Shown: piece after piece, positions 1 through 64,000 of the stretch
Numbering within the stretch: the stretch's first letter is position 1
Layout of the letters: every line of letters starts with the position of its first letter
Source of the DNA: Clostridia bacterium
GTDB taxonomy: Bacteria; Bacillota; Sulfobacillia; JAJZYS01; JAJYTV01
DNA length: 64,000 nt
Assembly: GCA_027420455.1 (NCBI GenBank)
Contig: DAIBJA010000072.1
Span: forward strand, 24 to 64,023
Reading direction: 5' to 3'
Translations under genes and position numbers: made by a program
Notes under the pieces: generated by a model
The model's input: only the letters and a program-made list of their open reading frames with translations
What the model was told of the DNA's origin: nothing
Databases searched by the model: none

Positions 1-1432
<1,432 letters not shown>

Positions 1433-1456
1433 CGAACCGCCTCCCTTGCGTGCCCT

Positions 1457-2677
1457 TCAAGCGACCAGGCTGTGCTCCAGCGCCTTCAGCACCACGGAGA
1501 GCGCCTCTTCGAGGTCGCCCTCGGCGATCACGAGAGGGGGCTGAAGGCGCACGACGTTGCCGTCGACGCCGCCGACGCCGATCAGGACGCCGTGCTCGCG
1601 GCAGTAGGCGCGTACCGCCTTGGCGAGCGCCGCGTCCGGCTGCTTCGAGGTGCGGTCCTTGACGAGTTCGACGCCGATCATGAGGCCGAGACCCCGCACC
1701 TCGCCGACGCACGTCATGTCCTGCGAGCCCAGGCGCAGGCGCTCGAGAGCCCGGGATCCCAGGCGCGCGGCACGCCCGGGGAGATCGTCGTCCTGCATCA
1801 CGTCGAGGTTCGCGAGCGCGGCGGCGCAGGAGACGGGGTTGCCGCCGAATGTCGAGAGGTGCTCGCCGGGGCGGAAGCTCTGGGCCACCTCGCGCCGCGC
1901 GATGGTGGCGGAGAGCGGGAAGCCGTCCGCGATGCCCTTGGCGGAGACGAGGATGTCGGGCTCGACGCCGAAGTGTTCGATGGCGAAGAGACGTCCGGTG
2001 CGGCCGAAACCGCACTGCACCTCGTCCGCGATCAGGAGCACGCCGTAGCGGTCCAGGATCTCCTTGACGGCAGGCAGGTACGTCTTCGGCGGCACGATGA
2101 TGCCGCCTTCCCCCATGACCGGTTCGGCGATGAAGGCGGCGACGTCGCCGCTCGTGTGGAAGCGGATCACGTCCTCGACGGCCGCCGCCGTCTGCCTGCC
2201 GATCTCCTCCGGGTCGCCCGAGAACCGCGACCGGTAGGGATAGGGCGTGGGGGCGAAGGCCACGCCGGGCAGGTACGGCCCGCCGCGGGTCTTGCGGGAC
2301 ATGTTGCCGGTGAGGCTGAGCGTGCCCACCGAGCGGCCATGGAAGCTGCGCTCGAGCGCGATGAATTCGTGGCGGCCGGTGAAGGCCTTGGCCATGCGCA
2401 TGGCAGCCTCGATGGCCTCGGCGCCGGAATTGGCGAAGAAGGTCTGCTCGAGCCGCCCCGGAGTGACGGCGGCGAGGCGCTCGGCGAGGTCTGCGACCGG
2501 CTCGAGGTAGTAGGTGTAGGAACTGGCGTGGATGAGCCGATCGATCTGCGACTTCGCGGCATCGCGCACCCTGGGGTGGACGTGGCCCGCGTTGACGACC
2601 GAGATGCCGGCGAAGCAGTCGATGTAGCTGCGCCCGTCGTCCGCGGTGACGCGGGCTCCTTCGGCCCGCGTGATCAC
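1457..2677 (-). CDS. Class III (omega) pyridoxal-phosphate aminotransferase (beta-alanine/GABA-type). GTG at 2677 is the first canonical start. In-frame upstream codons up to about 2743 still encode aminotransferase-like residues (EKYERYVNTSFTGGLEPIVI) with no ATG/GTG/TTG before the stop of the neighbouring regulator.
   Basis: 406-aa ORF carrying class-III aminotransferase motifs (LIADEVQCGFGRTG, SAKGIADGFP, STFGGNP). Sits adjacent to mmsA. Confidence 0.8.
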   Translation of the reverse strand: MITRAEGARVTADDGRSYIDCFAGISVVNAGHVHPRVRDAAKSQIDRLIHASSYTYYLEPVADLAERLAAVTPGRLEQTFFANSGAEAIEAAMRMAKAFTGRHEFIALERSFHGRSVGTLSLTGNMSRKTRGGPYLPGVAFAPTPYPYRSRFSGDPEEIGRQTAAAVEDVIRFHTSGDVAAFIAEPVMGEGGIIVPPKTYLPAVKEILDRYGVLLIADEVQCGFGRTGRLFAIEHFGVEPDILVSAKGIADGFPLSATIARREVAQSFRPGEHLSTFGGNPVSCAAALANLDVMQDDDLPGRAARLGSRALERLRLGSQDMTCVGEVRGLGLMIGVELVKDRTSKQPDAALAKAVRAYCREHGVLIGVGGVDGNVVRLQPPLVIAEGDLEEALSVVLKALEHSLVA

Positions 2678-2806
2678 AATCGGCTCGAGTCCGCCGGTAA
2701 AGCTCGTGTTGACGTAGCGCTCATACTTCTCCCTGGTGTTCGTATGCGTTGCCTCCTCTGGCCTAGAGACTAGGGGACTGCGCCCTGCGGGTTGAGGGAC
2801 GAAGTG

Positions 2807-4438
2807 TCACATATGTTCACCTGATTCTGTGACAAAACGTCCGGTGCTTTGCGTGTCCTGCAGTCTCGAGGCCACCATCGCCAGGTTGAGGCGAAAGCGG
2901 CGATCCGGCCGCAGGAAGTCTTCGCCGAGCAGGGAGGCGATGCGGTCGATGCGGTGGTAGAGGGTCTGTCGCCGGATGCCAAGCTCGTGGGCGGCGGCAT
3001 CCTTGTGGTCCATGCGCAGGAGGATATCGAGCGTGCGCAAAAGCTCCGTGCCGTGCCGGCGGTCGTGGGCCAGGAGTGGGCCCATCTCCTCCTCGACGCA
3101 GGTCCTGAGGTCGAAGTCCGCGCGCAGACTCCCCAGCATGCGCAGGGCGCCGAGCTCCTCGTAGAAGGGGCTCGTGGTTCCCCCGGACCAGATGGCGGCG
3201 GTGAGGGCGAGGTGCGCCTCCGCAAGCGCGCGCGGCAAGTCCGTCCAGGGCACGAGGCCCGAAGCTCCGAGGAACACTCGGGACGTGTCGCCTAGCCGGC
3301 CGATGTCTGCCGAGAGCTGCCGCAGATCGGCGCGGGTGGGAGGGTCCAGGACGAGCAGGGCGAGGTCTTCGCCGCGCCGACCGGCCAGGCCGTGCATGCC
3401 GCGCTGCTGGACAGCGCCGCCGAGCGCTGGGCGGAGGCGCAACGTGGGTATGCCCTCCAGGCGCAGCAGGAAGAGCATAGCCCGCACCGGTGGGCGGCCG
3501 GACGACCCGATCCGCTCCAGGCTCGTCTCGGGCAGCGTGGCCCATTCGCCTTTCAGGAGCCGCGCGAGGAGGATGTCGTCGTCGGGAGGAGGCAGCGGCC
3601 CCTGACCGCGTGTGCGCGGGACCTGGGCGAGCGCCGCGGCGGCAAGTTCGAGCGCCATGGCGGCGGCGATGTCTTCTCCCGGCCGGCAGGAGGCGGCCAG
3701 CAGCCCGGACCTGCCGTCCTGCTGCAGCACGAGCCGCGATGCGATCGCGATGCCGTCGAAGAGAGCCGTCTCCGCCGGCATCGCGCTGACGGCTTGAGGC
3801 GAGCGCAGAAGCTCGGCTGCCCGTGCCTCGAGCACCCCAAGGCGCTCAGGCGGCCCGCTGCGGATGGGTTCGGCCCCGATGGGCAGGAACAGGGCAGCGT
3901 CCCCTAGCCAGCGGGAGAGGAGTGCCAGAATGTCCGCTTCGGCTTGCGGGCTCCCCAGGAGATGGCGCAGGTCCTCTGCCAGCTGCTGCAGGGACCGCAG
4001 GATCTGCTTCTCTCCTTGCAGGATGACGGCGTGCACGTCGCGGGTGATGTCCACGAAGCGCACCGGCTGGGCAAAGGCGATCAAGGGCAGCTCGAGGCGG
4101 TCCGCGAGTTTCAGCATGTCATCGGGAATGCGCCTCAGGTAGCGGCCGAGTTCGATGCAGACGCCAGCCACCCCGCATTCGGCGAGTCGCTCGAGGTAGC
4201 GGCGCCTCTCCTGAGGCTGGTGCAGGCCGACACCTGTCGAAAGGACGAGCTCCTGTCCGCGCAGGTAGCGGGCGATATCGGGAATCTCCCCGACGTGCAC
4301 CCAGCGGACGGGCTCGTCGAGGCCCTGGCGTCCTGCCAGGACCTCCGCGCCCTGCAAGGCAGGCAGGCGCAGCAACTCCCGCAAGGTTGGCAGATCGGAC
4401 GGGCGCATCTCGGACAACCCTATCACCTGCCTCGGCAT
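2807..4438 (-). CDS. PucR/CdaR-family transcriptional regulator. Start chosen at the internal ATG (MPRQVIGLSEMRPSDLP...) rather than the low-complexity 5' extension of the 624-aa ORF.
   Basis: PucR-type N-terminal domain and a C-terminal HTH (ELGIRRQTLYHRIDRIASLLG). Length of about 543 aa is typical for the family. Confidence 0.7.
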   Translation of the reverse strand: MPRQVIGLSEMRPSDLPTLRELLRLPALQGAEVLAGRQGLDEPVRWVHVGEIPDIARYLRGQELVLSTGVGLHQPQERRRYLERLAECGVAGVCIELGRYLRRIPDDMLKLADRLELPLIAFAQPVRFVDITRDVHAVILQGEKQILRSLQQLAEDLRHLLGSPQAEADILALLSRWLGDAALFLPIGAEPIRSGPPERLGVLEARAAELLRSPQAVSAMPAETALFDGIAIASRLVLQQDGRSGLLAASCRPGEDIAAAMALELAAAALAQVPRTRGQGPLPPPDDDILLARLLKGEWATLPETSLERIGSSGRPPVRAMLFLLRLEGIPTLRLRPALGGAVQQRGMHGLAGRRGEDLALLVLDPPTRADLRQLSADIGRLGDTSRVFLGASGLVPWTDLPRALAEAHLALTAAIWSGGTTSPFYEELGALRMLGSLRADFDLRTCVEEEMGPLLAHDRRHGTELLRTLDILLRMDHKDAAAHELGIRRQTLYHRIDRIASLLGEDFLRPDRRFRLNLAMVASRLQDTQSTGRFVTESGEHM

Positions 4439-4470
4439 CGCAGCCTTGGGTCGTCGCGCGAGGTTCCCCT

Positions 4471-5226
4471 TCAGCCGTCCAACGCTGACAGGAACGATGC
4501 GTAGAGTGGGTTGTTCGGCGCGAGCTCCCGGAGGGCGGTCCGGATTCCCTCTTCGATCTCCTTCCCCTCCCCAGGCGAGCACCAGCCTGCGACTGGACCC
4601 AGGCGGGCGAAGGCGAGCGTGAGCGTGGCGACGTCGCAGGTGCAGTAGGCGGCGATGTCCTGCAGTTGACCAGCCGCCCACAGAGAGTGGACATCGCCGC
4701 CGCCGACGCCCAGTTTGCCCGGGATGCCCAGCATGGTGGCCGTCTCGTGCTGGCTCAGGGGCGTGGAGCTGCCATAATCCGAAAGCACATCCATCAGATC
4801 CGGGTGGCTGTCGCGGAAGCGCTGCCGGTAATCGTCGCGCCAGATTGGCGCAGGTGAAAGGCCGTGCGTGAGTGCGCGCTGCGTCAGCACGGGCACGTCG
4901 AAGCGCCGGCCGTTGTAGGTCACGAGGCGCACGCCTGGCGCGCGATGCGCGAAACCGGCCCAGAAGGCCTGCAGCAGGGTCCGCTCGTCGCCTGTGCCGA
5001 GGGGACGCAGAACCTCGATCCGGCCGTCCCTAGCGATGGCGCAGACGGAGATCTCGACGACCCGGTGGTAGAGGGGCTTGGGGAAGCCGTACGCCTCGTC
5101 CGCGCCGCGTGGCGGAGCGACGAGCGCCAGGGCGTCGGCTTCGGAGAGCTGCGGCTGTGCAAGCACCTTCCGAGCCATGTCGGCATCGACCACGGTTTCG
5201 ACGTCGAAAATTAGGGCGGGCCGCAA
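4471..5226 (-). CDS. RNase H-like 3'-5' exonuclease (YprB / PolB-exonuclease-like, DEDD type). Proposed TTG start with a GGGAGG RBS 7 nt upstream.
   Basis: FDVET and HRVVEIS exonuclease motifs. The upstream part of the 324-aa ORF is low complexity and was treated as non-coding. Confidence 0.5.
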   Translation of the reverse strand: MRPALIFDVETVVDADMARKVLAQPQLSEADALALVAPPRGADEAYGFPKPLYHRVVEISVCAIARDGRIEVLRPLGTGDERTLLQAFWAGFAHRAPGVRLVTYNGRRFDVPVLTQRALTHGLSPAPIWRDDYRQRFRDSHPDLMDVLSDYGSSTPLSQHETATMLGIPGKLGVGGGDVHSLWAAGQLQDIAAYCTCDVATLTLAFARLGPVAGWCSPGEGKEIEEGIRTALRELAPNNPLYASFLSALDG

Positions 5227-5422
5227 GAGCTGGCCTCCCTTCGGTGGATCCTGATCTGCTCCGGCTTCCGCACCGCCCTCGGGTTTCCTGCAAGGAACGC
5301 TGCGGGCGGCGCGTGACGAACTGGTACCCGCGTACAATGCCGTTGCCTTCCTCTGTCCAGGTATAGTAGATGGCAGGCAATCGCAGGGTTGGGGAGGGGT
5401 ACATCTGTCCAGGAGCGCGTTC

Positions 5423-6322
5423 CTGCGACTCCATGAAGTCCGCAAGACCTACGGCGACGTCCGCGCGGTGGACGGCGTCGATCTGGGTATCGAACCTGGA
5501 TGCATCTTCGGCCTCCTGGGGCCGAACGGAGCCGGGAAGACGACGACCCTCGAGATGATCGAGGGTCTGAGGCGTCCGGACAGCGGCAGTATCACCTACG
5601 GCGACCACGACCTCGTGCGCAGCCCCGCCGTCGCCCGGGAGCGCTTCGGCGTGCAGCTGCAGACGTCCGCCTTTTTCGAACTGCTGCGCGTGGACGAGAC
5701 GATCGACCTCTTCGCGAGCTTCTACCGTCACACGCTCTCCACCGAGACCTTGATCGAACGGTTCGAGCTGGGAGAGAAGCGCAAGGCCTATGTCCAGAAC
5801 CTCTCGGGCGGCCAGCGCCAGCGGCTCGCCGTCGCGGTGGCGCTCGTGAACGACCCTGAGGTGGTGTTCCTGGACGAGCCGACAGCAGGTCTTGATCCCC
5901 AAGCCAGGCGCAATGTCTGGGACTCGGTGCGCCAGTTGCGCGCGGAGGGCAGAACGGTCGTCCTGACGACGCACTACATGGACGAGGCCGAGGCCCTCTG
6001 CGACCAGCTGGCCGTGATGGACCACGGACGTGTTCTGGACGAGGGCCAGCCGCAGGAGCTCATCGAACGCCGCCAGCCGGGTGCCTTCATCGAGGTGGCG
6101 GCCGAGGTGCCGATCACGGGAGATCTCCGCCTGCCGGGGCTCGAACGCGTCACGCATGAGGGGCCGAAGACGGTCCTCATGACGCAGCGTCTCGACGAGA
6201 CCCTGGGCGCCTTGGCAGAGTGGGCCAAGCAGGAGGGTGTACCCCTCACCGGTCTTGCGACGCGTACCGCCACCCTCGAGGATGTCTTCCTCCAACTGAC
6301 GGGAAGGAGCCTGCGCGACTGA
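5423..6322 (+). CDS. ABC transporter ATP-binding protein. The N-terminus extends upstream of the GTG at 5468, with a probable non-canonical CTG start at about 5423 or 5405.
   Basis: Walker A GPNGAGKTTT, LSGGQRQR signature and Walker B VVFLDEPT. In-frame upstream residues LHEVRKTYGDVRAVDG match the canonical ABC N-terminus. Stop overlaps the permease start (TGATG). Confidence 0.8.
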   Translation: MRLHEVRKTYGDVRAVDGVDLGIEPGCIFGLLGPNGAGKTTTLEMIEGLRRPDSGSITYGDHDLVRSPAVARERFGVQLQTSAFFELLRVDETIDLFASFYRHTLSTETLIERFELGEKRKAYVQNLSGGQRQRLAVAVALVNDPEVVFLDEPTAGLDPQARRNVWDSVRQLRAEGRTVVLTTHYMDEAEALCDQLAVMDHGRVLDEGQPQELIERRQPGAFIEVAAEVPITGDLRLPGLERVTHEGPKTVLMTQRLDETLGALAEWAKQEGVPLTGLATRTATLEDVFLQLTGRSLRD

Positions 6323-7392
6323 TGAGACAACTTTTCAAGGTGACGGGGGCGCTTCTTCGTACGCTGGTGCGCAACCGCCAGGCGCTTTTCTGGACCTTCT
6401 TCTTTCCCGTGATGCTGATGGTCGTGTTCGGTTTCCTCGGCAACTCGAATTTCAAGCTCAACCTCCTCGTCACGGGGCCGCGCAGCGGGCCCGAGGCCAG
6501 GATCGTACAGGCCTACGAGAAGATCCCCTACTTCAAGGTCCAGCGGGCGGACCGCAAGAGCGCGCTTCACCTGGTGCGCATCGGCCAGGCCGACGCGGCC
6601 TTGCTACTGCCGCCCGCGTCGAGCCCACCGCCCTGGCACGCCACGCTCGTCTACAACAGCGCCAACCTGCAGACGGCCCAGCAGGCCGTGTCCGCCGTCA
6701 CCTCGGCCGCCGCCGAGATCAACCTCGCGATGACCGGCCAGCACCCCTACCTCGTCGTCAAGTCCGAGGCTGCTTCCGGCAGCCGCTCCTCGACCTACCT
6801 AGACTTCCTGCTGCCAGGCGTCCTGGCCCTCATGGCGATGCAGAACAGCCTCTTCGGCGTCGCCGGCAGCCTGACGCGCTGGAAGGAGAAGGGCGTCCTC
6901 AGACGCTTCCTCGCAACGCCCCTGCGCCCTGTGCAGTTCCTCGGCGGAGTCGTCCTCTACCAACTCGTCTTCGGCATCCTCAGCGCCGCCTTGATCGTCG
7001 CGATCGCGGTGGCCTTCCTCCACGCGACGGTGGTGCTGCCGCTCTTGCCGCTCCTGATCACGGTGGTCGTCGGCATGGCTGCCTTCCTCGCGATCGGCTT
7101 CGTGATCGCCGGCTTTGCCAAGACCGAGGAGGCGAGCATGCCGATCATCAACGTCGTCAGCTTCCCGATGATGTTCCTGAGCGGCGTCTTCTTCCCGGTC
7201 ACGAGCCTGCCGCCGTTCCTGCGCTCCATCGTCCACGTCCTGCCGCTCACCTACCTCGTGGACGGCGTGCGGGGGCTCATGTCCGGGCAGTACGCCGCCT
7301 GGGCGCCGAACGTGCAGAGCGACATCCTGGCCTTGCTCGGCTGGTTCGTGCTCCTCGCCATCGTCTCGACCCGCACCTGGCGCTGGGAGTAG
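6322..7392 (+). CDS. ABC-2 type transporter permease.
   Basis: Six predicted TM helices with ABC-2 permease architecture. The ATG overlaps the stop of the upstream ATPase, indicating translational coupling. Confidence 0.75.
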   Translation: MRQLFKVTGALLRTLVRNRQALFWTFFFPVMLMVVFGFLGNSNFKLNLLVTGPRSGPEARIVQAYEKIPYFKVQRADRKSALHLVRIGQADAALLLPPASSPPPWHATLVYNSANLQTAQQAVSAVTSAAAEINLAMTGQHPYLVVKSEAASGSRSSTYLDFLLPGVLALMAMQNSLFGVAGSLTRWKEKGVLRRFLATPLRPVQFLGGVVLYQLVFGILSAALIVAIAVAFLHATVVLPLLPLLITVVVGMAAFLAIGFVIAGFAKTEEASMPIINVVSFPMMFLSGVFFPVTSLPPFLRSIVHVLPLTYLVDGVRGLMSGQYAAWAPNVQSDILALLGWFVLLAIVSTRTWRWE

Positions 7393-7479
7393 CAGGAGCA
7401 CCGGCGCGCCGGGAGGCCTCGCGGCGTCCTCACGCTATCATGGAGGTGAGGGTCGGCTGACGCTGGGGAGGTGCCTCAG

Positions 7480-8001
7480 GTGGATGTCAGTTTGAGACCG
7501 GCGCAGGAGGCAGACCTGCCGCTCTACTACCGCTGGCAGGATGAGGAGCCGCACTGGGACCGCTATAGCTGCGGCCCCGTGCAGCTCGTGCATCCCTATC
7601 CCGTGTTCCGCGCTAGGTACGTTGAAGCGCTTTCGGGCGGCGGAGAGATCGCGTTCAGCGTGCTTGCGGACGCGAGGGTCGTGGGACGCATGGTCGCCTA
7701 TGACGAGAATCCGCGCAACCGCAGCATGGAGATCGGCTACTACCTGTCCGAGGACGCCCGGGGACAGGGAATCGGACGTGAGGCACTAGCCCTCTTTGTG
7801 GGTATTCTGTTCACCTGGCCAGGCAAGCGCCTGCACAAGCTCTACGCCACGACATGGGCCGAGAACCTGGCGTCCATCGCCTTGCTCGAACATGCGGGCT
7901 TCCGCTTGGACGGCCGCCTGCGCGATCATTACATGATCGACGGCCGCTACAGCGACGAGCTCTGCTACTCGCTTCTGCGGAGCGAATGGCAGGGGGCGTA
8001 G
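7480..8001 (+). CDS. GNAT-family N-acetyltransferase.
   Basis: GNAT motif RGQGIGREAL. GTG at 7480 lies 9 nt after GGAGG; an alternative GTG is at 7471. Confidence 0.7.
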   Translation: MDVSLRPAQEADLPLYYRWQDEEPHWDRYSCGPVQLVHPYPVFRARYVEALSGGGEIAFSVLADARVVGRMVAYDENPRNRSMEIGYYLSEDARGQGIGREALALFVGILFTWPGKRLHKLYATTWAENLASIALLEHAGFRLDGRLRDHYMIDGRYSDELCYSLLRSEWQGA

Positions 8002-8189
8002 GCTGTGGCATTGGCGCCCTCTCTCTCAGCGTGATAGGATCGCTTTGGTTCAACCTGCGCGAGCGCACAACTCGGCAGGCTCTTTTGCAGGCGCGATGCG
8101 ATTTCGTCAATTGAAGCGCTCGGCCCTCAGGCTATTTTCAGCCGGGCTGGGTAGACTTCGGGCAGGAGACCTGGGGGAGGGTGCCTCTT

Positions 8190-10085
8190 TTGTGTGGAAT
8201 CGCCGGGATCGTCGAACGCGACCCTCGTCAAAGCGCCCGGGACGAGCTCGAGCGGATGCTGGAGGCTCTCAGGCACCGCGGCCCGGACGACGAGGGCACA
8301 TTCTTCGCACCAGGCGTAGCGATCGGCATGCGCCGCCTCGCCATCGTGGACCCCGTTGGCGGCGCGCAGCCTTTTTACAGCGAGGATCGCCGGGTCGTCG
8401 CCGTCGTCAACGGCGAGATCTACAACCATGCCGAACTGCGCCGCGATCTGACGCGGCGCGGCCATCAGTTCGCCGGCGCATCGGACGCCGAGGTCGTGGT
8501 GCACCTCTACGAGGAGCGCGGCGCGTCGTTCGCTGAAGAGATCGCCGGCATGTACGCCGTGGCGCTCTACGATACAGCACGCCGCACACTGCTGCTGGCC
8601 CGGGACCCCCTGGGCATCAAGCCGCTGCTGTGGCGCACCCTAGGCCGCGGCGTCGCCTTCGCGTCGGAGTTGCGGGCGCTCCTGAGCTGCGGCAACGTGC
8701 CGGCGCTGAACCTGAAGGCGCTTGATCGCTATCTCCTCTTCCGCACCGCGGTAGGCGAGGAGACGATCGTCGAGGGAATTCACCGGGTACCGCCAGGCCA
8801 TACGCTCTTGCGGCACGGAGACGGGCGGATCGAGATGCGCCGGACGCTGCGCCCGAGGACATACGCAGGGGGGATCAGTCCGGAGGAGGCGATCGAGGAG
8901 CTCGACCGGCGCCTGGGCCAGGCGGTCGAACGGCACCTGCAGGGTGACCAGCCGATCGGCGTGCTGCTTTCGGGCGGCGTAGACTCGGGCCTCGTTCTGC
9001 ACTATGCGGCCAAGGCCATGGGCGGCGAGCTCAAGGCGTACACGGCCGGGTTCGCGGGCTTTGGCGACGAAGGGGAGGAGTTCACCGTCACGCAGGCGAC
9101 GGCTGAGGCCTACGGCGTGCCGCTGACGCAGCTTGTGGTGGACTCGAGGGACGCCGAGCGCCATCTCCTGGCGCTCAATTTCGACATCGACGAGCCGAAC
9201 GGCGACCCGACCGCCCTCCCGCTCAGGGCGGTCGCGGAGCGCGCTGCGCAGGACGTGCCCGTCGTGCTGAGCGGCGAAGGGGCGGACGAGCTCTTTGCCG
9301 GCTATCCCGGTTACGACGAACCGCTCGTGGTGGAGCGGTTTTCTCGCCTCGTGCCCAGAATGCTCAGGCAGGCCCTGGCGGAATCGAGGCTGCCGGGGCG
9401 CGGACTCGCCGCGCGCAGTCTCAAGTCCTTGAGCGACCGCTACCTCGGCATCGGCATGAGCTGGCAGGACCCGGAGCGCCAAGCCCTCTACCAGCCGGAG
9501 GTCCGCCTCAGCCTACAGGACCACCGGCCGGGGCGGCTTGCCGCCGAGGCGTTTGTCGCGGCCCAGGCCGACGGCCATGACTGGCTCGGCGCGATGTTGC
9601 AGGTGGACCGGAGGGTCTGGCTGTCGGACGAGGCCTTGCTCAAGCTTGACCGGCTGACGATGTCGTTCGGCCTCGAGGCGCGTGTGCCGTACCTGGACGG
9701 CGAGGTGGTGGACATGGCGGACGCCCTGCCCTGGACCTACAAGCTGCACGACGGTCAGGGCAAGTGGTTGCTGCGGCAGGTGGCGCGGCGGCATCTGCCG
9801 CAGGAAGCCGCGTTGCGACGCAAGCGCGGCTTTCCGTCGCCGATCTCGCGCCTGCTCTCTGGTCCCTTGCGCGATCTTGCCTACGATGCGCTGACGGATG
9901 AAACCGCGCGTTCGCGAGGCCTCTTCGAACCCGCGGCGGTTGAGGCCGCCCTCGGCCGCCTGAATGGCAGGCCGAGCCAGGACGGACGCATGGTCTATGT
10001 CCTCCTGGCCTTGGAGCTGTGGCTGAGGCAGGTTTATGACGCGGCTGCCGGTACGGACGCGGCGCGGGAGGGCTACGGCAGCTGA
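8190..10085 (+). CDS. asnB: Asparagine synthase (glutamine-hydrolysing). TTG start gives the obligatory Met-Cys N-terminus.
   Basis: MCGIAGI N-terminal nucleophile, SGGVDSG PP-loop, GGGGGAGGG RBS 7 nt upstream of the TTG. Confidence 0.85.
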   Translation: MCGIAGIVERDPRQSARDELERMLEALRHRGPDDEGTFFAPGVAIGMRRLAIVDPVGGAQPFYSEDRRVVAVVNGEIYNHAELRRDLTRRGHQFAGASDAEVVVHLYEERGASFAEEIAGMYAVALYDTARRTLLLARDPLGIKPLLWRTLGRGVAFASELRALLSCGNVPALNLKALDRYLLFRTAVGEETIVEGIHRVPPGHTLLRHGDGRIEMRRTLRPRTYAGGISPEEAIEELDRRLGQAVERHLQGDQPIGVLLSGGVDSGLVLHYAAKAMGGELKAYTAGFAGFGDEGEEFTVTQATAEAYGVPLTQLVVDSRDAERHLLALNFDIDEPNGDPTALPLRAVAERAAQDVPVVLSGEGADELFAGYPGYDEPLVVERFSRLVPRMLRQALAESRLPGRGLAARSLKSLSDRYLGIGMSWQDPERQALYQPEVRLSLQDHRPGRLAAEAFVAAQADGHDWLGAMLQVDRRVWLSDEALLKLDRLTMSFGLEARVPYLDGEVVDMADALPWTYKLHDGQGKWLLRQVARRHLPQEAALRRKRGFPSPISRLLSGPLRDLAYDALTDETARSRGLFEPAAVEAALGRLNGRPSQDGRMVYVLLALELWLRQVYDAAAGTDAAREGYGS

Positions 10086-10567
10086 GTCGGCACCGGCAGG
10101 CTCCAGGCGTCCGCGCATGATGCCCCGATCGAACCGCAGGCGGCTCCTAGCGCCGATCCCGCCAGGAGGGCGCCGATGAGGGCGGCGGCCACGGTGAACG
10201 GGAGCCACGGGAGCGACAGGTTGCCCGCGTGCGGCAGCGCTCCTTGCAGATAGCGCATGTAGCCATGGTTCAGGAGGAGAATGGCCCCACGGGGGAATTC
10301 TGCCAGCAGGGCGGCTGTCCAACCTGCGATGAGGCCGCCCGCCATGGCCGTCCGTCGATCGTTTCCCGCGCGTCGCAGCCGGAAGCCCGCATAGCCATAG
10401 AGCAAGATCTCCACGACGAAGACTACCATCGGCAGCATGGTGCCTTGGTGGGTCATGCCGCGGCTGCCGCCACGACCGATGAAGACGATCCAAGCCAGCG
10501 CCGCCGCGGGCAATCCCGATGCGAGTCCGCTGCGCAGCGCGGCAGCGTTGATGCCTAGGCGATTCAT
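10073..10567 (-). CDS. Hypothetical small membrane protein.
   Basis: ORF with several hydrophobic segments and no recognisable family. Could be spurious in this GC-rich DNA. Confidence 0.3.
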   Translation of the reverse strand: MNRLGINAAALRSGLASGLPAAALAWIVFIGRGGSRGMTHQGTMLPMVVFVVEILLYGYAGFRLRRAGNDRRTAMAGGLIAGWTAALLAEFPRGAILLLNHGYMRYLQGALPHAGNLSLPWLPFTVAAALIGALLAGSALGAACGSIGASCADAWSLPVPTQLP

Positions 10568-10626
10568 CGAATCCTTCCCTTCGTCTCGTCCGCTCGGACG
10601 GGGACCCAGTCGACCGTTAGGCTACA

Positions 10627-11310
10627 ATGGGCAGGGAGGCTACGCCTGTGCGACGACGCAGCTATCGCGATCTGCCCGCGACCTATGCGATCCTTGTCAT
10701 CCTGGCCATCATGTACGTGCTCGAGGGCGGACTGGGCGGTTCGCCCCAACTCATGCGCATGGTGGACCTCGGCGCGCAGGTCAATGTCCTCGTTCTGCAA
10801 GGACAGTGGTGGCGCATATTCACGGCCATCTTCCTGCACCTCAACTGGCTGCACATCCTTGTCAACGGCTACAGCCTCTTTGTGATGGGCGAACTGGTGG
10901 AGCCGGCATTCGGCTCCCGCCGCTTTGTCGTCGTGTTCCTGCTGGGCGGCATCATGGGCGGACTACTGGCTCTTGTCACCTATCCGCCATATACCGTCCT
11001 TGTCGGGGCGTCGGGCGCCATCTTCGGGCTGCTCGGCGCCACGGGCGTCATCGCCCTCGAGGCGCAGAGGCCGGTGCGAAGCTACCTCCTGCGCTGGCTG
11101 GGCAGCATCCTCGTCTTGAACCTTGCGCTCGACTTCATGTATCCCGGCATCGGCGTATGGGACCATGTGGGTGGGCTTATCGGCGGCTTCCTCGCAGCGT
11201 ACATGCTGGGCGGCGTTCACCGTCTTAGCGGCTGGCCTTCGCGCGCCGCGGGAGTCGCCTACGTCGTGGTCTGTGTCGGCCTCATCGCTTTCGCGCACAT
11301 CTACGGCTAG
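10627..11310 (+). CDS. Rhomboid-family intramembrane serine protease. Alternative GTG start at 10648 behind AGGGAGG.
   Basis: GASGAIFGLLG (catalytic Ser) and HLGGLIGG-like His motif (HVGGLIGGF). Multi-pass membrane topology. Confidence 0.8.
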   Translation: MGREATPVRRRSYRDLPATYAILVILAIMYVLEGGLGGSPQLMRMVDLGAQVNVLVLQGQWWRIFTAIFLHLNWLHILVNGYSLFVMGELVEPAFGSRRFVVVFLLGGIMGGLLALVTYPPYTVLVGASGAIFGLLGATGVIALEAQRPVRSYLLRWLGSILVLNLALDFMYPGIGVWDHVGGLIGGFLAAYMLGGVHRLSGWPSRAAGVAYVVVCVGLIAFAHIYG

Positions 11311-11347
11311 ATGCGCCACTAAGATATACCACGCTGCGCAGGCCGGA

Positions 11348-11383
11348 CAACCGGCGGTGCAGGGATGGCAGTGTGCTATAATG
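11348..11383 (+). promoter_or_regulatory. Candidate sigma-A promoter of the yqeG-aro operon, with an extended -10 (TGcTATAAT).
   Basis: Perfect TATAAT at 11377..11382 preceded by TGn, about 25 nt upstream of the yqeG start. Confidence 0.35.
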
Positions 11384-11405
11384 CTGCCAACTTCGGTGAA
11401 GGGGC

Positions 11406-11933
11406 TTGAACGTGCTCTCGAAGCTGCGCCCGCACCTGTACCTGCCGTCCGTCCAGAGCGTGGATCCTCGGCTGCTCAGGCGCCGCGGCATCCGCGGCGT
11501 CGTGCTGGATCTCGACAACACGCTCGCAGGCTGGAACTCTCCGAGGCCCTCACGTGAGGTAAAGGCCTGGGTGCAGCGCCTGCGCGGCACCGGCATCGGC
11601 GCCGTGATCCTCAGCAACAACGGCCGGGGCAGGGTCGAGGACTTTGCCGGTTGGCTAGGCGTGCCGTTCATCCCGCATGCCCGCAAGCCGTCGGCGCGCG
11701 GGTTCCAGAGAGCCCTCTCGGTGCTTGGCACGACACCGCAGTCGACGGCGGTGATCGGCGACCAGGTGTTCACCGACATCCTGGGGGGCAACCGGGCCGG
11801 CATGTTCACCATCCTCGTGACCCCTCTGACGCGGCACGAGTTCCTGGGTACGCGGGCCGTCCGGCATCTTGAGGATGTCGTCCTGCACCACTTCGAGCGC
11901 AGCGGACTGCGCGTCCCTTCGAGCGCGGGCTAG
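11406..11933 (+). CDS. yqeG: YqeG-family HAD-IIIA phosphatase.
   Basis: DLDNTL motif I, SNNG, GD-x-x-TD motif. Sits at the head of an aro operon as in Bacillus yqeG. Confidence 0.75.
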   Translation: MNVLSKLRPHLYLPSVQSVDPRLLRRRGIRGVVLDLDNTLAGWNSPRPSREVKAWVQRLRGTGIGAVILSNNGRGRVEDFAGWLGVPFIPHARKPSARGFQRALSVLGTTPQSTAVIGDQVFTDILGGNRAGMFTILVTPLTRHEFLGTRAVRHLEDVVLHHFERSGLRVPSSAG

Positions 11934-12005
11934 CCTAGGGCCTCCTTGCCTGACGCCAAGGGCCATGGCTTGTGGCGTCAGGCATTCCTGTATGCACGAT
12001 CTCGG

Positions 12006-12833
12006 ATGCAAGGCGGTGCGGCATTGGAACTGCTCGGCCTGTTCGGCCAGGGCATCGACGGCTCGTTCTCTCCCTTTCTGCACGCGGCGGCGCTCAGGGC
12101 AACCGGGCGGGAAGGGCAGTACATGCTCTGGGACGTCGCGCCAGACGACCTCGGCATAGCCCTGCGCGGGGCCTATCTGCTCGGCGCACGGGGAGCCAAT
12201 GTCACGAAGCCCTTCAAGCAGGCCGCCGCGCAGATGGTCATGCGGCTCGACCCCTGGGCGCGGCGCATCGGCGCCGTCAATGTGCTCAGGCGCACGTCCG
12301 GCGGCTGGGAGGGGCACAACACCGATGCCGACGGCTTCTGGCATCCCCTCGCGGCCCTGTCGCGGCCGATCGCGCGCGCGCTCGTCCTCGGCACGGGGGG
12401 GGCGGCCCTGGCCGTCTGCGCCGTACTGGTGCGCGAAGGTGTCTCCCTGCGTGTGGCTGGCCGCAACCGTGAGATGCTCGGACGTCTGGGCCGGGAGTTC
12501 GGCGCCCAGACGATCGACTGGCGCCAGCGGGGCGACCTTGCCGACGTCGACCTGATCGTCAACGCCACGACCGTGGGCAGCCAGAGCGACGACAGCCCCT
12601 TGGACGAAGAATCCATCCCCAGGGGCGCGATCGTTTATGATCTCATCTATCGCCCCCAGCCCACGAAGTTGCTCCAGTCCGCGAAGCGGCGCGGCTGCCG
12701 CACGATCGGCGGCGGCGGGATGCTGCTCGGCCAGGCCATGCTCGCGTGGCGCCTCTGGTATGACGAGGATCCGCCGCATAGGGCAATGGCGTCGGCACTG
12801 GAACTTGCCATGACGCGTCAAGACGTTTCCTGA
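12006..12833 (+). CDS. aroE: Shikimate dehydrogenase.
   Basis: Start placed at the internal ATG (MQGG..LLGLFGQGIDGSFSP). Motifs GANVTKPFK and GAVNVL, plus a GTGGAA NADP site. Confidence 0.8.
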   Translation: MQGGAALELLGLFGQGIDGSFSPFLHAAALRATGREGQYMLWDVAPDDLGIALRGAYLLGARGANVTKPFKQAAAQMVMRLDPWARRIGAVNVLRRTSGGWEGHNTDADGFWHPLAALSRPIARALVLGTGGAALAVCAVLVREGVSLRVAGRNREMLGRLGREFGAQTIDWRQRGDLADVDLIVNATTVGSQSDDSPLDEESIPRGAIVYDLIYRPQPTKLLQSAKRRGCRTIGGGGMLLGQAMLAWRLWYDEDPPHRAMASALELAMTRQDVS

Positions 12834-12840
12834 GAGGAGG

Positions 12841-13986
12841 ATGGCCTTGCGTTACCTCACCGCCGGGGAATCCCACGGTCCGGCCCTTTTGGGCATCATG
12901 GAAGGCATGCCGGCAGGGCTGCATCTCTCCGCCGATGTGGTGAATCTTGAGCTCACGCGCCGGCAGGCAGGTTATGGCCGCGGCCAGCGCATGCGCATCG
13001 AGCGCGACGAGATCGAGTGGTTGGCCGGAGTTCGCTTCGGCGAGACCTTGGGGTCGCCGATCGCCCTGATGATCAGGAACAGGGACTTCGAACGCTGGCA
13101 GCAGCGCATGGCTCCCGAAGGGGATGTGGTCGGCCCCGCGTTCACTCGGCCGAGACCTGGACATGCCGATCTCGCCGGAGCCCTCAAGTACGGACGCGGA
13201 GACGCGCGGGACGTCCTCGAGCGCGCCTCGGCGCGCGAGACGGCCATGCGAGTCGCGCTTGGCGCGATCGCAAAGGCCTTCCTCGGTCACTTCGGCATCG
13301 AGATCGTCTCGCACGTGGTCGCCCTCGGCGATGTCACTGCCTCGCCGCCTGCTCAGATCGACCGAGACGCCATCGACCGCTCGCCGGTCCGCTGCGCGGA
13401 TCCAGTCGCCGCGGAGGCGATGGTGGCGGCGATCGACGCGGCGCGTCTCAAGGGCGACACGCTGGGCGGCGTCGTGGAGGTGCAGGCCCTTGGGGTGCCG
13501 GTCGGGCTCGGCACGCACGTGCACTGGGACCGCAAGCTCGACGGACGCCTCGGGCAGGCGATGCTGTCGGTACCTGCGATCAAGGGGCTCGAAATCGGCG
13601 CCGCGAGCTGGGGCGCGGCCCACCTTGGCTCACAGGTGCACGACGAGATCTTCTTCAGGCAAGGCGAGGGCTTCACGCGGTCGACGAACCGCGCCGGCGG
13701 GAGCGAGGGTGGCATTTCGAACGGTGCACCCGTCTGGGTGCGCGCAGCGATGAAACCGCTGAGCTCGCTGCATCGTCCTCTCCGCTCGGTCGACATGGAC
13801 ACCAAAGAAGAGTTTCTTGCCCAGGTGGAACGCTCGGATATCACGGCCGTACCAGCCGCCGGCGTGGTGCTCGAAGCCGTGATGGCCCTTGTGCTGACGG
13901 AGCTCTTCCTTGAGAAGTTCTCCGGTGACGCGCTGATCGACGTCGAGGCGGCCTATCATCACTACATCGGGCGGATTTCGCGGTGA
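12841..13986 (+). CDS. aroC: Chorismate synthase.
   Basis: MALRYLTAGESHGPAL N-terminus and GAGGAGG RBS. Confidence 0.9.
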   Translation: MALRYLTAGESHGPALLGIMEGMPAGLHLSADVVNLELTRRQAGYGRGQRMRIERDEIEWLAGVRFGETLGSPIALMIRNRDFERWQQRMAPEGDVVGPAFTRPRPGHADLAGALKYGRGDARDVLERASARETAMRVALGAIAKAFLGHFGIEIVSHVVALGDVTASPPAQIDRDAIDRSPVRCADPVAAEAMVAAIDAARLKGDTLGGVVEVQALGVPVGLGTHVHWDRKLDGRLGQAMLSVPAIKGLEIGAASWGAAHLGSQVHDEIFFRQGEGFTRSTNRAGGSEGGISNGAPVWVRAAMKPLSSLHRPLRSVDMDTKEEFLAQVERSDITAVPAAGVVLEAVMALVLTELFLEKFSGDALIDVEAAYHHYIGRISR

Positions 13987-15509
13987 TCGTCGCACTCGTC
14001 GGGCTGCCGGGCGCCGGGAAGACCCGCATTGGACGCGAACTCGCAGATCGGCTCGGCTACAGCTTCCTCGACACCGACCAGATGCTGCAGGAGCGGCTCG
14101 GCGCGCCCGCGGCCGAGCTCTTCGAGCGCCTGGGCGAAGAGGCCTTTCGCGACGAGGAGACCGGATCTCTGCGCGAAGCGCTATCAGGTCGCGACCGCGT
14201 CGTCTCGACCGGTGGCGGCACGGTCCTGAGGCCCGACAACCGCCGTCTCCTGCGAGAGGTTCGCGTGCTCGGGCTGACGGCGCGCGACCCGCAGCTCCTT
14301 TCCCGCCTGCGCGGCGGGCGAGGCCGCCCGGTTCTCGCCCCCAACCCGGCGGATCGGCTGCAGATCCTGCGCCGCGACCGCCTTCCCCTCTATGAAGAGG
14401 TGGCGGAGGCTTGGTTCTGGACCGAATCGGCGCCCGTGCGTGCGGTCGAGCGCATCAGGGATTTCCTCGCCTTGCGGCGTCTCGCGCCGGGCGTCTACTT
14501 CGGCCGCGGGGCTCGCCGCTTCGCGGGATCGTTTTCGGGGTTTGGGCGCACCCTCCTCCTTACCCAGCCGCCGCTCGTCGACGGCTGGGCGAGGTCGATC
14601 CTCGACAGCCTGAGTTACGGCGAGCGCCAGGTGACGATGGAAGTGGTGCCGGACGGCGAAGCCGCAAAGGAGTTCGGGGTCTACCAGGATCTCTTGCGGC
14701 GCATGGCGCATCTGGGCATGACACGCGACGAGACCGTGGTAGCGGTGGGTGGCGGAGCCGTCACCGACCTCGGCGGTTTTGTCGCGGCCAGCTACATGCG
14801 CGGCGTTCCGCTCGTGCTGGTCCCCACAACCGTCATCGCCCAGGCGGATGCGGCTCTTGGCGGCAAGACGGGCATCGACCTGCCCGAAGGCAAGAACCTC
14901 GTCGGGGCCTTCTACCCGGCGCAGGCCACCCTCGTCGATCCCGAGACGCTGCGCACCCTGCCGCTGGCGGAATTCCGCGATGGGCTTGCCGAGGTGGTCA
15001 AGTGCGGTCTGGGACTCGATGCGGAACTCTTTGCCGCATGTGCCACCTGGCGTAGACCACCGGCCGGACCAGCCCTCGATTTTGCCCTCGAGCGGGCTGC
15101 GAGGGCAAAACTCCGCCTGGTGGCCGCTGATCCCAAGGAGGCCGGCGACAGGGCCAAGCTGAACCTCGGCCACACTGCCGGGCATGCGGTAGAGGCGGCG
15201 AGCGGCTATCAGGTTTCGCACGGGCGAGCGGTCGCCATCGGCCTTGCCGCCGTGTCGCGACTCGCCGAGCGCCGCTACGCATTCTCGCATGCGCGGGAGG
15301 TGCTCGAACTCTTGCGCCGCCTGGGACTGCCTACCTATTATCGAGGCGATCCAGACGACCTCTGGACGTATCTCGTGCGCGACAAGAAGCACGGCAGCCA
15401 CGGTTTTCGCATGGTGGTGCCGCGGCGCATCGGCACCTGCGAGGTGCTGCGCGTCGAAGAGGAGGAAATGCGCGAACTCGCGGCGCTCACATGTACACCA
15501 CCTGCCTAG
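13983..15509 (+). CDS. aroKB: Bifunctional shikimate kinase / 3-dehydroquinate synthase (AroK-AroB fusion).
   Basis: N-terminal P-loop GLPGAGKT followed by a TDQ shikimate-kinase core. C-terminal DHQS motifs (GGGAVTDLGGF, KLNLGHTAGHA). GTG overlaps the aroC stop (GTGA). Confidence 0.85.
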   Translation: MIVALVGLPGAGKTRIGRELADRLGYSFLDTDQMLQERLGAPAAELFERLGEEAFRDEETGSLREALSGRDRVVSTGGGTVLRPDNRRLLREVRVLGLTARDPQLLSRLRGGRGRPVLAPNPADRLQILRRDRLPLYEEVAEAWFWTESAPVRAVERIRDFLALRRLAPGVYFGRGARRFAGSFSGFGRTLLLTQPPLVDGWARSILDSLSYGERQVTMEVVPDGEAAKEFGVYQDLLRRMAHLGMTRDETVVAVGGGAVTDLGGFVAASYMRGVPLVLVPTTVIAQADAALGGKTGIDLPEGKNLVGAFYPAQATLVDPETLRTLPLAEFRDGLAEVVKCGLGLDAELFAACATWRRPPAGPALDFALERAARAKLRLVAADPKEAGDRAKLNLGHTAGHAVEAASGYQVSHGRAVAIGLAAVSRLAERRYAFSHAREVLELLRRLGLPTYYRGDPDDLWTYLVRDKKHGSHGFRMVVPRRIGTCEVLRVEEEEMRELAALTCTPPA

Positions 15510-15563
15510 ACGGCACTAGATGCCGCGGCGGTGAGCGCCGCTTTTGCAAGGAATATTTCCCTA

Positions 15564-15592
15564 TTGACAGCGGACGTGCCGCCTGATACCTT
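15564..15592 (+). promoter_or_regulatory. Candidate promoter for the riboswitch-Tad transcript (-35 TTGACA, 17-nt spacer, weak -10 TACCTT), preceded by AT-rich DNA.
   Basis: TTGACA at 15564..15569. AT-rich UP-like segment at 15550..15563. The -10 is a weak match. Confidence 0.3.
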
Positions 15593-15604
15593 CTATCCAC
15601 ATTG

Positions 15605-15700
15605 AATACCCCGCGAAATGGCAAACGGCCCGAAAGGGTCGGACGCAAAGCTACGGGTCTAAGGCCAAAGTGGGCTATGATCGCCGGGCTGCCGAAGGGA
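15605..15700 (+). ncRNA. Candidate c-di-GMP-I (GEMM) riboswitch aptamer in the 5' leader of the flp/tad operon.
   Basis: Sequence ...AUGGCAAACGGCCCGAAAGGGUCGGACGCAAAGCUACGGGUCUAAGGCC... matches the GEMM hallmarks: GGCAAAC, GAAA tetraloop hairpin (GGCCC-GAAA-GGGUC), GGACGCAAAGC and CUAA. Compare V. cholerae Vc2 GGCAAACC..GAAA..GGGACGCAAAGCC..CCUAA. Confidence 0.65.
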
Positions 15701-15709
15701 GAAGGTTTG

Positions 15710-15745
15710 ACCTCCCGATGGCTATCGGGAGGCCTATTAACTTTT
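15710..15745 (+). terminator. Riboswitch expression-platform intrinsic terminator (CCUCCCGAU-GGCU-AUCGGGAGG followed by a U-rich tract). An alternative antiterminator pairing GGGAG/CUCCC lies upstream.
   Basis: Perfect 9-bp stem with a 4-nt loop, followed by CCUAUUAACUUUUC. Located between the aptamer and the flp RBS. Confidence 0.5.
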
Positions 15746-15769
15746 CGGGGGCGGGGGAAGGAGGGCACC

Positions 15770-15949
15770 ATGTTGATGGCCGTGTCTCAGTGCTCGAGCT
15801 TCCTGCGCCGCCTGCGTGCTACCGAGGGCCAGAGTATGGTCGAGTATGCCCTGATCATCGCGCTCGTCGCCGTTTTTGTGGTCGGTGCCGTGGTGTTTCT
15901 GGGGCATGGCATCAGCAACATCTTCGACAGCATCACCGGCAGTCTCTAA
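15770..15949 (+). CDS. flp: Flp-family type IVb pilin.
   Basis: 59 aa. Contains the G/XXXXEY prepilin motif (EG/QSMVEYALIIALVAV). AGGAGG RBS. Confidence 0.85.
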   Translation: MLMAVSQCSSFLRRLRATEGQSMVEYALIIALVAVFVVGAVVFLGHGISNIFDSITGSL

Positions 15950-15953
15950 CCCG

Positions 15954-16358
15954 ATGCGGGCGCGACGCCGCCCGTGGCTCTCCGACCGGAAGGGTCAGGC
16001 GGCAGTGGAGCTTGCCCTGATCCTTCCGGTTCTTGTCCTCCTTCTGCTCGGCATGCTGCAGGTGGGCATCGTGCTGCAGGACTATCTCCAGCTGCAGCAG
16101 GCGGTGGAGCAGGGGGCCCGCGCAGCGAGCCTCGGCGCGGCCGACGCGACGATCCAGCAGACGGTGGACAGCGCGGCCCCCAGCCTGAGCCCCTCCGCCC
16201 TCACCGTGACCGTGAGCCCGGCCGCCGCTGAACGGCAGTCCGGGACCGAAATCACCGTGCAGGGCTCGTACGGCATCAGCATCAGCATTCCCCTGCTCAC
16301 TCCGCTCATCGGAGGGCAGCTTGAGATTTCGAGCCAGTCGGTCATGCGTATGGAGTGA
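15954..16358 (+). CDS. tadE: TadE-like pilus assembly protein (pseudopilin).
   Basis: TadE N-terminus RKGQAAVELALILPVLVLLLLGML. Confidence 0.75.
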   Translation: MRARRRPWLSDRKGQAAVELALILPVLVLLLLGMLQVGIVLQDYLQLQQAVEQGARAASLGAADATIQQTVDSAAPSLSPSALTVTVSPAAAERQSGTEITVQGSYGISISIPLLTPLIGGQLEISSQSVMRME

Positions 16359-16364
16359 TCGCTC

Positions 16365-17249
16365 ATGCCAAGGCTGCGTGCGGAGAGCGGTCAGGCTACG
16401 GTGCTGTTCGCCCTTGCGGCGGTCGCCCTGCTTTCGGTGGCGTCGCTGTCGCTCGACGCAGGTCGGGCGTACATCACGACGCAGCAGCTCAAGTCCGCCG
16501 CGGACGCAGCGGCTCTCGCCGGCGGACAGGATCTCCCGTCCGATCCGACAGCCGCCGTCTCGGTCGCAATGACCACCGCCGCGGAGAACGGCGTGCCGTC
16601 GCAGGACGTCTCGGTGCAGATCAATGCACAGGACAACATCATCACCGTGACGACCCGTGGCGACATCCCGTACTACTTCGCGTCCCTCTTCGGCATCGAC
16701 CGGGGCTCGTTCCAGGAGACGTCCGCAGTGGAGGTCGGACCGATCTCTGAGGTCACGGGCGCAATGCCGCTCGGAGTCGTCTGGAGCGACTTTGTGCCTG
16801 GCCAGACGTACGTCCTCAAGGATGGCGGCGGCTCCGGCAGCGACGGCAACTACGGCATTCTCGCCCTTGGCGGCCCCGGCGCCGACATCTACAGCCAGAA
16901 TCTCGCGAACGGCTATGGTGCGCCGCTCACGGTCGGCGCGGCGCTGGAGACCCAGACGGGCACTATTGAGGGAAAGACGGAGGACGGGCTCTCGGCACGT
17001 GTGGCTGCCGGGGCCGGTTACTCCTGGCAGACGATACCCCTGACCTCGCCAGCGGTGGTGGATCTTCCGATCATCTCTGCGCCATGCAATGGCAAGTCGG
17101 AGGTCACGATTCTCGGCTTCGCGGCCTTCTTTCTGACTTCGGTCGGCTGCAAAGGCGAGGTCCAGGGCGTGTTCCTCGACGCGGTCACGTCAGGGCAGTT
17201 CGGCCAGGGCCAGAGCTACGGCCTCCAGGCGGAAAGGCTGATCGAATGA
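16365..17249 (+). CDS. TadG-like pilus assembly protein (Tad_N domain).
   Basis: N-terminus GQATVLFALAAVALLSVASLSLDAGRAY..AADAAALAG is typical of TadE/G-like proteins. Confidence 0.7.
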   Translation: MPRLRAESGQATVLFALAAVALLSVASLSLDAGRAYITTQQLKSAADAAALAGGQDLPSDPTAAVSVAMTTAAENGVPSQDVSVQINAQDNIITVTTRGDIPYYFASLFGIDRGSFQETSAVEVGPISEVTGAMPLGVVWSDFVPGQTYVLKDGGGSGSDGNYGILALGGPGADIYSQNLANGYGAPLTVGAALETQTGTIEGKTEDGLSARVAAGAGYSWQTIPLTSPAVVDLPIISAPCNGKSEVTILGFAAFFLTSVGCKGEVQGVFLDAVTSGQFGQGQSYGLQAERLIE

Positions 17250-17965
17250 CGCGGCGTAGACTCTTGCGCGTGATCGTACCGCTGTTCGTCGCACTCCTGC
17301 TCACGCTCGTCGTCGCCAAGGCGACCGCAAAGCCGACGCCCCGCCGGGTGCCGCTCCTGGTGGCGGCCACGGCGGTCCCGGCGGGCAGCGTCCTCTCAGG
17401 ATCGGATCTGAGGCTGCAGGAGGTCTCCCCGTCGGCGATCCTGCCCGGCAGCATGACGAGCCTGGGCGCGGCCGTGGGCCAGGTGACCAGAGTGGGCTTG
17501 AGCGCCGGCTCGCCGGTGCTCACGGACGAGATCGAGCCCGAGACCAGCGCCGGCCTCGCCTACCAGATTCCGCGGGGGCAACGCGCACTGACGCTCGCCG
17601 TCAACGGTGTCTCCGGCGTTGCGGGCAACCTGACGGCCGGCGCCCGCGTCGACGTGCTTTTGACCATCAGCGCCCAGACAGCCCAGGCGGGGCAGAGCGC
17701 CGCGCCCGCGGAGAGCACGATCATCGTGCCCGACGTGGCGGTCCTCTCGACAGGACTCGCGGGCAGCGGCGCCGGCGGATCAGGCTACGCGCTCGTCACG
17801 CTTGCGGTGACGCCCAAAGACGCTGCGACGATCGCGCTCGGAGAGCAGCAGGGCACGCTTCTCCTGCTGCTGCGGCCGCCGGGTGACCAGGCGACGCCTT
17901 CCGTGCAGATCCGCGTGGGAGGGATTGTGCCATGGGCCTCGAGCGGGAAGCGCGGCTCCTGCTGA
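17246..17965 (+). CDS. cpaB: Flp pilus assembly protein CpaB/RcpC (SAF domain).
   Basis: N-terminal TM helix plus SAF-like region. ATG overlaps the upstream stop (ATGA). Confidence 0.8.
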   Translation: MTRRRLLRVIVPLFVALLLTLVVAKATAKPTPRRVPLLVAATAVPAGSVLSGSDLRLQEVSPSAILPGSMTSLGAAVGQVTRVGLSAGSPVLTDEIEPETSAGLAYQIPRGQRALTLAVNGVSGVAGNLTAGARVDVLLTISAQTAQAGQSAAPAESTIIVPDVAVLSTGLAGSGAGGSGYALVTLAVTPKDAATIALGEQQGTLLLLLRPPGDQATPSVQIRVGGIVPWASSGKRGSC

Positions 17966-19104
17966 TGGCGCCTTCGCACAGGCGCGAAGGGCTGCTCGAC
18001 GTGCTGAAAGAGGTCGGCGCGGTGCGCGAAGCGGATACGCCGGCGCGCGTGCGGGCCTTCGCCCGTCAGGAGCGTCCCGATCTCGTGGTGCTGCACCTGG
18101 ACGCGGATCCTGAATGCCTTGCCCTCTGCGCGGAACTCGATCAGTCCTACGGCGTGCGCGTGCTGGTGGTCGGGCGGGAGGCGGGCGTCGAGGCGCTGCG
18201 CGCCGCGATGCAGGCCGGGGCCCGGGACTATCTCGCGGATCCCGTGCCGCCGGGGGAACTGCGATCGGCGGTGGCGCGCCTGGCGCAGGTGGAGCGCAGG
18301 GTCAGGCGAGGTCACGTCATCACGGTGTTCGGCACGAAGGGCGGCGTGGGCAAATCCACCCTCGCGGCCAATCTTGCGGTGGTGCTGGCGGACCGTCATC
18401 ACCAGCGGGTGGCCCTGTGCGACCTCGACCTCGAGTTCGGCTGTGCCGCCACGCTCTTCGGCCTGCGCCCCACGGCGACGATCGTCGACGTCTGCCGCCA
18501 TCCCGGCGCCATGACCCTCGGGACCATCGGCGAGGCCCTGAGCCACTCCGACCACAGCGAAGTAGACATCCTCGCCGGCCCCCCGACGCCGGATCTCGCC
18601 GCATTCGTCGACGGCGAGGGCAAGCGCGACCCGGAGCGCAACTACGTCCAGGAGATCCTGCGCACCCTGCGCACAGCCTACGACTGGGTGATCGTCGACA
18701 CCGCGGTGGACTTTGGCGAAGGGGTGATCACCGCACTCGACGAGGCCGAGCGCATCCTCTTCGTCACGACGCCGGACATCCCGGCCCTGCAGAACTCAGC
18801 CAAGGGACTCGACATCCTCCTCGAGCGGCTGGGCTACCCTCAGGAGAAGCTTTCCGTCGTCCTGAACCGCGGCAATGCGGCCATGGGCCTGATGGAGGAC
18901 GAAATCGCCCAGGCGCTCAGCCATCCCATCCGCCACATGCTCCCGTCGGACGGCGACGTCGCGGTGCGCGCAGCCAACATCGGCATGCCGCTCGTCCTGC
19001 TGCGGGGCCGGTCGCCGCTGGCCCGCGCTGTGGGCCGCCTGGGCGGGGAACTCGTGCACGACCTCGAGCGGCCGCGCGTCTCCGGTCTCAGCGGGGAGGC
19101 GTAA
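17932..19104 (+). CDS. cpaE: CpaE/TadZ pilus assembly ATPase (receiver-like N-domain plus MinD/ParA-type ATPase). Alternative start at 17965.
   Basis: Deviant Walker A GTKGGVGKST and a receiver-like N-terminus. Confidence 0.8.
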   Translation: MGLEREARLLLMAPSHRREGLLDVLKEVGAVREADTPARVRAFARQERPDLVVLHLDADPECLALCAELDQSYGVRVLVVGREAGVEALRAAMQAGARDYLADPVPPGELRSAVARLAQVERRVRRGHVITVFGTKGGVGKSTLAANLAVVLADRHHQRVALCDLDLEFGCAATLFGLRPTATIVDVCRHPGAMTLGTIGEALSHSDHSEVDILAGPPTPDLAAFVDGEGKRDPERNYVQEILRTLRTAYDWVIVDTAVDFGEGVITALDEAERILFVTTPDIPALQNSAKGLDILLERLGYPQEKLSVVLNRGNAAMGLMEDEIAQALSHPIRHMLPSDGDVAVRAANIGMPLVLLRGRSPLARAVGRLGGELVHDLERPRVSGLSGEA

Positions 19105-19107
19105 ACC

Positions 19108-20409
19108 ATGTCGCTTTACAAGCGTTTGCGGGGTACGGACGAGGAAGGGCCCGCTCTCGAGCAGGCGCCGGAGCCGACCAGGGTCGAGCGCCTGCGCCTG
19201 CTGGTGCAGCAGCGCCTCGCCGCCGATATGGCGGAGGCCTCGCCGAACGACGACGAATGGAAGCGGCAGGTGCGCGAGCGCATCGCCTCGCTCCTGCGCG
19301 ACGAACCGGACCTCGGCCCCCTCGAGCGGGAAAACCTCGCGGCGTCGCTCTACGCGCAGATCGTCGGGCTCGGTCCGCTCCAGCCCCTCCTGGAGGACCC
19401 GGGCGTCAGCGAGATCATGGTCAATGGGCCGCAACAGGTCTACGTGGAGCGGAGCGGAAGACTGCAGCGGACGTCGGTGCGTTTCCGGGACGACAAGGAG
19501 ATCATGGAGCTGATCGAGCGGATCGTCGCACCGCTCGGCCGCCGCATCGACGAGTCGAGCCCGATGGTCGACGCCCGGCTCAAGGACGGCTCGCGCGTGA
19601 ACGCGATCATCCCGCCGCTCGCCCTGCGCGGTCCCTCCCTCACCATCCGCAAGTTTCCCGAGCACGCCCTGACAATGGAGGATCTCGAGCAGATCGGCTC
19701 CCTCAGCGGCGGCATGGTCGAACTGCTGCGCGCCGCCGTGCGCGGCAGGCTCAACATCGTCGTGGCGGGAGGCACCGCATCAGGCAAGACGACACTCCTC
19801 AACAGCCTTTCGGCGTTCATCCCATCCGATGAGCGCATCGTCACGATCGAGGATGCGGCCGAGCTCAGGCTGCAGCAGGATCACGTCGTGGCGCTCGAGA
19901 CCCGCCCGGCCAACCTCGAGGGGCGTGGGGAGGTAACGATCCGCCAGCTCGTGCGCAATGCGTTGCGCATGCGGCCGGACCGCATCGTCGTCGGCGAGGT
20001 GCGCGCCGGAGAGGCGCTCGACATGCTGCAGGCGATGAACACCGGCCACGACGGATCGCTCACGACGGTCCACGCCAATGCGCCGCGCGACGTGCTGTCG
20101 CGCATCGAGACCATGGTGCTGATGGCAGGATTCGAATTGCCGATGCGCGCCATCCGCGAGCAGATCGCTTCGGCTCTGGACCTGATCGTGCACGCCCAGC
20201 GCATGCGGGACGGCTCGAGGCGCGTCACGCACATCACCGAGGTGCAGGGCATGGAGGGGGAGGTCATCGTGCTCCAGGATCTCTTCCGCTACAAGCCCAG
20301 CGAAGGCTTTGCGCCCACGGGCCTCAGGCCCCGCTTTCTCGAACGTCTCGAGACCTATGGGCACACGGTCGATCCACACATCTTCCAGGCGGGTGGCCGC
20401 GATGGGTAG
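19108..20409 (+). CDS. cpaF: CpaF/TadA secretion ATPase.
   Basis: [14 protein letters not shown] Walker A, T2SS-E family. GGGGAGG RBS. Confidence 0.9.
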
Positions 20410-21352
20410 AGACATCGCGCTCGTCGCGATCTTCGCCTTCATCTTTTCCGGCATGTGGGCACTGCTCTCGCCGGACCCCGCCATGGTCCGTCAGCTTCGC
20501 CGCACCGTGCATCGCGGCGAGAGTCCGGCGGCGGACGAGGCGCAACGGGAGCCGTCGCGCACGCCGCGCGAGCGCATCGCGTCCGCGCTCGAGGCCATGA
20601 TCCTGCGGCGCTCGCTCGTGCAAAGCCTCGAGGCGAGGCTGCGCGCCGCGGATCTCGAACTGCGCGTGGGCGAGTTCCTGCTGCTCAGCCTGGGCCTGGG
20701 CGTCCTGGGTCTGCTGCTCGCGCTGCTCCTGGGCGGCGGAGTGCTCCTGCTGCTCGCGCCCATGCTGCTCGCGCTGCCCACGCTCTTTCTGGGCACGCGG
20801 TCGCAGGAGCGCCGCAAGCAGATCGGCCTTGCGCTGCCCGATGCGCTCGGCAGCACCGCAAGCGCCCTGCGGGCGGGCTTCTCGCTCCTCCAGGCGCTTG
20901 ACGCCTGCGCGCGCCAGACGAAGGGGCCGCTCGGGCAGGAACTCGACCGCATGCTGGCCGAGACGCGCGTCGGCGTGCCCGTAGACGAAGCGCTCGAAAA
21001 TCTGGCGAAGCGGGCAGGTTCGCCCGACCTCACCCTCATGGTCACGGCTGTCCAGATCCAGCGCCAGGTCGGAGGCAATCTGGCCGAGGTGCTCGACCGC
21101 ATCCAGCAGACGATCCGGGAGCGCATCCGCCTGCAGGCGGAGGTGCGGGCGCTCTCGGCCCAGGGCCGCATGTCTTCCATGATCATCGGCCTCTTGCCGA
21201 TCGGACTTCTGGTGATGATGGCGATGCTCGCTCCCGCCTTTGTCGGTCCGATGCTGCAACCGGGCATCGGCCGCATGCTTCTCATCCTGGCGGGACTCTT
21301 CGAGATCGCGGGCTTCTTCGTCCTCAGCCGCGTCGTGCGGATCGAGGTCTAG
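20402..21352 (+). CDS. tadB: TadB pilus assembly membrane protein.
   Basis: T2SS-F-like polytopic membrane protein. Start at the internal ATG overlaps the cpaF stop by 8 nt. Confidence 0.8.
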   Translation: MGRDIALVAIFAFIFSGMWALLSPDPAMVRQLRRTVHRGESPAADEAQREPSRTPRERIASALEAMILRRSLVQSLEARLRAADLELRVGEFLLLSLGLGVLGLLLALLLGGGVLLLLAPMLLALPTLFLGTRSQERRKQIGLALPDALGSTASALRAGFSLLQALDACARQTKGPLGQELDRMLAETRVGVPVDEALENLAKRAGSPDLTLMVTAVQIQRQVGGNLAEVLDRIQQTIRERIRLQAEVRALSAQGRMSSMIIGLLPIGLLVMMAMLAPAFVGPMLQPGIGRMLLILAGLFEIAGFFVLSRVVRIEV

Positions 21353-21355
21353 ACC

Positions 21356-22243
21356 ATGGAGATAATCACCGTGCTCCTGGCCATCGCCCTCGGCTACAGC
21401 ATCGGACTCTACATCGTCGCTCCCGGCGCGGTGCAGGAGCTTGAGCGCATCCAGCTCGAACGCGTCGTCCGCCACCGCAACGGAGCGGTAGCCGCTGCCG
21501 ACCCGGAACGCGGGTTCATCGACCGGTTCCTGCGACCACTGCTCGAGGAGCTGTCGCGTGTCCTCATGCGCTACCTGCCGCAGCGCCAGGGCGATCTGCT
21601 GCGGAAGCGAATCGAGCGCGCTGGCAATCCGACGTCCCCCGGCGTGCTGCTCGGCAGCCGCTTCCTGCTGCTGATCATCGGACTCCTGCCGGCGCTCTTC
21701 GGCGGCATGGCCATACTGATCGGCGCGGCACTCGGCATCCTCGGCTGGCGCCTGCCGGACTTCTGGCTCGCGCGTCGCGCCACCGCGCGCCAGCACCTGA
21801 TGCTGCACCAGCTGCCGGACGTGCTGGACCTCCTGTCGGTCTCGGTCGAGGCGGGTCTCGGCTTCGACGCGGCACTCTCGCGCGTGACGGGCCGATTCGG
21901 TGAGCCGGTCACGGGCGAGTTCGGCCGGCTCCTGCGCGAACTGCAGCTCGGCAGACCCAGGGCGGAGGCGCTCTCCGACCTCGCCAGGCGCATGGACCTC
22001 CCAGACCTCACGGCGTTCGTCGGAGCGGTGGTGCAGGCCGACGAGCTGGGCGTCGGAATCGCGACGGTGCTGCGGGCACAGAGCGAGCAGATGCGCTCAC
22101 TCAGGCGCCAGCGCGCTCAGGAGGCGGCGCTCAAGGTGCCGATCAAGATGCTCTTCCCTTTGATCTTCCTCGTCTTTCCGGCCCTGTTCATCGTTCTCCT
22201 CGGTCCGGCCGTGCTTTCCTTCGTGCGGACTCTGCATCACTGA
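21356..22243 (+). CDS. tadC: TadC pilus assembly membrane protein.
   Basis: T2SS-F-like membrane protein, paralogous to tadB. Confidence 0.8.
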   Translation: MEIITVLLAIALGYSIGLYIVAPGAVQELERIQLERVVRHRNGAVAAADPERGFIDRFLRPLLEELSRVLMRYLPQRQGDLLRKRIERAGNPTSPGVLLGSRFLLLIIGLLPALFGGMAILIGAALGILGWRLPDFWLARRATARQHLMLHQLPDVLDLLSVSVEAGLGFDAALSRVTGRFGEPVTGEFGRLLRELQLGRPRAEALSDLARRMDLPDLTAFVGAVVQADELGVGIATVLRAQSEQMRSLRRQRAQEAALKVPIKMLFPLIFLVFPALFIVLLGPAVLSFVRTLHH

Positions 22244-23355
22244 GCGTGTTCGGCCTCGACGAGCGGACATGCGGGGTCCGATGCGAAAGGGTCGCCGAAC
22301 GAGGCGTAGGCGCGTGCGCGCGAGCCGCCGCAGACGCCGCGGTACTCGCAGGAGCCGCAGCGGCCGGCGAATTCGCGGCGGCGGATGCGCTGGAGAAGCG
22401 GGTCGTCGCGGTAGACCGCCACGAGGTCGTCCTGGCGGACATTGCCGAGTTCGAGCGGCAGAAAGCCGCCCGGCGAGATAGTGCCGTCGTGCGCGACGAA
22501 GAGGATGCCGTCGCCGTCGAGCGTGCCTCGCGTGCCCATGCGCACCGGATGGGCAGCGGCGCCGACGAGACGCTCAAGCTCCTGCCGGAGATGCGCGTGC
22601 AGCGCTCCGCCTTCCTTGCCAGCCTCGCGCTCGCGCAGCACGCGGCGCACGAACGGGGCTTCCACAGTGCGCACCAGCATGTCGTAGCGGGACACGTCGA
22701 GCAAAAAGTGGCACACATCGTCGTGCTCCCGGGGACTGAGCGCATCATCGTCGCCGGCTCGGCCTGTGACGATGAGGAAGAAGACCTCCCAGATGGGAAC
22801 GCCCTCACGCAGCAGGAGGGCGGCGATCTCCGGCAGCGTGTCGAGCGTCGAACGCATCACCACCGTGTTGATCTGCACCTTGAGCCCTACAGAGAGGGCG
22901 GCGCGGGTGGCGGCGAGCGTGAGCTCGTAGGTGCCTTCGACTCCTCGAATGCCGTCGTGGACGGGTCCTGGCGCGTCGAGGCTCAGCGACACCGACTGCA
23001 CGCCCGAGTCCTTGAGGCGCTGCAGCATGCTGCGATCGAGGAGAGGCGTGGCGGCCGGGGCGGCGGCGACGTGCAGGCCGAGCCGGTTGGCTTCGGCGAT
23101 CAGGTCGAAGATGTCGTCCCGCAGTATGAGGTCGCCGCCGGTGAAGACGATGATGGGCGGCGGATCGCCAAATGCGCGGATGCTCCGCAGAAGGCGCATG
23201 CCTTCCTCGGTGTCGAGCTGGCCCGGAAGAGGATTCGGCTGTGCCGTGGCGCGGCAGTGCCGGCAGGCGAGCAGACAGGCTTTCGTGGTCTCCCAGAAGA
23301 CGAGCATCGGCCGCTCGGAAAACGGCGACCGGATGTCAGCTGGCGCTATCGACAT
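22237..23355 (-). CDS. Radical SAM / SPASM-domain protein (AhbD/NirJ-like).
   Basis: CxxxCxxC (ETTKACLLACRHC), FTGGDLILRDD, and a C-terminal SPASM cluster CGSCEYRGVCGGS..C. Start taken at the internal ATG (MSIAPADIRSPF). Confidence 0.7.
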   Translation of the reverse strand: MSIAPADIRSPFSERPMLVFWETTKACLLACRHCRATAQPNPLPGQLDTEEGMRLLRSIRAFGDPPPIIVFTGGDLILRDDIFDLIAEANRLGLHVAAAPAATPLLDRSMLQRLKDSGVQSVSLSLDAPGPVHDGIRGVEGTYELTLAATRAALSVGLKVQINTVVMRSTLDTLPEIAALLLREGVPIWEVFFLIVTGRAGDDDALSPREHDDVCHFLLDVSRYDMLVRTVEAPFVRRVLREREAGKEGGALHAHLRQELERLVGAAAHPVRMGTRGTLDGDGILFVAHDGTISPGGFLPLELGNVRQDDLVAVYRDDPLLQRIRRREFAGRCGSCEYRGVCGGSRARAYASFGDPFASDPACPLVEAEHAQ

Positions 23356-23546
23356 GGAGCATTCCCCCACGAGCGAAACTGTCCCGAAGCGTAGCACTTT
23401 CGCCCGCATGAGACGAGTTCCGTCCGGACCGATTCGGGCCGCGTCGGTGCCGGCTGTGGGGCAGGGGAATGGCGGGTGGACAGGAAATCGCGCCCGGGCG
23501 TGCGAAATGCGTCGAAGTGTCCGCTCTGTGGTGGAGGGATTTGCAC

Positions 23547-24857
23547 TTGTCGACCGCACAGAAGGGGCTCATTGCGACACTCGTGCTCGGGGTGTTCCTG
23601 AGTGCGGCGGATCTCAGCCTCTTGGCACCAGGCCTCGAGCCGATTGCGCACGCCCTGCACCTGCCCACGGCCCTCGCATCCTGGCTCGTGACGCTCTACG
23701 CCATCGTCTATGGCGTCTGCCTGCCCATCCTGGGCGTGCTTGGGGACCGCCACGGTCGCCGCGTGCTCTTCGCTGCGGGCGGCGTCACATTCGCGCTGGG
23801 GTCCGTGCTCAGCGGATTTGCCGGCGGGTTCCCGCTTCTCCTTGTCGGCCGTGGCCTGCAGGCCGCAGGTGCCGCCGCCCTCCTGCCGCTTGTGAGCGCC
23901 GAGATCGCCCAGGCGTTCGCGCCCGAGCGTCGCGGCGCCATACTTGGCGTCCTGGGCGCCGTCTACGGCATCGCCGCGATCATCGCACCGCCGATCGGTG
24001 GTGTCATCGTCAGCGGACTCGGCTGGCACTGGCTCTTCCTCGTCACCGCTCCGCTCGGCCTCGCAGTGGCAGTTCTGGCCTTCATCTACGTCTCGGAGGG
24101 CACGCACGCCGTGCCGGAAGGGGCAGACCTGCAGGGTGCCGCGCTCACCGCGCTCGCGATGGCCGCCATCCTCCTGGGCGTCGAGATGCTCGACCGCCAT
24201 GCGCTGCCGCTCGGCTGGGCCAGCCTGGTCTTCGGTATCTTGCTCCTGCCGAACCTGATCCTCTGGGAGCGCTCCGCCGCGGCGCCGATCTTCCAAGGCG
24301 GCGGTCGCCTCGTGCCGGTGTACCTGCTCGGCTGCCTCAGTGCCGCCGCCATGGCCGCTGCGCTCTTTGTACCGCTCTACGCGGTGCGGGTCTTGCACCT
24401 ACCGGAGGTGGCGTCGGGCACGGCCCTCTTGCCGATGGCCCTCGCCAGCGCCGCGACATCCTATTATGGAGGGCGGCTGGCCGATCGCATCGGACCCCGC
24501 TGGGTCCTCTCCTTCGGGTTTCTGCTCATGGCGTCCGGGTCTGTCGCGGTGGTCACGGTCGGCGGACTCGCGGGCATGATCGCGGGACTTTTGCTGCTCG
24601 GGGGCGGTGTGGGCCTTACCATGGGATCGCCGTTGCAGTATCTTGTTTTGGGGTTCGCACCGAAGACGCAGGCTGGTTCCGCCCAGGCGCTGCTGGGAAC
24701 GTTCCGGGCACTCGGCGTGGCGATCGGACCGGTGGTCTACGGCAGCATGCTGCCGGCGTTCACCAGCCTCTTTCTGGCCGTCGCAGTGATCGGCGTCCTT
24801 GGCCTCTTGGGGACGGCTTGGCTGTGGGGGATGCGGTTGCGCCCCAGCCCGGTCTGA
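23547..24857 (+). CDS. MFS transporter (drug/metabolite:H+ antiporter type).
   Basis: 12-TM MFS signature GDRHGRR. Proposed TTG start lies 8 nt after GGAGGG. Confidence 0.75.
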   Translation: MSTAQKGLIATLVLGVFLSAADLSLLAPGLEPIAHALHLPTALASWLVTLYAIVYGVCLPILGVLGDRHGRRVLFAAGGVTFALGSVLSGFAGGFPLLLVGRGLQAAGAAALLPLVSAEIAQAFAPERRGAILGVLGAVYGIAAIIAPPIGGVIVSGLGWHWLFLVTAPLGLAVAVLAFIYVSEGTHAVPEGADLQGAALTALAMAAILLGVEMLDRHALPLGWASLVFGILLLPNLILWERSAAAPIFQGGGRLVPVYLLGCLSAAAMAAALFVPLYAVRVLHLPEVASGTALLPMALASAATSYYGGRLADRIGPRWVLSFGFLLMASGSVAVVTVGGLAGMIAGLLLLGGGVGLTMGSPLQYLVLGFAPKTQAGSAQALLGTFRALGVAIGPVVYGSMLPAFTSLFLAVAVIGVLGLLGTAWLWGMRLRPSPV

Positions 24858-24958
24858 CGAACCATCAGCTGACCTACGGGCGCATAGAGCCCTTAAGTGG
24901 GGAGCGCAGACCGGAGATCGAGATGGGATCGCGCGGTGGCGATCCAGGAGGCATGGGA

Positions 24959-26074
24959 ATGGGAAAGCGGACACCTCTCTACGAGGAGCACCTGGCCCTT
25001 GGCGGCCGCATGGTGGACTTCGGCGGCTGGGACATGCCCGTGCAGTACCCGGCCGGGATCCTGGCGGAGCACGAGGCGGTGCGACAGCGCGCAGGCATGT
25101 TTGACGTCTCGCACATGGGCGAGATCGACCTGCACGGTGCGCGGGCGCTCGAGTTTGCCGACGAACTGGTGACGAACGACTGCCTCAAGCTCGAGGAGAA
25201 CCAGGTCCTCTATTCACCTATGTGCTACGAGCACGGCGGCGTGGTCGACGACCTCCTCGTCTACCGGCTCGAGCCGGGCCACGTCCTGCTCGTCGTGAAC
25301 GCCGCGAATACGGAGAAGGACGTCAACTGGGTCATGGAGCGGCGGCAGCAGCTGTTCCCGGACGTCGAGGCCGTGGACATCTCCGCCAAGACGGCTGAGA
25401 TCGCGCTGCAGGGGCCGAAGGCACAGGAGATCCTGCAGAGCCTGACATCCTTCGACCTGAAGCGGATCGCCTTCTTCTGGGTGCAGCCGGACATCGAGAT
25501 CGCGGGGCGGCAGGCGCTCTGGGTCTCGCGGACGGGCTACACCGGGGAGGACGGCTTCGAGATCTACCTGCGTCCGGAGGACGCCGTCCACGTCTGGCGT
25601 GAGATCCTACGGGCAGGGGAATCCTACGGCATCTTGCCGTGCGGTCTCGGTGCGAGGGACTCTCTCCGGTTCGAGGCTTGCCTGCCGCTCTACGGGCAGG
25701 AGCTCGACCAGGACCACACACCGCTCCAGTCCGGACTCAAGTACTGGGTGCGGCTCGAGAAGGAGCACTTCACCGGCATCGAACCCCTGAAGGCGGAGCA
25801 GGAGTCGGGCGGTCCGAAGCGGCGGCTCGTCGGCTTCAGGCTCGAAGAACGCGGCATTGCGCGCCACGGCTACCCGATCCTGAGCCCATCGGGCGAGGAG
25901 ATCGGCGTTGTGACGAGCGGCATGCTCTCGCCCACGCTGGGCGAGGCGATCGGACTCGGCTTCGTACCGGCCGAGTACGCACAGGTGGGCACGCGCATTG
26001 CGGTCTCGGTGCGCGGCCGCGCGATTGCGGCGGAAATTATCAAGAGGCCGTTCTACAGGAGGAGTGGCAAGTGA
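24959..26074 (+). CDS. gcvT: Glycine cleavage system T protein (aminomethyltransferase).
   Basis: MGKRTPLYEEHLALGGRMVDFGGWDMPVQY. AGGAGG RBS with a 7-nt spacer. Confidence 0.9.
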   Translation: MGKRTPLYEEHLALGGRMVDFGGWDMPVQYPAGILAEHEAVRQRAGMFDVSHMGEIDLHGARALEFADELVTNDCLKLEENQVLYSPMCYEHGGVVDDLLVYRLEPGHVLLVVNAANTEKDVNWVMERRQQLFPDVEAVDISAKTAEIALQGPKAQEILQSLTSFDLKRIAFFWVQPDIEIAGRQALWVSRTGYTGEDGFEIYLRPEDAVHVWREILRAGESYGILPCGLGARDSLRFEACLPLYGQELDQDHTPLQSGLKYWVRLEKEHFTGIEPLKAEQESGGPKRRLVGFRLEERGIARHGYPILSPSGEEIGVVTSGMLSPTLGEAIGLGFVPAEYAQVGTRIAVSVRGRAIAAEIIKRPFYRRSGK

Positions 26075-26457
26075 AGACACCGTCCGAGCTCCGTTACACC
26101 GAGGACCACGAGTGGTTGCGCCCTGAAGGCAAGTCCGCCCGCATCGGCATCACCGACTTTGCGCAGGACCAGCTCGGCGACGTGGTGTTCGTCGAGCTGC
26201 CGGAAGTCGGCCGCGACGTCAAGAAGGGCGAGGCGTTCGGCGTAGTCGAGTCCGTGAAGAGCGTCTCGGACGTCTTTGCGCCGATCACCGGCAAGGTCGT
26301 CGCGGCGAACCAGGCGCTCGTCGACACGCCGGAGCTTGTCAACCAGGACCCGTACGGCCAGGGCTGGATCGTCGAGATCGAGATCGCGGACGACGCCGAG
26401 GTGGGGGCGCTGCTCGACGCCCAGGGTTACACGGCCCTGCAGGAGGGCGGGCACTGA
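26071..26457 (+). CDS. gcvH: Glycine cleavage system H protein (lipoyl carrier).
   Basis: ESVKSVSDVFAP lipoyl-lysine motif. GTG overlaps the gcvT stop. Confidence 0.9.
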   Translation: MKTPSELRYTEDHEWLRPEGKSARIGITDFAQDQLGDVVFVELPEVGRDVKKGEAFGVVESVKSVSDVFAPITGKVVAANQALVDTPELVNQDPYGQGWIVEIEIADDAEVGALLDAQGYTALQEGGH

Positions 26458-26458
26458 C

Positions 26459-27799
26459 ATGCGCTTCACCCCGCATACCGAGGAAGATCGGCGCGAAATG
26501 CTGCGGCAGATCGGCGCCTCCTCCGTCGAGGAGCTCTTCTCCGATCTGCCTGAGGCCGTGCGCCTCGATCGTCCCCTGCATCTGCCTGAGGGCCTTTCCG
26601 AAAGTGAAGTGGCCCAGCTTCTGGCGGACCTTGCGGCACAAGACCTCGACATGGGCCGGCATGTCTCGTTCCTAGGCGCCGGTGCTTACGACCGCTACAT
26701 CCCGTCCGTCGTGGGCGAGATGCTGCGGCGCTCGGAGTTCTACACGGCGTACACGCCGTACCAGCCTGAGATCAGCCAAGGCACGCTGCAGGCCATCTTC
26801 GAGTTCCAGTCGCTGATCGCCGCCCTCACGGACCTCGACATTGCGCAGGCTTCCCTCTACGACGGCGCCACGGCCGTGGCCGAAGCCGCGATGCTGGCCT
26901 GGGGCCAGACGGGCAGGGAGCGGATCGTCGTCGCGCGCTCCGTCGACCCGCAGTACCGGGCCGTCCTGCGCACCTACGCGCACGGCCGCGGGCTTGAAGT
27001 GGTAGAGCTGCCGCTCCGCGACGGGCGCGCAGCGGCCGAGGATGTCACCGCGGTGGCCGAGGGAGCTGCCTGCGTCATTGTGCAGCACCCGAACTTCTTC
27101 GGCCTGCTCGAGGACGTCGACAGCATGGTCAAGGCGACGCACGCCGCCGGTGCACTCTACATCGCAGTCTCGGACCCCATCTCGCTGGCCGTGCTGCGGC
27201 CGCCAGGCGCCTACGGTGCCGACGTCGCCGTGGGTGAGGGCCAGGCGCTCGGCATCGCGCCGTCGTTCGGCGGTCCGTTCCTCGGCTTCATGGCCGCACG
27301 TCAGGAGTACCTGAGGCGCCTGCCCGGCCGCATCGTCGGCGAGACGGCGGACAAGGACGGCAAGAAGGGCTACGTCCTCACGTTCCAGACGCGTGAGCAG
27401 CACATCCGGCGTGAGAAGGCCACATCCAACATCTGCACCAACCAGGGCCTCATGGCTCTTTCCGCAACGATCTACACGACTCTCCTGGGACCGGAGGGAC
27501 TCAGGCAGGCCGCGGCGCTCTCGATCGAGGGAGCCCATGTCCTGGGCGACGGGCTCGGCCGGGTGGCCGGCGCCGATCTGGCGTTCTCAGGTCCCTACGC
27601 CTTCGAGGTCGCGGTGCGCAGCCGGGCGAAGGTCGCCGATGTCGAGGCGGCCATGCTGAAGGCAGGCATGCTCGGACCGCTCGACCTCGAGCGGTTCTAC
27701 CCGGAGCTCCCTGGCTACATGCTGCTCTCCGTCACGGAGAAGAGGACAACCGAGGAGATCGGAAGGCTCCTCGACGTGCTGCAGGGGGTCGAGGCATGA
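26459..27799 (+). CDS. gcvPA: Glycine dehydrogenase (decarboxylating) subunit 1.
   Basis: Clear GcvPA homology across its length. Confidence 0.9.
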
Positions 27800-29238
27800 A
27801 GACGATCTTCGAGGAACACGCACCTGGACGCGGCACTGAGTATCTGCCGAGCCGCAAGGTGGACCTCGGCGCATTCCTGCCGGCGGCGGAGATCCGCAAG
27901 GAACTGCCGCTCCCGGAACTCTCCGAGGTCCAGGCAGTGCGCCACTTCACAGGTCTCTCGCGCCGCAACTACGGCGTCGACAACGGCTTCTACCCGCTCG
28001 GCTCCTGCACGATGAAGTACAACCCCAAGATCAACGAGGACACGGCGCGCCTGCCGGGCTTCGCGCAGGTGCACCCGTACCAGAGCGAGGAGACGGTCCA
28101 GGGCGCCTTGCGGTTGATGTGGGAACTGCAGCAGGACCTCGCTGAGATCACCGGCATGGACGCCGTGTCGCTGCAGCCCGCTGCAGGCGCACACGGAGAG
28201 CTGACCGGCATCCTCATCGTCCGGGCCTACCACGAGGCGAAGGGCGATGCAGAGCGCACGCAGGTGATCGTGCCCGACTCGGCGCACGGCACCAACCCGG
28301 CCACGGCTGCCATGGCCGGCTTCGAAGTGGTGCACGTGCCGTCGGACGAGCGGGGTGGCGTCGACGTGGAGGCGCTTCGCCAGCTGGCGTCCAAGAAGAC
28401 GGCGGCGCTCATGCTGACGAACCCGAACACCCTCGGCGTGTTCGATGAGCGCATCACCGAGATCGCCGAGATCATCCACGCCGCGGGTGGACTCCTCTAC
28501 TACGACGGAGCCAACCTGAACGCGGTGCTCGGCCACTCGCGCCCTGGCGACATGGGCTTCGACATCGTCCACCTGAATCTGCACAAGACGTTCTCGACGC
28601 CGCACGGCGGCGGCGGCCCCGGCGCCGGCCCCGTGGGAGTCAAGGCGCATCTCAAGGACTTCCTGCCGATGCCGCTCGTGACGAACGAGCAGGGACACTT
28701 CCACCTGAGCTACGACCTGCCGCATTCGATCGGCCAGATGCGGTCGTTCTACGGCAACTTCGGCATCCTCGTGCGCGCCTACACCTATATCCGGGCACTG
28801 GGCGGAGCGGGTCTCAGAGAGGTCTCGGGCGACGCGGTGCTGAACGCCAACTACGTCCTCAGCCTGATCAAGGACCACTTCGACCTGCCCTTCGACCGCA
28901 TTCCCAAGCACGAGTTCGTCGTGGCTCCACCGGAGGACCTCGTCCGCCAGAAGGGCGTCAAGACGCTCGACATCGCCAAACGGCTGCTCGACTTCGACTT
29001 CCATCCGCCGACGGTCTACTTCCCGCTCATCGTCCACGAGGCGATGATGATCGAGCCGACCGAAACGGAGACCAAGGAGACCCTGCAGGGCTTCGCCGAG
29101 ATCCTCTGCCGCATCATCGACGAGGGCCGCGAGAACCCAGACTACGTCAAGTCGGCTCCGCACAACACCGTGGTGGGACGACTCGACGAGGCCAGGGCCG
29201 TCAAGCAGCCCAAGCTCCTCGAGCGGCTCGGTGGCTGA
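27796..29238 (+). CDS. gcvPB: Glycine dehydrogenase (decarboxylating) subunit 2.
   Basis: PLP site region [22 protein letters not shown] start/stop overlap. Confidence 0.9.
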
Positions 29239-29953
29239 GCTCCTGATCCTGCGCGAGGGCGACCGCTCCGGCCGTTACAACATGGCCAGGGATCTCGCCC
29301 TCGCCGACCTTGCGCGCTCGGACGGCAAGGCGCGCCTGCGCCTTTACGGCTGGCGCCGGCCAACGCTTTCCCTCGGCTACGGCCAGTCCGATGCCATGTT
29401 CCACGTCGAGCGCCTCCATGCGCTCGGCGTGGACCTCGTGCGTCGTCCGACCGGTGGCAGAGCCGTGCTGCACCAGCACGAGGTGACGTACGCCTTCGTG
29501 GTGCCCATGGCCGAGCTCCCCGGCGATATCCGATCCACCTATCTCGAGATCGCCCGCCCGCTGCTCGCGGCCCTGCGCGAACTTGGCGCCGATGCCGGAC
29601 TCGCGGGAGACCCAGGACAGCCGGGGCGGGACGACAACTGCTTCCAACAGCCTTCGTGGTATGAGATCGAGGTGCAGGGACGCAAGCTTCTGGGCTCCGC
29701 CCAGGTGCGCCACATGGGTGTGCTGCTGCAGCATGGCGCCCTGCCCCTGCGCCTCGACTACGGGCTTTGGTCCCGGATCTTCGCGCCTCGAGACCCGCTC
29801 TCTTACGAACAGGCGATGCGGAGCCGCGCCATCGACCTCAGCCAGGCGATGGGACGCGAGCCCAGCCGCCGCGAGATACGGGACGCCCTGGCGAGGGCGT
29901 TTGCGACCTGGTGGGCGGAGCGCTCCAAGGAGGTATCTGACATTGCTCGCTGA
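29231..29953 (+). CDS. Lipoate-protein ligase family protein (short LipM/LipL/LplJ-like octanoyl/lipoyl transferase).
   Basis: BPL/LPL catalytic-domain motif GRKLLGSAQ. Position immediately after the gcv genes. Confidence 0.75.
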
Positions 29954-31184
29954 CACGGATCCTGAAATCAAGCGCCTCATCGGCGCCGAGCTTGACCGCC
30001 AGCGCGGAACGCTCGAACTGATCGCCTCTGAGAACTTCACATCCCTCGCCGTGCTCGAGGCCATGGGCAGCGTACTGACCAACAAGTACGCCGAAGGCTA
30101 CCCCGGCCACCGCTACTATGGCGGCTGCCACGTCGTGGACGAGGTGGAGGACCTGGCGCGCAATCGCGCCTGCGCCCTCTTCCACGCGGAGTACGCCAAC
30201 GTCCAGCCGCACGCGGGTGCGCCAGCCAACATGGCGGCCTACCACGCGACGATCAAGCCCGGCGACACCGTGCTCGGCATGAAGCTGAGCGAGGGCGGAC
30301 ACCTGACGCACGGCAGCCCCGTGAACTTCTCCGGCCAGGACTACAACTTTGTCGCCTACGGCGTGAGCCCGGTGACGGAGCAGATCGACTACGACGAGAT
30401 CGAGGCCCTCGCCAAGGAGCATCATCCGAAGCTCATCGTGGCCGGCGCATCGGCCTACCCGCGCATCATCGACTTCCCTCGCCTGAGGCAGATCGCCGAC
30501 ACGGTCGGCGCGAAGCTGATGGTGGACATGGCGCACATCGCGGGCCTCGTGGCCGCCGGCGAGCACCCGACACCGGTCGGCTACGCTGACATCGTCACCT
30601 CGACAACGCACAAGACGCTGCGCGGCCCGCGCGGCGGCTTCGTCCTGACATCGCGCGAGCTCGGGCCCACCGTGGACAAGGTGGTGTTCCCGGGACTGCA
30701 GGGCGGTCCGCTCGAGCACATCATCGCCGCCAAGGCGGTAGCCTTCGGCGAGGCCATGCGACCCGAGTTCAAGGACTACCAGAAGGCCGTGCGCGAGAAC
30801 GCGCAGGCACTGGCCGCCGAGCTTCTCGCGCGCGGCTACCGGCTGGTCTCCGGCGGTACCGACAACCATCTTCTGCTGATGTCGTTCGTCGATCGCGACG
30901 ACCTCACGGGCAAGGAGGTCGAGCAGGCCCTCGAACAGGCCGGCATGACCGTCAACAAGAACACGGTGCCGGGCGAGAAGCGTTCGCCGTTCGTCACGAG
31001 CGGTGTGCGCATCGGCACGGCCGCCTTGACGACGCGCGGCATCCGCGCCCAGGAGATGCGCGAGATCGGCGGCATGATCGACGAGGCCATCAAGGGCCGC
31101 GAGAATCCGGCGCGCCTCGCGGAAATCCGCGAGCAGGCGCTGGAGCTTTGCCGCCGCTTCCCGCTCTATCCGGAACTCGCCTGA
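29943..31184 (+). CDS. glyA: Serine hydroxymethyltransferase.
   Basis: Motifs LELIASENF and [12 protein letters not shown] (PLP lysine). TTG start 9 nt after AAGGAGG. Confidence 0.9.
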
Positions 31185-31188
31185 CGCA

Positions 31189-31232
31189 GAAGGGAAGGAG
31201 CTCCGGCAGGCCGGGGCTCCTTCCCTTTGCTG
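31189..31232 (+). terminator. Intrinsic terminator after glyA.
   Basis: Perfect 12-bp stem AAGGGAAGGAGC/GCTCCTTCCCTT followed by a T-containing tail. Confidence 0.6.
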
Positions 31233-31340
31233 CAAGGACGGTGGCGGGACTGCGAGCTGCCTGCACCTAGGGCTACTCTAGGCCCTGTCTAAGGTGAACC
31301 CAAGGAAAACTGTCCAGACTTCGCCCTGAGGAGGGACAGC

Positions 31341-32090
31341 GTGGATTTTCCCAGACTGCTGAAGGGCGCCGCGTTGGCGCTGCCACTGCTCGTGGCGATG
31401 CCCCAGGTGTCTGCCTACGCCGCGGGACAGGGACAGTTGATCGCGGCCGGCGGGGCCAAGGCAACAGGATTCGGTAAGGCGTTCTCGGTCATGCTGCCTG
31501 CGGCCGCCAAGTACCTGGGTGTCGCACAGGCTTCCCTGCAGCAGGACATGCGGGGAGGGGAGTCGCTTGCCCAGATCGCGTCCGCGGAGGGGAAGCCGCT
31601 ATCCGGGCTCGAGTCTGCGATCGAAGGTGCCGTCAAGCAGGCGATCGAGCGGCAGGTCAAGGCAAAGAAGCTGACGTCGGCGCAGGCCGCGACACAGGAG
31701 AAGAGCATGGCGGCAGAGGTTGCGCGCCTTGTGCAGGGACAGGGCCTTCCTGGCGGAGGAGGCTTTGCAGGGCGGCGCGGCGGCAGCTTCGCCGTGCTCA
31801 TGCCGGCAGCCGCCAAGTATCTCGGGCTCTCCGAGACCACCTTGCAGCACGACATGGCCTCGGGCAAGTCGCTCGCCCAGGTCGCCAGCGGCGACAAGAA
31901 GCCGCTGGCAGGGCTTGAATCAGCCCTCGTGACCGCGCTCAAGCAGGCGGTAGGGCAGGAACTCGCAGCCAAGAAGCTGAGTTCGACCCAGGCCAAAGCC
32001 CAGGAGAGCCAGGCGGCTGCTGCCGTGAAGCGGTTCGTGCAGCAGAAGGGTTTCGGGCATCCGCCGGGCGGCGGGTCGCCTCCGGGCTAG
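31341..32090 (+). CDS. Secreted hypothetical protein with an internal tandem duplication.
   Basis: GAGGAGGG RBS, GTG start and signal peptide. Two repeats of roughly 100 aa: FSVMLPAAAKYLGVAQASLQQDMRGGESLAQIAS.. and FAVLMPAAAKYLGLSETTLQHDMASGKSLAQVAS... Confidence 0.65.
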   Translation: MDFPRLLKGAALALPLLVAMPQVSAYAAGQGQLIAAGGAKATGFGKAFSVMLPAAAKYLGVAQASLQQDMRGGESLAQIASAEGKPLSGLESAIEGAVKQAIERQVKAKKLTSAQAATQEKSMAAEVARLVQGQGLPGGGGFAGRRGGSFAVLMPAAAKYLGLSETTLQHDMASGKSLAQVASGDKKPLAGLESALVTALKQAVGQELAAKKLSSTQAKAQESQAAAAVKRFVQQKGFGHPPGGGSPPG

Positions 32091-32122
32091 CGCACGCCGG
32101 ATCGAGGTGCAGGGACGACAAA

Positions 32123-32148
32123 CGGCGCCGCCATAAAGGCGGCGCCGT
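32123..32148. terminator. Bidirectional terminator hairpin between convergent genes.
   Basis: ACGGCGCCGCC-ATAAA-GGCGGCGCCGT, an 11-bp perfect stem. Confidence 0.55.
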
Positions 32149-32159
32149 CAACCTTTGCT

Positions 32160-32693
32160 TCAGCGAGGACTCGGCAACTGCTCCTGCGGCACCGGCCAAC
32201 GATCGATGCGATCCGGCGCGTCCTCCCACGGGTGCAGGTGGAAAGCCGGCGGGTCACCGCCCGGATAGGGCTCAAGGAGATCCTCCTTGGTCATGATCAC
32301 CTGGCGGCGGCTGACGAACGGCGGCAGTGGCTGCGGCGTGAGGACGATCGCGTCCACCGGACAGGCCCGCTCGCACTCGCCGCAAAAGATGCAGCGCAGG
32401 TAGTCGATCTCGTAGCGGGCGGCATAGCGCTCACCCGGGCTGACCCGGTGCTCCGGGTCGTTCTCGGCCGCGACGACGGTGATGGCATAGGCGGGGCAGG
32501 CGGCGGCGCAAAGTTCGCAGCCGACGCAGCGCTCCATCCCGTCGGAGTACTTGCGCAGCTTGTGCACGCCGCGATAGCGGGCGGGCAGTTCCCGCTTCTT
32601 CTCGGGGTAGTTGACGGTCTGGTTGGGCATCGTGGTGAAAATCTTGAGGGTGATACCCAGACCCTTCAGAATGTTGCCGACACCCTCGAACAT
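32160..32693 (-). CDS. nuoI: NADH-quinone oxidoreductase subunit I homolog (2x[4Fe-4S] ferredoxin), orphan.
   Basis: CVGCELCAAACP and CIFCGECERACP clusters with a NuoI-type N-terminus. No other nuo genes nearby. Confidence 0.8.
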   Translation of the reverse strand: MFEGVGNILKGLGITLKIFTTMPNQTVNYPEKKRELPARYRGVHKLRKYSDGMERCVGCELCAAACPAYAITVVAAENDPEHRVSPGERYAARYEIDYLRCIFCGECERACPVDAIVLTPQPLPPFVSRRQVIMTKEDLLEPYPGGDPPAFHLHPWEDAPDRIDRWPVPQEQLPSPR

Positions 32694-32724
32694 GTGCTCC
32701 CCCCCTCTTGGGATGGCCGACCGA

Positions 32725-32862
32725 TCAGAAATCGATCGGGACGTCGTTCTCCCGACCGCAGTTGGGGCACTCGATGAGCGCTACGTACGTGTGGTCTGCC
32801 TTGCGTGCGAGCGAGCGGACCGTACCCAGCGGGAAGAGGACGAGTTCGGCGTATGCGGTCAT
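32725..32862 (-). CDS. Small hypothetical protein with a CPNCG zinc-ribbon-like motif.
   Basis: 45-aa ORF (MTAYAELVLFPLG..ECPNCGRENDVPIDF) co-oriented upstream of nuoI. Weak RBS. Confidence 0.25.
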   Translation of the reverse strand: MTAYAELVLFPLGTVRSLARKADHTYVALIECPNCGRENDVPIDF

Positions 32863-33083
32863 TTCGGTTGCCTTGTCGGTCCTGTAAATGGGATGCTGAC
32901 AACGAGAACAAACCAAGAGGGGCCACCTCCTGCTGTGGGCTGCGCTCCCCATTGGCGCCGCGCCTCATAACCTTATTCATTGTGGGACTGAGCCCTGCGC
33001 GTGTCAATGTTGGAACACTCGGGCCGCCCACGGAGGCGAGCCTGGCCGCAGGAGCTGCGAACCCCACGGAAGGAGCTGGCGGC

Positions 33084-33539
33084 TTGCGCACGCCCGCTAC
33101 GGATCGACTCGATCGGCTTATGATCAGCTATCGGCTCCTGGCCTATGACGAAGTGGAGAAGACTGCGGCTGAAGTGGCGAGAAAGCTCGAGATCGAGCTC
33201 GATCTGGTCTTCAAAACATTGCTCGTGCGCAGTGGCAAGGCGTATGCCCTCGGTGTCGTGCCTGGCAGTTCAGAGCTCAGTCTGCGCGCCTTGGCGCGCG
33301 CCTGGGGGCAGCCGGAGGCGGAGATGGCGGACCCCGGTGACATAGAGCGCATCACGGGATATGTCCGCGGCTCCGTATCGCCATTGGGCACAAAGCGTAC
33401 CCTGCCCGTCTTCCTGGACCAATCCGCGCAAGGGCACGTGATTGCGGTGAGCGCAGGGCGACGGGGCCAGGAACTGCTGCTTGCGGGAGATGCGCTCTGC
33501 CTAGCGGTTCAAGGCAACTGGGCCGCGCTCTGCCGCTAG
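33084..33539 (+). CDS. ybaK: YbaK/ProX-family aminoacyl-tRNA deacylase (Cys-tRNA(Pro) deacylase-like).
   Basis: Aligns to YbaK from the N-terminus (TPaTdrLdRL..Y) only if translation begins at the TTG at 33084, which lies 9 nt after AAGGAG. Conserved YALGVVPG and TGYVRGSVSPLG. Confidence 0.7.
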   Translation: MRTPATDRLDRLMISYRLLAYDEVEKTAAEVARKLEIELDLVFKTLLVRSGKAYALGVVPGSSELSLRALARAWGQPEAEMADPGDIERITGYVRGSVSPLGTKRTLPVFLDQSAQGHVIAVSAGRRGQELLLAGDALCLAVQGNWAALCR

Positions 33540-33608
33540 GAACAGGAACTGGCAGGCACGACGCGCAATTAACCGCTTTCAGACGAGGCGTAAGGAGCGG
33601 CATCCTCT

Positions 33609-36600
33609 TTGTCGAACGACAGGCGCCTGAGCTGTCTGCAGCAGGAGCTGCAGGCGCTCTCGCCAGGCCTTTCCTACGATCAGGTGTTCGAGGCGATCGT
33701 CCGCATATCCCGCGACCTGATGAAGGCCGACAGCATGGCCATCCTCTGTCCCGACAAAGGCGGCCTCATGTACGAGGTTGGCGGCTCGGAAGATTTCGAC
33801 CTCGCTCGGTGGGAGCGGGAGAGGAACGATCAGCCATCGCCCGGAGAGGTGTCCTGGCTCCAGGTCTCCGACCTGGGTGCAGCTGCCACGCTGGTGCGTG
33901 CCGGGTTCGCTTCCGGGAGCGGCAGCGGCGTCGTCTGTGTCGGTTACGCGCGGCGCTATGAGCCCGAGGCGGACGACCTCGACTTCCTGCGCATGGCTGC
34001 GCATCAGATCGGCCTCGCCGCCGGCCGCAGGACGCAGCAGGACACCCTGCAACGCGAGACGGCGGCCGCGAGGCGGCAAGTGCGCCTGTGGCGCGCCTTG
34101 GCGCAGCTCGGACAGGCCGTGATGCGCACGGAGGATCGCATCGGACTGATGCGGCAGGTCTGCAACATTGCCGTCGAGTACGGAGATTTCGCCTTCGCCT
34201 GGGTCGGTGAGCGCGACGCGTCGGACGAGATCCGGCCGGTTGCCTGGTCCGGAGCGGAAGGGGAGACGCTGCGGGAACTCGGGGTGCGTCTCGACCCGAG
34301 CAATCCGCGCGGCACCGGCCCTGCGGCCAGGGCCTTGCGCGAGGGGAGGCTCGTTACCGCGGCGGATCTCTGGGCAGATCCGAAGCTTTTGGCATGGCAC
34401 GAGCTCGCCGCGCGTTTTGCCCTGCACTCCGTCGCTGCCGTGCCGATCGTCGCCGGCGGAGTCACCGCGGCCGTCCTCGTGATTTACGCAGAGGGAATCG
34501 GGGAGTTCGAGGACGGTTCCGTGCAGGCGGTGCTGGCGGAGATCGCCCAGGAACTCGGCTTTGGCCTCGACGTGATCGATGAACGGCGCCGCCGTATCGA
34601 GGCCGAGGAGCAGCTGCGGTTGCACCATGAGATTGTGGAACAGGCCAAGGAGTGCCTGGTGGTCGCCAAGGTGCTGCCGGACGGCAAGGTCAGGTTCGTG
34701 TACGCGAACCCCGCCTTCGAGAACATGACAGGCTATCGGATCGACGAGATGATAGGCAAGGCGTCCGAGATGCTCTGGGGGCCGCGCACCGACCGCAAGG
34801 CGATCGCTGCCATGCATGACGTCGTACTGGCGGGAAAGGCTTGGTCGGGCGAGGTCTGGCAATACCGCAAGGATGGCAGCGCATTCCTGATGGAATGGTC
34901 AGCCGTGCCGTTGCGCGACGAAGAGGGCCGCATCGCCTACATCCTGTCGTCGCACCGGGACGTCACGGAGCGGCGCCGCGCAAGCGAGCGCGTCGCACAC
35001 ATGGCGCACCACGACGCGCTCACGGGCTTGCCCAACCGGCGTCTGCTCGAGGAGCGCCTGGCGCACGCGCTGCACAGAGCCAGGCGGCATCGCCACCGCT
35101 TCGCCCTGGCTTTCATCGACCTTGACGAGTTCAAGCAGGTGAACGACAGCCTTGGCCACGGCTTCGGGGACAAGCTGCTGCAGCAGTTGGCGCACCGCCT
35201 GCAGGACATGGTGCGCGGCGAAGATACGATCGCCCGCTCGGGAGGGGACGAGTTCATCCTGCTCGTGGATACCGTGCGCGAGCGTGCGGAGATCGACCAC
35301 CTTCTCGACCGGATCGTCCATGCCCTGGAAGAGCCCTGCTTGATCGGCGGCCGTACCTTCGCTGTGCGCGGCAGCATCGGCCTCGCCGTCTTCCCGGAGG
35401 ACGGCGAGGACATGAAGACGCTCATGCGGCGTGCCGACATTGCGATGTACGCCGCGAAGAAGAGCGACGGCGCGCGGTACCGCTACTTCGCGCCCGAGAT
35501 GGAGGATGCGGTGGCCCTGCGCGGCAACCTGAGAGCAAGGCTCCAGGCGGCGCTCGCGCGCGGTGAGCTCGAGCTCCACTACCAGCCGCAGGTGGATCTG
35601 GTCCACCAGGAGGTCGTCGGGTTCGAGGCCCTACTGCGCTGGCGGGATCCAGTGGAGGGCCTGCGCCTGCCCGGCGAATTCCTCCCGGCGGTGGAGGGGA
35701 CGCCGCTCGAGCAGGAAATCGGCCGCTTCGTCCTGCACGCGGCCCTGAATCAGGCGGAGGCGTTCAGCCGGCAGGGCCTCGCGCTGCAGGTGGCGTTCAA
35801 CGCGTCGCCAAGCCAGTTCCTGTCGCCCGCCTTCACGCGGGAACTCGAGGAGGCGCTCGCCCTCCACCCGACCGTCTCGCCGCAGCAGCTGGCGATCGAG
35901 ATCACCGAGTCCGCTGTGGTGCACGATGTCGAGCTGGCGCGCCGCCAGATCGAGGTCTGCCACCGGCTGGGCGTGGCGGTCGCCCTGGACGACTTCGGTA
36001 CGGGGTCGTCATCGATCACCTTGCTGCAGGAATTGCCCTGCGACATCATCAAGATCGACCAGCGCTTCATCGCGGGGATGCTCGAAACGCCCGAGAGCCC
36101 GGCCATCATCCATGGCATCCTGATCATGGGGAGCGCCATGGACCGACGGGTGCTGGCGGAGGGCGTCGAGACGGCGACCCAGGCGCGGGCCCTCCTGCGG
36201 CTCGGCTGCCACCTCGTGCAGGGCTACGCGGTCGCGCGGCCCATGCCGGCCGCGGCGATCGGCAGCTCGTGCACGGACTTCACGCAGCGTGCACCGCTCG
36301 TCGTCGGCGGCGAGATCCAGGACGCCGCGGAGACGTTCCAGCTGCTTGCGGTCGAGCTCGGGCACCTGCGCTGGGCCGCGCTCTTCACGGCGACGGCGAC
36401 GGGGACGGAAGCTGGGACGGGAGCTGACGGTCGCTACAAGAAAGTCCGCGGCACATGCTGCGGGCTCGGCTACTGGCTCGAGACATACGGCCGCAGCCAG
36501 TTCGCACTCCACCCCGCATTGGCCGATGTCGAGCGCGAACACCTTGTATCGCACGATCTCGCCGCGGCGACGCTGCGCCTGCGCGCCGAGGGCGACCTCA

Positions 36601-36680
36601 AGGCGGCTGCCGTGGCGGCGGAGCGACTCTGGCGGCAGAAGGACGATCTCATCATGGCCCTCGCCCGTCTCAAACCCTGA
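33609..36680 (+). CDS. Multidomain c-di-GMP signalling protein: GAF and PAS sensor domains, GGDEF, EAL, and an uncharacterised C-terminal extension of about 140 aa.
   Basis: GGDEF site (SGGDEFILL) and EAL motifs (EALLRW, DDFGTG); a GAF-like N-terminal region and a PAS-like region are domain inference only. 1023 aa. Confidence 0.85.
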   Translation: MSNDRRLSCLQQELQALSPGLSYDQVFEAIVRISRDLMKADSMAILCPDKGGLMYEVGGSEDFDLARWERERNDQPSPGEVSWLQVSDLGAAATLVRAGFASGSGSGVVCVGYARRYEPEADDLDFLRMAAHQIGLAAGRRTQQDTLQRETAAARRQVRLWRALAQLGQAVMRTEDRIGLMRQVCNIAVEYGDFAFAWVGERDASDEIRPVAWSGAEGETLRELGVRLDPSNPRGTGPAARALREGRLVTAADLWADPKLLAWHELAARFALHSVAAVPIVAGGVTAAVLVIYAEGIGEFEDGSVQAVLAEIAQELGFGLDVIDERRRRIEAEEQLRLHHEIVEQAKECLVVAKVLPDGKVRFVYANPAFENMTGYRIDEMIGKASEMLWGPRTDRKAIAAMHDVVLAGKAWSGEVWQYRKDGSAFLMEWSAVPLRDEEGRIAYILSSHRDVTERRRASERVAHMAHHDALTGLPNRRLLEERLAHALHRARRHRHRFALAFIDLDEFKQVNDSLGHGFGDKLLQQLAHRLQDMVRGEDTIARSGGDEFILLVDTVRERAEIDHLLDRIVHALEEPCLIGGRTFAVRGSIGLAVFPEDGEDMKTLMRRADIAMYAAKKSDGARYRYFAPEMEDAVALRGNLRARLQAALARGELELHYQPQVDLVHQEVVGFEALLRWRDPVEGLRLPGEFLPAVEGTPLEQEIGRFVLHAALNQAEAFSRQGLALQVAFNASPSQFLSPAFTRELEEALALHPTVSPQQLAIEITESAVVHDVELARRQIEVCHRLGVAVALDDFGTGSSSITLLQELPCDIIKIDQRFIAGMLETPESPAIIHGILIMGSAMDRRVLAEGVETATQARALLRLGCHLVQGYAVARPMPAAAIGSSCTDFTQRAPLVVGGEIQDAAETFQLLAVELGHLRWAALFTATATGTEAGTGADGRYKKVRGTCCGLGYWLETYGRSQFALHPALADVEREHLVSHDLAAATLRLRAEGDLKAAAVAAERLWRQKDDLIMALARLKP

Positions 36681-36735
36681 GGGGTGCCGCCCGGGCATCG
36701 TCCGGGCGCTGACTTATGGAACGTGAGGCGACCGT

Positions 36736-38691
36736 ATGGACGTCAGTGTCAACCATCTCTGGGTCATCGTCAGCGCCTGCTTCGTCTTCTTCATGCAGGC
36801 CGGCTTCGTCTTCTACGAAGTGGGATTCGTGCAGGCCAAGAACGTGGTCAGCGTCGCCATCGAGAACATGCTCACGTTCATTATCGCGACGCTCGTGTTC
36901 GGGTTTCTCGGCTTCGCGTTCATGTTCGGCCCGACGCACCTCGGCATCGTCGGCGGCGGCTTCTTCTTTTTGAACCACCTGACGGCGGGCAGAAACTCGT
37001 TCGGCTACGTCTTCGCCTTCTTCGAACTCATGTTTGCCGCCACTTCGGTCACCATCGTCTCTGGCAGCATGTCGGAGCGGACGCGGCTCGTGCCGCTCCT
37101 GATCGCGGCCGTGTTCATGGCCGGCTTCATCTACCCGCTCTTTGGCCACTGGGCCTGGGGCGGCATGTTCCTGCATCAGCCGGCATGGCTCAAGAACCTC
37201 GGCTACATGGATTTCGCCGGCGCCACGGTGGTGCACGCCACGGCGGGCTGGGTCTCGCTTGCGGGCCTCATGATCGTCGGGCCGCGCAGGGATCGCTGGG
37301 ACGCCGAAGGCAGGGTGAAGCAGCTCGGCCGTTCAAACGTGCCGTTCGCGACGCTCGGAACGTTCATCCTGTGGTTCAGCTGGTTCGGCTTCAACGGCGG
37401 CAGCCTGCTGCAGTTCGACAGCCGCGTCGGACTCATCTTGCTCAACACGAACTTCGCGGCGGCGGGCGGCGTGGTGGGGGCGCTCCTGACCACGGCCCTC
37501 TTCATGCGGGACCACAGCTATATGGAGGCCATCTTCTCCGGCGCGCTCGGCGGCCTTGTCGCGATCACAGCGAGCTCGGACTATGTGCAACCGCCTCAGG
37601 CGGTGCTGGTGGGCCTGATCACCGGTTCCGTCGTGGTGCTGGCGAGCCTCTGGCTCGAGCGCAGGCGCCTCGACGACGCTGTCGGTGCGGTCCCGATCCA
37701 TGGCTTCGGCGGCGCCGTCGGAACGCTGCTCCTGGCGTTCTTCGCCGCGCCGCAGTTCCTGGGCGGGCAGACGAGACTCGTGAAGTTCCTCGTGCAGCTC
37801 CTGGGCGTATCGGTGAACTTCGTCTGGTCCTTCGGGCTCGGCTTCCTGATGTTCTACCTGATCAAGCGCTGGATCGGCCTGCGCGTGACCGAGGCGGAAG
37901 AGGAGAAGGGCCTCAACATCGTGGAGTTCGGCGATATCTACTCCTGGCAGGAGTACCTGCGCACCTCGCACTATGAACATCTCACGAGCGATCTCTCCGG
38001 GCGCATTCAGGTGCAGAACCAGCTTCTGCAGCGGCAGGCGCGCCTGCTCGTGGAGACGGAGGAGCACGAGCGCGTGCGCCTCGCGCGAGACCTGCATGAT
38101 GGCGTCGGCCAGTCGCTGGCGGCGCTCAAGCTGCGGCTCGGGATCATTGCGGGGAGGGTGCGCAGCAGCCGCGGCGGTCCCGAGATCGAGGCGCAAGTGG
38201 ACGAGACGGTGCAGCTGACTGCCCAGACGATCGAGGAGATCCGCGGCGTCCTCTTGAACCTCAGGCCCGACATCCTGCGCACCAGAGGTCTTGCGGCCGC
38301 CACAGAGGCCCTGCTCGAGGGCATGGAGAAGGCGAGCGGTATGCGATGCACCTTTGAGGCGCACGCGCAGATGCCGGACTGGGAGGAGGCGGCAGCCCTC
38401 AACATCTACCGCGTCCTGCAGGAGTCTCTCGCGAACGTGCTGAGGCATGCCCAGGCGACCAGGGTCGAGGTCACCTTCGCGCGCCTGCGCCCGGGGCTGT
38501 ACGCCTTTCAGGTCCGCGACGACGGCCACGGTTTCGCGCCGGACAACGTCCACCGCGGACTTGGGCTCAACTCCATGCAGGAGAGACTTCAGATGCTGGG
38601 CGGAGTCCTGCGCATCGACTCCGCAGTCGGGCGTGGCACGACCCTGACGATGGAGGTGCCTTATGAAGACCAGGGTCGTGATCGCGGATGA
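36736..38691 (+). CDS. Sensor histidine kinase with a complete N-terminal ammonium-transporter (Amt/MEP) domain as sensor (Amt-HK). The kinase is of the HisKA_3/NarX type.
   Basis: Amt signature DFAGATVVHATAG and about 11 TM helices over residues 1-400. H-box LARDLHDGVGQSLAALKL and a HATPase_c C-terminus. Confidence 0.85.
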   Translation: MDVSVNHLWVIVSACFVFFMQAGFVFYEVGFVQAKNVVSVAIENMLTFIIATLVFGFLGFAFMFGPTHLGIVGGGFFFLNHLTAGRNSFGYVFAFFELMFAATSVTIVSGSMSERTRLVPLLIAAVFMAGFIYPLFGHWAWGGMFLHQPAWLKNLGYMDFAGATVVHATAGWVSLAGLMIVGPRRDRWDAEGRVKQLGRSNVPFATLGTFILWFSWFGFNGGSLLQFDSRVGLILLNTNFAAAGGVVGALLTTALFMRDHSYMEAIFSGALGGLVAITASSDYVQPPQAVLVGLITGSVVVLASLWLERRRLDDAVGAVPIHGFGGAVGTLLLAFFAAPQFLGGQTRLVKFLVQLLGVSVNFVWSFGLGFLMFYLIKRWIGLRVTEAEEEKGLNIVEFGDIYSWQEYLRTSHYEHLTSDLSGRIQVQNQLLQRQARLLVETEEHERVRLARDLHDGVGQSLAALKLRLGIIAGRVRSSRGGPEIEAQVDETVQLTAQTIEEIRGVLLNLRPDILRTRGLAAATEALLEGMEKASGMRCTFEAHAQMPDWEEAAALNIYRVLQESLANVLRHAQATRVEVTFARLRPGLYAFQVRDDGHGFAPDNVHRGLGLNSMQERLQMLGGVLRIDSAVGRGTTLTMEVPYEDQGRDRG

Positions 38692-39304
38692 CCACAAGAT
38701 CCTGCGCCAGTCGCTTTTCATCCTGTTGCAGCAGGAAGACGACATTGAAGTCGTAGGCGAGGCGGGGAGCGGGCAGGAGGCGCTGGATGAAGTCCAGCGC
38801 CTGAAGCCGGACATTGCCATCCTCGACATTTCCCTGCCGCAGCTGAGCGGCCTCGACGTCGCGGCCCACCTCAGGCAGGCGATGCCCGACGTGCGCGTCA
38901 TCATCCTGACCATGCACAAGAGCGAGGAGTTCGTGGCGCGGGCCTTCCGCGAAAAGGTGCAGGGCTACGTCCTGAAGGACAATGCCCTCGAGGAGCTCCT
39001 GAAGGCCATCAGGGTCGTGCGCGGAGGTGGCACCTATGTCTCGCCCGACATCGCCGGCGCCATCGTCGCAGGCTTCGTGGAGAACTACAGCCAGGGTCGT
39101 GAACGGGATGTCATCTCGCCCCGCGAGCGGGAGATCGTGGAACTTCTCGCTGGCGGGCAGAGCAACCGGCAGATCGCGCAGCTTCTGAACCTCAGCCTCA
39201 AGACCGTGGAGACGCATCGCGCCAACATCATGCACAAGCTCGGCCTGCGGAGCATCCGGGATCTCGTGCTCTATGCCGTGCGCAACCATATCATCGAGCC
39301 GTAA
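38663..39304 (+). CDS. LuxR/NarL-family response regulator.
   Basis: Receiver domain (VVIADDH..ILDISLP) plus LuxR HTH (REREIVELLAGGQSNRQIAQLLNLSLKTVETH). Overlaps the kinase stop. Confidence 0.9.
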   Translation: MKTRVVIADDHKILRQSLFILLQQEDDIEVVGEAGSGQEALDEVQRLKPDIAILDISLPQLSGLDVAAHLRQAMPDVRVIILTMHKSEEFVARAFREKVQGYVLKDNALEELLKAIRVVRGGGTYVSPDIAGAIVAGFVENYSQGRERDVISPREREIVELLAGGQSNRQIAQLLNLSLKTVETHRANIMHKLGLRSIRDLVLYAVRNHIIEP

Positions 39305-39436
39305 GGCGCGAAGAGGACCAAGATACCGCGGATCCCCTCGCGCGAATACAGTGTTGTCCGTATATGGCCTTGGAACCTCCTGTCCTAGGGTGAAGTGGGC
39401 GATCTGCGCCTACCCTCCGGGAGAGGATGATGAAGC

Positions 39437-40654
39437 GTGATCAACACGGGCGATACCGCATTCGTACTGATCAGCGCAGCCCTGGTCCTGCTGATGACTC
39501 CTGGTCTCGCATTCTTTTACGGCGGCCTTGTCAGAAAGCAGAATGTGCTGACGATCATGATGCAGATCTTCATCGCCATGGGGGTCGTGGCCACCATCTG
39601 GGTGCTGGGCGGATTCAGCCTGGCCTTCGGCCCGGACTGGCATGGCGTGATCGGCACCCTCAAGTACTTCGGCCTGCAGGGAGTCGGAATGGCGCCGAAC
39701 CCGGCCCACGGTGCGACGATCCCATTCCTCGTCTTCTTCGCCTTCCAGCTGATGTTCGCCATCATCACACCGGCCTTGGTCACCGGTGCCTTCGCCGACC
39801 GCGTCAAGTTCTCCGGCTATCTCTGGTTCCTGGTGCTCTGGAGCGTGCTCGTCTACATCCCGGTCGCCCATTGGCTTTGGGGCGGCGGCTTCCTGGCGCA
39901 GATGGGGGCCGTCGACTTCGCCGGCGGCATGGTCGTCCACGCGACCGCTGGCTTCGGCGCCATCGCATCGGTGTTCGTGGTGGGCAACCGCTACCTGCCG
40001 AAGGGCACGTCGAACACGCCGCACAACCTTCCTTTCGTGGCGCTCGGTACCGGACTCCTCTGGTTCGGCTGGTTCGGCTTCAACGCCGGCAGCGCCCTGG
40101 CGGCGAACGGGGTCGCCGCGGTGGCCTTTGTCAACACCGATGTCGCGGCATCGGTCGCCATGGTGGCGTGGCTGGCGGTGCAGTGGCTCGTTGACCGCAA
40201 GCCTACCGTCTCCGGCGCACTCATCGGGGCCGTGGCCGGGCTTGCCACCATCACGCCGGCGGCGGGCTTTGTCCAGCCCTGGGCGGCGGCCGTCATCGGA
40301 CTCTTCGCGGGACTCGTGCCGTTCGGCGCGATGCGCCTGCGCATGACGTGGAGGAACGTGGACGACGCTTTGGACGTCTGGGGTTGCCATGGCGTCGGCG
40401 GTGTCCTCGGCTCGCTGCTCCTGGGCGTCTTCGCCGTCGCGTCGATCAACGGCGTGAGCGGTCTCGTCCAGGGCGACGTGCACCAGCTGCTGATGCAGTT
40501 CGTCGCGGTCGTCGTGACGAGCGGGTACGCCTTCGCGATGACTTGGGGCATCCTTAAGGTGCTCGACGTCGCCGGCAGCTTGCGGGTTTCGCGCGAAATC
40601 GAGGTGGAGGGCCTGGACGAGGCCCTGCATGGGGAAGCCGCCTACGCGGACTAA
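39437..40654 (+). CDS. amt: Ammonium transporter.
   Basis: DFAGGMVVHATAGF signature, 11 TM helices, GTG start after GGGAGAGG. Confidence 0.9.
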   Translation: MINTGDTAFVLISAALVLLMTPGLAFFYGGLVRKQNVLTIMMQIFIAMGVVATIWVLGGFSLAFGPDWHGVIGTLKYFGLQGVGMAPNPAHGATIPFLVFFAFQLMFAIITPALVTGAFADRVKFSGYLWFLVLWSVLVYIPVAHWLWGGGFLAQMGAVDFAGGMVVHATAGFGAIASVFVVGNRYLPKGTSNTPHNLPFVALGTGLLWFGWFGFNAGSALAANGVAAVAFVNTDVAASVAMVAWLAVQWLVDRKPTVSGALIGAVAGLATITPAAGFVQPWAAAVIGLFAGLVPFGAMRLRMTWRNVDDALDVWGCHGVGGVLGSLLLGVFAVASINGVSGLVQGDVHQLLMQFVAVVVTSGYAFAMTWGILKVLDVAGSLRVSREIEVEGLDEALHGEAAYAD

Positions 40655-40772
40655 TCCTGACGTCGCGAGGGGCAGCGCCGCACATCCGCGGTGCTGCCCC
40701 GCTCGATTTTGCTGCAACTGCGTGCAGGATATGCCACCGAACCGACAGGGCTCGCCATGTTATGCTAACAGG

Positions 40773-41780
40773 GTGCAAAAGCTAGAGCGGCCCGCTCCGT
40801 CGCGTCAAAGACCAGTCTCTTTTCGTGCGCTGCTCGCGTTGGCCTGGCTCGCGTGCGCTGCGCTCCTGGTCGGACCTGCGCCGGCGCGGGCTCAGGCCGC
40901 GGCCGGCCTCGACTGGTTCGGTCCCACGCTGCTGCCGAAGTATCGCATCGTGTCGTATTACGGCAACCCCCTGTCCGCGACGATGGGCGTGCTGGGACAG
41001 GGAACGACGCAGGAGATGCTCGCCCGCCTTGCCGCGCAGGAGCAGGCCTACCAGACGGCGGATCCTGGCCACAAGGTGATCGGGGCGCTCGAGCTCGTCG
41101 CCGTGGTGGCCCAGCGCAGTCCTGGCCCCCAGGGCTACTACAGCTCCCGGATGCCATACTCCGTGATCCAGGGCGAACTTGACCTGGCGCGCAGCCATCA
41201 CCTCCTCCTGATTCTCGATGTCCAGATCGGGCATGCGACGGTACAGAGCGAGTTGCAGTATCTTGCACCGTTCCTCCGCCAACCGGATGTGGAACTGGCG
41301 CTCGATCCCGAGTTCGCCATGCTGCCGGGAGACATCCCCGGCGTCCAGTTCGGATCGATGCCGACGCCGCCCATCAACTGGGCTCTTCAGTACCTGCAGT
41401 CGATCACCGTGCGCTACCACCTGCCGCAGAAGATCCTGATCCTGCACCAGTTCATCGAGAGCATGGTGCCGGACTGGCAGCAGATCCAGGAGCAGCCCGA
41501 CGTCGTCCTGGTCCGCGACCTCGACGGCTTTGGCGGCTGGCAGCTCAAGTCGTCGGAGTACGAGCGGTTCATCCAGCAGGAGGCCATCCCGTACGTCGTG
41601 CCCTTCAAGAGCCCCCTCGGCGTGCGCGGCGCCTTGAACGGCTTCTACGTCGCGCGCATCGAGAGCCACTTCGTCGTCGCAGGCGGCATGAAGCTCTTCT
41701 ACACCCAGGACCATCCGCTCGCGACGCCCGCCATGGTGCTCGCCCTCGATCCGCCGCCGCTCGTCGTCATCTACCAGTAG
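40773..41780 (+). CDS. Secreted hypothetical protein. Signal peptide has an AxA-like cleavage site (ARA|QAAAG).
   Basis: GTG start gives MQKLERPAPSRQRPVSFRALLALAWLACAALLVGPAPARA. No confident family assignment. Confidence 0.55.
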   Translation: MQKLERPAPSRQRPVSFRALLALAWLACAALLVGPAPARAQAAAGLDWFGPTLLPKYRIVSYYGNPLSATMGVLGQGTTQEMLARLAAQEQAYQTADPGHKVIGALELVAVVAQRSPGPQGYYSSRMPYSVIQGELDLARSHHLLLILDVQIGHATVQSELQYLAPFLRQPDVELALDPEFAMLPGDIPGVQFGSMPTPPINWALQYLQSITVRYHLPQKILILHQFIESMVPDWQQIQEQPDVVLVRDLDGFGGWQLKSSEYERFIQQEAIPYVVPFKSPLGVRGALNGFYVARIESHFVVAGGMKLFYTQDHPLATPAMVLALDPPPLVVIYQ

Positions 41781-41785
41781 CGCGC

Positions 41786-41815
41786 AAAGGGCCGCCCGGC
41801 GACGGGCGGCCCTTT
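41786..41815. terminator. Bidirectional terminator hairpin.
   Basis: AAAGGGCCGCCCG-GCGA-CGGGCGGCCCTTT, a 13-bp perfect stem between convergent genes. Confidence 0.6.
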
Positions 41816-41825
41816 CTGATGGCGC

Positions 41826-42857
41826 TCAGCGGTAGGACTGGCGGGCCGCGAGGTAGCGGGGGTCTTCGCGCCGCAGACGGTCGGGATCGGTGCCGCGCGC
41901 AAGGGCAGCGTGGTAGGTCAGCAGCTGGAGAAAGACACCGGCAAGCCAGGGGTAGGTGTCGGCCGACGCCGACGGCGCCCAGGACGCGAGGGTCGGCAGG
42001 TCGATCGCAAGCAGGGAGAGATCGACGATCCCGGCCAGCTTCTTGAGGTCGTCCGCCCTATGGGCGGCCGCTGGACCGAGTATGGCGACCACGTGGTCAC
42101 CCGGCTCGTAGGCGGGGACGTAGCCGTGAAAGAACTGTTCGAGCTCGAGCGCCTGATTCTCGAGGTACGCGGCCTCGCTCAACTTGAGTCCGACCTCCCG
42201 GGCGAGGGGCAGCCCCTCGGCGGCGCCCAAGATCACGCGCCGGCCACCGAGCAGACCCTTTGCTGCCTGCGCGATCTCGCTCTCGTGTCTCAAGACCCCT
42301 GCGATGCCGTCCGCCACATCGATCGGCGAGGGCAGCGTCAACTGCGGCGGCAGCTGGGCGGCGGCCGCCTTCAGGAGCAGGACGGTCATGAGCGATGAGA
42401 GCGTGAAGCTGATCGTGTGGCACCATGAGAGTTCGCGGGCATAGCCGGTCGGAACCGTGACGCTCGCGAGGCTGGCCGCCGTGGAGGAAGGGAAGCCCGT
42501 GATCAGCACCGTGGGCACCTCGCGCTCTCGCGCGGCAGCGAGCAGGTCCAGCACGGCGGCGGTCTCGCCGGAATGGCTGAAGGCCACGATCGGACGCCGG
42601 CGGTCGAGCGGGACCTGCCGCTGCAGCAGGGGGAAGGCGCCGGACGCGACGACCTGGCCGCCTCGTTCGTATAAATAGCTGGCGGCGAGTTCCGCCGCGA
42701 ACAGCGCCGTGCCACAGCCGGCCAGGATCGGCACCTTGCCCGCCAGGATGCCGGCGGCGGCGTCGGCGCTGCGAGCCACCGCCTCGCCTAGCGCCAGCAC
42801 ATGAGCGGGCTGCGCCAGGATCTCCTCGTACATGTGGTAGGGGCCTTGGCCGCTCAA
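41826..42857 (-). CDS. SIS-domain sugar-phosphate isomerase/aminotransferase-like protein (double SIS, AgaS/GlmS C-terminal-like).
   Basis: Two SIS-domain motif regions. TTG start with GGAGGTG RBS. Sits at the 3' end of the pentose-phosphate operon. Confidence 0.75.
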   Translation of the reverse strand: MSGQGPYHMYEEILAQPAHVLALGEAVARSADAAAGILAGKVPILAGCGTALFAAELAASYLYERGGQVVASGAFPLLQRQVPLDRRRPIVAFSHSGETAAVLDLLAAAREREVPTVLITGFPSSTAASLASVTVPTGYARELSWCHTISFTLSSLMTVLLLKAAAAQLPPQLTLPSPIDVADGIAGVLRHESEIAQAAKGLLGGRRVILGAAEGLPLAREVGLKLSEAAYLENQALELEQFFHGYVPAYEPGDHVVAILGPAAAHRADDLKKLAGIVDLSLLAIDLPTLASWAPSASADTYPWLAGVFLQLLTYHAALARGTDPDRLRREDPRYLAARQSYR

Positions 42858-43582
42858 GACACCACCTCCGTCGACTCATCGGACACTGCCTCACGGTCGC
42901 AGAAGACCACGGTCTCCAGTCGGCCGCGCAGGAAAGAGGTGGGAATGCGGGGGTCCGGCGCCTCCGCCGCCAGCGCGGCATGCAGCGCCCTGCGCTTGGC
43001 CGCGCCCGTGACCAGGAAGAAGATCCGCGCCGTGCCCGATAGCGCCGCAGGCGTCAGCGAGATGCGCTCCCGGGGCGGAGTCGGCACGTAGGTCGCGATG
43101 GCGAGGTCGGCTGCGGCGAGGCCGGGGCAGCCGGGAAAGAGCGAGAGCGTGTGTCCTTCGGGCCCCATGCCGACCAGGGCCAAGGTGAACGGAGGCTGCT
43201 GTCCGAGTCGCTCGAGCAACCGGTCGTGATACCGGCGTGCGCCCTCCTCGCCACCGAGTTCTCCCAGCATGCGATGCACCCGCCCGGCGGCGATGCCGAG
43301 AGGCTTCAGCAGCGTCTCCTGCGCGAGGCGGTAGTTGCTCTTAGGGTGATCCGGTCCGACGCAGCGCTCGTCGCCGAACCAGTATTCCGCATCGTGCCAG
43401 TGCGGAGCGGCCGATTCCTCACCCGCGGTCGCCAGGATCACATAGACGGCGCGCGGCGTCTGCCCTCCCGCCAGCACGACCTGCGGCTCTTTTGCCTCGC
43501 GCAGCGCCTCGGCCATGGCGGTGGCGCAGGCCTTCATGGTGTCCGCGACCGTCGGAAAGACGCGCAGTTCGAGGCCGCTCAT
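42854..43582 (-). CDS. pgl: 6-phosphogluconolactonase.
   Basis: DevB/Pgl family, with HWHDAEYWFGDER and LVGMGPEGHTLSLFPG motifs. Confidence 0.85.
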   Translation of the reverse strand: MSGLELRVFPTVADTMKACATAMAEALREAKEPQVVLAGGQTPRAVYVILATAGEESAAPHWHDAEYWFGDERCVGPDHPKSNYRLAQETLLKPLGIAAGRVHRMLGELGGEEGARRYHDRLLERLGQQPPFTLALVGMGPEGHTLSLFPGCPGLAAADLAIATYVPTPPRERISLTPAALSGTARIFFLVTGAAKRRALHAALAAEAPDPRIPTSFLRGRLETVVFCDREAVSDESTEVVS

Positions 43583-45033
43583 CGCAGGTGCCAGCGGCGT
43601 CCGTCATGGTGCAGGAGCTCGTCGGCCGCCTCCGGTCCGAGGCTGCCGGCGCGGTAGATGTCCGGCCCGATTTCCTCCTGGCGCCAGCCCGCCTCGATGG
43701 CGTCCACCACCTGCCACGCGGCCTCGACCTCGTCGCGCCTAGTGAAGAGGGTGCCGTCACCGGTGATCGCGTCGTAGAGGAGACGCTCGTAAGCCTCGGT
43801 TCCCGGTTTGCCGAAGGTGCCATAGTCGAAGGCCATGTCGACGTCGCGCAGCTCGATGCGCAGGCCGGGCACCTTGGCCCCGACCGACAGAGTCATGCCC
43901 TCGTCCGGCTGGATCCGCAGCCTGAGCACGTTGGGCTGCAGGCGCGTCTCGCGCGGGAAGAGGCGCTGCGGGGCGCGCTGGAACTGCACCGAGATTTCGC
44001 TGACGCGGCGCCCGAGGCGCTTGCCGGTGCGCAGGTAGAAGGGCACGTCGGCCCAGCGCCAGTTCTCGACCTGCAGTTTGACAGCCGCGAACGTCTCCTG
44101 CTGGGAGTCGCGGCGCACGTCGGGTTCCTCCCGGTAGCCAGGCACCGGCTTGCCGGCCATTTCGCCCGGTCCGTACTGACCCCGCACGGTCACGTTCGGC
44201 ACCTCGTGCGGTGCGGGCAGCCTGAGCGCGCGCAGCACCTTGACCTTTTCGTTGTGCACCTGCTCGGCGTCGAAGGTGACAGGCGGCTCCATGGCGATCA
44301 GGGTCAGGAGCTGCAGGAGGTGGTTCTGCATCATGTCCCGCAGCGCTCCGGCCTCCTCGTAGTACTTGCCGCGGTGCTCCACGCCGATCGACTCCATCAC
44401 CGAGATCTGGACGTGGTCGACGTAGCGCCTGTTCCAGAGCGGCTCGAAGATGCCGTTCGCGAAGCGCAGGACGAGGATGTTCTGCACGGTCTCCTTGCCG
44501 AGATAGTGGTCGATGCGGAAGACCTGGTCCTCCCGGAACACCGAGAGAAGTTCCTGGTTGAGCTCTCGCGCGCTGAGAAGATCATGGCCGAACGGTTTCT
44601 CGACGATGATGCGGCTGAAGCCGTGGGATTCGTCCTGCAGCCCGACGCTGCCGAGTGCCTGGAAGATGTCGGTATAGGTGCTGGGCGGCGCCGCCAGATA
44701 GAAGATGCGGCCAGCGAACGGTCCCTGGGCGGCCTCGATCTCATCGAGCCGGCTGCCAAGGGCCTTGTAGTCGTCCGCCTGGCGAAGGTCGCCTACGACG
44801 TAGACGGCCTGGGCTATCACGTCGTCGGCGTCGCTGCCTTCCACGGTCTCGTGCAGGCGCTGGCGGAAGCTCTCGTCGTCGAGAGGCTGCCGTGCGAAGC
44901 CGACGAGCGGCATCGGGCCTCCGATCAGGCCGGCGCGTCGCAGGCCCGCGATCGCCGGAACCAGCTTGCGATGGGTGAGGTCGCCTGTGGCGCCGAGGAC
45001 GCAGAGCAGGACTCCCCTGGCCTGCGCGCTCAT
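43579..45033 (-). CDS. zwf: Glucose-6-phosphate 1-dehydrogenase.
   Basis: GATGDL NADP site, and RIDHYLGKE and EKPFG motifs. Start at the internal ATG with GGTGGAGAG RBS; the 5' extension of the 675-aa ORF is low complexity. Confidence 0.9.
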   Translation of the reverse strand: MSAQARGVLLCVLGATGDLTHRKLVPAIAGLRRAGLIGGPMPLVGFARQPLDDESFRQRLHETVEGSDADDVIAQAVYVVGDLRQADDYKALGSRLDEIEAAQGPFAGRIFYLAAPPSTYTDIFQALGSVGLQDESHGFSRIIVEKPFGHDLLSARELNQELLSVFREDQVFRIDHYLGKETVQNILVLRFANGIFEPLWNRRYVDHVQISVMESIGVEHRGKYYEEAGALRDMMQNHLLQLLTLIAMEPPVTFDAEQVHNEKVKVLRALRLPAPHEVPNVTVRGQYGPGEMAGKPVPGYREEPDVRRDSQQETFAAVKLQVENWRWADVPFYLRTGKRLGRRVSEISVQFQRAPQRLFPRETRLQPNVLRLRIQPDEGMTLSVGAKVPGLRIELRDVDMAFDYGTFGKPGTEAYERLLYDAITGDGTLFTRRDEVEAAWQVVDAIEAGWRQEEIGPDIYRAGSLGPEAADELLHHDGRRWHLR

Positions 45034-45926
45034 CGGCTCTCCACCTTGTGTCCGCCGAATTCGTTGCGCAGGGCGGCGATCACCCGGTTGGCCAGGGTGT
45101 CCTCCTGGCGCGAGAGGAAGCGCTGCTGCAGGGAGAGCGTGATCACCGGCGCCGCGACGCCGCGCTCGATCGCCTCGACGGCCGTCCAGCGGCCTTCGCC
45201 GGAATCGTCGACATAACCGCGCAGGTGCTGAAGCTCCGGGTCCTTCTCGAGCGCCTGAGCCAGGAGGTCGAGAAGCCAGCTGCGCACGACCGAACCGTGT
45301 CGCCACAGCTCGGCCACCTCCTCGAGCTGCAGGTCGAACGGTCCGCGCTTCAGGAGCTCGAAGCCTTCGCCGTAGGCTTCGAGCATGCCGTACTCGATCC
45401 CGTTGTGCACCATCTTGACGTAATGCCCTGAGCCTGGCGCCCCGGTGTGGAGCAGGCCGCCCTCCGGGGCCAGGGCCTTGAGCGCCGGTTCGAGACGGCT
45501 GAACGCTTCGACGCTGGCACCGACCATGAGGCAGTAGCCCTCCTGGAGGCCCCAGATGCCGCCGCTCGTGCCGGCGTCGACGAACTCCACCTCCGCGGCT
45601 TCGCACAGCTTCGCCATCTCGATGCTGTCCTTGTAGTGGCTGTTGCCGCCATCCACCAGGATGTCGCTGGGCCCGACGCGCTCCAAGAGATGCGCGATGG
45701 TCTTCTGGGTGGGGGCGCCGGCCGGAACCATCAGCCAGACGACGCGGGGTGGCCGCAGCATCTCGCAGAGATCATCGAGCGACGACGCCGTGCCGATGCC
45801 GTCGGACTCCACGGCTTTGCGGGCTTCCTCGCTCGGGTCGAACCCGATCACCCGGTGACCGCCGCGCGCGAGGCGCCGCGCCATGTTGGCGCCCATGCGT
45901 CCGAGTCCCACCATGCCGATCTCCAT
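45030..45926 (-). CDS. gnd: 6-phosphogluconate dehydrogenase, short (YqeC/GndA-like, decarboxylating) form.
   Basis: GLGRMGANMARRL Rossmann fold, 298 aa. Confidence 0.85.
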   Translation of the reverse strand: MEIGMVGLGRMGANMARRLARGGHRVIGFDPSEEARKAVESDGIGTASSLDDLCEMLRPPRVVWLMVPAGAPTQKTIAHLLERVGPSDILVDGGNSHYKDSIEMAKLCEAAEVEFVDAGTSGGIWGLQEGYCLMVGASVEAFSRLEPALKALAPEGGLLHTGAPGSGHYVKMVHNGIEYGMLEAYGEGFELLKRGPFDLQLEEVAELWRHGSVVRSWLLDLLAQALEKDPELQHLRGYVDDSGEGRWTAVEAIERGVAAPVITLSLQQRFLSRQEDTLANRVIAALRNEFGGHKVESR

Positions 45927-45932
45927 CGTGCT

Positions 45933-48587
45933 TCAGCTCCCTTCGCTGGGGGCCATGGCCGCGATCACGCCGGCCAGGCGCTCGATCTCCTCCTCTGCGT
46001 TGCCGTCGAGCAGCACACGGGCGAACGGGCGGCCTCGAGCGATGAGCGCCTGGGCGTCACCCTCCGCCTGCGCCGCAAAGAGCGCGGCGAGCGTGAAGGG
46101 AAGTCCGGGAATGTCGATGTTCCCCTCGGGCGGCGCGTAGAGCTGGAGGAAACTGCCGCTGTCCGGGCCGCCTTTGTGGTACTGTCCCGTGGAATGCAGG
46201 TAGCGGGGGCCGATGCCTACGGTGACCACCGCGCCGGTGCGGTCGGCGACCTTCTGGCCGAGGCCGCGCGCTGCTGCCAGCAGCGACGGGTCCGACCGCG
46301 CGTAGACCTGCACCGCCAGGTATCCAGGCGGCTCCACGGCGGACACCACATCCATCGGGTCGCCTACCTCTGCGAGCGCACCGCCGCTCCGGCCGTCCTT
46401 GAGGACCTCTTCCGTGTTCCGCTTGCTCTCGGCCACGTTCGGCTCGTCGAAGGGGTCGATCTCGAGCAGGCGACCGAGGAGCGCAGTGGCGCACTCCCAG
46501 GTCGCGACGGCGGCGCCGAGCGCGGCTGCATCTTCTAGGGCGCCGAGCGCGATGTACGGCACCGCGCTCGAGCCTGTGCCGAAACTGACACCGATGCGAT
46601 CGGCTCCCGGCGGCGAACCTGGCGCTGGCAGGACGCCGCGGCCGGACTTGCCGGTGCTCTCGGCGAGAAGCTGCTCGAGCCAGTCGACGAAGGGCAGGTC
46701 GTCCGTCGGAGGCAGGGCGAGCTTCTGCCTGCCTGCTCCGTGCGCCGCAGCCAAGGCGGCCGCCAGCCTGGCTGCGGTAGAGTGCTCCGTCGCCCCCAGG
46801 AGCTCTGTCATCGCCTCGCGACCTCCGGCGAGCAGCGCTTCGAGGTCGTAGCCGAGCACGGCGCCCGGCACGAGGCCAAAGAGAGAGAGAGCCGAGTAGC
46901 GCCCGCCGATGTCCGGCGGGTTCAAAAAGCAGCCGCCGAAGCGCTCGGCCTCCGCCAGTGCGCTCAGCGGGGTGCCGGGATCGGTGATCGCGTAGAAGCG
47001 TCGGCTGGCCCCCTCGCCGAGGACATGGTCGGCCGCCGCGCGCAGGATGTGGTAGAGTACCTCCACTTCCCGCGTGGTGCCGCTCTTCGATGAGAGCAGC
47101 ACGGCCGTCTCCTGCCAGCTGATGCCGGCAAGCAGTGCCTCTATGGCGTCCGGCTGCGTGGTATCCACGACGTCGAGGGTGATGCGCGGCGCCGGCGCGA
47201 GACGCCGCAGCACGTCAGGGAAGAGGGAACTGCCACCCATGCCGCACAGTACCAGACGGCGCACGCCCTGCCGCTGGAGATCCTGCGCGAACGCCTCGAG
47301 CTCCGGCAGCCGCTCCTGCATGGCATCGCAGAGCTGCAGCCAGCCAAGGCGCCTCTTCGCCACCTCCGGCGCGTCGAAGAGCAGAGTGTCTCCTCTCCTC
47401 AGGCGTTCTGCGGCATCCTCGGCCGCCAAGGACTCGAGATGCGCCGCTGCAGGCCCGACGAGAGCCCCCAGGGCGAAGCTTCCCGCGTCGCTCGGACGCA
47501 GTTCCTTGGCCTTGATCTCGATCTCGTTGAAAAGGCGCGCGAAGGCGTCCTCGAAGCTAGCGACGCCCTGGCGCTGGAGCTCCTCGCCGACCGCTTCGAG
47601 ATCGAAGCCGAGCCGCGTCAGCCCTTCGACGACCTGCCGCGCTTCGCCGATTCCCTCATGCAGCGTCGTGCGGGCCAGGCCATGGTCGCGGAAGGCCGTC
47701 AGTGTGGCGGGAGGGATCGTGTTGACTGTCTCCGGCCCGATCAGTTCCTCGACGTAGAGCGTGTCGCGGTAGGCGGGGTTCTTCGTGGACGTGCTCGCCC
47801 AAAGCGGCCGCTGCGCGCTGGCGCCGTGCCGCTTGAGTTCGGCGAAGGGCGCCCCGTGGAAGATCTCCGAGAAGGCTTCGTAGGCGAGTCGCGCATTGGC
47901 GACGGCCGCCTTGCCCGCGAGCGCTCCGGCCTCCTCGCCCAGTGCCTCGAGGCGGGGGTCGAGCAGGGTGTCGACGCGGCTCACGAAGAAGCTCGCCACG
48001 GAGTGGATGCCCGAGACGTCGAGGCCCTCCTTGAGACGGCGTGCCAGGCCCTTGACGTAGGCCTCGGCTATGCGCCGGTACTGGGAGAGGGAGAAGAGCA
48101 GCGTGACGTTGATGTTGAGTCCCTGGTAGGTGAGCTCCTCGATCGCCTGGGCACCTTCGACGGTGCCCGGCACCTTGATCATGATGTTCGGCAGGCCGAG
48201 GCGACCGAAGAGGTGCATAGCTTCCTGGATCGTCCCCTCGGCGTCGTGCGCCAGGTGCGGGGAGACTTCGAGACTGACGAAGCCGTCCTGGCCGCGGCTT
48301 GCATCGTGCACGCCGCGCAGGATCTCGGCCGCGAGGCCGATGTCGCGCAGCGCGAGCTCCTCGTAGATCTCTGCGGTACCTGCCCCGAGCGCCGCGAGCG
48401 CGGCGATCTGTGGGTCGTAATCGCGGCTGCGACCGATCGCCTGTTCGAAGATGGCCGGGTTCGAAGTGACGCCGCGGACGCCTGAGGCCACGTCGCGGCT
48501 GAAGCCTCCGTCGCGCAGATAGGAACGCAGGATGTAGTCGATCCAGACGCTCTGTCCGAGTTCCTGCAGGTCGATGAGATCAGACAT
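45933..48587 (-). CDS. tal-pgi: Bifunctional transaldolase / glucose-6-phosphate isomerase.
   Basis: N-terminal transaldolase domain of about 370 aa ([14 protein letters not shown]). C-terminal PGI domain of about 500 aa. Confidence 0.85.
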
Positions 48588-50640
48588 GGCGATCCTCCTT
48601 TCCGAGCAGTGTGCGCACAGCCTCCTGGACCGCCTCGGGCGTCAGCCCGAACGCACGGTAGAGCACCTCACCGGGGGCCGAGGCGCCGAAGTCGTCGAGG
48701 GCCACGCAGGCCCGGCGCGGGCCGAGGAAGGGCAGGAACTGTCCCGGCTCCGCGGCGACGACGGCCACCTGGGGCAGGCCCGGCGGCAGTACGGATGCCC
48801 GCTCCGCCTCTCCCCTCGCGGCGAATGTCTTGAAGCAGGGAGCGCTCACCACGCGCACCTCCAAGCCCTCCGTCCTCAGCCGCTCCTGGGCGGCCAAGGC
48901 GATCGAGACCTCGCTGCCCGAGGCGACGAGCACGGCTGCAGGGGGACCTTCCGCGTCGCGCAGCACGTAGGCGCCCTGTTCGATCGCATCCTCCGGCACG
49001 CCCGCGAGCACCGGCAGCTTCTGCCGGCTGAGCGCGAGGGCCGTCGGGTGCCCTGCAGAGCTCGCCGCAAATGCCCAGGCGAGCCGGGTCTCGCTTGCGT
49101 CGGCCGGACGGATGACGAAGAGGTTCGGAATCAGCTCGAGCGCCGCGAGCTGCTCGATCGGCTGGTGCGTCGGCCCGTCCTCGCCGAGGCCGATCGAGTC
49201 GTGGGTCAGGACGTAGGTCACAGGCAGGCGCATCAGGGCTGAGAGCCGCATCGAGGGCCGCATGTAGTCCGAGAAGATCAGGAAGGTGCCGCCATATGGC
49301 CTCAGTCCGCCGTGCGCAGCCATGCCGTTCATGATCGCGGCCATCGCGTGCTCGCGCACCCCGAAGTGGATGTTGCGGCCGGCGAAGTCACCTGCCGCGA
49401 TGTCGCCGAGGCCGGTGAGCGCTGTGTCATTCGACGGGGCAAGGTCCGCCGAGCCGCCCAGGAGGTCGGGCAGGCGCAGCGCGAGGCGCTGCAGGACCTT
49501 GCCCGAGGCCGAGCGGGTTGCCATCTCGCCCTCGGCGGGGAAGGGGGGGATATCCTGCCTTATGTCTTCAGACGGACTGCCGGCCATCACGCGCAGGAAC
49601 TCGACGTGGAGTTCGGGATCCGCGTCGCGCATGAGGTCGAGGCGCTTCTGCCACTCCGCGACGAGCTGTTCGCCGCGCTTTCGATACTGCGGCGCGAAGG
49701 CCTTCACGTCGTCCGGCAACCAGAATGTCTCGCCTTCGGGCACGCCGAGGAAGCGATGCGTCGCGGCCGTCGCATCCGGTCCCAGCGCCGCACCGTGTAC
49801 CGCGGCCGTATCCACCTTGGGCGAGCCGTAGCCGATGTGGGTGCGGACCCCAATGAGCACGGGTCCGTCCGCAGCCTCTGCCTGGGTGACGGCACGGTCG
49901 ATGGCCGCGAGGTCGTTGCCGTCGTCGACCGCGAGCACCTGCCAGCCGTAGGAACGGAAGCGCTCTGCGGTATCGTCGGTGAACGCGAGATCGGTGGACC
50001 CTTCGATCGAGATCCGGTTGTCGTCGTAGAGGACGATCAGCCCCGGCAGGCGGAGATGACCGGCGAAGGAGGCCGCTTCATGCGAGATCCCTTCCATCAG
50101 GTCGCCATCCGAGCAGATCACGTAGGTGCGGTGGCGGACGGCTTCGCGCCCGGGCCTGTTGTAGCGGGCGGCGAGGTGCGCCGCGCCGAGTGCCATGCCG
50201 ACGGCATTGGCGATGCCCTGGCCGAGCGGACCGGTCGTGACCTCGATGCCGGGGGTGACGCCCCGCTCGGGATGTCCGGGTGTCCTGCTGCCCCACTGGC
50301 GGAACTGCTTCAGCTCGTCCAGCGGGAGGTCGTAGCCGAAAACATGCAGGAGCGCGTAAACTAGTGCCGAACCGTGGCCTGCGGAGAGTACGAAGCGATC
50401 GCGGTCGGGCCAGTCCGGCGCCTGCGGCGCGAAGCGGAGATGGCGGGAGAAGAGGACATAGGCCATCGGAGCCGCTCCGAGCGGCAGTCCCGGGTGGCCG
50501 GAGCGTGCCTTTTCCACCTCATCGACGGCGAGAGCCCTGAGGACGTTGACGACCCGCGTATCTTCCGCCCCGAAGCCGGAGCCGGCCCGGGGGGCATCAC
50601 CGGCGGCAGCCGGCGTACTCGGCCTCAGGGTTCCTCCCAT
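48580..50640 (-). CDS. tkt: Transketolase.
   Basis: [12 protein letters not shown] and [11 protein letters not shown] motifs. Start at the internal ATG ([10 protein letters not shown]...), downstream of an AT-rich promoter-like element. Confidence 0.85.
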
Positions 50641-50740
50641 GTCGGCTACAGAGGAACCGTCGAAGTGCTGCAAGAAAGTTCGCCCCTTCTCTGGATCTGT
50701 CCACGGCCCAGGGCCGCGGTCACGGCGTGCACGGATCAGA

Positions 50741-50800
50741 GGAACCGATTCTTGAACCATAGTAAATTGTATCATGTGGGCTTTGTTCCCCGCGTAACCA
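50741..50800. promoter_or_regulatory. AT-rich divergent promoter region between tkt and the TlpA-like gene. Candidate -10 TACAAT on the minus strand.
   Basis: The only strongly AT-rich stretch nearby in about 70% GC DNA (gatacaatttactatggttcaagaatc). Confidence 0.35.
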
Positions 50801-50862
50801 GGACGCGAAGGCGTCCGGCACCCGGGCACCCCGACCCAAGTCCCCAGGCAACGCAAGGAGGA

Positions 50863-51525
50863 ATGACCTTGGCACCGCCCCGCTCCAAGCAGACGAGCCG
50901 CAATTCCACCACCATCGTCATCGTCGTGGCGGCGGTTCTGCTCGTCGTGCTGGCCGTCGTATGGGGGCTCGCACTCGGCGGTTCAAGCAAGGGTGCACCC
51001 ACGGCGAAGGTCAAGACCAAGGCGGTCACCGTCGGTCTCGTGACGATGTCGGGTCAGCGCACCCAGGTTGCGGTCTCCGGCAAGCCGGTGACCGTGGTGG
51101 AGTTCTTCGCCATCTGGTGCCCCTACTGCGCCTACGACGCCAAGTGGGTCATGCCGGACTTCGCCAGCAGGGTGGAGAAGGCGGGCGGACGCTTCTTCGC
51201 GGTTGACGCGTCCCAGCAGTTGGGACAGGCGGTGCCCGGCCCCTTGGGCCACCCCGAGCAGGGCATCGAGGGGAGTCACCTCCAGCCGCCCGCGGGACAG
51301 GAGGAGTCGATGAGTCTGAAGGCCATGGCGCACTACAAGGCGACATTCCACCTGCCATTCCCGCTCTACTACGACGAAGGGCTCACCTACGCGACATCCG
51401 TCGGACTGCAGGGGTACCCGTCCTTCCTCTTCTACAACAGCAAGGGCAAGGCCGTCGCCGGGATCGAAGGCTGGCAGACCGAGGCCCAGCTCTGGCAGGC
51501 GTACCAGCAGGCGGCTAAGAAGTAG
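50863..51525 (+). CDS. TlpA-like membrane-anchored thiol-disulfide oxidoreductase (thioredoxin fold).
   Basis: WCPYC active site, N-terminal TM anchor, AAGGAGG RBS. Confidence 0.8.
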
Positions 51526-51566
51526 GCCGCGTCGGCTGTGCTACAATCCGGCGGGAGGATGATGGC

Positions 51567-52019
51567 GTGCGTCTTCTGCTGCTGAACGGGCCCAACCTCA
51601 ACCTGCTCGGCGAGCGCGAGCCGGAGCACTATGGCCGCGAGACCTGGGCCAACATCGAGGCGCGCCTCAAGACCAGGGCGGCCGCGCTCGGCATCGAGCT
51701 CGAGTGCCGGCAGCACAGCAGCGAGGGCGGGATGATCGACATCCTCCACGCCGCGCGCCACGAAGTGGATGGCGTGATCCTGAACGCGGGTGCCTACACG
51801 CATTACGGCTACGCCCTGCGCGATGCCATCGCCGCCATCCCCCCGCCCGTCATCGAGGTGCATCTGAGTCTGCCGGAAGCGCGCGAAGAGTTTCGGCACG
51901 TCTCGGTGATCGCACCGGTCTGCGCGGGACGGATCGCCGGATTCGGCGCGCTCTCGTACGAGCTCGCGCTCGAGGCGTTCGCGCGCCTGAGAGGACCTGA
52001 GGAGGCACATACGCGGTGA
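51567..52019 (+). CDS. aroQ: 3-dehydroquinate dehydratase, type II.
   Basis: MRLLLLNGPNLNLLGERE N-terminus. GTG 8 nt after GGGAGG. Confidence 0.9.
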   Translation: MRLLLLNGPNLNLLGEREPEHYGRETWANIEARLKTRAAALGIELECRQHSSEGGMIDILHAARHEVDGVILNAGAYTHYGYALRDAIAAIPPPVIEVHLSLPEAREEFRHVSVIAPVCAGRIAGFGALSYELALEAFARLRGPEEAHTR

Positions 52020-53080
52020 GCGAGGAAAGGATTGCGGCACTGCACCGACGCCTGGCCAAGGAGAGCCTGGACGGGTTCATCACATTCATGGAGCAGGACT
52101 TTTTGTACCTCTCGGGATTCAGCGGCGATGCGGGTGCCCTCGTCATCGGTCGTGACGACGCGCTCCTCCTGACCGACAGCCGCTACATCGAGACGGCCGA
52201 GGTGGAGGTGCGGGGGGCGCGCACAGCCAAACACGGCGTGCCGCTCTGGCACGACGTCGCCCAGGCTGTGCGCGAGATGGGTGGCGAGCGATGGGGATTC
52301 GACGCCACTGCCGTCTCCTACGACGCGTATCGGCAACTCGAGGAGCAGGGTGTTCCGCTCGTGCCTACCAAGGGGATCGTCCTTGCGCAGCGCATGGTCA
52401 AGGACGACGAGGAGGTCGCGAAGCTCAGGCGGGCCTGTGCGATCGCGGCCGACGCGCTGGAGGAGGCGATCGATCGCATCCGACCGGGCATGACGGAACG
52501 TGAGGCCGCGCTCTGGCTCGAGATGCGCATGCGCGAGATGGGCGCCGAGGGACCGGCGTTCCCATTCATCGTGGCCTCGGGGCCGCGCGGCTCCCTGCCG
52601 CACGGTGCGGCAGGCGAACGCGCATTCGCCACAGGCGACATGGTGACCTTTGATGTCGGATGCCGCTACTTCGGCTATCATTCAGACATTACGCGCACGG
52701 TTGCCCTCGGGACGCCGCAGGCCGAACTGCAGCGCGCCTACGAGGTGGTGCGAGCGGCGCAGCAGGCGGGAATCGCGGCGGTGAAGCCGGGGGCTGCGGC
52801 GAGCGATGTCGACGCCGCGGCACGCGACGTGATCGCTAGGGCAGGCTACGGCGAGTATTTCGGGCACGGCACCGGACACGGCGTCGGGCTCGAGATCCAT
52901 GAGTGGCCGCAGATTTCGTCGCGCAGCGACGATATTCTTGAAGCTGGCATGGTGCTGACCGTCGAGCCGGGGATCTACCTCCCGGGCGTGGGCGGAGTCC
53001 GCATCGAGGATACGGTGCTGGTCACGGACGAGGGGGCGCAGGTGCTGACGGTATCGCCCAAAGCTCTGCGCATGCTCTGA
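52016..53080 (+). CDS. Xaa-Pro aminopeptidase/dipeptidase (M24B).
   Basis: HGTGHGVGLEIHE metal-binding motif. Gene order aroQ-pepP-efp as in B. subtilis yqhS-yqhT-efp. Confidence 0.85.
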   Translation: MSEERIAALHRRLAKESLDGFITFMEQDFLYLSGFSGDAGALVIGRDDALLLTDSRYIETAEVEVRGARTAKHGVPLWHDVAQAVREMGGERWGFDATAVSYDAYRQLEEQGVPLVPTKGIVLAQRMVKDDEEVAKLRRACAIAADALEEAIDRIRPGMTEREAALWLEMRMREMGAEGPAFPFIVASGPRGSLPHGAAGERAFATGDMVTFDVGCRYFGYHSDITRTVALGTPQAELQRAYEVVRAAQQAGIAAVKPGAAASDVDAAARDVIARAGYGEYFGHGTGHGVGLEIHEWPQISSRSDDILEAGMVLTVEPGIYLPGVGGVRIEDTVLVTDEGAQVLTVSPKALRML

Positions 53081-53126
53081 TCCCTGAAGCCATGGATTCG
53101 AATCAAGGACGGATGGGGGACGCTAC

Positions 53127-53684
53127 GTGATTTCCTCGAACGATTTCCGCAACGGGGTAACGATCGAGATCGACGGGCAGGTCTTTTCAGTGATCGAGTT
53201 TCAGCACGTCAAGCCGGGCAAGGGCTCGGCCTTCGTGCGCACGAAGCTCCGAAACGTCAAGACGGGCGCCGTGGTGGAGCGCACGTTCAATGCGGGCGAG
53301 AAGATGCCCAGGGCGCATATCGATCGCCGCGAGATGCAGTACCTCTACGCGAACGGCGACGAGTACAGCTTCATGGACACCGAGACGTTCGAGCAGGTCA
53401 GCATCACCGCGACCGAGCTCGGCGATGCGCTGCACTTCCTCAAAGAGAACATGAACATCGCTCTCCTGCAGTTCCAAGGTGTCACCATCGGCGTCGACAT
53501 GCCGAATTCGGTGGAACTCGAGGTCGTCGAGACCGATCCCGGGTTGCGCGGCGACACGGCGACGGGCGGCACCAAACCCGCGAAGCTCGAGACGGGCTAC
53601 GTGGTGCGCGTGCCTCTCTTCATCGAGAACGGGGACAAGCTCATCATCGACACGAGATCCGGCGAGTACCTGTCGCGCGCCTGA
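53127..53684 (+). CDS. efp: Elongation factor P.
   Basis: [15 protein letters not shown] (modified-Lys loop) and full-length EF-P homology. Confidence 0.95.
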
Positions 53685-53704
53685 TCCCGGCTCGCAAGCA
53701 AGAC

Positions 53705-53738
53705 GAGGCGAGATGGCCGGCCCTGGCCATCTCGCCTC
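53705..53738. terminator. Bidirectional terminator hairpin between efp and the SLH gene.
   Basis: GGCGAGATGGCC...GGCCATCTCGCC, a 12-bp stem. Confidence 0.55.
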
Positions 53739-53769
53739 GCTCGTTGCTCGCGGTCCGCGCCCGCTCAGC

Positions 53770-56106
53770 CTAGAGGCTGCCCGTCGCCGCCAGCGGTGTG
53801 GTCGGGGCGCCGACCGCGTCGTTGACGACCGGGCGCCCAGTGGCCACTTCGATGCCGTCGGTGAGCGGGATGGGCGCAGAGAGCGTCGTCTGCACGAGCA
53901 GCGTCTGCCCGACCAGTGCGACACTGGCGACGCCGAGCTCAACATGCGTCGTCAGGTCGGTCACCGTGTAATCGCCGAGATTCCTGTCGAGGGTGGCGCC
54001 ATCCAGTGGCTTGTCGTACGGGATCGCGAGCGTGAACTCCTCGTCACCTGCGACCTCGGTGACCGTCGTCGTGAGAGAGGTGGCGGAACGTGCGCCCCAC
54101 TCGACCGCCGTCGACGGCGCGGAGGGCGCGGACAGGCCGGACTGGGTGACGGCCTCAACTTCGAAGGTGTAGCTCGCCCCGACCGCGAGTCCCGTGATCG
54201 CGGTGCCAGCGCTGGCAGGGGTGCCGCCGTTCGCCTGGGACACCGGGCTGTAGGCGCCGCCACTCGCCTCGAGCACCTGGTAGGTGGAGGCGCCGGCGAT
54301 CGGTGACCACGTGAGGTAGATGCCGCCTGCAGTCTCCTGAGCGCTGAGGCCGGTGAGCCCCGCCAGCTGTTGACTGCCGCTGGCGGCGATCGGAGTCGTG
54401 GGCGCGTCGGCCGCATCGTCGATGATGGACCTCGTCGTGGTGATCCCGAGGAGGTCCGTGGGCAGCGTCGTCAAGGCAGTCGGAACGGTCACGATCGTCA
54501 CGCTCTGGCCGCTCGCCGAGACAGACGCGACGCCGAGCTGCGTATGCTGGCTCTCGTCCACCACCTGGTAGTCGGAGGGAGACTGGTCGAGCGTCAGGGG
54601 ATTGAGAGCCTTGTCGTACGAGACGGTGATGGTGGCGTAGTCGCCGGTTGGGCTTGGTGCGACGCTGACGGTCGCCGCCGTGGCGGGCTTCGCGCCCCAC
54701 GTGACGGTCGCGGTCGGCGCCGACGGTTGGGAAGCGCCGGACGATGTCACCGCCTCAACCTCGAAGGTGTACGCGCTGCCGACGGTCAGACCGGCGACGG
54801 TCGTGTCCGAAGCCACAGGCGCGCCGCCTTCGGCGGGGCTCACGGGGGAGTAGCCCCCGCCGCTGGCCACGAGCACCTGGTAGGACGTCGCGCCGGCGAC
54901 GCCGTTCCAGCTGAGCGCTATGCCTGAGACGACCTCGCTGGCGGCCACCTGGGTGGGCGTGGAGGTGGCTAGGGTTCCCCCGCCTGGCACCGGCGAGACC
55001 TGCGCGATGATCATGTCGACGAGCCCACTCGGCCCGACGACCAGCCGCACGAACGTCCCCGCTGCGATCTCGGCGAGGGATCCGTGTGCGCCCTCGCCTG
55101 GGATGACCACCTTGGCGGTCGGGCTGAGAACATAGGTGCCGCTTTGGGATCCGCCCTTCTTGCCGCGACCCTTGGGCCGGTTCTGGGCGGCGATCGTGAT
55201 GCGACCGCCGCCGAGCGACGTCACGATGCCCGACACAACGCCGGGATTGGCCTCAACTGTGCGGGATGGCGTGAGGTCCGCGACCACATCCGCCTGGCCG
55301 CTCGCAGTGAGCGTGAGCATGACCTGGTCGCCGACAGCGAAGCTTGCGAGAGATCCGGTCACATTGCCGTAGTCGATCTGGGCGTTCGGGGCAAGGGTAT
55401 AGGTCTCCTGACCGGGCGACCCGCCGAAGGCCCTGAGCGTGATGGTGGCCAGAGGCTGTCCGTTCACCATGACGCTGCCCGCACCTGCGAAGGTGCCCTG
55501 GACCGTAGCAGCGTGCCCAAGGCCGAGCTCCAGTTCGATGCGCTGCAAGATCACGGCGAGCTCGGCACGGCTCAGCTTGGCGTTGGGGTCGAGCTGTCCT
55601 TGGGAGCCGGTGAGGAGCCCGAGCTGCACGGCGAGCGCCAACGGCTGGCGGGCCCAGGCCGGCACGCTCTTCGTGTCGCCAAACGTTTGCAGGCTGGCGA
55701 GATTCCCGTTTGCGGGAAGCTGCAGCGCGTTCACGATCATCGCGATGGCCTGGGCGCGCGTGGCTGCGGCACCGGCGTCGACGTCCCCGCCAAGCCCGGA
55801 CAGCATTCCGTCGCCGATGGCCCTCTGCACCTGCTTCGCGAAGGGCGCGCCTTGGCCGGCGCCACCCTGGTAGCGCAGCAGGACAGCCGCCAGCTGGCCG
55901 ATGGTGACCGGGTCTTGCGGTCCGAACTGCGTCGGGGTGAGGCCTGTGAGCACGCCTTGGGCGCTCAGCGTCTCAATCGCGGCCGCCGCCCACTGCGCGT
56001 GGCCGAGGTCCTGGAAGGTCGCATGTCCCTTGGCGGATGCGGTGCCGAAGCTGGAAAGGGCAAGGGTGCCGGCGATCGCCGTGGCGACAAGCAATTTTGA
56101 GCGCAC
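53770..56106 (-). CDS. S-layer-homology (3x SLH) domain protein with repeated FN3/Ig-like beta-sandwich domains (cell-surface protein).
   Basis: GTG start with GGAGGTGGGG RBS and a signal peptide. Three N-terminal SLH repeats. Repeated modules (GATSYQVL..GGYSPVS..YTFEVEAVT) consistent with FN3. Confidence 0.8.
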   Translation of the reverse strand: MRSKLLVATAIAGTLALSSFGTASAKGHATFQDLGHAQWAAAAIETLSAQGVLTGLTPTQFGPQDPVTIGQLAAVLLRYQGGAGQGAPFAKQVQRAIGDGMLSGLGGDVDAGAAATRAQAIAMIVNALQLPANGNLASLQTFGDTKSVPAWARQPLALAVQLGLLTGSQGQLDPNAKLSRAELAVILQRIELELGLGHAATVQGTFAGAGSVMVNGQPLATITLRAFGGSPGQETYTLAPNAQIDYGNVTGSLASFAVGDQVMLTLTASGQADVVADLTPSRTVEANPGVVSGIVTSLGGGRITIAAQNRPKGRGKKGGSQSGTYVLSPTAKVVIPGEGAHGSLAEIAAGTFVRLVVGPSGLVDMIIAQVSPVPGGGTLATSTPTQVAASEVVSGIALSWNGVAGATSYQVLVASGGGYSPVSPAEGGAPVASDTTVAGLTVGSAYTFEVEAVTSSGASQPSAPTATVTWGAKPATAATVSVAPSPTGDYATITVSYDKALNPLTLDQSPSDYQVVDESQHTQLGVASVSASGQSVTIVTVPTALTTLPTDLLGITTTRSIIDDAADAPTTPIAASGSQQLAGLTGLSAQETAGGIYLTWSPIAGASTYQVLEASGGAYSPVSQANGGTPASAGTAITGLAVGASYTFEVEAVTQSGLSAPSAPSTAVEWGARSATSLTTTVTEVAGDEEFTLAIPYDKPLDGATLDRNLGDYTVTDLTTHVELGVASVALVGQTLLVQTTLSAPIPLTDGIEVATGRPVVNDAVGAPTTPLAATGSL

Positions 56107-56238
56107 ATCCCCACCTCCGCATGGATAGAGCGACGCGCAGGTCCGCGTCCCAATTAGACCCTTCGCATGCGGAGTCCCTGGTTCTGGGGGCAGAAAGGAA
56201 AAATTACAGTTTGTCCAGTGATCAGGCAAGCCTGCTCC

Positions 56239-57141
56239 TCAGAGCTTGCGACCGACCGCTGCCAGCGAGAGGCTCGCCTCCCAGTCCCAGAGCGGATGCT
56301 CCATGGCCCAGCCCTGGCGCTTCAGGCCGAGCTCGCGCAGTTCGAGAAGCTCCTGGCGGCTGAGCACGCGATAGTCCTCGCCCGAGAGCAGCTCGTCGAT
56401 CCATGCCTCCAGTTCCGCCTGCTGGATCCTGCGGTGCGCGAGGCGTACTGCGGCGGGCGTGCGGCTGTCGTCCGGCGCCATGACGTGCCCCCACGCGTTC
56501 AGCCTGAGATCGCCGAGTCCGAGCTCGGCCATGAGCGCCCAGAGGGCGCGCACGGGCCACTGGCTGCTGCCTACGCCCCGCGGAATGGCTGAGTAGCCGG
56601 CATGGAGCCGGCGGGAGAGATCGCGCAAGCGCGGCGCGCCGTCATAGGGCGCCTGACCTTCCAGGGCGTCGATGCCGTCGAACGTGATGCCGCCCGGCCC
56701 CGCCACAGCCTCCGCGATGCTGACCGCGCCTTTGGGCCGGCAGACGCGCACCATCTCCGCGATCGCCTGGCGGGGATCGGCGAGGATCCCGATGCCCGTG
56801 TAGCTTGTCACCGCGTCGAAGGAGGCGTCCGGGAAGGGCAGGGCGTAGGCATCCCCCACGATGTAGCGCACGCCCCTGAGCCCGTCCGCCTCCGCCTTGG
56901 CGCTGGCGCGCGCGATGAACTCGGCGTCGAGATCGAGGCCTGTGACGCTGCCCGGCGCGATGCCTGCGGCGAGGTAGGGGGCCAAAGTGCCGGGACCGCA
57001 GCATACCTCGAGCACCTGCATGCCCTCTGCGAGGCCGAGGTACGAGAACAGCAGCGGACGCCATTCCGGCCGGAACCTCGCTGCGCGGCTCTCCTCGAGG
57101 ACTTCTGCGGGCTGGATGGCGGACCACCGGAACTGTGTCAT
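56239..57141 (-). CDS. Class I SAM-dependent methyltransferase.
   Basis: VLEVCCGPG motif I and DAVTS motif. Confidence 0.75.
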   Translation of the reverse strand: MTQFRWSAIQPAEVLEESRAARFRPEWRPLLFSYLGLAEGMQVLEVCCGPGTLAPYLAAGIAPGSVTGLDLDAEFIARASAKAEADGLRGVRYIVGDAYALPFPDASFDAVTSYTGIGILADPRQAIAEMVRVCRPKGAVSIAEAVAGPGGITFDGIDALEGQAPYDGAPRLRDLSRRLHAGYSAIPRGVGSSQWPVRALWALMAELGLGDLRLNAWGHVMAPDDSRTPAAVRLAHRRIQQAELEAWIDELLSGEDYRVLSRQELLELRELGLKRQGWAMEHPLWDWEASLSLAAVGRKL

Positions 57142-57291
57142 GTGAGCGATCCTCCTTCAAGCGTCGGTGCCTGGGCTTGGCGTTGGGCAGCGCCGGCCAT
57201 CATGTCATGTCGGCCGCTCTGCCATGGGTCTTCTCCTGGATGAGCACGTCTACCGCCGTTCGGCCAGGCATAGCGATGTGGTCGGAGGTGC

Positions 57292-58257
57292 ATGGGCATG
57301 CCAGCCGAGGCAAGGGCCGCGTGGAGCACGGAGTCGCCGTGGACCCAGATTCGGCCCTACATAGCCGAGCGCCTGGCCATTGGTCTCGATCGCCTCGATG
57401 CGGCGCTCTGGCTGGAAGCGCGCGAGCTCAGGCTGCGCGCCGGACGGGAAGTGCGCCTGGTCGGCGCGGGCGGCAAGGATCGCGTCGTGGGACCGGCGGT
57501 GAGTCGCGACGATCTCGAGCACTGCCTCGAGCACCTCACGGGACATTCGCGCTACGCCTGGGAAGAGGAGTTGGCACAGGGTTACCTTACCATTCCAGGC
57601 GGTCACCGCGTCGGCATCGCCGGCAACTGGAGCGCCCCCGGAACGGGCAGCCGGGCGGTGCGCCACGTGGCGGCGCTCAACTACCGCATCGCCCGCTCCA
57701 TCACGGGCCCCGCCGCCGCTCTGGCAAGCCGCGTCTCGCACGGCGGGCGACCGCTCGCGACCGTTCTCGTCGGCCCCCCCGGCTGTGGCAAGACGACCCT
57801 GCTGCGCGACCTCGTGCGGGCCGCCTCGGACGGCCTCTACGGCTGGCACGGCCATCAGGTGAGCCTTGTGGACGAGCGTGCGGAAATCGCTGCCTGCCAT
57901 GCGGGGCTGCCCGGCCACGACGTCGGCGCTCGCACCGACGTGCTCGACGGGCTGCCGAAGACGCTCGGCATGCGCATGGCCCTGCGGGCGCTGGGCCCGG
58001 AAATCCTCGCCACCGACGAGATCGGCGGCGAGGAGGATGCCCAGGCGGTGCTCGATTGCGCCTACGCCGGCGTGACGGTGCTGGCGACCGTCCACGCCGC
58101 ATCGCTCGAGGAACTGCGCCTTAGGCCCAGCATCGCCCTCCTCATGCGTGAGGGTGTGTTCCACCGTCAGGTCCTGCTGGGCGCGGAGCCGCGTCCAGGG
58201 ACCATCCTGCGCGTCGAGGACGAATCCGGACGTGCGATCGGGGCGGTAGCGCGATGA
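57292..58257 (+). CDS. spoIIIAA: Stage III sporulation protein AA (ATPase).
   Basis: Walker A GPPGCGKTT and SpoIIIAA family length. Alternative ATG at 57298. Confidence 0.85.
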   Translation: MGMPAEARAAWSTESPWTQIRPYIAERLAIGLDRLDAALWLEARELRLRAGREVRLVGAGGKDRVVGPAVSRDDLEHCLEHLTGHSRYAWEEELAQGYLTIPGGHRVGIAGNWSAPGTGSRAVRHVAALNYRIARSITGPAAALASRVSHGGRPLATVLVGPPGCGKTTLLRDLVRAASDGLYGWHGHQVSLVDERAEIAACHAGLPGHDVGARTDVLDGLPKTLGMRMALRALGPEILATDEIGGEEDAQAVLDCAYAGVTVLATVHAASLEELRLRPSIALLMREGVFHRQVLLGAEPRPGTILRVEDESGRAIGAVAR

Positions 58258-58772
58258 TCCCCCTGCGCATCGCTCTCGGCCTGGTTCTTGTCCTGGCGGG
58301 CTACCAGATCGGCGCCCTGGTTGCCGACCGGCAGCGGCGCCGGGTTCTCGAGATCGATGCCTGGCAGGCACTGCTGCACGTTTTGGCGAGCGATGTCTCT
58401 TACACCGCCTTGCCGCTCGGACAGGCACTCCGTTCGGCCTCGCGCCAGGCCAAGGGGCTCGTGCAGGAGTTCGCCGCCGGCCTTGCGCGCCGCCTGGAGG
58501 GGCACGTGCTGCTGGCGGAGGCGTGGCAGACAGAACTCGATCGCCTGAGGCCGCGCAGTTGCCTCACTCCGGACGACACCGCGCCGCTGCTCGAGCTCGG
58601 AGAACAGCTTCGCCGGTTCGGCCGCGACGAGCACAGGGGCTTCTTCCTGCGCTGCCAGGAGCGCCTTGCGCTCCAGCGGCGTGAGGCCGCGGAGGAGAGT
58701 GCGCGCGGCAGTCGCATGTGGCGTACGCTCGGCGCCGTCGCAGGCGCCGCATTGGCCCTCGTGCTGCTGTGA
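58254..58772 (+). CDS. spoIIIAB: Stage III sporulation protein AB.
   Basis: Position and size within the operon. ATGA overlap with spoIIIAA. Confidence 0.8.
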   Translation: MIPLRIALGLVLVLAGYQIGALVADRQRRRVLEIDAWQALLHVLASDVSYTALPLGQALRSASRQAKGLVQEFAAGLARRLEGHVLLAEAWQTELDRLRPRSCLTPDDTAPLLELGEQLRRFGRDEHRGFFLRCQERLALQRREAAEESARGSRMWRTLGAVAGAALALVLL

Positions 58773-58790
58773 GACGGGGAGGGAACGGAC

Positions 58791-58991
58791 GTGGACATCA
58801 ATATCGACCTCATCTTCAAACTCGCCGCCGTCGGCATCCTGATCGCCGTGATCCATACCGTCCTGACGAAGGCCGGCAAGGACGAGATCGGCCATCTCGT
58901 CACCCTGGCGGGCGTGGCTCTCGTGTTCATGGTGGTGGTGGATCTCCTGACGCAGCTCTTCTCGTCGGTGAAGACGCTCTTCAATCTCTGA
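58791..58991 (+). CDS. spoIIIAC: Stage III sporulation protein AC.
   Basis: 66-aa two-TM protein, DLIFKLAAVGILIAVIHTVL. Confidence 0.85.
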   Translation: MDINIDLIFKLAAVGILIAVIHTVLTKAGKDEIGHLVTLAGVALVFMVVVDLLTQLFSSVKTLFNL

Positions 58992-59009
58992 CGGGGGAGG
59001 TCGTCCCCT

Positions 59010-59396
59010 CTGGCTATCGTCCAATTCGTCGGCATCGCGCTGGCCAGCGTGGTGCTGATCAGCGTCCTGCGGCGCGAACGCTCCGAATTCGCGGTGCTGC
59101 TCTCGCTGGCAGCTGGCGCCGTGCTCTTTCTCCTGATCCTGCCGGAGCTGGCCCAGGCGCTGCGTCTGATCGACGAACTAGCGATGATGGCGCATGTGCG
59201 CCTGCTCTACATCGATGTGGTGCTGCGGGTGATCGGCATCGCCTATCTGGCGGAGTTCGCGGCGCAGGTGGCGCGGGACGCGGGCGAGGGTGCCCTGGCG
59301 CAGAAGGTGGAGCTCGGCGGCAAGGTGCTCATTCTGGTCCTGGCGGTTCCGATCGTCGGCGCCCTCGTCCATCTGGTGCTGGGGGTGGGGTTGTGA
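59010..59396 (+). CDS. spoIIIAD: Stage III sporulation protein AD. The first canonical start is GTG at 59049, but the conserved N-terminus (IVQFVGIALA) lies upstream. Probable CTG start at 59010, 9 nt after GGGGGAGG.
   Basis: Matches the SpoIIIAD pattern (IVQ..G..L......L...R.EFA..LSLA.G) only when extended upstream of the GTG. Confidence 0.7.
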   Translation: MAIVQFVGIALASVVLISVLRRERSEFAVLLSLAAGAVLFLLILPELAQALRLIDELAMMAHVRLLYIDVVLRVIGIAYLAEFAAQVARDAGEGALAQKVELGGKVLILVLAVPIVGALVHLVLGVGL

Positions 59397-60562
59397 AGTG
59401 GCTGAAGGCCTGCCTCCTGGCTGGGCTCATGCTGTTCGGCGGAGCGCAGCTCGCGAGGGCCGCCGCACCGCTGCCGATGCCATCGGCCACGTTCAGCCCG
59501 GCCTATGGCAGCGTCGCGTCCTCGCCGCTCAACGGCTTCCTCCAGCAGGTCAACGAGGCGACCGCGGGCAAGCTGCCGTCGCTCGATCTCGGCAAGATCA
59601 TCTCCGCCATGGCCCACGGCGGCGGGGAGTACGGCCCTGCCCAGCTGGTGCGGGGCGTCTGGGACATTGCGGCCGGCGACATCGTGCAGGAGACCAGGCT
59701 GCTCGGAGAGCTCCTGGCGCTCGGGGTCGTCGCGGCGCTGCTCGAGCTTCTCGCCGACAGCTTCGAGCGGCAGGACGTGAGCCGCTTCGCCACCGCCGCC
59801 GTCTATCTGGCGCTTGCGGTGCTCGCGCTCGACGCCTTCTACCAGGCGGCGCAGCTCGTCGAGAAGAGCGTCGGGCTGATGGTGGGCCTGATGCAGTCCA
59901 TGCTGCCGCTTGTCACCATGCTCCTCGCGGGGGTCGGCGCCTTCATGACAGCGGGACTCTTCCACCCGCTCATGCTGGTGGCGATCAACGTGATCGCAGC
60001 GATCGTGCGCGGGCTCGTGATACCCGCCCTGATCGCCGGCGTGGTGCTCGAGGTGATCGGACAGATGTCCGGCTTCAAGCTGAGCGGCATCGCGACCCTG
60101 CTACGCCAGGTGGGGCTGTGGACGACAGGCGCCGCGCTTACCCTCTTCGTCGGGCTGATCGCCATCTACGGGGCGGCGGGTCCCGTGATGGACGGTGTCG
60201 CACTCCGGTCCGGCAAGTTCTTGGCCAACACCTTCATCCCTGTGGTCGGCAAGCTCTTCTCTGACGCCGCCGAGGCCGTCTTCGGATCGACCTACCTGCT
60301 CAAGGACGCCGTGGGGATCGTCGGCCTCATGGCTGTCGGCTACCTAATCGTCGTACCCATCCTCAAGCTTCTGGTGCTCATCCTGGTCTTCCGACTCTCC
60401 GCTGCGGTGCTCGCGCCGATCGGCAGCAAAACCATCGTCGACGCGCTCTCGCAGTTCGCGACGAGCCTCGCGCACCTCGCCATGGCTATGGGCGCGGTCG
60501 GCGTGATGTTCTTCCTCTCGATGACGATCGTCTTCGCAGCCGGCAAGGGAGCCTGGGGCTGA
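59393..60562 (+). CDS. spoIIIAE: Stage III sporulation protein AE.
   Basis: GTG overlaps the AD stop (GTGA). Signal peptide MKWLKACLLAGLMLFGGAQLARA and a polytopic C-terminus. Confidence 0.85.
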   Translation: MKWLKACLLAGLMLFGGAQLARAAAPLPMPSATFSPAYGSVASSPLNGFLQQVNEATAGKLPSLDLGKIISAMAHGGGEYGPAQLVRGVWDIAAGDIVQETRLLGELLALGVVAALLELLADSFERQDVSRFATAAVYLALAVLALDAFYQAAQLVEKSVGLMVGLMQSMLPLVTMLLAGVGAFMTAGLFHPLMLVAINVIAAIVRGLVIPALIAGVVLEVIGQMSGFKLSGIATLLRQVGLWTTGAALTLFVGLIAIYGAAGPVMDGVALRSGKFLANTFIPVVGKLFSDAAEAVFGSTYLLKDAVGIVGLMAVGYLIVVPILKLLVLILVFRLSAAVLAPIGSKTIVDALSQFATSLAHLAMAMGAVGVMFFLSMTIVFAAGKGAWG

Positions 60563-61074
60563 TGGATTGGTTGGGCTGGCTGCGCGGCATCCTCGTCGTC
60601 GCACTCTTCGGCTGGCTGCTCGAAGCTCTGCAGCCGGCGAACGCCATGCGCCGCTACACGCGGCTCGTGATCGGTCTCCTTCTGATGGTGGCCGTACTGC
60701 AGCCGCTCACCGTCCTCTGGCAGCAGCGCCTGCCCTCGCTGGCCGGCGCGTTCTGGCACGATCCCGACGTGCAGAGCCTCCTGCAGCAGGGGACCGTGCT
60801 GCAGGGGAAGGAGCAGGCCCAGACCATCACCGCGTACCGCAACGAGATGTCCCTGGCCGGCGAGGCGGCGGCACAGTCCGTGGCTGGCAGCGACGCGGTC
60901 GCGGTCAACGTGGCCATCGACACGAGCGATGCGCCGTCGGCAGCCACCGTCGTACTGCGTGGGAAGCCCAGCTCAGGCACGATTGAGGCGGTTCGGCGGG
61001 CGGTCGCGACGGCACTCGGCATTTCCCAGGGTGCGGTCCGCGTAGATTCAAGCGAAGGAGGCTTGGCACCGTGA
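60562..61074 (+). CDS. spoIIIAF: Stage III sporulation protein AF.
   Basis: TGATG coupling. Two N-terminal TM helices. Confidence 0.8.
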   Translation: MDWLGWLRGILVVALFGWLLEALQPANAMRRYTRLVIGLLLMVAVLQPLTVLWQQRLPSLAGAFWHDPDVQSLLQQGTVLQGKEQAQTITAYRNEMSLAGEAAAQSVAGSDAVAVNVAIDTSDAPSAATVVLRGKPSSGTIEAVRRAVATALGISQGAVRVDSSEGGLAP

Positions 61075-61637
61075 AGGGCTTTCTGGACGGCCTCGACGTC
61101 CGCAGGCTGCGCACCTGGCTTGGGCTCGCCATCGCTGCTGCGGCCGTACTGCTCATTGTCACGACATTCTTCAGCGCTGCGCCTGCAACGACGACTCCGG
61201 TCGCCTCCACTTCGTCTTCGTCGGCGAAGTCGCAGGTAGCCGGCCAGGACATCATCAACTACCAGAATGTGCTCGCCGCGTCAGTCGCGAGCGCGCTGTC
61301 GGTCGTCAAGGGAGCGGGTGACGTGCGCGTGACGCTGAGCCTGCACGGCGGTCCGGGCTACCTCTACGCCTTCAACCAGACAACGCGCCGGCAGACGACT
61401 GGGAGCGGCAGCAGCACAGCCATCGACATCACGAGCCAGACGACCCTGGCCACCGCGGGTTCCGCCCAGACGCCCGTCCTGACGCAGGAGACGGCACCGA
61501 AGGTCGAGGGAGCGCTGATCGTGGCCTCGGGCGCCGCGAATCCCGTGGTCCGCGAGGAACTTAGCCAGGCGGCCCAGGCGCTTCTGGACCTGCCGGCGTA
61601 CGCGATCGAGGTCCTGCCGGCGGGAGGTGGCCGCTGA
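61071..61637 (+). CDS. spoIIIAG: Stage III sporulation protein AG.
   Basis: GTGA coupling. Single TM helix, ring-building-motif C-domain with EGALIVASGA. Confidence 0.8.
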   Translation: MKGFLDGLDVRRLRTWLGLAIAAAAVLLIVTTFFSAAPATTTPVASTSSSSAKSQVAGQDIINYQNVLAASVASALSVVKGAGDVRVTLSLHGGPGYLYAFNQTTRRQTTGSGSSTAIDITSQTTLATAGSAQTPVLTQETAPKVEGALIVASGAANPVVREELSQAAQALLDLPAYAIEVLPAGGGR

Positions 61638-62143
61638 TGCCGCGCATCGATCGCGAGCAGGCCTGGCGCTGGTCCCTGCTGCTGGCACTCCTCCTCCTCA
61701 TCGTCGTCTACCTCTGGTGGCGGGAGCATCCGCAGGCGCAGCTGCCGCCGCCGGGCGCGACGCAGGCGATTAGCCGCACGCCCCTGCCTGCGAGCGCCGA
61801 CCTTGCCGCAGTCGTGAACCTGCGTCTGTCGCGCGACCAGACCCAGAGCCGTTCGCTCGCCGAACTGACCCAGATCGCCGAGGTGGCCCAGAGCAGCCAG
61901 TCCCGGCAGGTGGCAGGGGACCAGGCTGCGGATCTGACACGCGTCATGCGCGTTGAGCAGGAGACCGACGCTGAACTTGCGTCGCGGGACTACCAGGCAG
62001 CGACCGTGATTGCGTCGGGGCGGGCGGAGGTCACCCTGGCCAATGTCCACCTGTCCCTGAGGCAGGTCGTCGAGATCGCGTCCACCGTGGAAACGGTGAC
62101 CGGGCTACCGCCTGAGGCCATCCGCATCGTGCCGGGAGGCTGA
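61637..62143 (+). CDS. spoIIIAH: Stage III sporulation protein AH.
   Basis: TGATG coupling. Single N-terminal TM helix, YscJ/FliF-like C-domain. Confidence 0.8.
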   Translation: MPRIDREQAWRWSLLLALLLLIVVYLWWREHPQAQLPPPGATQAISRTPLPASADLAAVVNLRLSRDQTQSRSLAELTQIAEVAQSSQSRQVAGDQAADLTRVMRVEQETDAELASRDYQAATVIASGRAEVTLANVHLSLRQVVEIASTVETVTGLPPEAIRIVPGG

Positions 62144-62225
62144 TCTCCGGGCAACGTGGAGGAATCGCCATTCGGACGGGCGAACATCCTTCTGTTTCAC
62201 CAGGGAGGGATGATCCATCCGAAAG

Positions 62226-63575
<1,350 letters not shown>

Positions 63576-63609
63576 GATCCCCAGGGACCGGCGAGGCTTG
63601 GCATAGGGC

Positions 63610-63651
63610 GGGGACCGATCGCGATGTCGCGGTGGGTCCCCGTCGCCTGTT
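63610..63651 (+). terminator. Candidate terminator hairpin after accC. It lacks a strong U-tract.
   Basis: GGGGACC...GGTCCCC 7-bp outer stem with an inner CGCGA/TCGCG pairing. Confidence 0.35.
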
Positions 63652-63814
63652 CGCGCTGCTTAGCCCGTTGCCTCGGCGCCTTGTTTCGTCGACCGGTCGA
63701 CCGTGCGGTGCTATAAGATGGTACCGGGCTTGAGGCGGGGCGAGCGCTGCCCGGAGCCAGATCGGCTGAGGGTGGCCTGACACCGCGCCTCGAGCGGCGG
63801 AAGGAGGTCACAAG

Positions 63815-64000
63815 ATGCGCCGTTTGGACCTGCGTGGTCAGTGCTGACTGGGGCCGATCATCAGCGTGGCTGATGTCATGCGGGCAATGGCGGTGGGAGA
63901 AAAGCTCGTGGTGCAAGCGGACAAGAAGTCCGTTCCGCGCGATCTCGAGGCCTTTGCGCGCACTACGGGCAATCGCTTCCTTGGCGCGGAAAACGAAGGA
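63815..64000 (+). CDS. TusA/SirA-like sulfurtransferase-family ORF, partial at the window end, with an in-frame TGA (63845..63847) at the catalytic-Cys position. Candidate selenocysteine-containing protein; the alternative is a nonsense-disrupted pseudogene.
   Basis: Perfect AAGGAGG RBS 7 nt before the ATG. Translation MRRLDLRGQC[TGA]LGPIISVADVMRAMAVGEKLVVQADKKSVPRDLEAFARTTGNRFLG aligns gaplessly to TusA/YrkF (LDAKGLACPMPIV...ATDPGS..DIP.WAK.TGHELL), with TGA opposite the CPxP cysteine. Confidence 0.5.

What the first reader, a model, noticed from the sequence alone, without database searches (positions are those of the whole stretch)
15564..15769. c-di-GMP-I (GEMM) riboswitch with terminator/antiterminator immediately upstream of the Flp/Tad pilus operon
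The 260-nt leader between aroKB and flp contains the primary-sequence hallmarks of the GEMM aptamer: GGCAAAC, a GAAA-capped hairpin, GGACGCAAAGC, CGGG..CUAA. These are followed by a perfect 9-bp stem with a U-rich tail (15710..15745) and an alternative GGGAG/CUCCC pairing. This is the layout of a transcription-attenuating riboswitch. It would place Tad-pilus expression under direct c-di-GMP control. A large GGDEF-EAL protein is encoded 18 kb downstream.
Basis: partly seen in the sequence, partly recalled or inferred. Interest (0 to 1): 0.6.

Follow-up and report, generated by a model that had tools for sequence, protein, structure and literature searches.

The report
c-di-GMP riboswitch controlling Tad pilus operon
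The leader in front of the Flp/Tad pilus genes is a genuine cyclic-di-GMP class I riboswitch, an already well-known type of RNA sensor, and its layout suggests that high c-di-GMP switches pilus transcription off rather than on.

Summary
Rfam RF01051 (c-di-GMP-I) matches window 15610-15696 (+) over its full length at 83.6 bits (gathering score 35, E 5.5e-15). It is the only Rfam hit in the 64 kb.

The aptamer has the ligand-contact bases G15620, A15647 and C15692, a GAAA tetraloop and a tetraloop receptor. It lies in a 171-nt 5'UTR between a conserved promoter and flp (15770). The promoter is -35 TTGACA (15564-69) with an extended -10, TGATACCTT (15584-92). An eight-gene tad operon follows and ends at 22243.

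Fourteen distinct related leaders from metagenomes and MAGs keep the whole design. Across 24 aptamers, 94.6% of cells pair and 11 of 21 pairs carry compensatory changes.

The 9-bp hairpin (15711-32) covaries. In relatives it is followed by a canonical U tract. The window's own tail is the weakest of the set.

The aptamer's 3' end (GCCG..GGGAG, 15691-15701) is complementary to the terminator's 5' arm plus an invariant GGC in its loop. This matches the layout of the Cd1 OFF switch. I therefore infer that c-di-GMP causes termination; this polarity is not tested.

GEMM was linked to the tad gene cpaA in 2007. This is a new member of a known kind.

The parts
15564..15569 (+). Promoter -35 box, TTGACA
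   Evidence: Invariant in 12 of 12 aligned leaders. Sequence conservation starts just upstream of it even where the upstream gene differs. The relative L174 is called as a sigma-70 promoter, TTGACA-17-TATTTT with a TG.
15584..15592 (+). Extended -10, TG-A-TACCTT. Predicted transcription start at about 15599.
   Evidence: TG and the T-A...T of the hexamer are invariant, and the other positions vary: TATTTT, TATTGT, TACTTT, TACATT. The window's hexamer is too weak for the tool's threshold. The start site is inferred from spacing, not mapped.
15609..15615 (+). Proposed 5' strand of P1 (CCCCGCG)
   Evidence: It can pair G15615:C15693, C15614:G15694 and CCC15609-11:GGG15697-99 around a 2x2 internal loop. 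It is invariant in relatives, so there is no covariation. The register was inferred from P1 in other aptamers: L021a CCCA/UGGG, L021b CUCG/CGAG, L021c CCUUACUG/CAGGAAGG.
15610..15696 (+). c-di-GMP-I aptamer (RF01051)
   Evidence: 83.6 bits, E 5.5e-15, full model length. G15620, A15647 and C15692 align with Vc2 G20, A47 and C92. Covariation across 24 aptamers.
15621..15646 (+). P2 helix with GAAA tetraloop (15632-35)
   Evidence: Rfam alignment. Five of the six inner pairs show compensatory changes. Example: the window's G15627:C15640 is A:U in L172.
15649..15690 (+). P3 helix with tetraloop-receptor motif (UCUAAG 15658-63 and UAUGA 15676-80)
   Evidence: Rfam alignment. 94.8% of cells pair and 3 pairs have changes on both sides.
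15691..15701 (+). Switching 'A' strand, GCCGAAGGGAG. It is the 3' end of the aptamer, holding C92 and the P1 3' strand, and it is also the 5' half of the antiterminator.
   Evidence: It pairs with 15712-22 in co-transcriptional MFE folds of transcripts ending at 15717-15728. Energy is -12.5 to -13.7 kcal/mol. Invariant in all relatives.
15711..15732 (+). Terminator hairpin: CCUCCCGAU, loop GGCU, AUCGGGAGG. The 5' arm plus loop GGC (15712-22) form the 'T' strand.
   Evidence: -15.0 to -16.1 kcal/mol. Stem changes in relatives keep pairing: G:C to A:U in L174/L176, U:A to A:U in L181, and a 6-bp stem in L180. Loops vary in length and sequence, but GGC is invariant.
15733..15746 (+). A/U-rich tail, CCUAUUAACUUUUC (the terminator's U tract)
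   Evidence: Relatives have UUUUUCGCUUUUUC (L174) and CUUUCACUUUUUC (L169, L170). Both are called terminator-like by the scan. The window's copy is not called.
15747..15757 (+). Conserved G run, GGGGGCGGGGG (role unknown)
   Evidence: GCGGGG is conserved in relatives and is complementary to CCCCGC at 15610-15. That pairing appears in full-length MFE folds. No covariation is available.
15760..15765 (+). Shine-Dalgarno sequence, GGAGGG
   Evidence: It lies 4 nt before the ATG and is conserved. Its probability of being unpaired is similar in the modelled terminator and antiterminator states.
15770..15949 (+). flp, the Flp pilin (59 aa)
   Evidence: PF04964, 33.9 bits. Homologues of 64-86% identity lie behind the same leader.
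15954..22243 (+). Rest of the tad operon: tadE 15954-16358, tadG-like 16365-17249, cpaB/rcpC 17246-17965, cpaE/tadZ-like (REC plus ParA) 17932-19104, cpaF/tadA 19108-20409, tadB ending at 21352 (start not fixed; longest ORF starts at 20309), tadC 21356-22243
   Evidence: Pfam hits. Gaps are 4 to 7 nt or the genes overlap. A convergent radical-SAM gene on the minus strand (22237-23559) ends the unit. No secretin and no prepilin peptidase was seen in the operon. Co-transcription is inferred.

Best explanation
The 5'UTR of the flp-tad operon is a class I cyclic-di-GMP riboswitch that acts on transcription.

Proposed sequence of events:
1. Transcription starts near 15599 from a conserved TTGACA / extended -10 promoter.
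2. The aptamer (15610-15696) folds into P2 (GAAA loop) and P3 (receptor). It binds c-di-GMP at the junction through G15620, A15647 and C15692.
3. Without ligand, the aptamer's 3' end is free. GCCG (15691-94) and GGGAG (15697-15701) pair with CUCCC (15712-16) and UGGC (15719-22). Those are the 5' arm and the loop of the downstream hairpin. This antiterminator forms before the 3' arm is made and blocks nucleation of the hairpin. Polymerase then reads through into flp and the seven tad genes.
4. With ligand, C15692 and the P1 strand are held in the aptamer. CCUCCCGAU is then free to pair with AUCGGGAGG. The 9-bp hairpin followed by the A/U-rich tail terminates transcription around 15738-15746.

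High c-di-GMP would therefore lower Tad pilus expression. This is an OFF switch with the same P-A-T-H layout as the C. difficile Cd1 riboswitch.

What is shown: the aptamer identity, the operon, the conservation of every element, and the covariation of the aptamer and the hairpin.

What is inferred: the start site, P1, termination at this tail, the antiterminator, and the polarity.
For: Aptamer:
- RF01051 at 83.6 bits, E 5.5e-15, full length.
- The G20, A47 and C92 equivalents are present (alignment; their roles are described in PMC5888326).
- Across 24 aptamers, 94.6% of cells pair, 11 of 21 pairs have compensatory changes, and 0 of 500 shuffles reach the observed covariation score or percentage of paired cells.

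Context:
- Flp, TadE, TadG-like, CpaB, CpaE, CpaF, TadB and TadC lie immediately downstream.

Conservation:
- All 14 distinct leaders in front of Flp homologues (64-100% identity) or beside CpaE homologues (88-90%) keep promoter, aptamer, A strand, hairpin, U tail and SD. They do so in at least four different upstream gene contexts.

Terminator:
- The hairpin is -15 to -16 kcal/mol.
- Stem changes keep pairing, and relatives L174 and L170 are called canonical terminators.

Antiterminator:
- It appears in the MFE of nascent transcripts ending at 15717-15728.
- Its energy is -12.5 to -13.7 kcal/mol.
- GGC in the terminator loop is invariant although loop length and sequence vary.
- Full-length constrained folds are balanced: antiterminator -70.7 against aptamer plus terminator -68.1 kcal/mol before any ligand energy.

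Precedent:
- In Cd1, aptamer and terminator coexist and compete with an antiterminator, and c-di-GMP turns transcription off (PMC9262584).

Recurrence:
- c-di-GMP-I aptamers precede tad loci on the same strand in 6 of 80 unrelated GTDB loci.
- In L013b and L035 the aptamer 3' end GUUGCC is likewise complementary to GGCAAC in the terminator's 5' arm or loop.
Against: - The window's own tail is a poor U tract. The UUUU run lies 9 nt from the stem (7 nt if two flanking G:C pairs extend it), and it fails the consensus terminator scan.
- The A:T antiterminator pairing and P1 are invariant in every relative. They rest on complementarity and conservation, not covariation.
- The proposed P1 is weak: 2 bp plus 3 bp around a 2x2 mismatch.
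- By thermodynamics alone, the isolated hairpin (-15 to -16.1) is more stable than the antiterminator (-12.5 to -13.7). The OFF model therefore needs kinetic control.
- Repression of an adhesive pilus by c-di-GMP runs against the usual expectation that c-di-GMP favours attachment. The only pilus riboswitch cited in the papers I read, C. difficile pilA1, is described there as raising expression at high c-di-GMP (PMC11656802).
- No ligand binding, 5'-end or termination data exist.
Confidence: 0.62

Rival explanations
1. Same riboswitch and same terminator but opposite polarity. c-di-GMP binding would prevent termination, so that c-di-GMP induces Tad pili. This fits the usual sessile-lifestyle logic.
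For: - Weinberg et al. 2007 noted that in many GEMM instances the terminator overlaps the aptamer's last stem, which predicts ON switches.
- The C. difficile pilus riboswitch is described as raising expression at high c-di-GMP.
- The hairpin is thermodynamically stronger than the proposed antiterminator.
Against: - The terminator (15711-32) does not overlap the aptamer (which ends at 15696), so the two can form together.
- The only conserved competitor for the terminator's 5' arm is the aptamer's own 3' end. Ligand binding would withdraw that strand.
- No sequence was found that ligand binding would free to pair with either terminator arm.
Confidence: 0.13
2. The hairpin is not a terminator in this organism. 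The switch would act after transcription, on translation initiation or mRNA stability. Candidate pairings are the anti-SD-like CCUCCC, the SD-like GGGAGG, the conserved G run, and long-range pairs CCCCGC:GCGGGG and CCGAAGGG:CUUUUCGG.
For: - The window's tail is not a canonical U tract.
- CCUCCC is complementary to the SD, GGAGGG.
- The full-length MFE pairs 15610-15 with 15751-56 and 15692-99 with 15741-49. Both partners are conserved.
Against: - In both modelled states CCUCCC is occupied, by the A strand or by the 3' arm. The probability that the SD is unpaired is similar in the two states.
- Relatives with the same design have canonical U tracts directly after the stem.
- The long-range pairs show no covariation.
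Confidence: 0.15
3. The aptamer senses a different cyclic dinucleotide, for example 3'3'-cGAMP as in GEMM-Ib. Alternatively it is a decaying relic with no regulatory role.
For: GEMM-I-like aptamers with changed specificity exist. Several tad-associated aptamers in other loci carry A at the G20 position.
Against: - The window and all 13 close relatives keep G at 15620 together with A47 and C92. This is the c-di-GMP signature.
- The leader is conserved base for base from the -35 box to the SD across Flp proteins that have diverged to 64% identity. That argues for purifying selection.
Confidence: 0.05

Closest known systems
Cd1 c-di-GMP-I riboswitch upstream of the flgB flagellar operon of Clostridioides difficile (transcriptional OFF switch; PMC9262584)
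   Same: Same aptamer class. Same order of strands: P1 5' strand, aptamer 3' 'A' strand, switching 'T' strand, terminator 'H' strand. Aptamer and terminator can coexist, and the antiterminator is formed by the aptamer's 3' strand with the terminator's 5' arm. Both control a surface-appendage operon.
   Different: Cd1 regulates flagella, not pili. Its antiterminator starts to fold 47 nt after the aptamer first becomes able to bind ligand. Here the T strand begins about 15 nt after the aptamer and the antiterminator also captures the terminator loop. The polarity is demonstrated for Cd1 and only inferred here.
Vc2 (Vibrio cholerae VC1722/tfoY leader), the structural archetype of c-di-GMP-I
   Same: G20, A47 and C92 ligand contacts, GNRA tetraloop in P2 and receptor in P3. 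The window positions 15620, 15647 and 15692 align with them.
   Different: Different gene and different expression platform. Vc2 is from a gamma-proteobacterium. Here the SD, promoter type and secretin-less tad operon suggest a monoderm-type organism.
GEMM motif instances upstream of cpaA (the Flp prepilin peptidase) listed by Weinberg et al. 2007, Table 2 (PMC1950547)
   Same: The same RNA family placed in front of Cpa/Tad pilus genes. The Bacillota loci L013, L027, L029 and L035 found here have a TadV/CpaA-like membrane-protein gene (judged by eye, not tested by Pfam) as the first gene after the aptamer.
   Different: In the window the first regulated gene is the pilin flp itself, and no prepilin peptidase lies in the operon. 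The 2007 list gives no mechanism or polarity.
The c-di-GMP riboswitch upstream of the primary type IV pilus operon of C. difficile (Bordeleau et al. 2015, cited in PMC11656802)
   Same: A type IV filament pilus operon placed under direct c-di-GMP control by a leader riboswitch, in a Gram-positive organism.
   Different: From my own knowledge, not tested here, that riboswitch is class II and therefore a different aptamer fold. The pilus is a type IVa-like pilus, not Tad. It is an ON switch (expression rises with c-di-GMP), whereas OFF is inferred here.
pilM GEMM-Ib riboswitch of Geobacter (cGAMP-sensing, transcriptional ON switch; PMC9262584)
   Same: Highly similar aptamer fold upstream of pilus assembly genes.
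   Different: The ligand is cGAMP. From my own knowledge, not checked in the papers read here, GEMM-Ib aptamers carry A at position 20. The terminator and the aptamer are mutually exclusive, which gives ON. The window has G20 and a non-overlapping terminator.

Membership tests
c-di-GMP-I riboswitch (Rfam RF01051, GEMM-I) | Covariance-model score at or above the curated gathering threshold, over the whole model | tested here: met
   83.6 bits against 35, E 5.5e-15, model positions 1-87 of 87, no truncation.
c-di-GMP-I riboswitch (Rfam RF01051, GEMM-I) | Two parallel helices: P2 capped by a GNRA tetraloop, and P3 carrying a tetraloop receptor (or the alternative bulged-A variant) | tested here: met
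   GAAA at 15632-35. Receptor halves UCUAAG (15658-63) and UAUGA (15676-80). Rfam alignment. The docking itself is inferred.
c-di-GMP-I riboswitch (Rfam RF01051, GEMM-I) | Ligand-contact nucleotides G20, A47 and C92 (Vc2 numbering) | tested here: met
   G15620, A15647 and C15692 by alignment to the Rfam consensus. Their roles are described in PMC5888326. They are invariant in 12 aligned relatives.
c-di-GMP-I riboswitch (Rfam RF01051, GEMM-I) | Helices supported by covariation among homologues | tested here: met
   24 aptamers: 94.6% of cells paired, 11 of 21 pairs with changes on both sides, covariation score 0.476 against a shuffled mean of 0.196 (0 of 500 shuffles). Slid controls give at most 50% paired. 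The alignment was fitted to the model, which favours the structure somewhat.
c-di-GMP-I riboswitch (Rfam RF01051, GEMM-I) | Position in the 5' regulatory region of a GEMM-type gene (environment, membrane, motility) | tested here: met
   73 nt upstream of flp on the same strand, downstream of a conserved promoter. The tad gene cpaA is in the 2007 list of GEMM-associated gene families.
c-di-GMP-I riboswitch (Rfam RF01051, GEMM-I) | Specific high-affinity binding of c-di-GMP | not testable with these tools
   Needs in-line probing, ITC or a gel-shift assay.
Transcription-terminating riboswitch of the Cd1 type (OFF switch) | Intrinsic terminator (GC-rich hairpin followed directly by a U tract) downstream of the aptamer and not overlapping it | tested here: inconclusive
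   The hairpin is present, is -15 to -16 kcal/mol and does not overlap the aptamer. The window's tail, CCUAUUAACUUUUC, fails the scan. The orthologous leaders L174 and L170 pass it.
Transcription-terminating riboswitch of the Cd1 type (OFF switch) | Antiterminator formed by the aptamer's 3' strand with the terminator's 5' arm, mutually exclusive with the ligand-bound aptamer | tested here: met
   15691-94 and 15697-15701 pair with 15712-16 and 15719-22. This is the MFE of nascent transcripts, at -12.5 to -13.7 kcal/mol. Both partners, including the loop GGC, are invariant in 14 leaders. This is complementarity and conservation only; no covariation is available.
Transcription-terminating riboswitch of the Cd1 type (OFF switch) | c-di-GMP increases termination and lowers expression | not testable with these tools
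   Needs transcription assays or reporter fusions.
Flp/Tad (type IVc) pilus operon | Flp pilin, TadE/TadG pseudopilins, CpaB, TadZ/CpaE, the TadA/CpaF ATPase, and the TadB/TadC platform proteins | tested here: met
   PF04964, PF07811, PF13400, PF16976, ParA/AAA_31 plus REC, PF00437, and PF00482 twice. No secretin and no prepilin peptidase was found within 15770-22243.

The most novel reading that the evidence does not exclude
In this uncultured high-GC lineage, c-di-GMP would shut off Tad pilus synthesis. That reverses the usual link between c-di-GMP and adhesion.

The switch would use a compact Cd1-like platform in which the antiterminator also captures the terminator's loop. The promoter-riboswitch-flp cassette would behave as a portable unit. 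It is found behind at least four different upstream genes. One copy precedes an orphan flp paralogue beside MCP and CheW chemotaxis genes (L172). That would link c-di-GMP, chemotaxis and pilin supply.
Probability: 0.5. Interest if true: 0.4.

Novelty: new member of a known kind. Interest (0 to 1): 0.25.

Why it matters
This locus gives a clean, sequence-defined example of a Tad (type IVc) pilus operon under direct RNA-level c-di-GMP control in a monoderm-type, uncultured bacterium. I found no experimental study of a c-di-GMP riboswitch on flp/tad genes in the searchable literature. I found only the 2007 listing of cpaA among GEMM-associated gene families.

If the inferred OFF polarity holds, Tad pili in this lineage belong to the low-c-di-GMP state. 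That would be a useful counter-example when predicting lifestyle from c-di-GMP circuitry in metagenome-assembled genomes.

Otherwise this is an ordinary, correctly recognised member of a well-studied riboswitch class. Any Rfam-based annotation pipeline would label it.

Tried and rejected
1. A long-range P1 between CCUUCU (15589-94) and AGAAGG (15700-05). Rejected: the 5' partner lies in and just after the -10 hexamer, upstream of the likely start site.

2. SD sequestration by the anti-SD-like CCUCCC. Rejected as the main mechanism. CCUCCC is paired in both states, and the probability that the SD is unpaired is similar in both.

3. Regular-expression searches for the aptamer core in related loci. 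These missed real aptamers, for example in L013, L029 and L035. They were replaced by Rfam and covariance-model searches.

4. Model R1, built on the RNAalifold consensus. Its structure was wrong (14 pairs, P3 missing). I used it only as a sequence-driven detector. R2 was rebuilt with the Rfam-derived structure.

5. The MAFFT alignments A3 and A4 mis-register the hairpin's 3' arm and P3. Pair counts were therefore made on the CM alignment A5, and the hairpins were analysed one sequence at a time.

The nearest relative found was only 60% identical (Thermalbibacter longus), so the organism could not be named. An identical Flp occurs in MAG GCA_021786135.1 and in ENA, JGI and Logan assemblies.

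7. The more distant Flp homologues P0017 and P0019 have no aptamer. DNA for P0018 and for one P0019 contig could not be retrieved.

8. The GGDEF-EAL gene 18 kb away was checked. I set it aside as evidence because it is neither adjacent to the operon nor part of it.

9. A terminator scan of window 10001-30000 found 10 sites against 6.6 ± 2.4 expected from shuffles, most of them inside genes. It says nothing about this genome's terminator style.
Full report
**Observation**

The stretch 15510-15769 is the 260-nt spacer between the stop codon of a fused aroK-aroB gene (13983-15509) and the ATG of a 59-aa Flp pilin (15770-15949).

A scan of the whole 64-kb window against Rfam 15 returns one match at gathering level. 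It is RF01051 (c-di-GMP-I) at 15610-15696 on the + strand, 83.6 bits against a threshold of 35, E = 5.5e-15. It covers model positions 1-87 of 87, and one non-canonical pair is flagged at the tip of P3.

**Anatomy of the aptamer**

By alignment to the Rfam consensus:
- P2 is 15621-15646, with a GAAA tetraloop at 15632-35.
- P3 is 15649-15690. It carries the two halves of a tetraloop receptor, UCUAAG (15658-63) and UAUGA (15676-80).
- The three nucleotides that contact the ligand in the Vc2 structure are present. G20 makes a Hoogsteen contact to one guanine, C92 pairs with the other, and the ligand's 2'-hydroxyl hydrogen-bonds to the A47 phosphate (PMC5888326). Here they are G15620, A15647 and C15692.

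**Genes under control**

Pfam assigns the downstream genes as follows:
- Flp, TadE (15954-16358) and a TadG-like protein (16365-17249).
- CpaB/RcpC (17246-17965).
- A TadZ/CpaE-like protein with receiver and ParA domains (17932-19104).
- The CpaF/TadA ATPase (19108-20409).
- Two T2SSF-type platform proteins, TadB and TadC, ending at 22243.

The genes overlap or are separated by 4 to 7 nt. The next gene is a convergent radical-SAM gene on the minus strand. A single eight-gene transcription unit is therefore likely; this is inferred. The operon contains no secretin and no prepilin peptidase, which fits a monoderm-type Tad system.

Glycine-cleavage, glyA and other unrelated genes lie between it and the operon, so it is not evidence for the riboswitch.

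**Relatives**

The organism could not be named.
- The identical Flp protein occurs in MAG GCA_021786135.1 and in ENA, JGI and Logan assemblies.

Flp homologues of 64-86% identity and CpaE homologues of 88-90% identity were traced to their contigs. Covariance-model searches found an aptamer in every one of these loci that holds enough upstream DNA. That gives 14 distinct leaders. More distant Flp homologues (P0017, P0019) have none.

The aligned leaders are conserved from just upstream of a -35 TTGACA box. This holds even where the upstream gene differs. Four upstream contexts were seen:
- aroKB directly upstream.
- aroKB followed by an inserted 321-aa gene (L166).
- An unrelated small ORF (L085, L181).
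- A DsbD/MCP neighbourhood (L172).

The regulatory unit therefore travels with flp, not with aroKB.

**Promoter**

The promoter reads -35 TTGACA (15564-69), then a 17-nt spacer (18 nt in four relatives), then an extended -10, TG-n-TAnnnT (15584-92). TG, T, A and the final T are invariant, while the middle of the hexamer varies.

The window's own hexamer, TACCTT, is too weak for the consensus scan. The orthologue in L174 is called as TTGACA-17-TATTTT with a TG. A start site near 15599 is inferred from spacing. It gives a 171-nt 5'UTR.

**Covariation**

A model built with the Rfam-derived structure (R2) aligned 24 aptamers. These came from the window's family and from unrelated tad loci.

On that alignment:
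- 94.6% of cells form standard pairs.
- 11 of 21 pairs show changes on both sides.
- The covariation score is 0.476 against a shuffled mean of 0.196 (0 of 500 shuffles reach it).
- Sliding the partners by one to three columns drops pairing to 18-50%.

The alignment is fitted to the model, which favours the structure somewhat, but the signal is large. Compensatory changes also occur within the close family. For example, G15627:C15640 is A:U in L172.

**Expression platform: the hairpin and its tail**

Downstream of the aptamer the family keeps this order: GGGAGAAGG, a short variable segment, CCUCCC, a hairpin, a U-rich tail, a G run, the SD GGAGGG and the ATG.

The hairpin in the window is CCUCCCGAU/AUCGGGAGG (15711-32, -15 to -16 kcal/mol). 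In relatives:
- The stem keeps pairing through G:C to A:U changes (L174, L176) and a U:A to A:U change (L181).
- It shortens to 6 bp in L180.
- The loop varies from 4 to 7 nt.

The tail differs among relatives:
- L174 has UUUUUCGCUUUUUC, and L169 and L170 have CUUUCACUUUUUC. Both L174 and L170 are called terminator-like by the scan.
- The window has CCUAUUAACUUUUC, the weakest of the set, and it is not called.
- If the two flanking G:C pairs (15704-05 with 15733-34) extend the stem, the following 11 nt (UAUUAACUUUU) are A or U at 10 positions. That would still give a weak RNA:DNA hybrid.

I conclude that the family uses an intrinsic terminator. Its efficiency in this particular copy is uncertain.

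**Alternative pairing and polarity**

Folding nascent transcripts from 15599 shows the following:
- Once CUCCC emerges (3' end at 15717-15728), the minimum-energy structure pairs GGGAG (15697-15701) with CUCCC (15712-16).
- From 15724 onwards it adds GCCG (15691-94) with UGGC (15719-22).

This antiterminator has an energy of -12.5 to -13.7 kcal/mol. It uses C15692 and the nucleotides that follow it. Those are the ligand-contacting cytosine and the 3' strand of P1.

Its other half is the terminator's 5' arm plus the first loop nucleotides. In all 14 leaders the loop contains GGC directly after the 5' arm, although the rest of the loop differs: GGCU, UGGCUU, AGGCGAA, GGCGA, GGCUGA, GGCA, GGCUU and GAAGGCU. 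The simplest reading of this conservation is selection for the antiterminator.

Full-length constrained folds are balanced. The antiterminator state is -70.7 kcal/mol and the aptamer-plus-terminator state is -68.1 kcal/mol before any ligand contribution.

This arrangement matches that described for the C. difficile Cd1 riboswitch. There the strand order is P1 5' strand, aptamer 3' strand, switching strand, terminator strand. Aptamer and terminator coexist and compete with an antiterminator, and c-di-GMP turns transcription off (PMC9262584).

I therefore infer an OFF switch:
- Ligand holds the A strand in the aptamer.
- The hairpin then forms and transcription stops around 15738-46.

Weak points of this inference:
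- The A:T pairs and P1 are invariant, so they cannot show covariation.
- P1 is only 2 + 3 bp around a 2x2 mismatch.
- The model needs kinetic control.
- The polarity is biologically unexpected for an adhesive pilus.

**Rivals**

- An ON switch would need the terminator to overlap the aptamer, as Weinberg et al. described for many GEMM instances. Alternatively it would need a strand that ligand binding releases to pair with a terminator arm. Neither was found.
- Translational control through the anti-SD-like CCUCCC is not supported. That segment is paired in both states, and the SD is similarly accessible in both.
- Conserved long-range complementarities remain unexplained: CCCCGC 15610-15 with GCGGGG 15751-56, and CCGAAGGG with CUUUUCGG. 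They could affect read-through transcripts.
- A different ligand is unlikely, because G20, A47 and C92 are kept in the whole family.

**Comparison with what is known**

c-di-GMP-I is a long-established class. The paper that discovered it already listed cpaA, the Flp prepilin peptidase, among gene families preceded by GEMM more than once (PMC1950547, Table 2).

The association recurs in my own sample. Among 80 unrelated tad loci, six carry one to three aptamers upstream on the same strand:
- Five are Bacillota MAGs (L013, L021, L027, L029, L035), where the first gene is mostly a TadV-like membrane-protein gene (judged by eye).
- In L021 one of the three aptamers lies directly before flp.
- One is a Planctomycetota MAG (L039), also before flp.

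In L013b and L035 the aptamer's 3' GUUGCC is complementary to GGCAAC in the terminator's 5' arm or loop. That is the same OFF-type logic.

Four literature searches found no experimental study of a c-di-GMP riboswitch on flp/tad genes. The library does not cover all journals.

**Verdict**

It is a new member of a known kind. It would be recognised automatically by Rfam-based annotation, so overall interest is low to moderate.

The most interesting residue is the inferred OFF polarity for a Tad pilus, together with the portable promoter-riboswitch-flp cassette. Both are cheap to test.

Noticed in passing
window 15525-15545: A terminator-like hairpin lies right after the aroK-aroB stop codon. GCGGCG (15525-30) pairs with CGCCGC (15536-41), the loop is GUGAG, and UUUU follows (15542-45). 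It probably insulates the flp promoter from aro transcription. It also suggests this genome uses short U tracts. The consensus scan misses it because it has only 4 T.
   Followed up: partly
L172 2334-2731 (also L173): The same promoter-aptamer-terminator leader precedes an orphan flp paralogue (P0012). That gene lies beside MCP (HAMP plus MCPsignal) and CheW genes, not a tad operon. The called 76-aa gene starts inside the terminator loop. The real start is probably the ATG at 2561.
   Followed up: partly
L013 4266-4350; L021 4624-4709 and 4735-4820; L027 5296-5382: Several tad-associated aptamers in Bacillota MAGs have A instead of G at the G20 position (for example AAAAAAGCAAAC). In L013 and L027 such a copy sits in tandem with a G20 copy. 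From my own knowledge, not checked in the papers read here, A20 is the hallmark of cGAMP-sensing or promiscuous GEMM-Ib aptamers. Tandem sensors with two specificities are therefore possible.
   Followed up: no
window 15610-15615 with 15751-15756; 15692-15699 with 15741-15749: Two conserved long-range complementarities appear in full-length MFE folds. CCCCGC pairs with GCGGGG just upstream of the SD. CCGAAGGG pairs with CUUUUCGG in the U tract. All partners are invariant in relatives, so there is no covariation, and their role is unexplained.
   Followed up: partly
L166 1117-2082 (also L167 21-986): In some relatives a 321-aa gene is inserted between aroKB and the riboswitch leader. It has no Pfam hit in my scan and only a faint precomputed Pel9A-like beta-helix hit. 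This shows the leader belongs to flp, not to aroKB.
   Followed up: partly
L085 399-679 compared with L181 470-770: The upstream half of L085's leader is identical to that of L181. Its expression platform and flp are identical to the window's, whereas L181's Flp is only 66% identical to the window's. This is either recombination within the leader or a chimeric short-read contig.
   Followed up: no
window 33609-36680: A GAF-PAS-GGDEF-EAL protein of 1023 aa, a likely c-di-GMP turnover enzyme. It is the only one I looked for in the window. It is not linked to the tad operon.
   Followed up: partly
window 15770-22243: The tad operon has no secretin (RcpA/CpaC) and no prepilin peptidase (TadV/CpaA) gene. 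Its TadZ/CpaE homologue carries an N-terminal receiver domain. The peptidase must be encoded elsewhere.
   Followed up: no
L091 306-391; L039 2238-2319; L073 6641-6717 (minus strand): More distant tad loci carry c-di-GMP-I aptamers with quite different platforms. L091 has 37% CpaE identity. L039 and L073 are Planctomycetota MAGs. L039 has about 280 nt between the aptamer and flp. The L073 aptamer is on the strand opposite to cpaF.
   Followed up: no

What the first reader, a model, noticed from the sequence alone, without database searches (positions are those of the whole stretch)
36736..40654. Ammonium-transporter-domain sensor histidine kinase (Amt-HK), LuxR response regulator and canonical amt in a row
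The 651-aa protein has a complete Amt/MEP permease domain (11 TM, DFAGATVVHATAG signature) fused to a HisKA_3/HATPase_c kinase. It is translationally coupled to a NarL/LuxR-type response regulator, and a stand-alone amt gene follows 130 bp downstream, with no glnK/PII. This architecture suggests direct sensing of ammonium by a transporter-like sensor that controls amt. Such Amt-fused kinases are rare and to my knowledge have been characterised mainly in anammox bacteria.
Basis: partly seen in the sequence, partly recalled or inferred. Interest (0 to 1): 0.6.

Follow-up and report, generated by a model that had tools for sequence, protein, structure and literature searches.

The report
Ammonium-sensing kinase cassette controlling an ammonium transporter
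A bacterial ammonium-transporter look-alike fused to a signalling kinase sits next to its partner regulator and a real ammonium transporter, whose promoter carries a conserved candidate binding site for that regulator; this gives the first complete, testable circuit for this class of ammonium receptor.

Summary
36736..38691 encodes a 651-aa protein with a full 11-helix Amt domain, HisKA_3 and HATPase_c. It overlaps a NarL/LuxR response regulator (38663..39304) by 29 nt. A stand-alone amt (39437..40654) follows after 132 nt. No PII gene occurs in the 64 kb.

The sensor's Amt domain is closest to the solved ammonium receptor Ks-Amt5 (E 8e-119, TM-score 0.94). It keeps that protein's pore-blocking residues and most ammonium-site ligands.

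It differs from the characterised receptors in two ways:
- The kinase is HisKA_3 type, not HisKA.
- The K/R-D-Y(N) "switch" triad is replaced by Glu43, Thr/Ala47 and Leu121, in all or nearly all of 121 relatives. All 68 other close Amt relatives examined keep the standard Lys and Asp (Tyr in 65).

The fusion is not rare. More than 120 protein clusters carry it, in Bacillota, a Fusobacteria MAG and Cryosericum.

Kinase then regulator is conserved in 22 of 22 cassettes, and amt follows in 19 of 22.

The amt promoter carries two direct repeats (AAATACAGGATTTYCC, 22-23 bp apart) about 40 nt upstream of a -10 box. This module recurs in every cassette and follows amt across an IS insertion.

Most likely reading: a Uhp-like circuit in which a non-transporting Amt paralogue senses external ammonium and the regulator activates amt. 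Whether ammonium turns amt on or off is unknown.

This is a new variant of a known kind. Interest 0.55.

The parts
36736..38691 (+). Amt-domain sensor histidine kinase (651 aa): Amt receptor domain, long signalling helix, HisKA_3 DHp, HATPase_c
   Evidence: ORF. Pfam and NCBIfam domains. Best solved relative is Ks-Amt5 6eu6, E 8.1e-119. AF2 model mean pLDDT 81. Foldseek TM-score 0.94 to 6eu6.
36757..37935 (+). Amt/AmR receptor domain (aa 8-400, 11 TM helices). Filter W141/S223, Phe gate F100/F219, twin His H167/H322. Ks-Amt5-type pore blockers F24/Y27/F31. Ammonium-site ligands Q21, E28, N44, T106, S109. Clade-specific E43, T47, L121. Extended 20-residue loop 5 (aa 182-201).
   Evidence: Residue mapping against Ks-Amt5, Sd-Amt1, Af-Amt1 and EcAmtB. 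Family frequencies in 121 homologues. Contrast with 68 other Amts.
37930..38166 (+). One continuous predicted helix (aa 399-477) linking TM11 to the phospho-accepting His454 (codon 38095-38097). The linker is 54 or 47 residues across the family, a one-heptad step.
   Evidence: DSSP on the AF2 model (pLDDT only 50-60 here). Linker length counts 105 and 16.
38068..38274 (+). HisKA_3 dimerisation/phosphoacceptor domain (H-box LHDGVGQS)
   Evidence: Pfam PF07730, E 1e-15. H454, D455 and Q459 invariant in 121 of 121.
38401..38667 (+). HATPase_c catalytic domain (N567, D595xGxG, G608xG610 conserved)
   Evidence: Pfam PF02518. Invariance in the family.
38663..39304 (+). NarL/LuxR-family response regulator (REC aa 5-117 with D55; GerE HTH aa 150-205). 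Its start overlaps the kinase stop by 29 nt, with Shine-Dalgarno GGAGGTG at 38652-38658.
   Evidence: A gene directly follows the kinase in 22 of 22 cassettes.
39321..39337 (+). Box 1 of the candidate regulator operator (AGATACCGCGGATCCCC)
   Evidence: Alignment of 16 regulator-amt intergenic regions. Leave-one-lineage-out PWM scan. Coordinates.
39344..39360 (+). Box 2 of the candidate regulator operator (GAATACAGTGTTGTCCG), 23 nt after box 1, abutting the -35 region
   Evidence: Independent loci L006, L011, L092-L094.
39386..39391 (+). Candidate -10 hexamer TAGGGT of the amt promoter, about 40 nt after the start of box 2. A TAnnnT hexamer lies within about 10 nt of that position in all 16 aligned loci.
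   Evidence: Read from the anchored alignment. Not found by the consensus promoter scan.
39419..39426 (+). Shine-Dalgarno GGGAGAGG of amt, 10 nt before the GTG start
   Evidence: Sequence.
39437..40654 (+). Stand-alone assimilatory-type ammonium transporter (405 aa). Has Tyr28 where the receptors have the ammonium-ligand Glu, and no N1/N2 ligands.
   Evidence: Pfam and TIGR00836, 419 bits. Best solved relatives Af-Amt1 (1e-98) and EcAmtB (4e-90). Residue table.
40669..40710 (+). Terminator-like hairpin (13-bp stem, 11 G-C pairs) plus T-rich tail, 15 nt after the amt stop. Marks the end of the cassette.
   Evidence: No terminator-like site between the regulator gene and amt.
33609..36680 (+). 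Neighbouring GAF-PAS-GGDEF-EAL protein, 55 nt upstream of the sensor. Context only: a neighbour in this lineage, not part of the conserved cassette.
   Evidence: Pfam. Present upstream in close relatives L081-L085 and L090. Absent in D. orientis, L089, L091 and L092-L094.

Best explanation
A three-gene ammonium-sensing circuit.

1. The 651-aa protein is an Amt-derived ammonium receptor. Its Amt domain selects NH4+ at the normal outer filter. It does not conduct the ion, because the pore carries the same bulky residues as Ks-Amt5. Instead the ion is held at an internal polar site built around Glu28, Asn44, Thr106 and Ser109.
2. Occupancy of that site is passed through a long helix (aa 399-477) to a HisKA_3 kinase, which sets the phosphorylation of His454.
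3. The phosphoryl group goes to Asp55 of the co-translated NarL-type regulator.
4. The phosphorylated regulator binds two direct-repeat boxes (39321-39337 and 39344-39360) lying just upstream of, and abutting, the -35 region of the amt promoter. It activates transcription of the real transporter, amt.

The logic matches UhpC/UhpB/UhpA-uhpT, where a non-transporting paralogue of a transporter reports external substrate and switches on the transporter gene. In this cassette that control takes the place of the usual amtB-glnK pairing.

Shown here: the domains, the conserved residues, the gene linkage and the conserved promoter module.
Inferred: ammonium as the ligand, absence of transport, the regulator binding the boxes, and activation rather than repression. 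Whether ammonium raises or lowers kinase output is not known.
For: Identity of the sensor:
- Full Amt fold plus HisKA_3 plus HATPase_c.
- Closest solved relatives are the two proven ammonium receptors, Ks-Amt5 (E 8e-119) and Sd-Amt1 (1e-90), well ahead of the transporters Af-Amt1 (2e-49) and AmtB (1e-37).
- It keeps the Ks-Amt5 pore blockers F24/Y27/F31, ligands Q21/E28/N44/T106/S109 and the 20-residue loop 5. In Ks-Amt5 these accompany ammonium binding without translocation and ammonium-dependent autophosphorylation (PMC5764959).
- The kinase catalytic residues are invariant in 121 homologues.

Identity of the transporter:
- The downstream amt is of the assimilatory type, with Tyr28 and none of the site ligands.

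Linkage:
- Kinase and regulator genes are adjacent in 22 of 22 cassettes; start/stop overlap was seen in the loci with called genes.
- amt comes next in 19 of 22 cassettes, across Bacillota, a Fusobacteria MAG and Cryosericum.
- None of these loci carries glnK. About 45 of the 59 stand-alone close Amt relatives have glnK beside them.

Operator:
- A two-box module plus a -10 hexamer at similar spacing (within about 10 nt) is present in all 16 aligned regulator-amt gaps.
- With the PWM built without the tested lineage, the module is the best hit of the whole locus in 12 of 16 loci. In the window it scores 14.3 against a next-best 8.8.
- Only 7 of 300 simulated 64-kb sequences reach 14.3 anywhere.
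- In five loci not used for training, the module ranks first (four loci) or second (one locus). It lies next to amt in L092-L094. It stays with amt after an IS insertion in L006. In L011, which has no cassette amt, it lies next to the two-component genes in front of a different membrane-protein operon.
- There is no TnrA/GlnR-type site in the promoter.
- The boxes lie upstream of and abut the -35 region, which is typical of activators.
Against: - There is no experimental data for any member of this HisKA_3 family.
- The N2 aspartate and the Lys/Arg switch, described as central to receptor activation in Sd-Amt1 (PMC11152129), are absent. The sensing mechanism, or even the ligand, could therefore differ.
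- All conduction-pathway residues (twin His, Phe gate, Trp/Ser filter) are intact, so residual transport cannot be excluded.
- The -10 element is read by eye; the consensus promoter scan found no promoter.
- NarL-type regulators more often bind inverted repeats than direct repeats.
- In four AT-rich loci the module is not the top PWM hit.
- The boxes have not been shown to bind this regulator.
- The AF2 confidence for the linker and DHp is low (pLDDT 50-60).
- An Amt trimer driving a normally dimeric DHp domain is unexplained, as it also is for Ks-Amt5.
Confidence: 0.65

Rival explanations
1. Same circuit, opposite sign. Ammonium binding switches the HisKA_3 kinase to its phosphatase state, or the phosphorylated regulator represses. 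amt would then be expressed when external ammonium is scarce and shut off when it is plentiful, as with classical nitrogen-limitation control of amtB.
For: HisKA_3 kinases such as DesK and NarX are bifunctional kinase/phosphatases (established knowledge). High-affinity Amt proteins are normally needed at low ammonium. Ks-Amt5 phosphorylation falls again at high ammonium (PMC5764959). The cassette lacks GlnK, which would otherwise block Amt under nitrogen excess.
Against: Ks-Amt5 phosphorylation rises steeply with low ammonium. The box positions, upstream of and abutting -35 rather than over the -10 or +1, fit activation by the phosphorylated regulator. Neither point fixes the sign of the ligand effect in this different kinase family.
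Confidence: 0.3
2. The fusion protein is a transceptor. It still conducts ammonium and reports flux rather than occupancy of a dead-end site, as proposed for yeast Mep2, so that it contributes to uptake alongside the downstream amt.
For: The Trp/Ser filter, Phe gate and twin His are all intact and invariant or nearly so. The N2 aspartate of the dead-end site is missing. The published survey notes that some N1/N2-bearing Amts, such as plant AMT1, do transport (PMC11152129).
Against: The three bulky residues that close the Ks-Amt5 pore (F27/Y30/F34) are conserved as F24/Y27/F31 in 118-121 of 121 relatives. Glu28 replaces the channel-wall Tyr of true transporters. A separate transporter gene of the assimilatory type is kept beside it in 19 of 22 cassettes.
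Confidence: 0.2
3. The Amt-like domain senses something other than external NH4+. Candidates are methylammonium or another small amine, K+, or an internal signal. The reason would be that its binding pocket has been rebuilt (E43, T/A47, L121).
For: The triad that executes the ammonium switch in Sd-Amt1 is replaced (E43 in 121 of 121, no Asp at position 47, L121 in 119 of 121). All 68 other relatives examined keep the standard Lys and Asp (Tyr in 65).
Against: The outer selectivity filter that discriminates NH4+ is intact. The regulated gene is an ammonium transporter in 19 of 22 cassettes. The N1 ligands E28, N44, T106 and S109 are kept.
Confidence: 0.1
4. The adjacency is only genomic. The regulator controls distant genes, and amt is governed by a general nitrogen regulator.
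For: No direct binding or expression data exist. In 3 of 22 cassettes amt is not the next gene.
Against: The order is conserved across Bacillota, a Fusobacteria MAG and Cryosericum. The two-box module stays with amt after an IS insertion (L006). It stays with the two-component genes when amt is replaced (L011). There is no TnrA/GlnR-type site and no second strong module elsewhere in the 64-kb window.
Confidence: 0.05

Closest known systems
Ks-Amt5 (kust_3690) of 'Candidatus Kuenenia stuttgartiensis', the ammonium sensor histidine kinase (PDB 6EU6; PMC5764959)
   Same: Amt domain fused at its C terminus to a histidine kinase, with no PAS or HAMP domain between them. Closest solved relative (E 8e-119; TM-score 0.94; about 46% identity). 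Same pore-blocking F/Y/F residues, same extended loop 5, and the ligands Gln, Glu, Asn, Thr and Thr/Ser. No glnK nearby. The distance from the Amt domain to the phospho-His is almost identical (H454 here, H460 there).
   Different: The Ks-Amt5 kinase is HisKA type (H-box SHELRT; closest to HK853; 14% identity to DesK), whereas this one is HisKA_3. Ks-Amt5 has R46, D50 and N124 where this family has E43, T/A47 and L121. The Ks-Amt5 regulator and target are unidentified. Here both are encoded next door. The hosts are Bacillota, not an anammox planctomycete.
Sd-Amt1 of Shewanella denitrificans, an Amt-HAMP-GGDEF ammonium receptor (PDB 8QJ3/8QJ4; PMC11152129)
   Same: Amt-based receptor of the same subfamily (E 1e-90). 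Shares ligands E29/N45/T104/S107 (E28/N44/T106/S109 here) and Phe at the Ks-T51 position.
   Different: Its output is a diguanylate cyclase reached through HAMP, not a kinase. Its switch K44-D48-Y119 is present, whereas here those positions are E43, T47 and L121. In this window a separate GAF-PAS-GGDEF-EAL gene lies upstream, but only in this lineage.
UhpC/UhpB/UhpA-uhpT of Escherichia coli (established knowledge; NCBIfam hits to UhpB at 6e-36 and UhpA at 8e-36)
   Same: Same logic and the same signalling families. A non-transporting paralogue of a transporter senses the external substrate. A HisKA_3 kinase and a NarL/LuxR regulator then activate the gene of the real transporter from sites upstream of a weak -35.
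   Different: In Uhp the sensor paralogue (UhpC, MFS fold) is a separate protein that works with UhpB. Here the sensor is fused to the kinase and has the Amt fold. The substrate is ammonium, not glucose-6-phosphate.
Canonical amtB-glnK (nrgA-nrgB) pair
   Same: The downstream gene is an ordinary AmtB/Af-Amt1-like transporter.
   Different: No PII gene lies beside it or anywhere in the 64 kb. A dedicated two-component system occupies the neighbouring position instead.
Transporter-domain sensor kinases CbrA, CrbS and MxtR (SLC5-like domain fused to a kinase; established knowledge)
   Same: A full transporter fold serves as the input domain of a histidine kinase that controls uptake and catabolic genes.
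   Different: Unrelated transporter fold, different kinase and regulator families, and different ligands.

Membership tests
Amt/Mep/Rh superfamily (Pfam PF00909) | Complete 11-helix Amt fold with Trp/Ser filter, Phe gate and twin His | tested here: met
   Profile positions 1-396 of 399 covered, E 1.8e-100. 11 helices in the AF2 model. TM-score 0.94 to 6eu6. W141/S223, F100/F219 and H167/H322 present.
Amt-based ammonium receptors (AmR; Pfluger et al. 2018, 2024) | Amt domain fused to a cytoplasmic transducer module | tested here: met
   HisKA_3 plus HATPase_c at aa 445-644.
Amt-based ammonium receptors (AmR) | N1/N2 signature ligands (Sd-Amt1 numbering Q22, E29, N45, D48, T104, S107) | tested here: not met
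   Five of six are present (Q21, E28, N44, T106, S109). The N2 aspartate is T47, and is never Asp in 121 homologues (A 64, T 51, S 5, V 1). The signature as published is therefore incomplete.
Amt-based ammonium receptors (AmR) | Lys/Arg switch residue and its Tyr/Asn partner (Sd K44/Y119; Ks R46/N124) | tested here: not met
   E43 in 121 of 121 and L121 in 119 of 121. All 68 other Amts of the same subfamily examined keep Lys and Asp; 65 have Tyr, and L012/L014 (His) and L056 (Cys) do not.
Amt-based ammonium receptors (AmR) | Obstructed pore (Ks-Amt5 F27/Y30/F34) and Glu in place of the channel-wall Tyr | tested here: met
   F24/Y27/F31 and E28. The downstream amt has L24/F27/L31 and Y28, like Af-Amt1.
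Amt-based ammonium receptors (AmR) | NH4+ binding without translocation, and NH4+-dependent transducer activity | not testable with these tools
   Needs electrophysiology and phosphorylation assays.
Ks-Amt5-type Amt-kinase | HisKA (PF00512) DHp domain with the H-E/D-x-x-T/N H-box | tested here: not met
   The window protein matches HisKA_3 (PF07730), with H-box LHDGVGQS, and has no PF00512 hit. Ks-Amt5 has SHELRT and is closest to HK853.
HisKA_3 / NarL-type two-component systems (NarX-NarL, UhpB-UhpA, DesK-DesR, LiaS-LiaR) | HisKA_3 H-box, N/G1/G2 boxes, and an adjacent REC plus GerE-type HTH regulator with a phospho-acceptor Asp | tested here: met
   DesK structures hit at 7e-14. H454, N567, D595xGxG and G608xG610 are invariant. 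The regulator has D9/D10, D55, T83 and K104 (read from the sequence).
Canonical amtB-glnK operon | PII gene (glnK) adjacent to amt | tested here: not met
   No GlnK homologue in the window, and none detected by the GlnK phmmer scan in L001-L011; no PII gene is annotated in L081-L094.
Uhp-like 'transporter paralogue senses, true transporter is induced' circuits | The regulator binds and activates the promoter of the transporter gene | tested here: inconclusive
   A conserved two-box module at activator-like positions was found in 16 training loci and 5 independent loci. Binding and activation have not been shown.

The most novel reading that the evidence does not exclude
The HisKA_3 Amt-kinases are a distinct, widespread second type of ammonium receptor with a re-engineered sensing switch. 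In the known receptors, the ammonium-ligand Glu is held by the ammonium group of a Lys or Arg side chain until NH4+ arrives. In this clade that Lys is an invariant Glu, and the N2 Asp and its Tyr partner are gone. A free NH4+ ion may therefore bridge Glu28 and Glu43 itself, taking the place of the lysine's ammonium group. On top of that, this family supplies the first full path for any Amt-based receptor, from receptor through regulator and operator to target gene. It does so in cultivable hosts.
Probability: 0.35. Interest if true: 0.7.

Novelty: new variant of a known kind. Interest (0 to 1): 0.55.

Why it matters
Amt-based ammonium receptors are known from two proteins studied structurally and in vitro. 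For neither is the downstream pathway known. The Ks-Amt5 paper states that its regulator is still to be identified.

This cassette offers a receptor with all of the following:
- its partner regulator encoded next door;
- a predicted operator;
- an obvious target gene;
- occurrence in cultured bacteria, namely Desulfosporosinus orientis DSM 765 and Clostridium aminobutyricum DSM 2634.

The question "what do ammonium receptors control, and in which direction?" therefore becomes directly testable.

The cassette also shows that the published N1/N2 "signature" does not cover all likely receptors. A whole clade has swapped the three switch residues together, which is a natural experiment on how ligand binding is converted into a signal.

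Finally, it suggests that many anaerobic Bacillota control ammonium uptake by direct sensing of the external substrate rather than through the PII-based route.

Tried and rejected
- Consensus sigma-70 promoter scan of 36300-41000 found nothing. The -10 was instead read from the cross-species alignment.
- Rfam found no RNA family in the cassette. The only hit in the window is a c-di-GMP-I riboswitch at 15610-15696.
- I looked for the two-box module upstream of the kinase gene, as a sign of autoregulation, in the window and 16 loci. None was found.
- A TnrA/GlnR-type palindrome search gave no site in the promoter, and overall counts were at chance level.
- A first idea of a NarL-like 7-2-7 inverted repeat (TACAGTG-TT-GTCCGTA, 39347-39362) was dropped. 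It held only in the closest relatives. The direct-repeat description fits all lineages.
- A representative-library search with the family-specific linker (aa 385-470) was uninformative. At 50% clustering the family collapses to about five representatives, and the remaining hits are generic HisKA_3 matches.
The host is known only as a high-GC (about 68%) relative of 'Bacillota bacterium DX1.bin73'.
- The AF2 model could not be used to measure the Glu28-Glu43 distance, because coordinates are not exposed.
- Literature searches for this architecture (Ammonium_transp with HisKA_3, ammonium receptor with LuxR or Clostridia) found no paper describing it. The library lacks most subscription journals.

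Full report
**Observation**

- The 651-aa product of 36736..38691 matches Pfam Ammonium_transp over residues 8-400. That covers profile positions 1-396 of 399, at E 1.8e-100. It also matches HisKA_3 (445-513) and HATPase_c (556-644).
- It passes the curated NCBIfam 'amt' threshold.
- An AlphaFold2 model built on 89 homologues has mean pLDDT 81 and is about 90 across most of the membrane domain. It shows eleven membrane helices. It superposes on the crystal structure of the Ks-Amt5 sensor domain with TM-score 0.94 and rmsd 1.8 A.
- The response regulator (38663..39304; Response_reg plus GerE) starts 29 nt before the kinase stop. A GGAGGTG Shine-Dalgarno sequence lies inside the kinase gene.
- The stand-alone amt (39437..40654) follows after 132 nt. 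It ends 15 nt before a strong terminator-like hairpin at 40669-40700.
- phmmer searches of all six-frame ORFs found no PII protein and no second regulator or HisKA_3 kinase in the 64 kb.

**What the sensor is**

By sequence, the closest solved proteins are the two experimentally established Amt-based ammonium receptors:

| Protein | Type | E-value |
|---|---|---|
| Ks-Amt5 (6EU6) | receptor | 8e-119 |
| Sd-Amt1 (8QJ3) | receptor | 1e-90 |
| Af-Amt1 | transporter | 2e-49 |
| EcAmtB | transporter | 1e-37 |

I mapped the functional residues named in the two structural papers (PMC5764959; PMC11152129) onto the window protein. The mapping used a MAFFT alignment that reproduces the published numbering of AmtB and Af-Amt1.

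- The outer filter (W141/S223), Phe gate (F100/F219) and twin His (H167/H322) are present.
- The three bulky residues that close the Ks-Amt5 pore are also present (F24/Y27/F31, for F27/Y30/F34).
- So are the 20-residue loop 5 and five ligands of the internal ammonium site (Q21, E28, N44, T106, S109).
- The downstream amt has Tyr28 where the receptors have Glu, and none of the ligands. It is closest to Af-Amt1 (1e-98) and AmtB (4e-90). It is an ordinary assimilatory transporter.

**Two differences from the known receptors**

First, the kinase family differs. The Ks-Amt5 supplement describes a HisKA kinase with H-box SHELRT, 33% identical to HK853 and only 14% to DesK. The window protein is HisKA_3, with H-box LHDGVGQS, and hits DesK structures.

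Second, the three residues that execute the switch in Sd-Amt1 are all replaced. Those residues are:
- Lys44, which holds Glu29 until ammonium arrives;
- Asp48, the N2 ligand;
- Tyr119, the partner of Asp48.

In Ks-Amt5 the equivalents are Arg46, Asp50 and Asn124. In the window protein they are Glu43, Thr47 and Leu121.

In 121 full-length homologues (52-100% identical), Glu43 is invariant. Position 47 is Ala, Thr, Ser or Val and never Asp. Leu121 occurs in 119 of 121.

By contrast, 68 other Amts of the same subfamily were recovered in the same genome scan. They comprise stand-alone genes, Amt-PAS-HisKA fusions and Amt-HAMP-MCP fusions. All of them have Lys and Asp at the first two positions. 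Tyr occupies the third in 65. The two Amt-PAS-HisKA fusions have His and one stand-alone gene (L056) has Cys.

The triple change is therefore a defining feature of the HisKA_3 clade. Two membrane-embedded carboxylates are still present (E28 and E43), but in a different geometry. One attractive but untested idea is that a free NH4+ ion takes the place of the lysine ammonium group between them.

The kinase catalytic residues are invariant. The model predicts one continuous helix from residue 399 to 477 that carries His454 (low confidence). Across the family the linker is 54 or 47 residues long. That one-heptad step fits a coiled-coil signalling helix.

**Distribution**

The fusion is not rare.

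- The protein search listed 120 clusters at 90% identity, all with the same three Pfam domains. They come from Desulfosporosinus, Clostridium, Lawsonibacter, Anaerotignum, Alicyclobacillaceae, Peptococcaceae and Cryosericum, among others.
- The closest genome is 'Bacillota bacterium DX1.bin73', at 90% identity.
- The window organism itself is unnamed. Its GC content is about 68%.

**Linkage**

I examined 22 distinct cassettes: the window, the genome-scan loci L001-L009 and L011, and the contigs of eleven further homologues.

- The NarL-type regulator is the next gene in 22 of 22; a small start/stop overlap was seen in the loci with called genes.
- amt comes next in 19 of 22.
- The cassette amt genes form their own orthologue group. 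They score 527-822 bits to the window amt in the loci scored (L001-L009), against at most 416 bits for other amt genes.
- No glnK was detected in the loci scanned with a GlnK query (L001-L011), and none is annotated in the others. About 45 of the 59 stand-alone relatives have glnK adjacent.

The three exceptions are informative:
- In L006 an IS256-type transposase has been inserted between the regulator gene and amt.
- In L088 a resolvase follows the regulator gene at a contig end.
- L011 has a different downstream arrangement, described below.

The upstream GAF-PAS-GGDEF-EAL gene is a neighbour only in the window's own lineage.

**Promoter**

I aligned 16 regulator-amt intergenic regions anchored on a recurring AATAC core. 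This revealed two direct repeats with consensus AAATACAGGATTTYCC, spaced 22-23 bp apart. A TAnnnT hexamer follows about 40 nt after the start of the second repeat.

In the window the elements are:

| Element | Coordinates |
|---|---|
| Box 1 | 39321-39337 |
| Box 2 | 39344-39360 |
| -10 hexamer TAGGGT | 39386-39391 |

I tested the module with a leave-one-lineage-out weight matrix.
- The two-box module is the best-scoring pair in the entire locus, on both strands, in 12 of 16 cases.
- That includes the whole 64-kb window, where it scores 14.3 against a next-best 8.8.
- Only 7 of 300 simulated 64-kb sequences reach 14.3 anywhere.
- In four AT-rich loci the module ranks second to fourth, or is detected only on the opposite strand (L009).

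Five loci not used for training confirm the module.
- It is the top hit in L092 (Cryosericum) and L093 (Anaerotignum) and the second hit in L094 (Clostridium). In each case it lies in the regulator-amt gap.
- In L006 it sits directly before the displaced amt.
- In L011, which lacks a cassette amt, the same boxes and a TATAAT at the same spacing lie beside the two-component genes. There they stand in front of a Dabb-domain gene and a 380-aa membrane protein with no Pfam match.

The module therefore travels both with amt and with the two-component system. That is what is expected if it is the regulator's operator.

The boxes lie upstream of and abut the -35 region, which is an activator-like position. 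There is no module upstream of the kinase gene and no TnrA/GlnR-type site in the promoter.

**Mechanism**

The best-supported reading is a Uhp-like circuit.

1. An Amt paralogue that binds but does not conduct ammonium is fused to a HisKA_3 kinase.
2. The kinase sets the phosphorylation of a NarL-type regulator.
3. The regulator activates the gene of the true transporter.
4. In this cassette the circuit replaces the usual amtB-glnK arrangement.

The domain identities, residue conservation, gene linkage and promoter module are shown here. Ammonium as the ligand, lack of transport, regulator binding and activation are inferred.

The sign of the response is open. Ks-Amt5 phosphorylation rises at low ammonium and falls at high ammonium, but that protein carries a different kinase family.

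**Comparison and novelty**

The class of Amt-based receptors, including an Amt-kinase, has been known since 2018. A 2024 survey placed about 30% of Amt sequences in the N1/N2-bearing cluster.

This locus is not a member of the Ks-Amt5 type, because the kinase family was tested and does not match. It also does not meet the full published N1/N2 signature.

I found no paper describing the HisKA_3 architecture, its cassette or its operator. I therefore rate it a new variant of a known kind.

Its value is practical. It gives a complete, testable receptor-to-gene pathway in cultivable bacteria, and a natural variant of the sensing switch.

Noticed in passing
window 15610-15696 (+), with ORFs from 15876 onward: A c-di-GMP-I riboswitch (83.6 bits, E 5.5e-15) lies upstream of TadE/TadG/CpaB-like Flp-pilus ORFs. 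The same window encodes a GAF-PAS-GGDEF-EAL protein next to the cassette.
   Followed up: partly
L015, L016, L020, L029, L030, L035, L043 (Leptospira spp., Halalkalibacter oceani, Neiella litorisoli, Thiohalospira): Amt domains fused to the MCP chemotaxis signalling domain (a below-threshold HAMP match in L020), with the canonical Lys/Asp/Tyr ammonium-site triad. These are candidate ammonium chemoreceptors.
   Followed up: partly
L012, L014 (Anaerolineaceae and Aggregatilineales MAGs): Amt-PAS-HisKA-HATPase_c fusions (Pfam run on L012; L014 read from its near-identical sequence). These carry a Ks-Amt5-like kinase type with an added PAS domain and have Lys/Asp/His at the switch positions. No regulator gene was detected in the short flanks available.
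   Followed up: partly
L011 4555-6200 (-): In a Senimuribacter MAG that lacks the cassette amt, the same two-box plus TATAAT promoter drives a Dabb-domain protein and a 380-aa polytopic membrane protein with no Pfam match. This may be an alternative target of the system.
   Followed up: partly
L006 8807-10033 (-): An IS256-family transposase (Transposase_mut, E 5e-111) is inserted between the regulator gene and amt. The operator module stayed with amt.
   Followed up: yes
L088 7822-8391: In Alicyclobacillaceae bacterium I2511 the kinase-regulator pair is followed by a MerR/resolvase gene at the contig end instead of amt.
   Followed up: no
window 40629-41780 (+): This ORF has no Pfam match and is conserved (300-356 aa) downstream of amt only in the close lineage. 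Its listed start overlaps the amt terminator, so the true start is probably further downstream. The N-terminal region looks like a signal peptide.
   Followed up: partly
window 41826-45606 (-) and beyond: A pentose-phosphate gene block (SIS, 6-phosphogluconolactonase, G6PD; relatives also have 6PGD and TAL-PGI) is syntenic with the cassette in the close relatives only.
   Followed up: no
window 15566 (-): This is the second-best two-box PWM hit in the window (8.8-10.0). Only the first box is convincing, so it is probably chance.
   Followed up: no
sensor aa 400-454 (window 37933-38097): The linker from the Amt domain to the phospho-His is 54 residues in 105 homologues and 47 in 16, exactly one heptad shorter.
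   Followed up: partly

What the first reader, a model, noticed from the sequence alone, without database searches (positions are those of the whole stretch)
63801..64000. TusA-like ORF with UGA at the catalytic-cysteine position plus a downstream hairpin: candidate selenoprotein
A consensus RBS (AAGGAGG, 7-nt spacer) drives an ORF that reads MRRLDLRGQC-TGA-LGPIISVADVMRAMAVGEKLVVQADKKSVPRDLEAFARTTGNRFLG... Across the TGA this aligns without gaps to the TusA/SirA (YrkF N-domain) fold. The TGA sits exactly where the persulfide-carrying Cys of the CPxP motif lies, which is the classic Sec-for-Cys signature. A perfect 7-bp hairpin (CAUCAGC-GUG-GCUGAUG, 63859..63875) starts 12 nt after the UGA and has a G-U-containing apical loop, roughly the geometry of a bacterial SECIS. 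A single Cys-to-stop mutation is the alternative, but coding potential and family similarity continue strongly after the TGA. The ORF is truncated by the window edge.
Basis: partly seen in the sequence, partly recalled or inferred. Interest (0 to 1): 0.7.

Follow-up and report, generated by a model that had tools for sequence, protein, structure and literature searches.

The report
Selenocysteine-containing TusA sulfur-carrier gene
This is very probably a real gene for a small TusA-type sulfur-carrier protein whose reactive cysteine is replaced by selenocysteine, a selenoprotein type that is absent from a May 2026 catalogue of 119 prokaryotic selenoprotein families.

Summary
A Shine-Dalgarno site (63801-63807) and an ATG (63815) open a TusA-family ORF with an in-frame TGA at 63845-63847, on the catalytic-Cys column. 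A 7-bp hairpin lies at 63859-63875. Within this window the hairpin is not beyond chance; the case rests on comparison.

I read the DNA of ten related sequences from independent assemblies. All keep the TGA at that codon. The codons before it stay the same at the amino-acid level through synonymous changes. Every sequence has a hairpin starting exactly 11 nt after the TGA. Four of its seven base pairs show compensatory double changes (96% of cells paired; 0 of 500 shuffles reach this).

The one full-length relative without a TGA has Cys there (QCCSPP against QCULGP) and no in-register hairpin.

One TGA-carrying relative is in the closed genome of Ca. Hydrogenisulfobacillus filiaventi. Its published annotation lists SelA, SelB and SelD, and a formate dehydrogenase split into two fragments.

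The full gene is 87 codons. It matches Pfam TusA end to end, and the Cys form models as a TusA fold.

Sec machinery in the window's own MAG could not be tested. Every gene caller truncated this family.

The parts
63801..63807 (+). Shine-Dalgarno site AAGGAGG, 7 nt before the start codon
   Evidence: Read directly. A comparable purine-rich site precedes the upstream start in 9 of the 10 TGA-carrying sequences and in the Cys homolog. Lineage 4 has none obvious. No such site precedes the internal ATG used by gene callers.
63815..63844 (+). Start codon and the first ten codons (MRRLDLRGQC): TusA strand beta-1 and the loop leading to the active site, ending in Cys10 (TGC 63842-63844)
   Evidence: Across lineages 1-3, 7 of 9 residues are conserved but only 1 codon is identical. 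Examples are Arg CGT/AGG/CGC, Gly GGT/GGA/GGC and Leu TTG/CTC. This is protein-level selection upstream of the TGA. The stretch aligns to TusA residues 11-18.
63845..63847 (+). In-frame TGA, proposed selenocysteine codon (residue 11), on the column of the persulfide-carrying Cys of TusA
   Evidence: Conserved in all 10 related sequences whose DNA was read. It is replaced by TGC in the Cys homolog L018. It aligns to Cys19 of E. coli TusA.
63859..63875 (+). bSECIS-like hairpin: 5' arm 63859-63865 (CAUCAGC), loop 63866-63868 (GUG), 3' arm 63869-63875 (GCUGAUG). It starts 11 nt after the UGA.
   Evidence: The stem-loop folds at -7.8 kcal/mol. It meets the bSECIS model constraints. On 8 lineages, 96.4% of cells pair and 4 of 7 pairs show compensatory double changes; 0 of 500 shuffles reach this, and slid controls give 14-61% paired. 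In lineages 1-3, 6 of the 8 amino-acid-conserved codons at positions 12-22 are identical at the nucleotide level, against 12 of 36 elsewhere (Fisher p=0.04).
63848..64000 (+). Rest of the TusA-domain coding region (helix 1 onward), cut by the window end. The complete gene would end at about 64078.
   Evidence: Same-contig loci L001-L004 give the full 87-codon gene. Pfam TusA covers residues 3-70.
63878..63880 (+). Internal ATG (codon 22) at which public gene callers start the truncated 66-aa product P0001. Probably not a real start.
   Evidence: P0001 and P0002 begin here. The position is CTG in lineages 4 and 6 and GTG in lineage 5b. No downstream start is conserved.

Best explanation
The locus encodes an 87-residue TusA-family sulfur-carrier protein. 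Its active-site cysteine (CPxP in canonical TusA) is replaced by selenocysteine, giving a Cys-Sec dyad (C10-U11, motif RGxCUxxP).

Proposed mechanism:
1. Translation starts at ATG 63815, behind a strong Shine-Dalgarno site.
2. UGA 63845-63847 is read as Sec because the hairpin 11 nt downstream acts as a bacterial SECIS.
3. SelB bound to GTP and Sec-tRNA(Sec) docks on that hairpin.
4. The finished protein has the beta-alpha-beta-alpha-beta-beta TusA fold, with Sec at the N-cap of helix 1. There it would accept a sulfane sulfur, or selenium, as an Se-S or Se-Se adduct and pass it to partners such as DsrE-type proteins.
5. The neighbouring Cys10 may resolve or protect the adduct as a selenenylsulfide.

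Shown here:
- the conserved UGA;
- protein-level selection on both sides of it;
- a conserved and covarying hairpin at fixed spacing;
- a Cys-containing homolog;
- TusA family membership and fold;
- SelA, SelB and SelD annotated in a closed genome that carries a member.

Inferred:
- that Sec is actually inserted;
- that the window's own organism has the machinery;
- the sulfur or selenium relay function and its partners.
For: 1. The TGA sits on the catalytic Cys column of TusA.
2. The TGA is conserved in 10 of 10 related sequences from independent assemblies (NCBI MAGs, ENA, JGI, Logan and a closed genome), at 38-70% protein identity.
3. Upstream codons are kept at the amino-acid level through synonymous changes. 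A Shine-Dalgarno site sits before the upstream start in nearly all lineages.
4. The hairpin starts 11 nt after the TGA in every lineage. Compensatory changes are:
   - pair 2, A-U to C-G, in lineage 6;
   - pair 5, A-U to G-C, and pair 6, G-C to C-G, in Ca. H. filiaventi;
   - pair 7, C-G to A-U, in lineages 5 and 5b.
   Several of these cost amino-acid changes (S to R with A to S; I to L with D to E).
5. All bSECIS model criteria are met.
6. The full-length Cys homolog P0010 reads RGQCCSPP with TGC. Written in register by eye, only 3 of 7 stem positions could pair, with no contiguous helix.
7. TGA is the commonest ordinary stop in the window (41 of 77 long high-GC3 ORFs) and ends this gene itself.
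8. Supplementary Table S1 of PMC10080006 annotates SelD (R50_v2_0656), SelA (R50_v2_0858) and SelB (R50_v2_1470) in Ca. H. filiaventi. All three are transcribed. A formate dehydrogenase is split into two 'fragments'. Sec-containing FDHs are reported in all Sulfobacillus genomes (PMC4378227).
9. The AlphaFold model of the Cys form has pLDDT 85.6. Its best PDB matches are E. coli TusA, YeeD and a SirA-like protein, with TM 0.71-0.86.
Against: - No selA, selB, selD or tRNA-Sec was found in the 64-kb window or in any fetched locus. The rest of the window's MAG could not be searched.
- The hairpin is short, with a 3-nt loop at the lower limit of the bSECIS model, and is not unusually stable for this 68% G+C sequence.
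- In most lineages the stem is invariant. The covariation rests on four single-lineage events, and the Ca. H. filiaventi loop had to be trimmed by hand to keep the alignment in register.
- The Ca. H. filiaventi member (R50_v2_0214) is essentially untranscribed under the three published conditions, at 0-0.5 RPKM.
- There is no proteomic or selenium-labelling evidence.
Confidence: 0.85

Rival explanations
1. The UGA is a true stop. The upstream frame makes only a 10-residue leader peptide, and an N-terminally truncated TusA-like protein is made from a downstream start, as public gene callers assume. The hairpin would then be a regulatory or coupling element.
For: All databases hold only the truncated products. 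In lineages 1-3 an ATG lies 3 nt after the hairpin.
Against: - No downstream start is conserved. Codon 22 is CTG in lineages 4 and 6 and GTG in 5b. Callers then fall back on a GTG in the hairpin loop, which is GTC in lineages 3 and 5.
- No Shine-Dalgarno site precedes the internal ATG.
- The ten upstream residues match TusA strand beta-1 and the active-site loop and are conserved as protein.
- A truncated product would lack beta-1 and the only catalytic residue.
- The Cys homolog is one continuous ORF.
Confidence: 0.05
2. The UGA is read through without selenocysteine, by near-cognate insertion of Trp, Cys or Arg. The hairpin merely slows release-factor action.
For: The base after the UGA is C in the eight sequences of lineages 1-4 and 6 (A6 holds six of them; L006 and L027) and G in lineages 5, 5b and 7. 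My own recollection, not checked here, is that UGA-C is a leaky termination context in bacteria. Sec machinery is unverified in the window's organism.
Against: - A leaky stop held for this long at the one catalytic position, when a single-base change to TGC/TGT or TGG would give efficient synthesis, is hard to explain without a benefit from Sec.
- The hairpin fits the SelB-binding bSECIS geometry and covaries.
- A closed genome carrying a member has SelA, SelB and SelD annotated.
Confidence: 0.06
3. Pseudogene or sequencing or assembly error: a Cys codon mutated or misread as TGA.
For: A single TGC-to-TGA change would produce the pattern seen in one sequence.
Against: The same TGA appears in 10 divergent sequences from independent assemblies and sequencing projects, including a closed genome. 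Both flanks are under purifying selection.
Confidence: 0.01
4. The organism uses a genetic code in which UGA is a sense codon (Trp or Gly).
For: None beyond the in-frame TGA itself.
Against: TGA is the most frequent terminator of long high-GC3 ORFs in the window (41 of 77). It ends accC and this gene itself in several lineages.
Confidence: 0.01

Closest known systems
TusA / SirA / YhhP sulfur-carrier proteins (Pfam PF01206; E. coli TusA, PDB 1dcj and 3lvj)
   Same: It matches the Pfam model over its full length, above the gathering score (59.4 bits against 28.6). It aligns without gaps to E. coli TusA. The Cys form has the predicted beta-alpha-beta-alpha-beta-beta fold, with TM 0.71-0.81 to TusA. 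The reactive residue sits at the N-cap of helix 1, and the second Pro of CPxP is kept.
   Different: The reactive Cys is encoded by UGA (Sec). The first Pro of CPxP is replaced by L, G or A. An extra Cys immediately precedes the Sec in 9 of the 10 TGA-carrying sequences and in the Cys homolog. There is a conserved C-terminal tail (LERLPGSRL). It scores below the cut-offs of the NCBIfam equivalogs for TusA, YedF and YeeD, so it is a separate subfamily.
YedF (TIGR03527), the TusA-like 'selenium metabolism protein'
   Same: It has a TusA-like domain and a link to selenium biology. YedF co-occurs with SelD (PMC5322559).
   Different: YedF is about 200 aa, carries a C-terminal DsrE-like domain, and uses Cys in CPxP. 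It is not a selenoprotein. Our protein scores 14-19 bits against cut-offs of 79-110 and has a single domain.
Known selenoprotein forms of sulfur-trafficking proteins: DsrE-like (PF02635, UxxC), rhodanese-like forms 1-5, HesB-like
   Same: Sec replaces a sulfur-handling Cys in a small carrier or transferase, decoded through an in-ORF bSECIS (Table 1 of PMC13188914).
   Different: They have different folds and families. No PF01206 / TusA / SirA entry exists among the 119 catalogued families.
'CU' dipeptide selenoproteins (SaoL, HgcA, SaoC, KCU-star, MbdU, Csac_0668-type 2Fe-2S protein)
   Same: They have an adjacent Cys-Sec dyad and are habitually truncated in databases at the CU site (bioRxiv 10.1101/2022.07.06.499078; Table 1).
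   Different: The folds are unrelated. In several of those families the CU lies near the C-terminus, whereas here it is at residues 10-11. The Ca. H. filiaventi member has GU instead of CU.

Membership tests
TusA family (Pfam PF01206) | Sequence matches the family HMM above the curated gathering score over most of the domain | tested here: met
   With U read as C: 59.4 bits against a cut-off of 28.6, E=3.2e-16, model positions 2-69 of 70. Four other members score 47-50 bits.
TusA family (Pfam PF01206) | Two-layer alpha/beta sandwich (beta-alpha-beta-alpha-beta-beta) with the reactive residue at the N-terminus of helix 1 | tested here: met
   The model of the Cys homolog P0010 has pLDDT 85.6, with elements E2-5, H14-24, E30-35, H38-51, E54-61 and E66-72. 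The top PDB matches are TusA 3lvj_C, YeeD 8k1r and SirA-like 3hz7. This was tested on the Cys homolog, not on the window protein itself.
TusA family (Pfam PF01206) | Conserved Cys in a CPxP motif that carries the persulfide | tested here: not met
   The column holds UGA (proposed Sec), not Cys. The motif is C-U-[LGA]-x-P. Chemically this is an analogous replacement, so it is a Sec variant rather than a canonical member.
NCBIfam equivalogs TusA (NF001423), YedF (NF008242, TIGR03527), YeeD/TsuB (NF041048) | Score at or above the curated equivalog cut-off | tested here: not met
   28, 19.2, 14.3 and 17.5 bits against cut-offs of 78, 79, 110 and 147.5 (on the 62 residues in the window).
Bacterial selenoprotein gene | In-frame UGA conserved among orthologs, with coding signal on both sides | tested here: met
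   10 of 10 sequences keep the TGA.
Bacterial selenoprotein gene | Homologs with Cys aligned to the UGA | tested here: met
   P0010 / L018 has TGC at the aligned codon. The whole TusA family has Cys there.
Bacterial selenoprotein gene | bSECIS stem-loop immediately downstream: 3-9 nt loop, 4-16 bp stem, G in the first two loop positions, 16-37 nt from UGA to loop, MFE <= -7.5 kcal/mol | tested here: met
   Criteria are from PMC13188914, Fig. 2 legend. Here the loop is GUG (3 nt), the stem 7 bp, the spacing 18 nt and the energy -7.8 kcal/mol. The stem is conserved with 4 covarying pairs. bSECISearch itself was not run.
Bacterial selenoprotein gene | Genome encodes SelA, SelB, SelD and tRNA-Sec | tested here: inconclusive
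   None is present in the window or in any fetched locus. In Ca. H. filiaventi, which carries a member, SelA, SelB and SelD are annotated by the authors; tRNA-Sec was not checked.
Bacterial selenoprotein gene | Selenium demonstrated in the protein (75Se labelling or mass spectrometry) | not testable with these tools
   This needs an experiment.

The most novel reading that the evidence does not exclude
A previously uncatalogued selenoprotein family: a TusA sulfur carrier that works through a selenocysteine (Cys-Sec dyad), in aerobic, thermoacidophilic Sulfobacillus-related Bacillota. It would form selenopersulfide (Se-S) intermediates in sulfur trafficking. Alternatively it could be a dedicated selenium carrier feeding SelD, the missing selenium-delivery step.
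Probability: 0.8. Interest if true: 0.65.

Novelty: new member of a known kind. Interest (0 to 1): 0.6.

Why it matters
TusA is a central and well-studied hub of bacterial sulfur trafficking (tRNA thiolation, molybdenum cofactor, dissimilatory sulfur oxidation). A natural Sec version of it matters for four reasons.

1. It adds a family to the prokaryotic selenoproteome. A May 2026 catalogue of 119 families lists DsrE-like, rhodanese-like and HesB-like selenoproteins but no TusA.
2. It offers a natural test of what Sec does at a persulfide-carrier site, namely Se-S against S-S chemistry.
3. It touches the open question of how selenium is delivered to SelD, because TusA-like YedF is already linked to selenium use.
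4. It exposes a systematic annotation error. All 11 TGA-type database entries of this family are N-terminally truncated and lack their active site.

One carrier, Ca. H. filiaventi R50, is in pure culture, so the prediction can be tested directly.

Tried and rejected
- Rfam at gathering thresholds on the whole window found only a c-di-GMP-I riboswitch and nothing at this locus.
- ARAGORN found no tRNA or tRNA-Sec in the window or in 20 loci.
- The hairpin alone is not significant by folding z-scores or by a count of TGA-plus-hairpin combinations in the window. I therefore dropped it as stand-alone evidence.
- The genome contigs and metagenome-contig scans with family alignments found only 2 species representatives and 1 JGI contig. 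The family is narrow, and these scans could not then be reused to look for sel genes in the MAG.
- MAFFT misplaced the longer loop of the Ca. H. filiaventi hairpin. I trimmed 5 loop nucleotides by hand to keep the stems in register, and this is flagged as a manual step.
- A scan of the window and five loci for other in-frame TGAs flanked by coding signal found only adjacent same-frame genes and no second selenoprotein candidate.
- Precomputed Pfam calls for window positions 9-52 kb and 54-64 kb plus 10 kb downstream show no SelA, SelB or SelD.
- The promoter scan found nothing in the 239-nt upstream spacer.
- I ran no further search on SelA/SelB. Hits cannot be filtered by genome, so success was unlikely.

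Full report
**1. Observation**

- AAGGAGG is at 63801-63807, followed by a 7-nt spacer and ATG at 63815.
- The ORF reads MRRLDLRGQC-TGA-LGPIISVADVMRAMAVGEKLVVQADKKSVPRDLEAFARTTGNRFLGAENEG and runs off the window.
- The TGA is at 63845-63847.
- The perfect hairpin is CATCAGC / GTG / GCTGATG at 63859-63875, beginning 11 nt after the TGA.

With the TGA read as Cys, the window part hits Pfam TusA at E=5e-13. HMMER aligns it without gaps to E. coli TusA (1dcj, 3lvj) and places the TGA on Cys19 of CPxP.

The hairpin on its own is not statistically remarkable.
- Folding of the surrounding 41-60 nt is no better than shuffles, with z from +0.2 to -0.9.
- The + strand of this 67.7% G+C window holds 16 combinations of a TGA in any frame with a 7-bp hairpin of bSECIS-like geometry. 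Random sequence gives 8 +/- 4.

The question therefore had to be settled by comparison with other sequences.

**2. The complete gene and its setting**

The public protein database holds this gene only as a 66-aa product (P0001) called from the internal ATG at 63878. The same contig in other assemblies (L001-L004, including NCBI MAG JAJYNV01 'Bacillota bacterium DBS2-4.bin93') shows the whole gene. It is 87 codons followed by a TGA stop. The full protein covers Pfam TusA positions 2-69 of 70 at E=3e-16.

The gene lies between accC (62226-63575) and asp23-nusB-folD-xseAB, downstream of the spoIIIA operon. The organism is thus a high-G+C, spore-former-type Bacillota. TGA is the commonest ordinary stop codon here and terminates accC and this gene itself. 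UGA is therefore not generally reassigned.

**3. Comparative evidence**

Searches gave a very small family: 12 clusters in 5.8 billion proteins and 14 hits among 1.84 billion representatives. Eleven of the 12 clusters are N-terminally truncated gene calls.

I read the DNA of ten related sequences. I group them as lineages 1, 2 (two variants), 3, 3b, 3c, 4, 5, 5b, 6 and 7. Lineage 7 is the closed genome of Ca. Hydrogenisulfobacillus filiaventi R50 (LR778114.1).

Every one has:
- a start codon, usually behind a good Shine-Dalgarno site;
- 10 codons (12 in lineage 7) of TusA-like N-terminus, x-x-L-D-[LIV]-R-G-x-[CG];
- then TGA;
- then the rest of the TusA domain in frame.

In lineages 1-3, 7 of 9 upstream residues are conserved but only one codon is identical (Arg CGT/AGG/CGC, Gly GGT/GGA/GGC, Leu TTG/CTC). 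The peptide before the TGA is therefore under protein-level selection. By contrast, of the 8 amino-acid-conserved codons at positions 12-22, which cover the hairpin, 6 are nucleotide-identical, against 12 of 36 elsewhere (Fisher p=0.04). They include AT-ending GCT and GAT in a genome with GC3 near 85%.

**4. The hairpin covaries**

In all lineages a stem starts exactly 11 nt after the TGA. The changes are compensatory:
- lineage 6: pair 2, A-U to C-G (Ile to Leu together with Asp to Glu);
- Ca. H. filiaventi: pair 5, A-U to G-C, and pair 6, G-C to C-G, with an 8-nt loop;
- lineages 5 and 5b: closing pair, C-G to A-U (Ser to Arg together with Ala to Ser).

In lineages 4 and 6 the closing pair is lost. 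That leaves a 6-bp stem and a 5-nt loop, C-GUG-U or C-GUG-A.

On an 8-lineage alignment, the count of structure pairs gives 96.4% of cells paired and 4 of 7 pairs with changes on both sides. No shuffle out of 500 reaches this, and slid-partner controls give 14-61% paired. The Ca. H. filiaventi loop was trimmed by 5 nt by hand for this alignment.

The element meets each constraint of the published bSECIS model (PMC13188914; energy).

| Constraint | Model | Here |
|---|---|---|
| Loop length | 3-9 nt | 3 nt |
| Stem length | 4-16 bp | 7 bp |
| Loop sequence | G, then G or U, at the start | G-U |
| UGA-to-loop spacing | 16-37 nt | 18 nt |
| MFE | <= -7.5 kcal/mol | -7.8 kcal/mol |

**5. Sec/Cys pair**

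The only full-length member without a TGA, P0010 (L018), reads MQDIDIRGQCCSPPLIQV… It has TGC at the aligned codon. Written in register by eye, only 3 of 7 stem positions could pair, with no contiguous helix. The motif is therefore C-U in the Sec forms and C-C in the Cys form.

**6. Fold**

An AlphaFold model of P0010 with the family alignment has pLDDT 85.6 and a beta-alpha-beta-alpha-beta-beta topology. The CC sits in the loop just before helix 1. Foldseek's best PDB matches are E. coli TusA (3lvj_C), YeeD/TsuB (8k1r) and a SirA-like protein (3hz7), with TM 0.71-0.86.

**7. Sec machinery**

Nothing relevant lies in the window or in the fetched loci.

Supplementary Table S1 of the Ca. H. filiaventi paper (PMC10080006) lists:
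- 'Selenide, water dikinase' (R50_v2_0656);
[quoted passage not shown] All three are transcribed. The table also lists a formate dehydrogenase annotated as two fragments (R50_v2_1911/1912), the usual trace of an unrecognised Sec codon. Sec-containing formate dehydrogenases are reported for all Sulfobacillus genomes (PMC4378227). The clade therefore decodes Sec. For the window's own organism this remains an inference.

By neighbourhood, the Ca. H. filiaventi member is R50_v2_0214. It is almost silent under the published growth conditions, at 0-0.5 RPKM.

**8. Mechanism and function**

Most likely the UGA is recoded to Sec by SelB bound to the hairpin. This gives a TusA-type carrier with a Cys-Sec dyad at the site where TusA carries its persulfide.

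Functional hints are weak and vary by lineage:
- a DsrE gene is divergently adjacent in lineage 4;
- a Cys/Met-metabolism PLP enzyme lies directly upstream in lineages 3, 3b and 3c;
- a rhodanese gene lies 8 kb away in Ca. H. filiaventi.

A sulfane-sulfur relay role, or possibly a selenium relay role, is inferred from family membership. It has not been shown.

**9. Rival explanations**

- Termination plus a separately initiated truncated protein is disfavoured. No downstream start or Shine-Dalgarno site is conserved. The upstream peptide is conserved as part of the TusA fold. The truncated product would lack its active site.
- Non-Sec read-through cannot be fully excluded without proteomics. 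It does not explain a covarying SECIS-like hairpin.
- Pseudogene or sequencing error, and an alternative genetic code, are excluded by the comparative data and by stop-codon usage.

**10. Novelty**

A May 2026 catalogue of 119 prokaryotic selenoprotein families and subfamilies (PMC13188914, Table 1) contains DsrE-like, rhodanese-like and HesB-like selenoproteins and several 'CU' families. It has no TusA, SirA or PF01206 entry.

NCBIfam release 20 has no model that claims this protein. Literature searches on TusA or SirA-like with selenoprotein found only Cys-type YedF and SirA-like proteins associated with selenium metabolism.

I therefore rate it a new member (family) of a known kind. The recoding mechanism is standard, but the family is new to the selenoproteome. 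It is restricted, as far as these databases show, to a narrow group of Sulfobacillus-related Bacillota.

Noticed in passing
window 15610-15696 (+): A c-di-GMP-I riboswitch (Rfam RF01051, 83.6 bits, full length) lies directly upstream of a Flp/TadE/Tad/RcpC/ParA-like/T2SSE/T2SSF pilus operon (Flp gene at about 15770-15949).
   Followed up: partly
window 36736-38691 (+): A 651-aa fusion of an ammonium transporter with a HisKA_3/HATPase_c histidine kinase. It is followed by a GerE-type response regulator (38663-39304) and a second Amt gene.
   Followed up: no
window 41826-50640 (-): A pentose-phosphate cluster containing an 884-aa transaldolase-PGI fusion (45933-48587), next to transketolase, 6PGD, G6PD, 6-phosphogluconolactonase-like and SIS-domain genes.
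   Followed up: no
window 61637-63575 (+): accC (biotin carboxylase) follows spoIIIAH after an 82-nt gap, with no accB gene between them.
   Followed up: no
L005 8535-9893; L012/L024/L027 upstream of the TusA gene; L019 713-1093: The slot between accC and the TusA-Sec gene varies. Lineage 2 has an S41-peptidase-like gene there, and lineages 3, 3b and 3c have a Cys_Met_Meta_PP (PLP) enzyme. In lineage 4 a DsrE-family gene is divergently adjacent. These are possible functional partners.
   Followed up: partly
Ca. H. filiaventi R50_v2_1911/1912 (Supplementary Table S1 of PMC10080006): A formate dehydrogenase is annotated as two 'fragments'. This is probably another unrecognised Sec-UGA in that genome.
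   Followed up: no
P0003 (L019 1265), P0021 (L022 321): Gene callers started two truncated family members at the GTG that forms the hairpin loop. All 11 TGA-type database entries of the family lack the N-terminal strand and the active site.
   Followed up: yes
window 63666-63678 (L001 9789-9801): A weak terminator-like hairpin with a T-rich tail lies in the accC-tusA spacer. No sigma-70-like promoter was found in the 239-nt spacer.
   Followed up: partly
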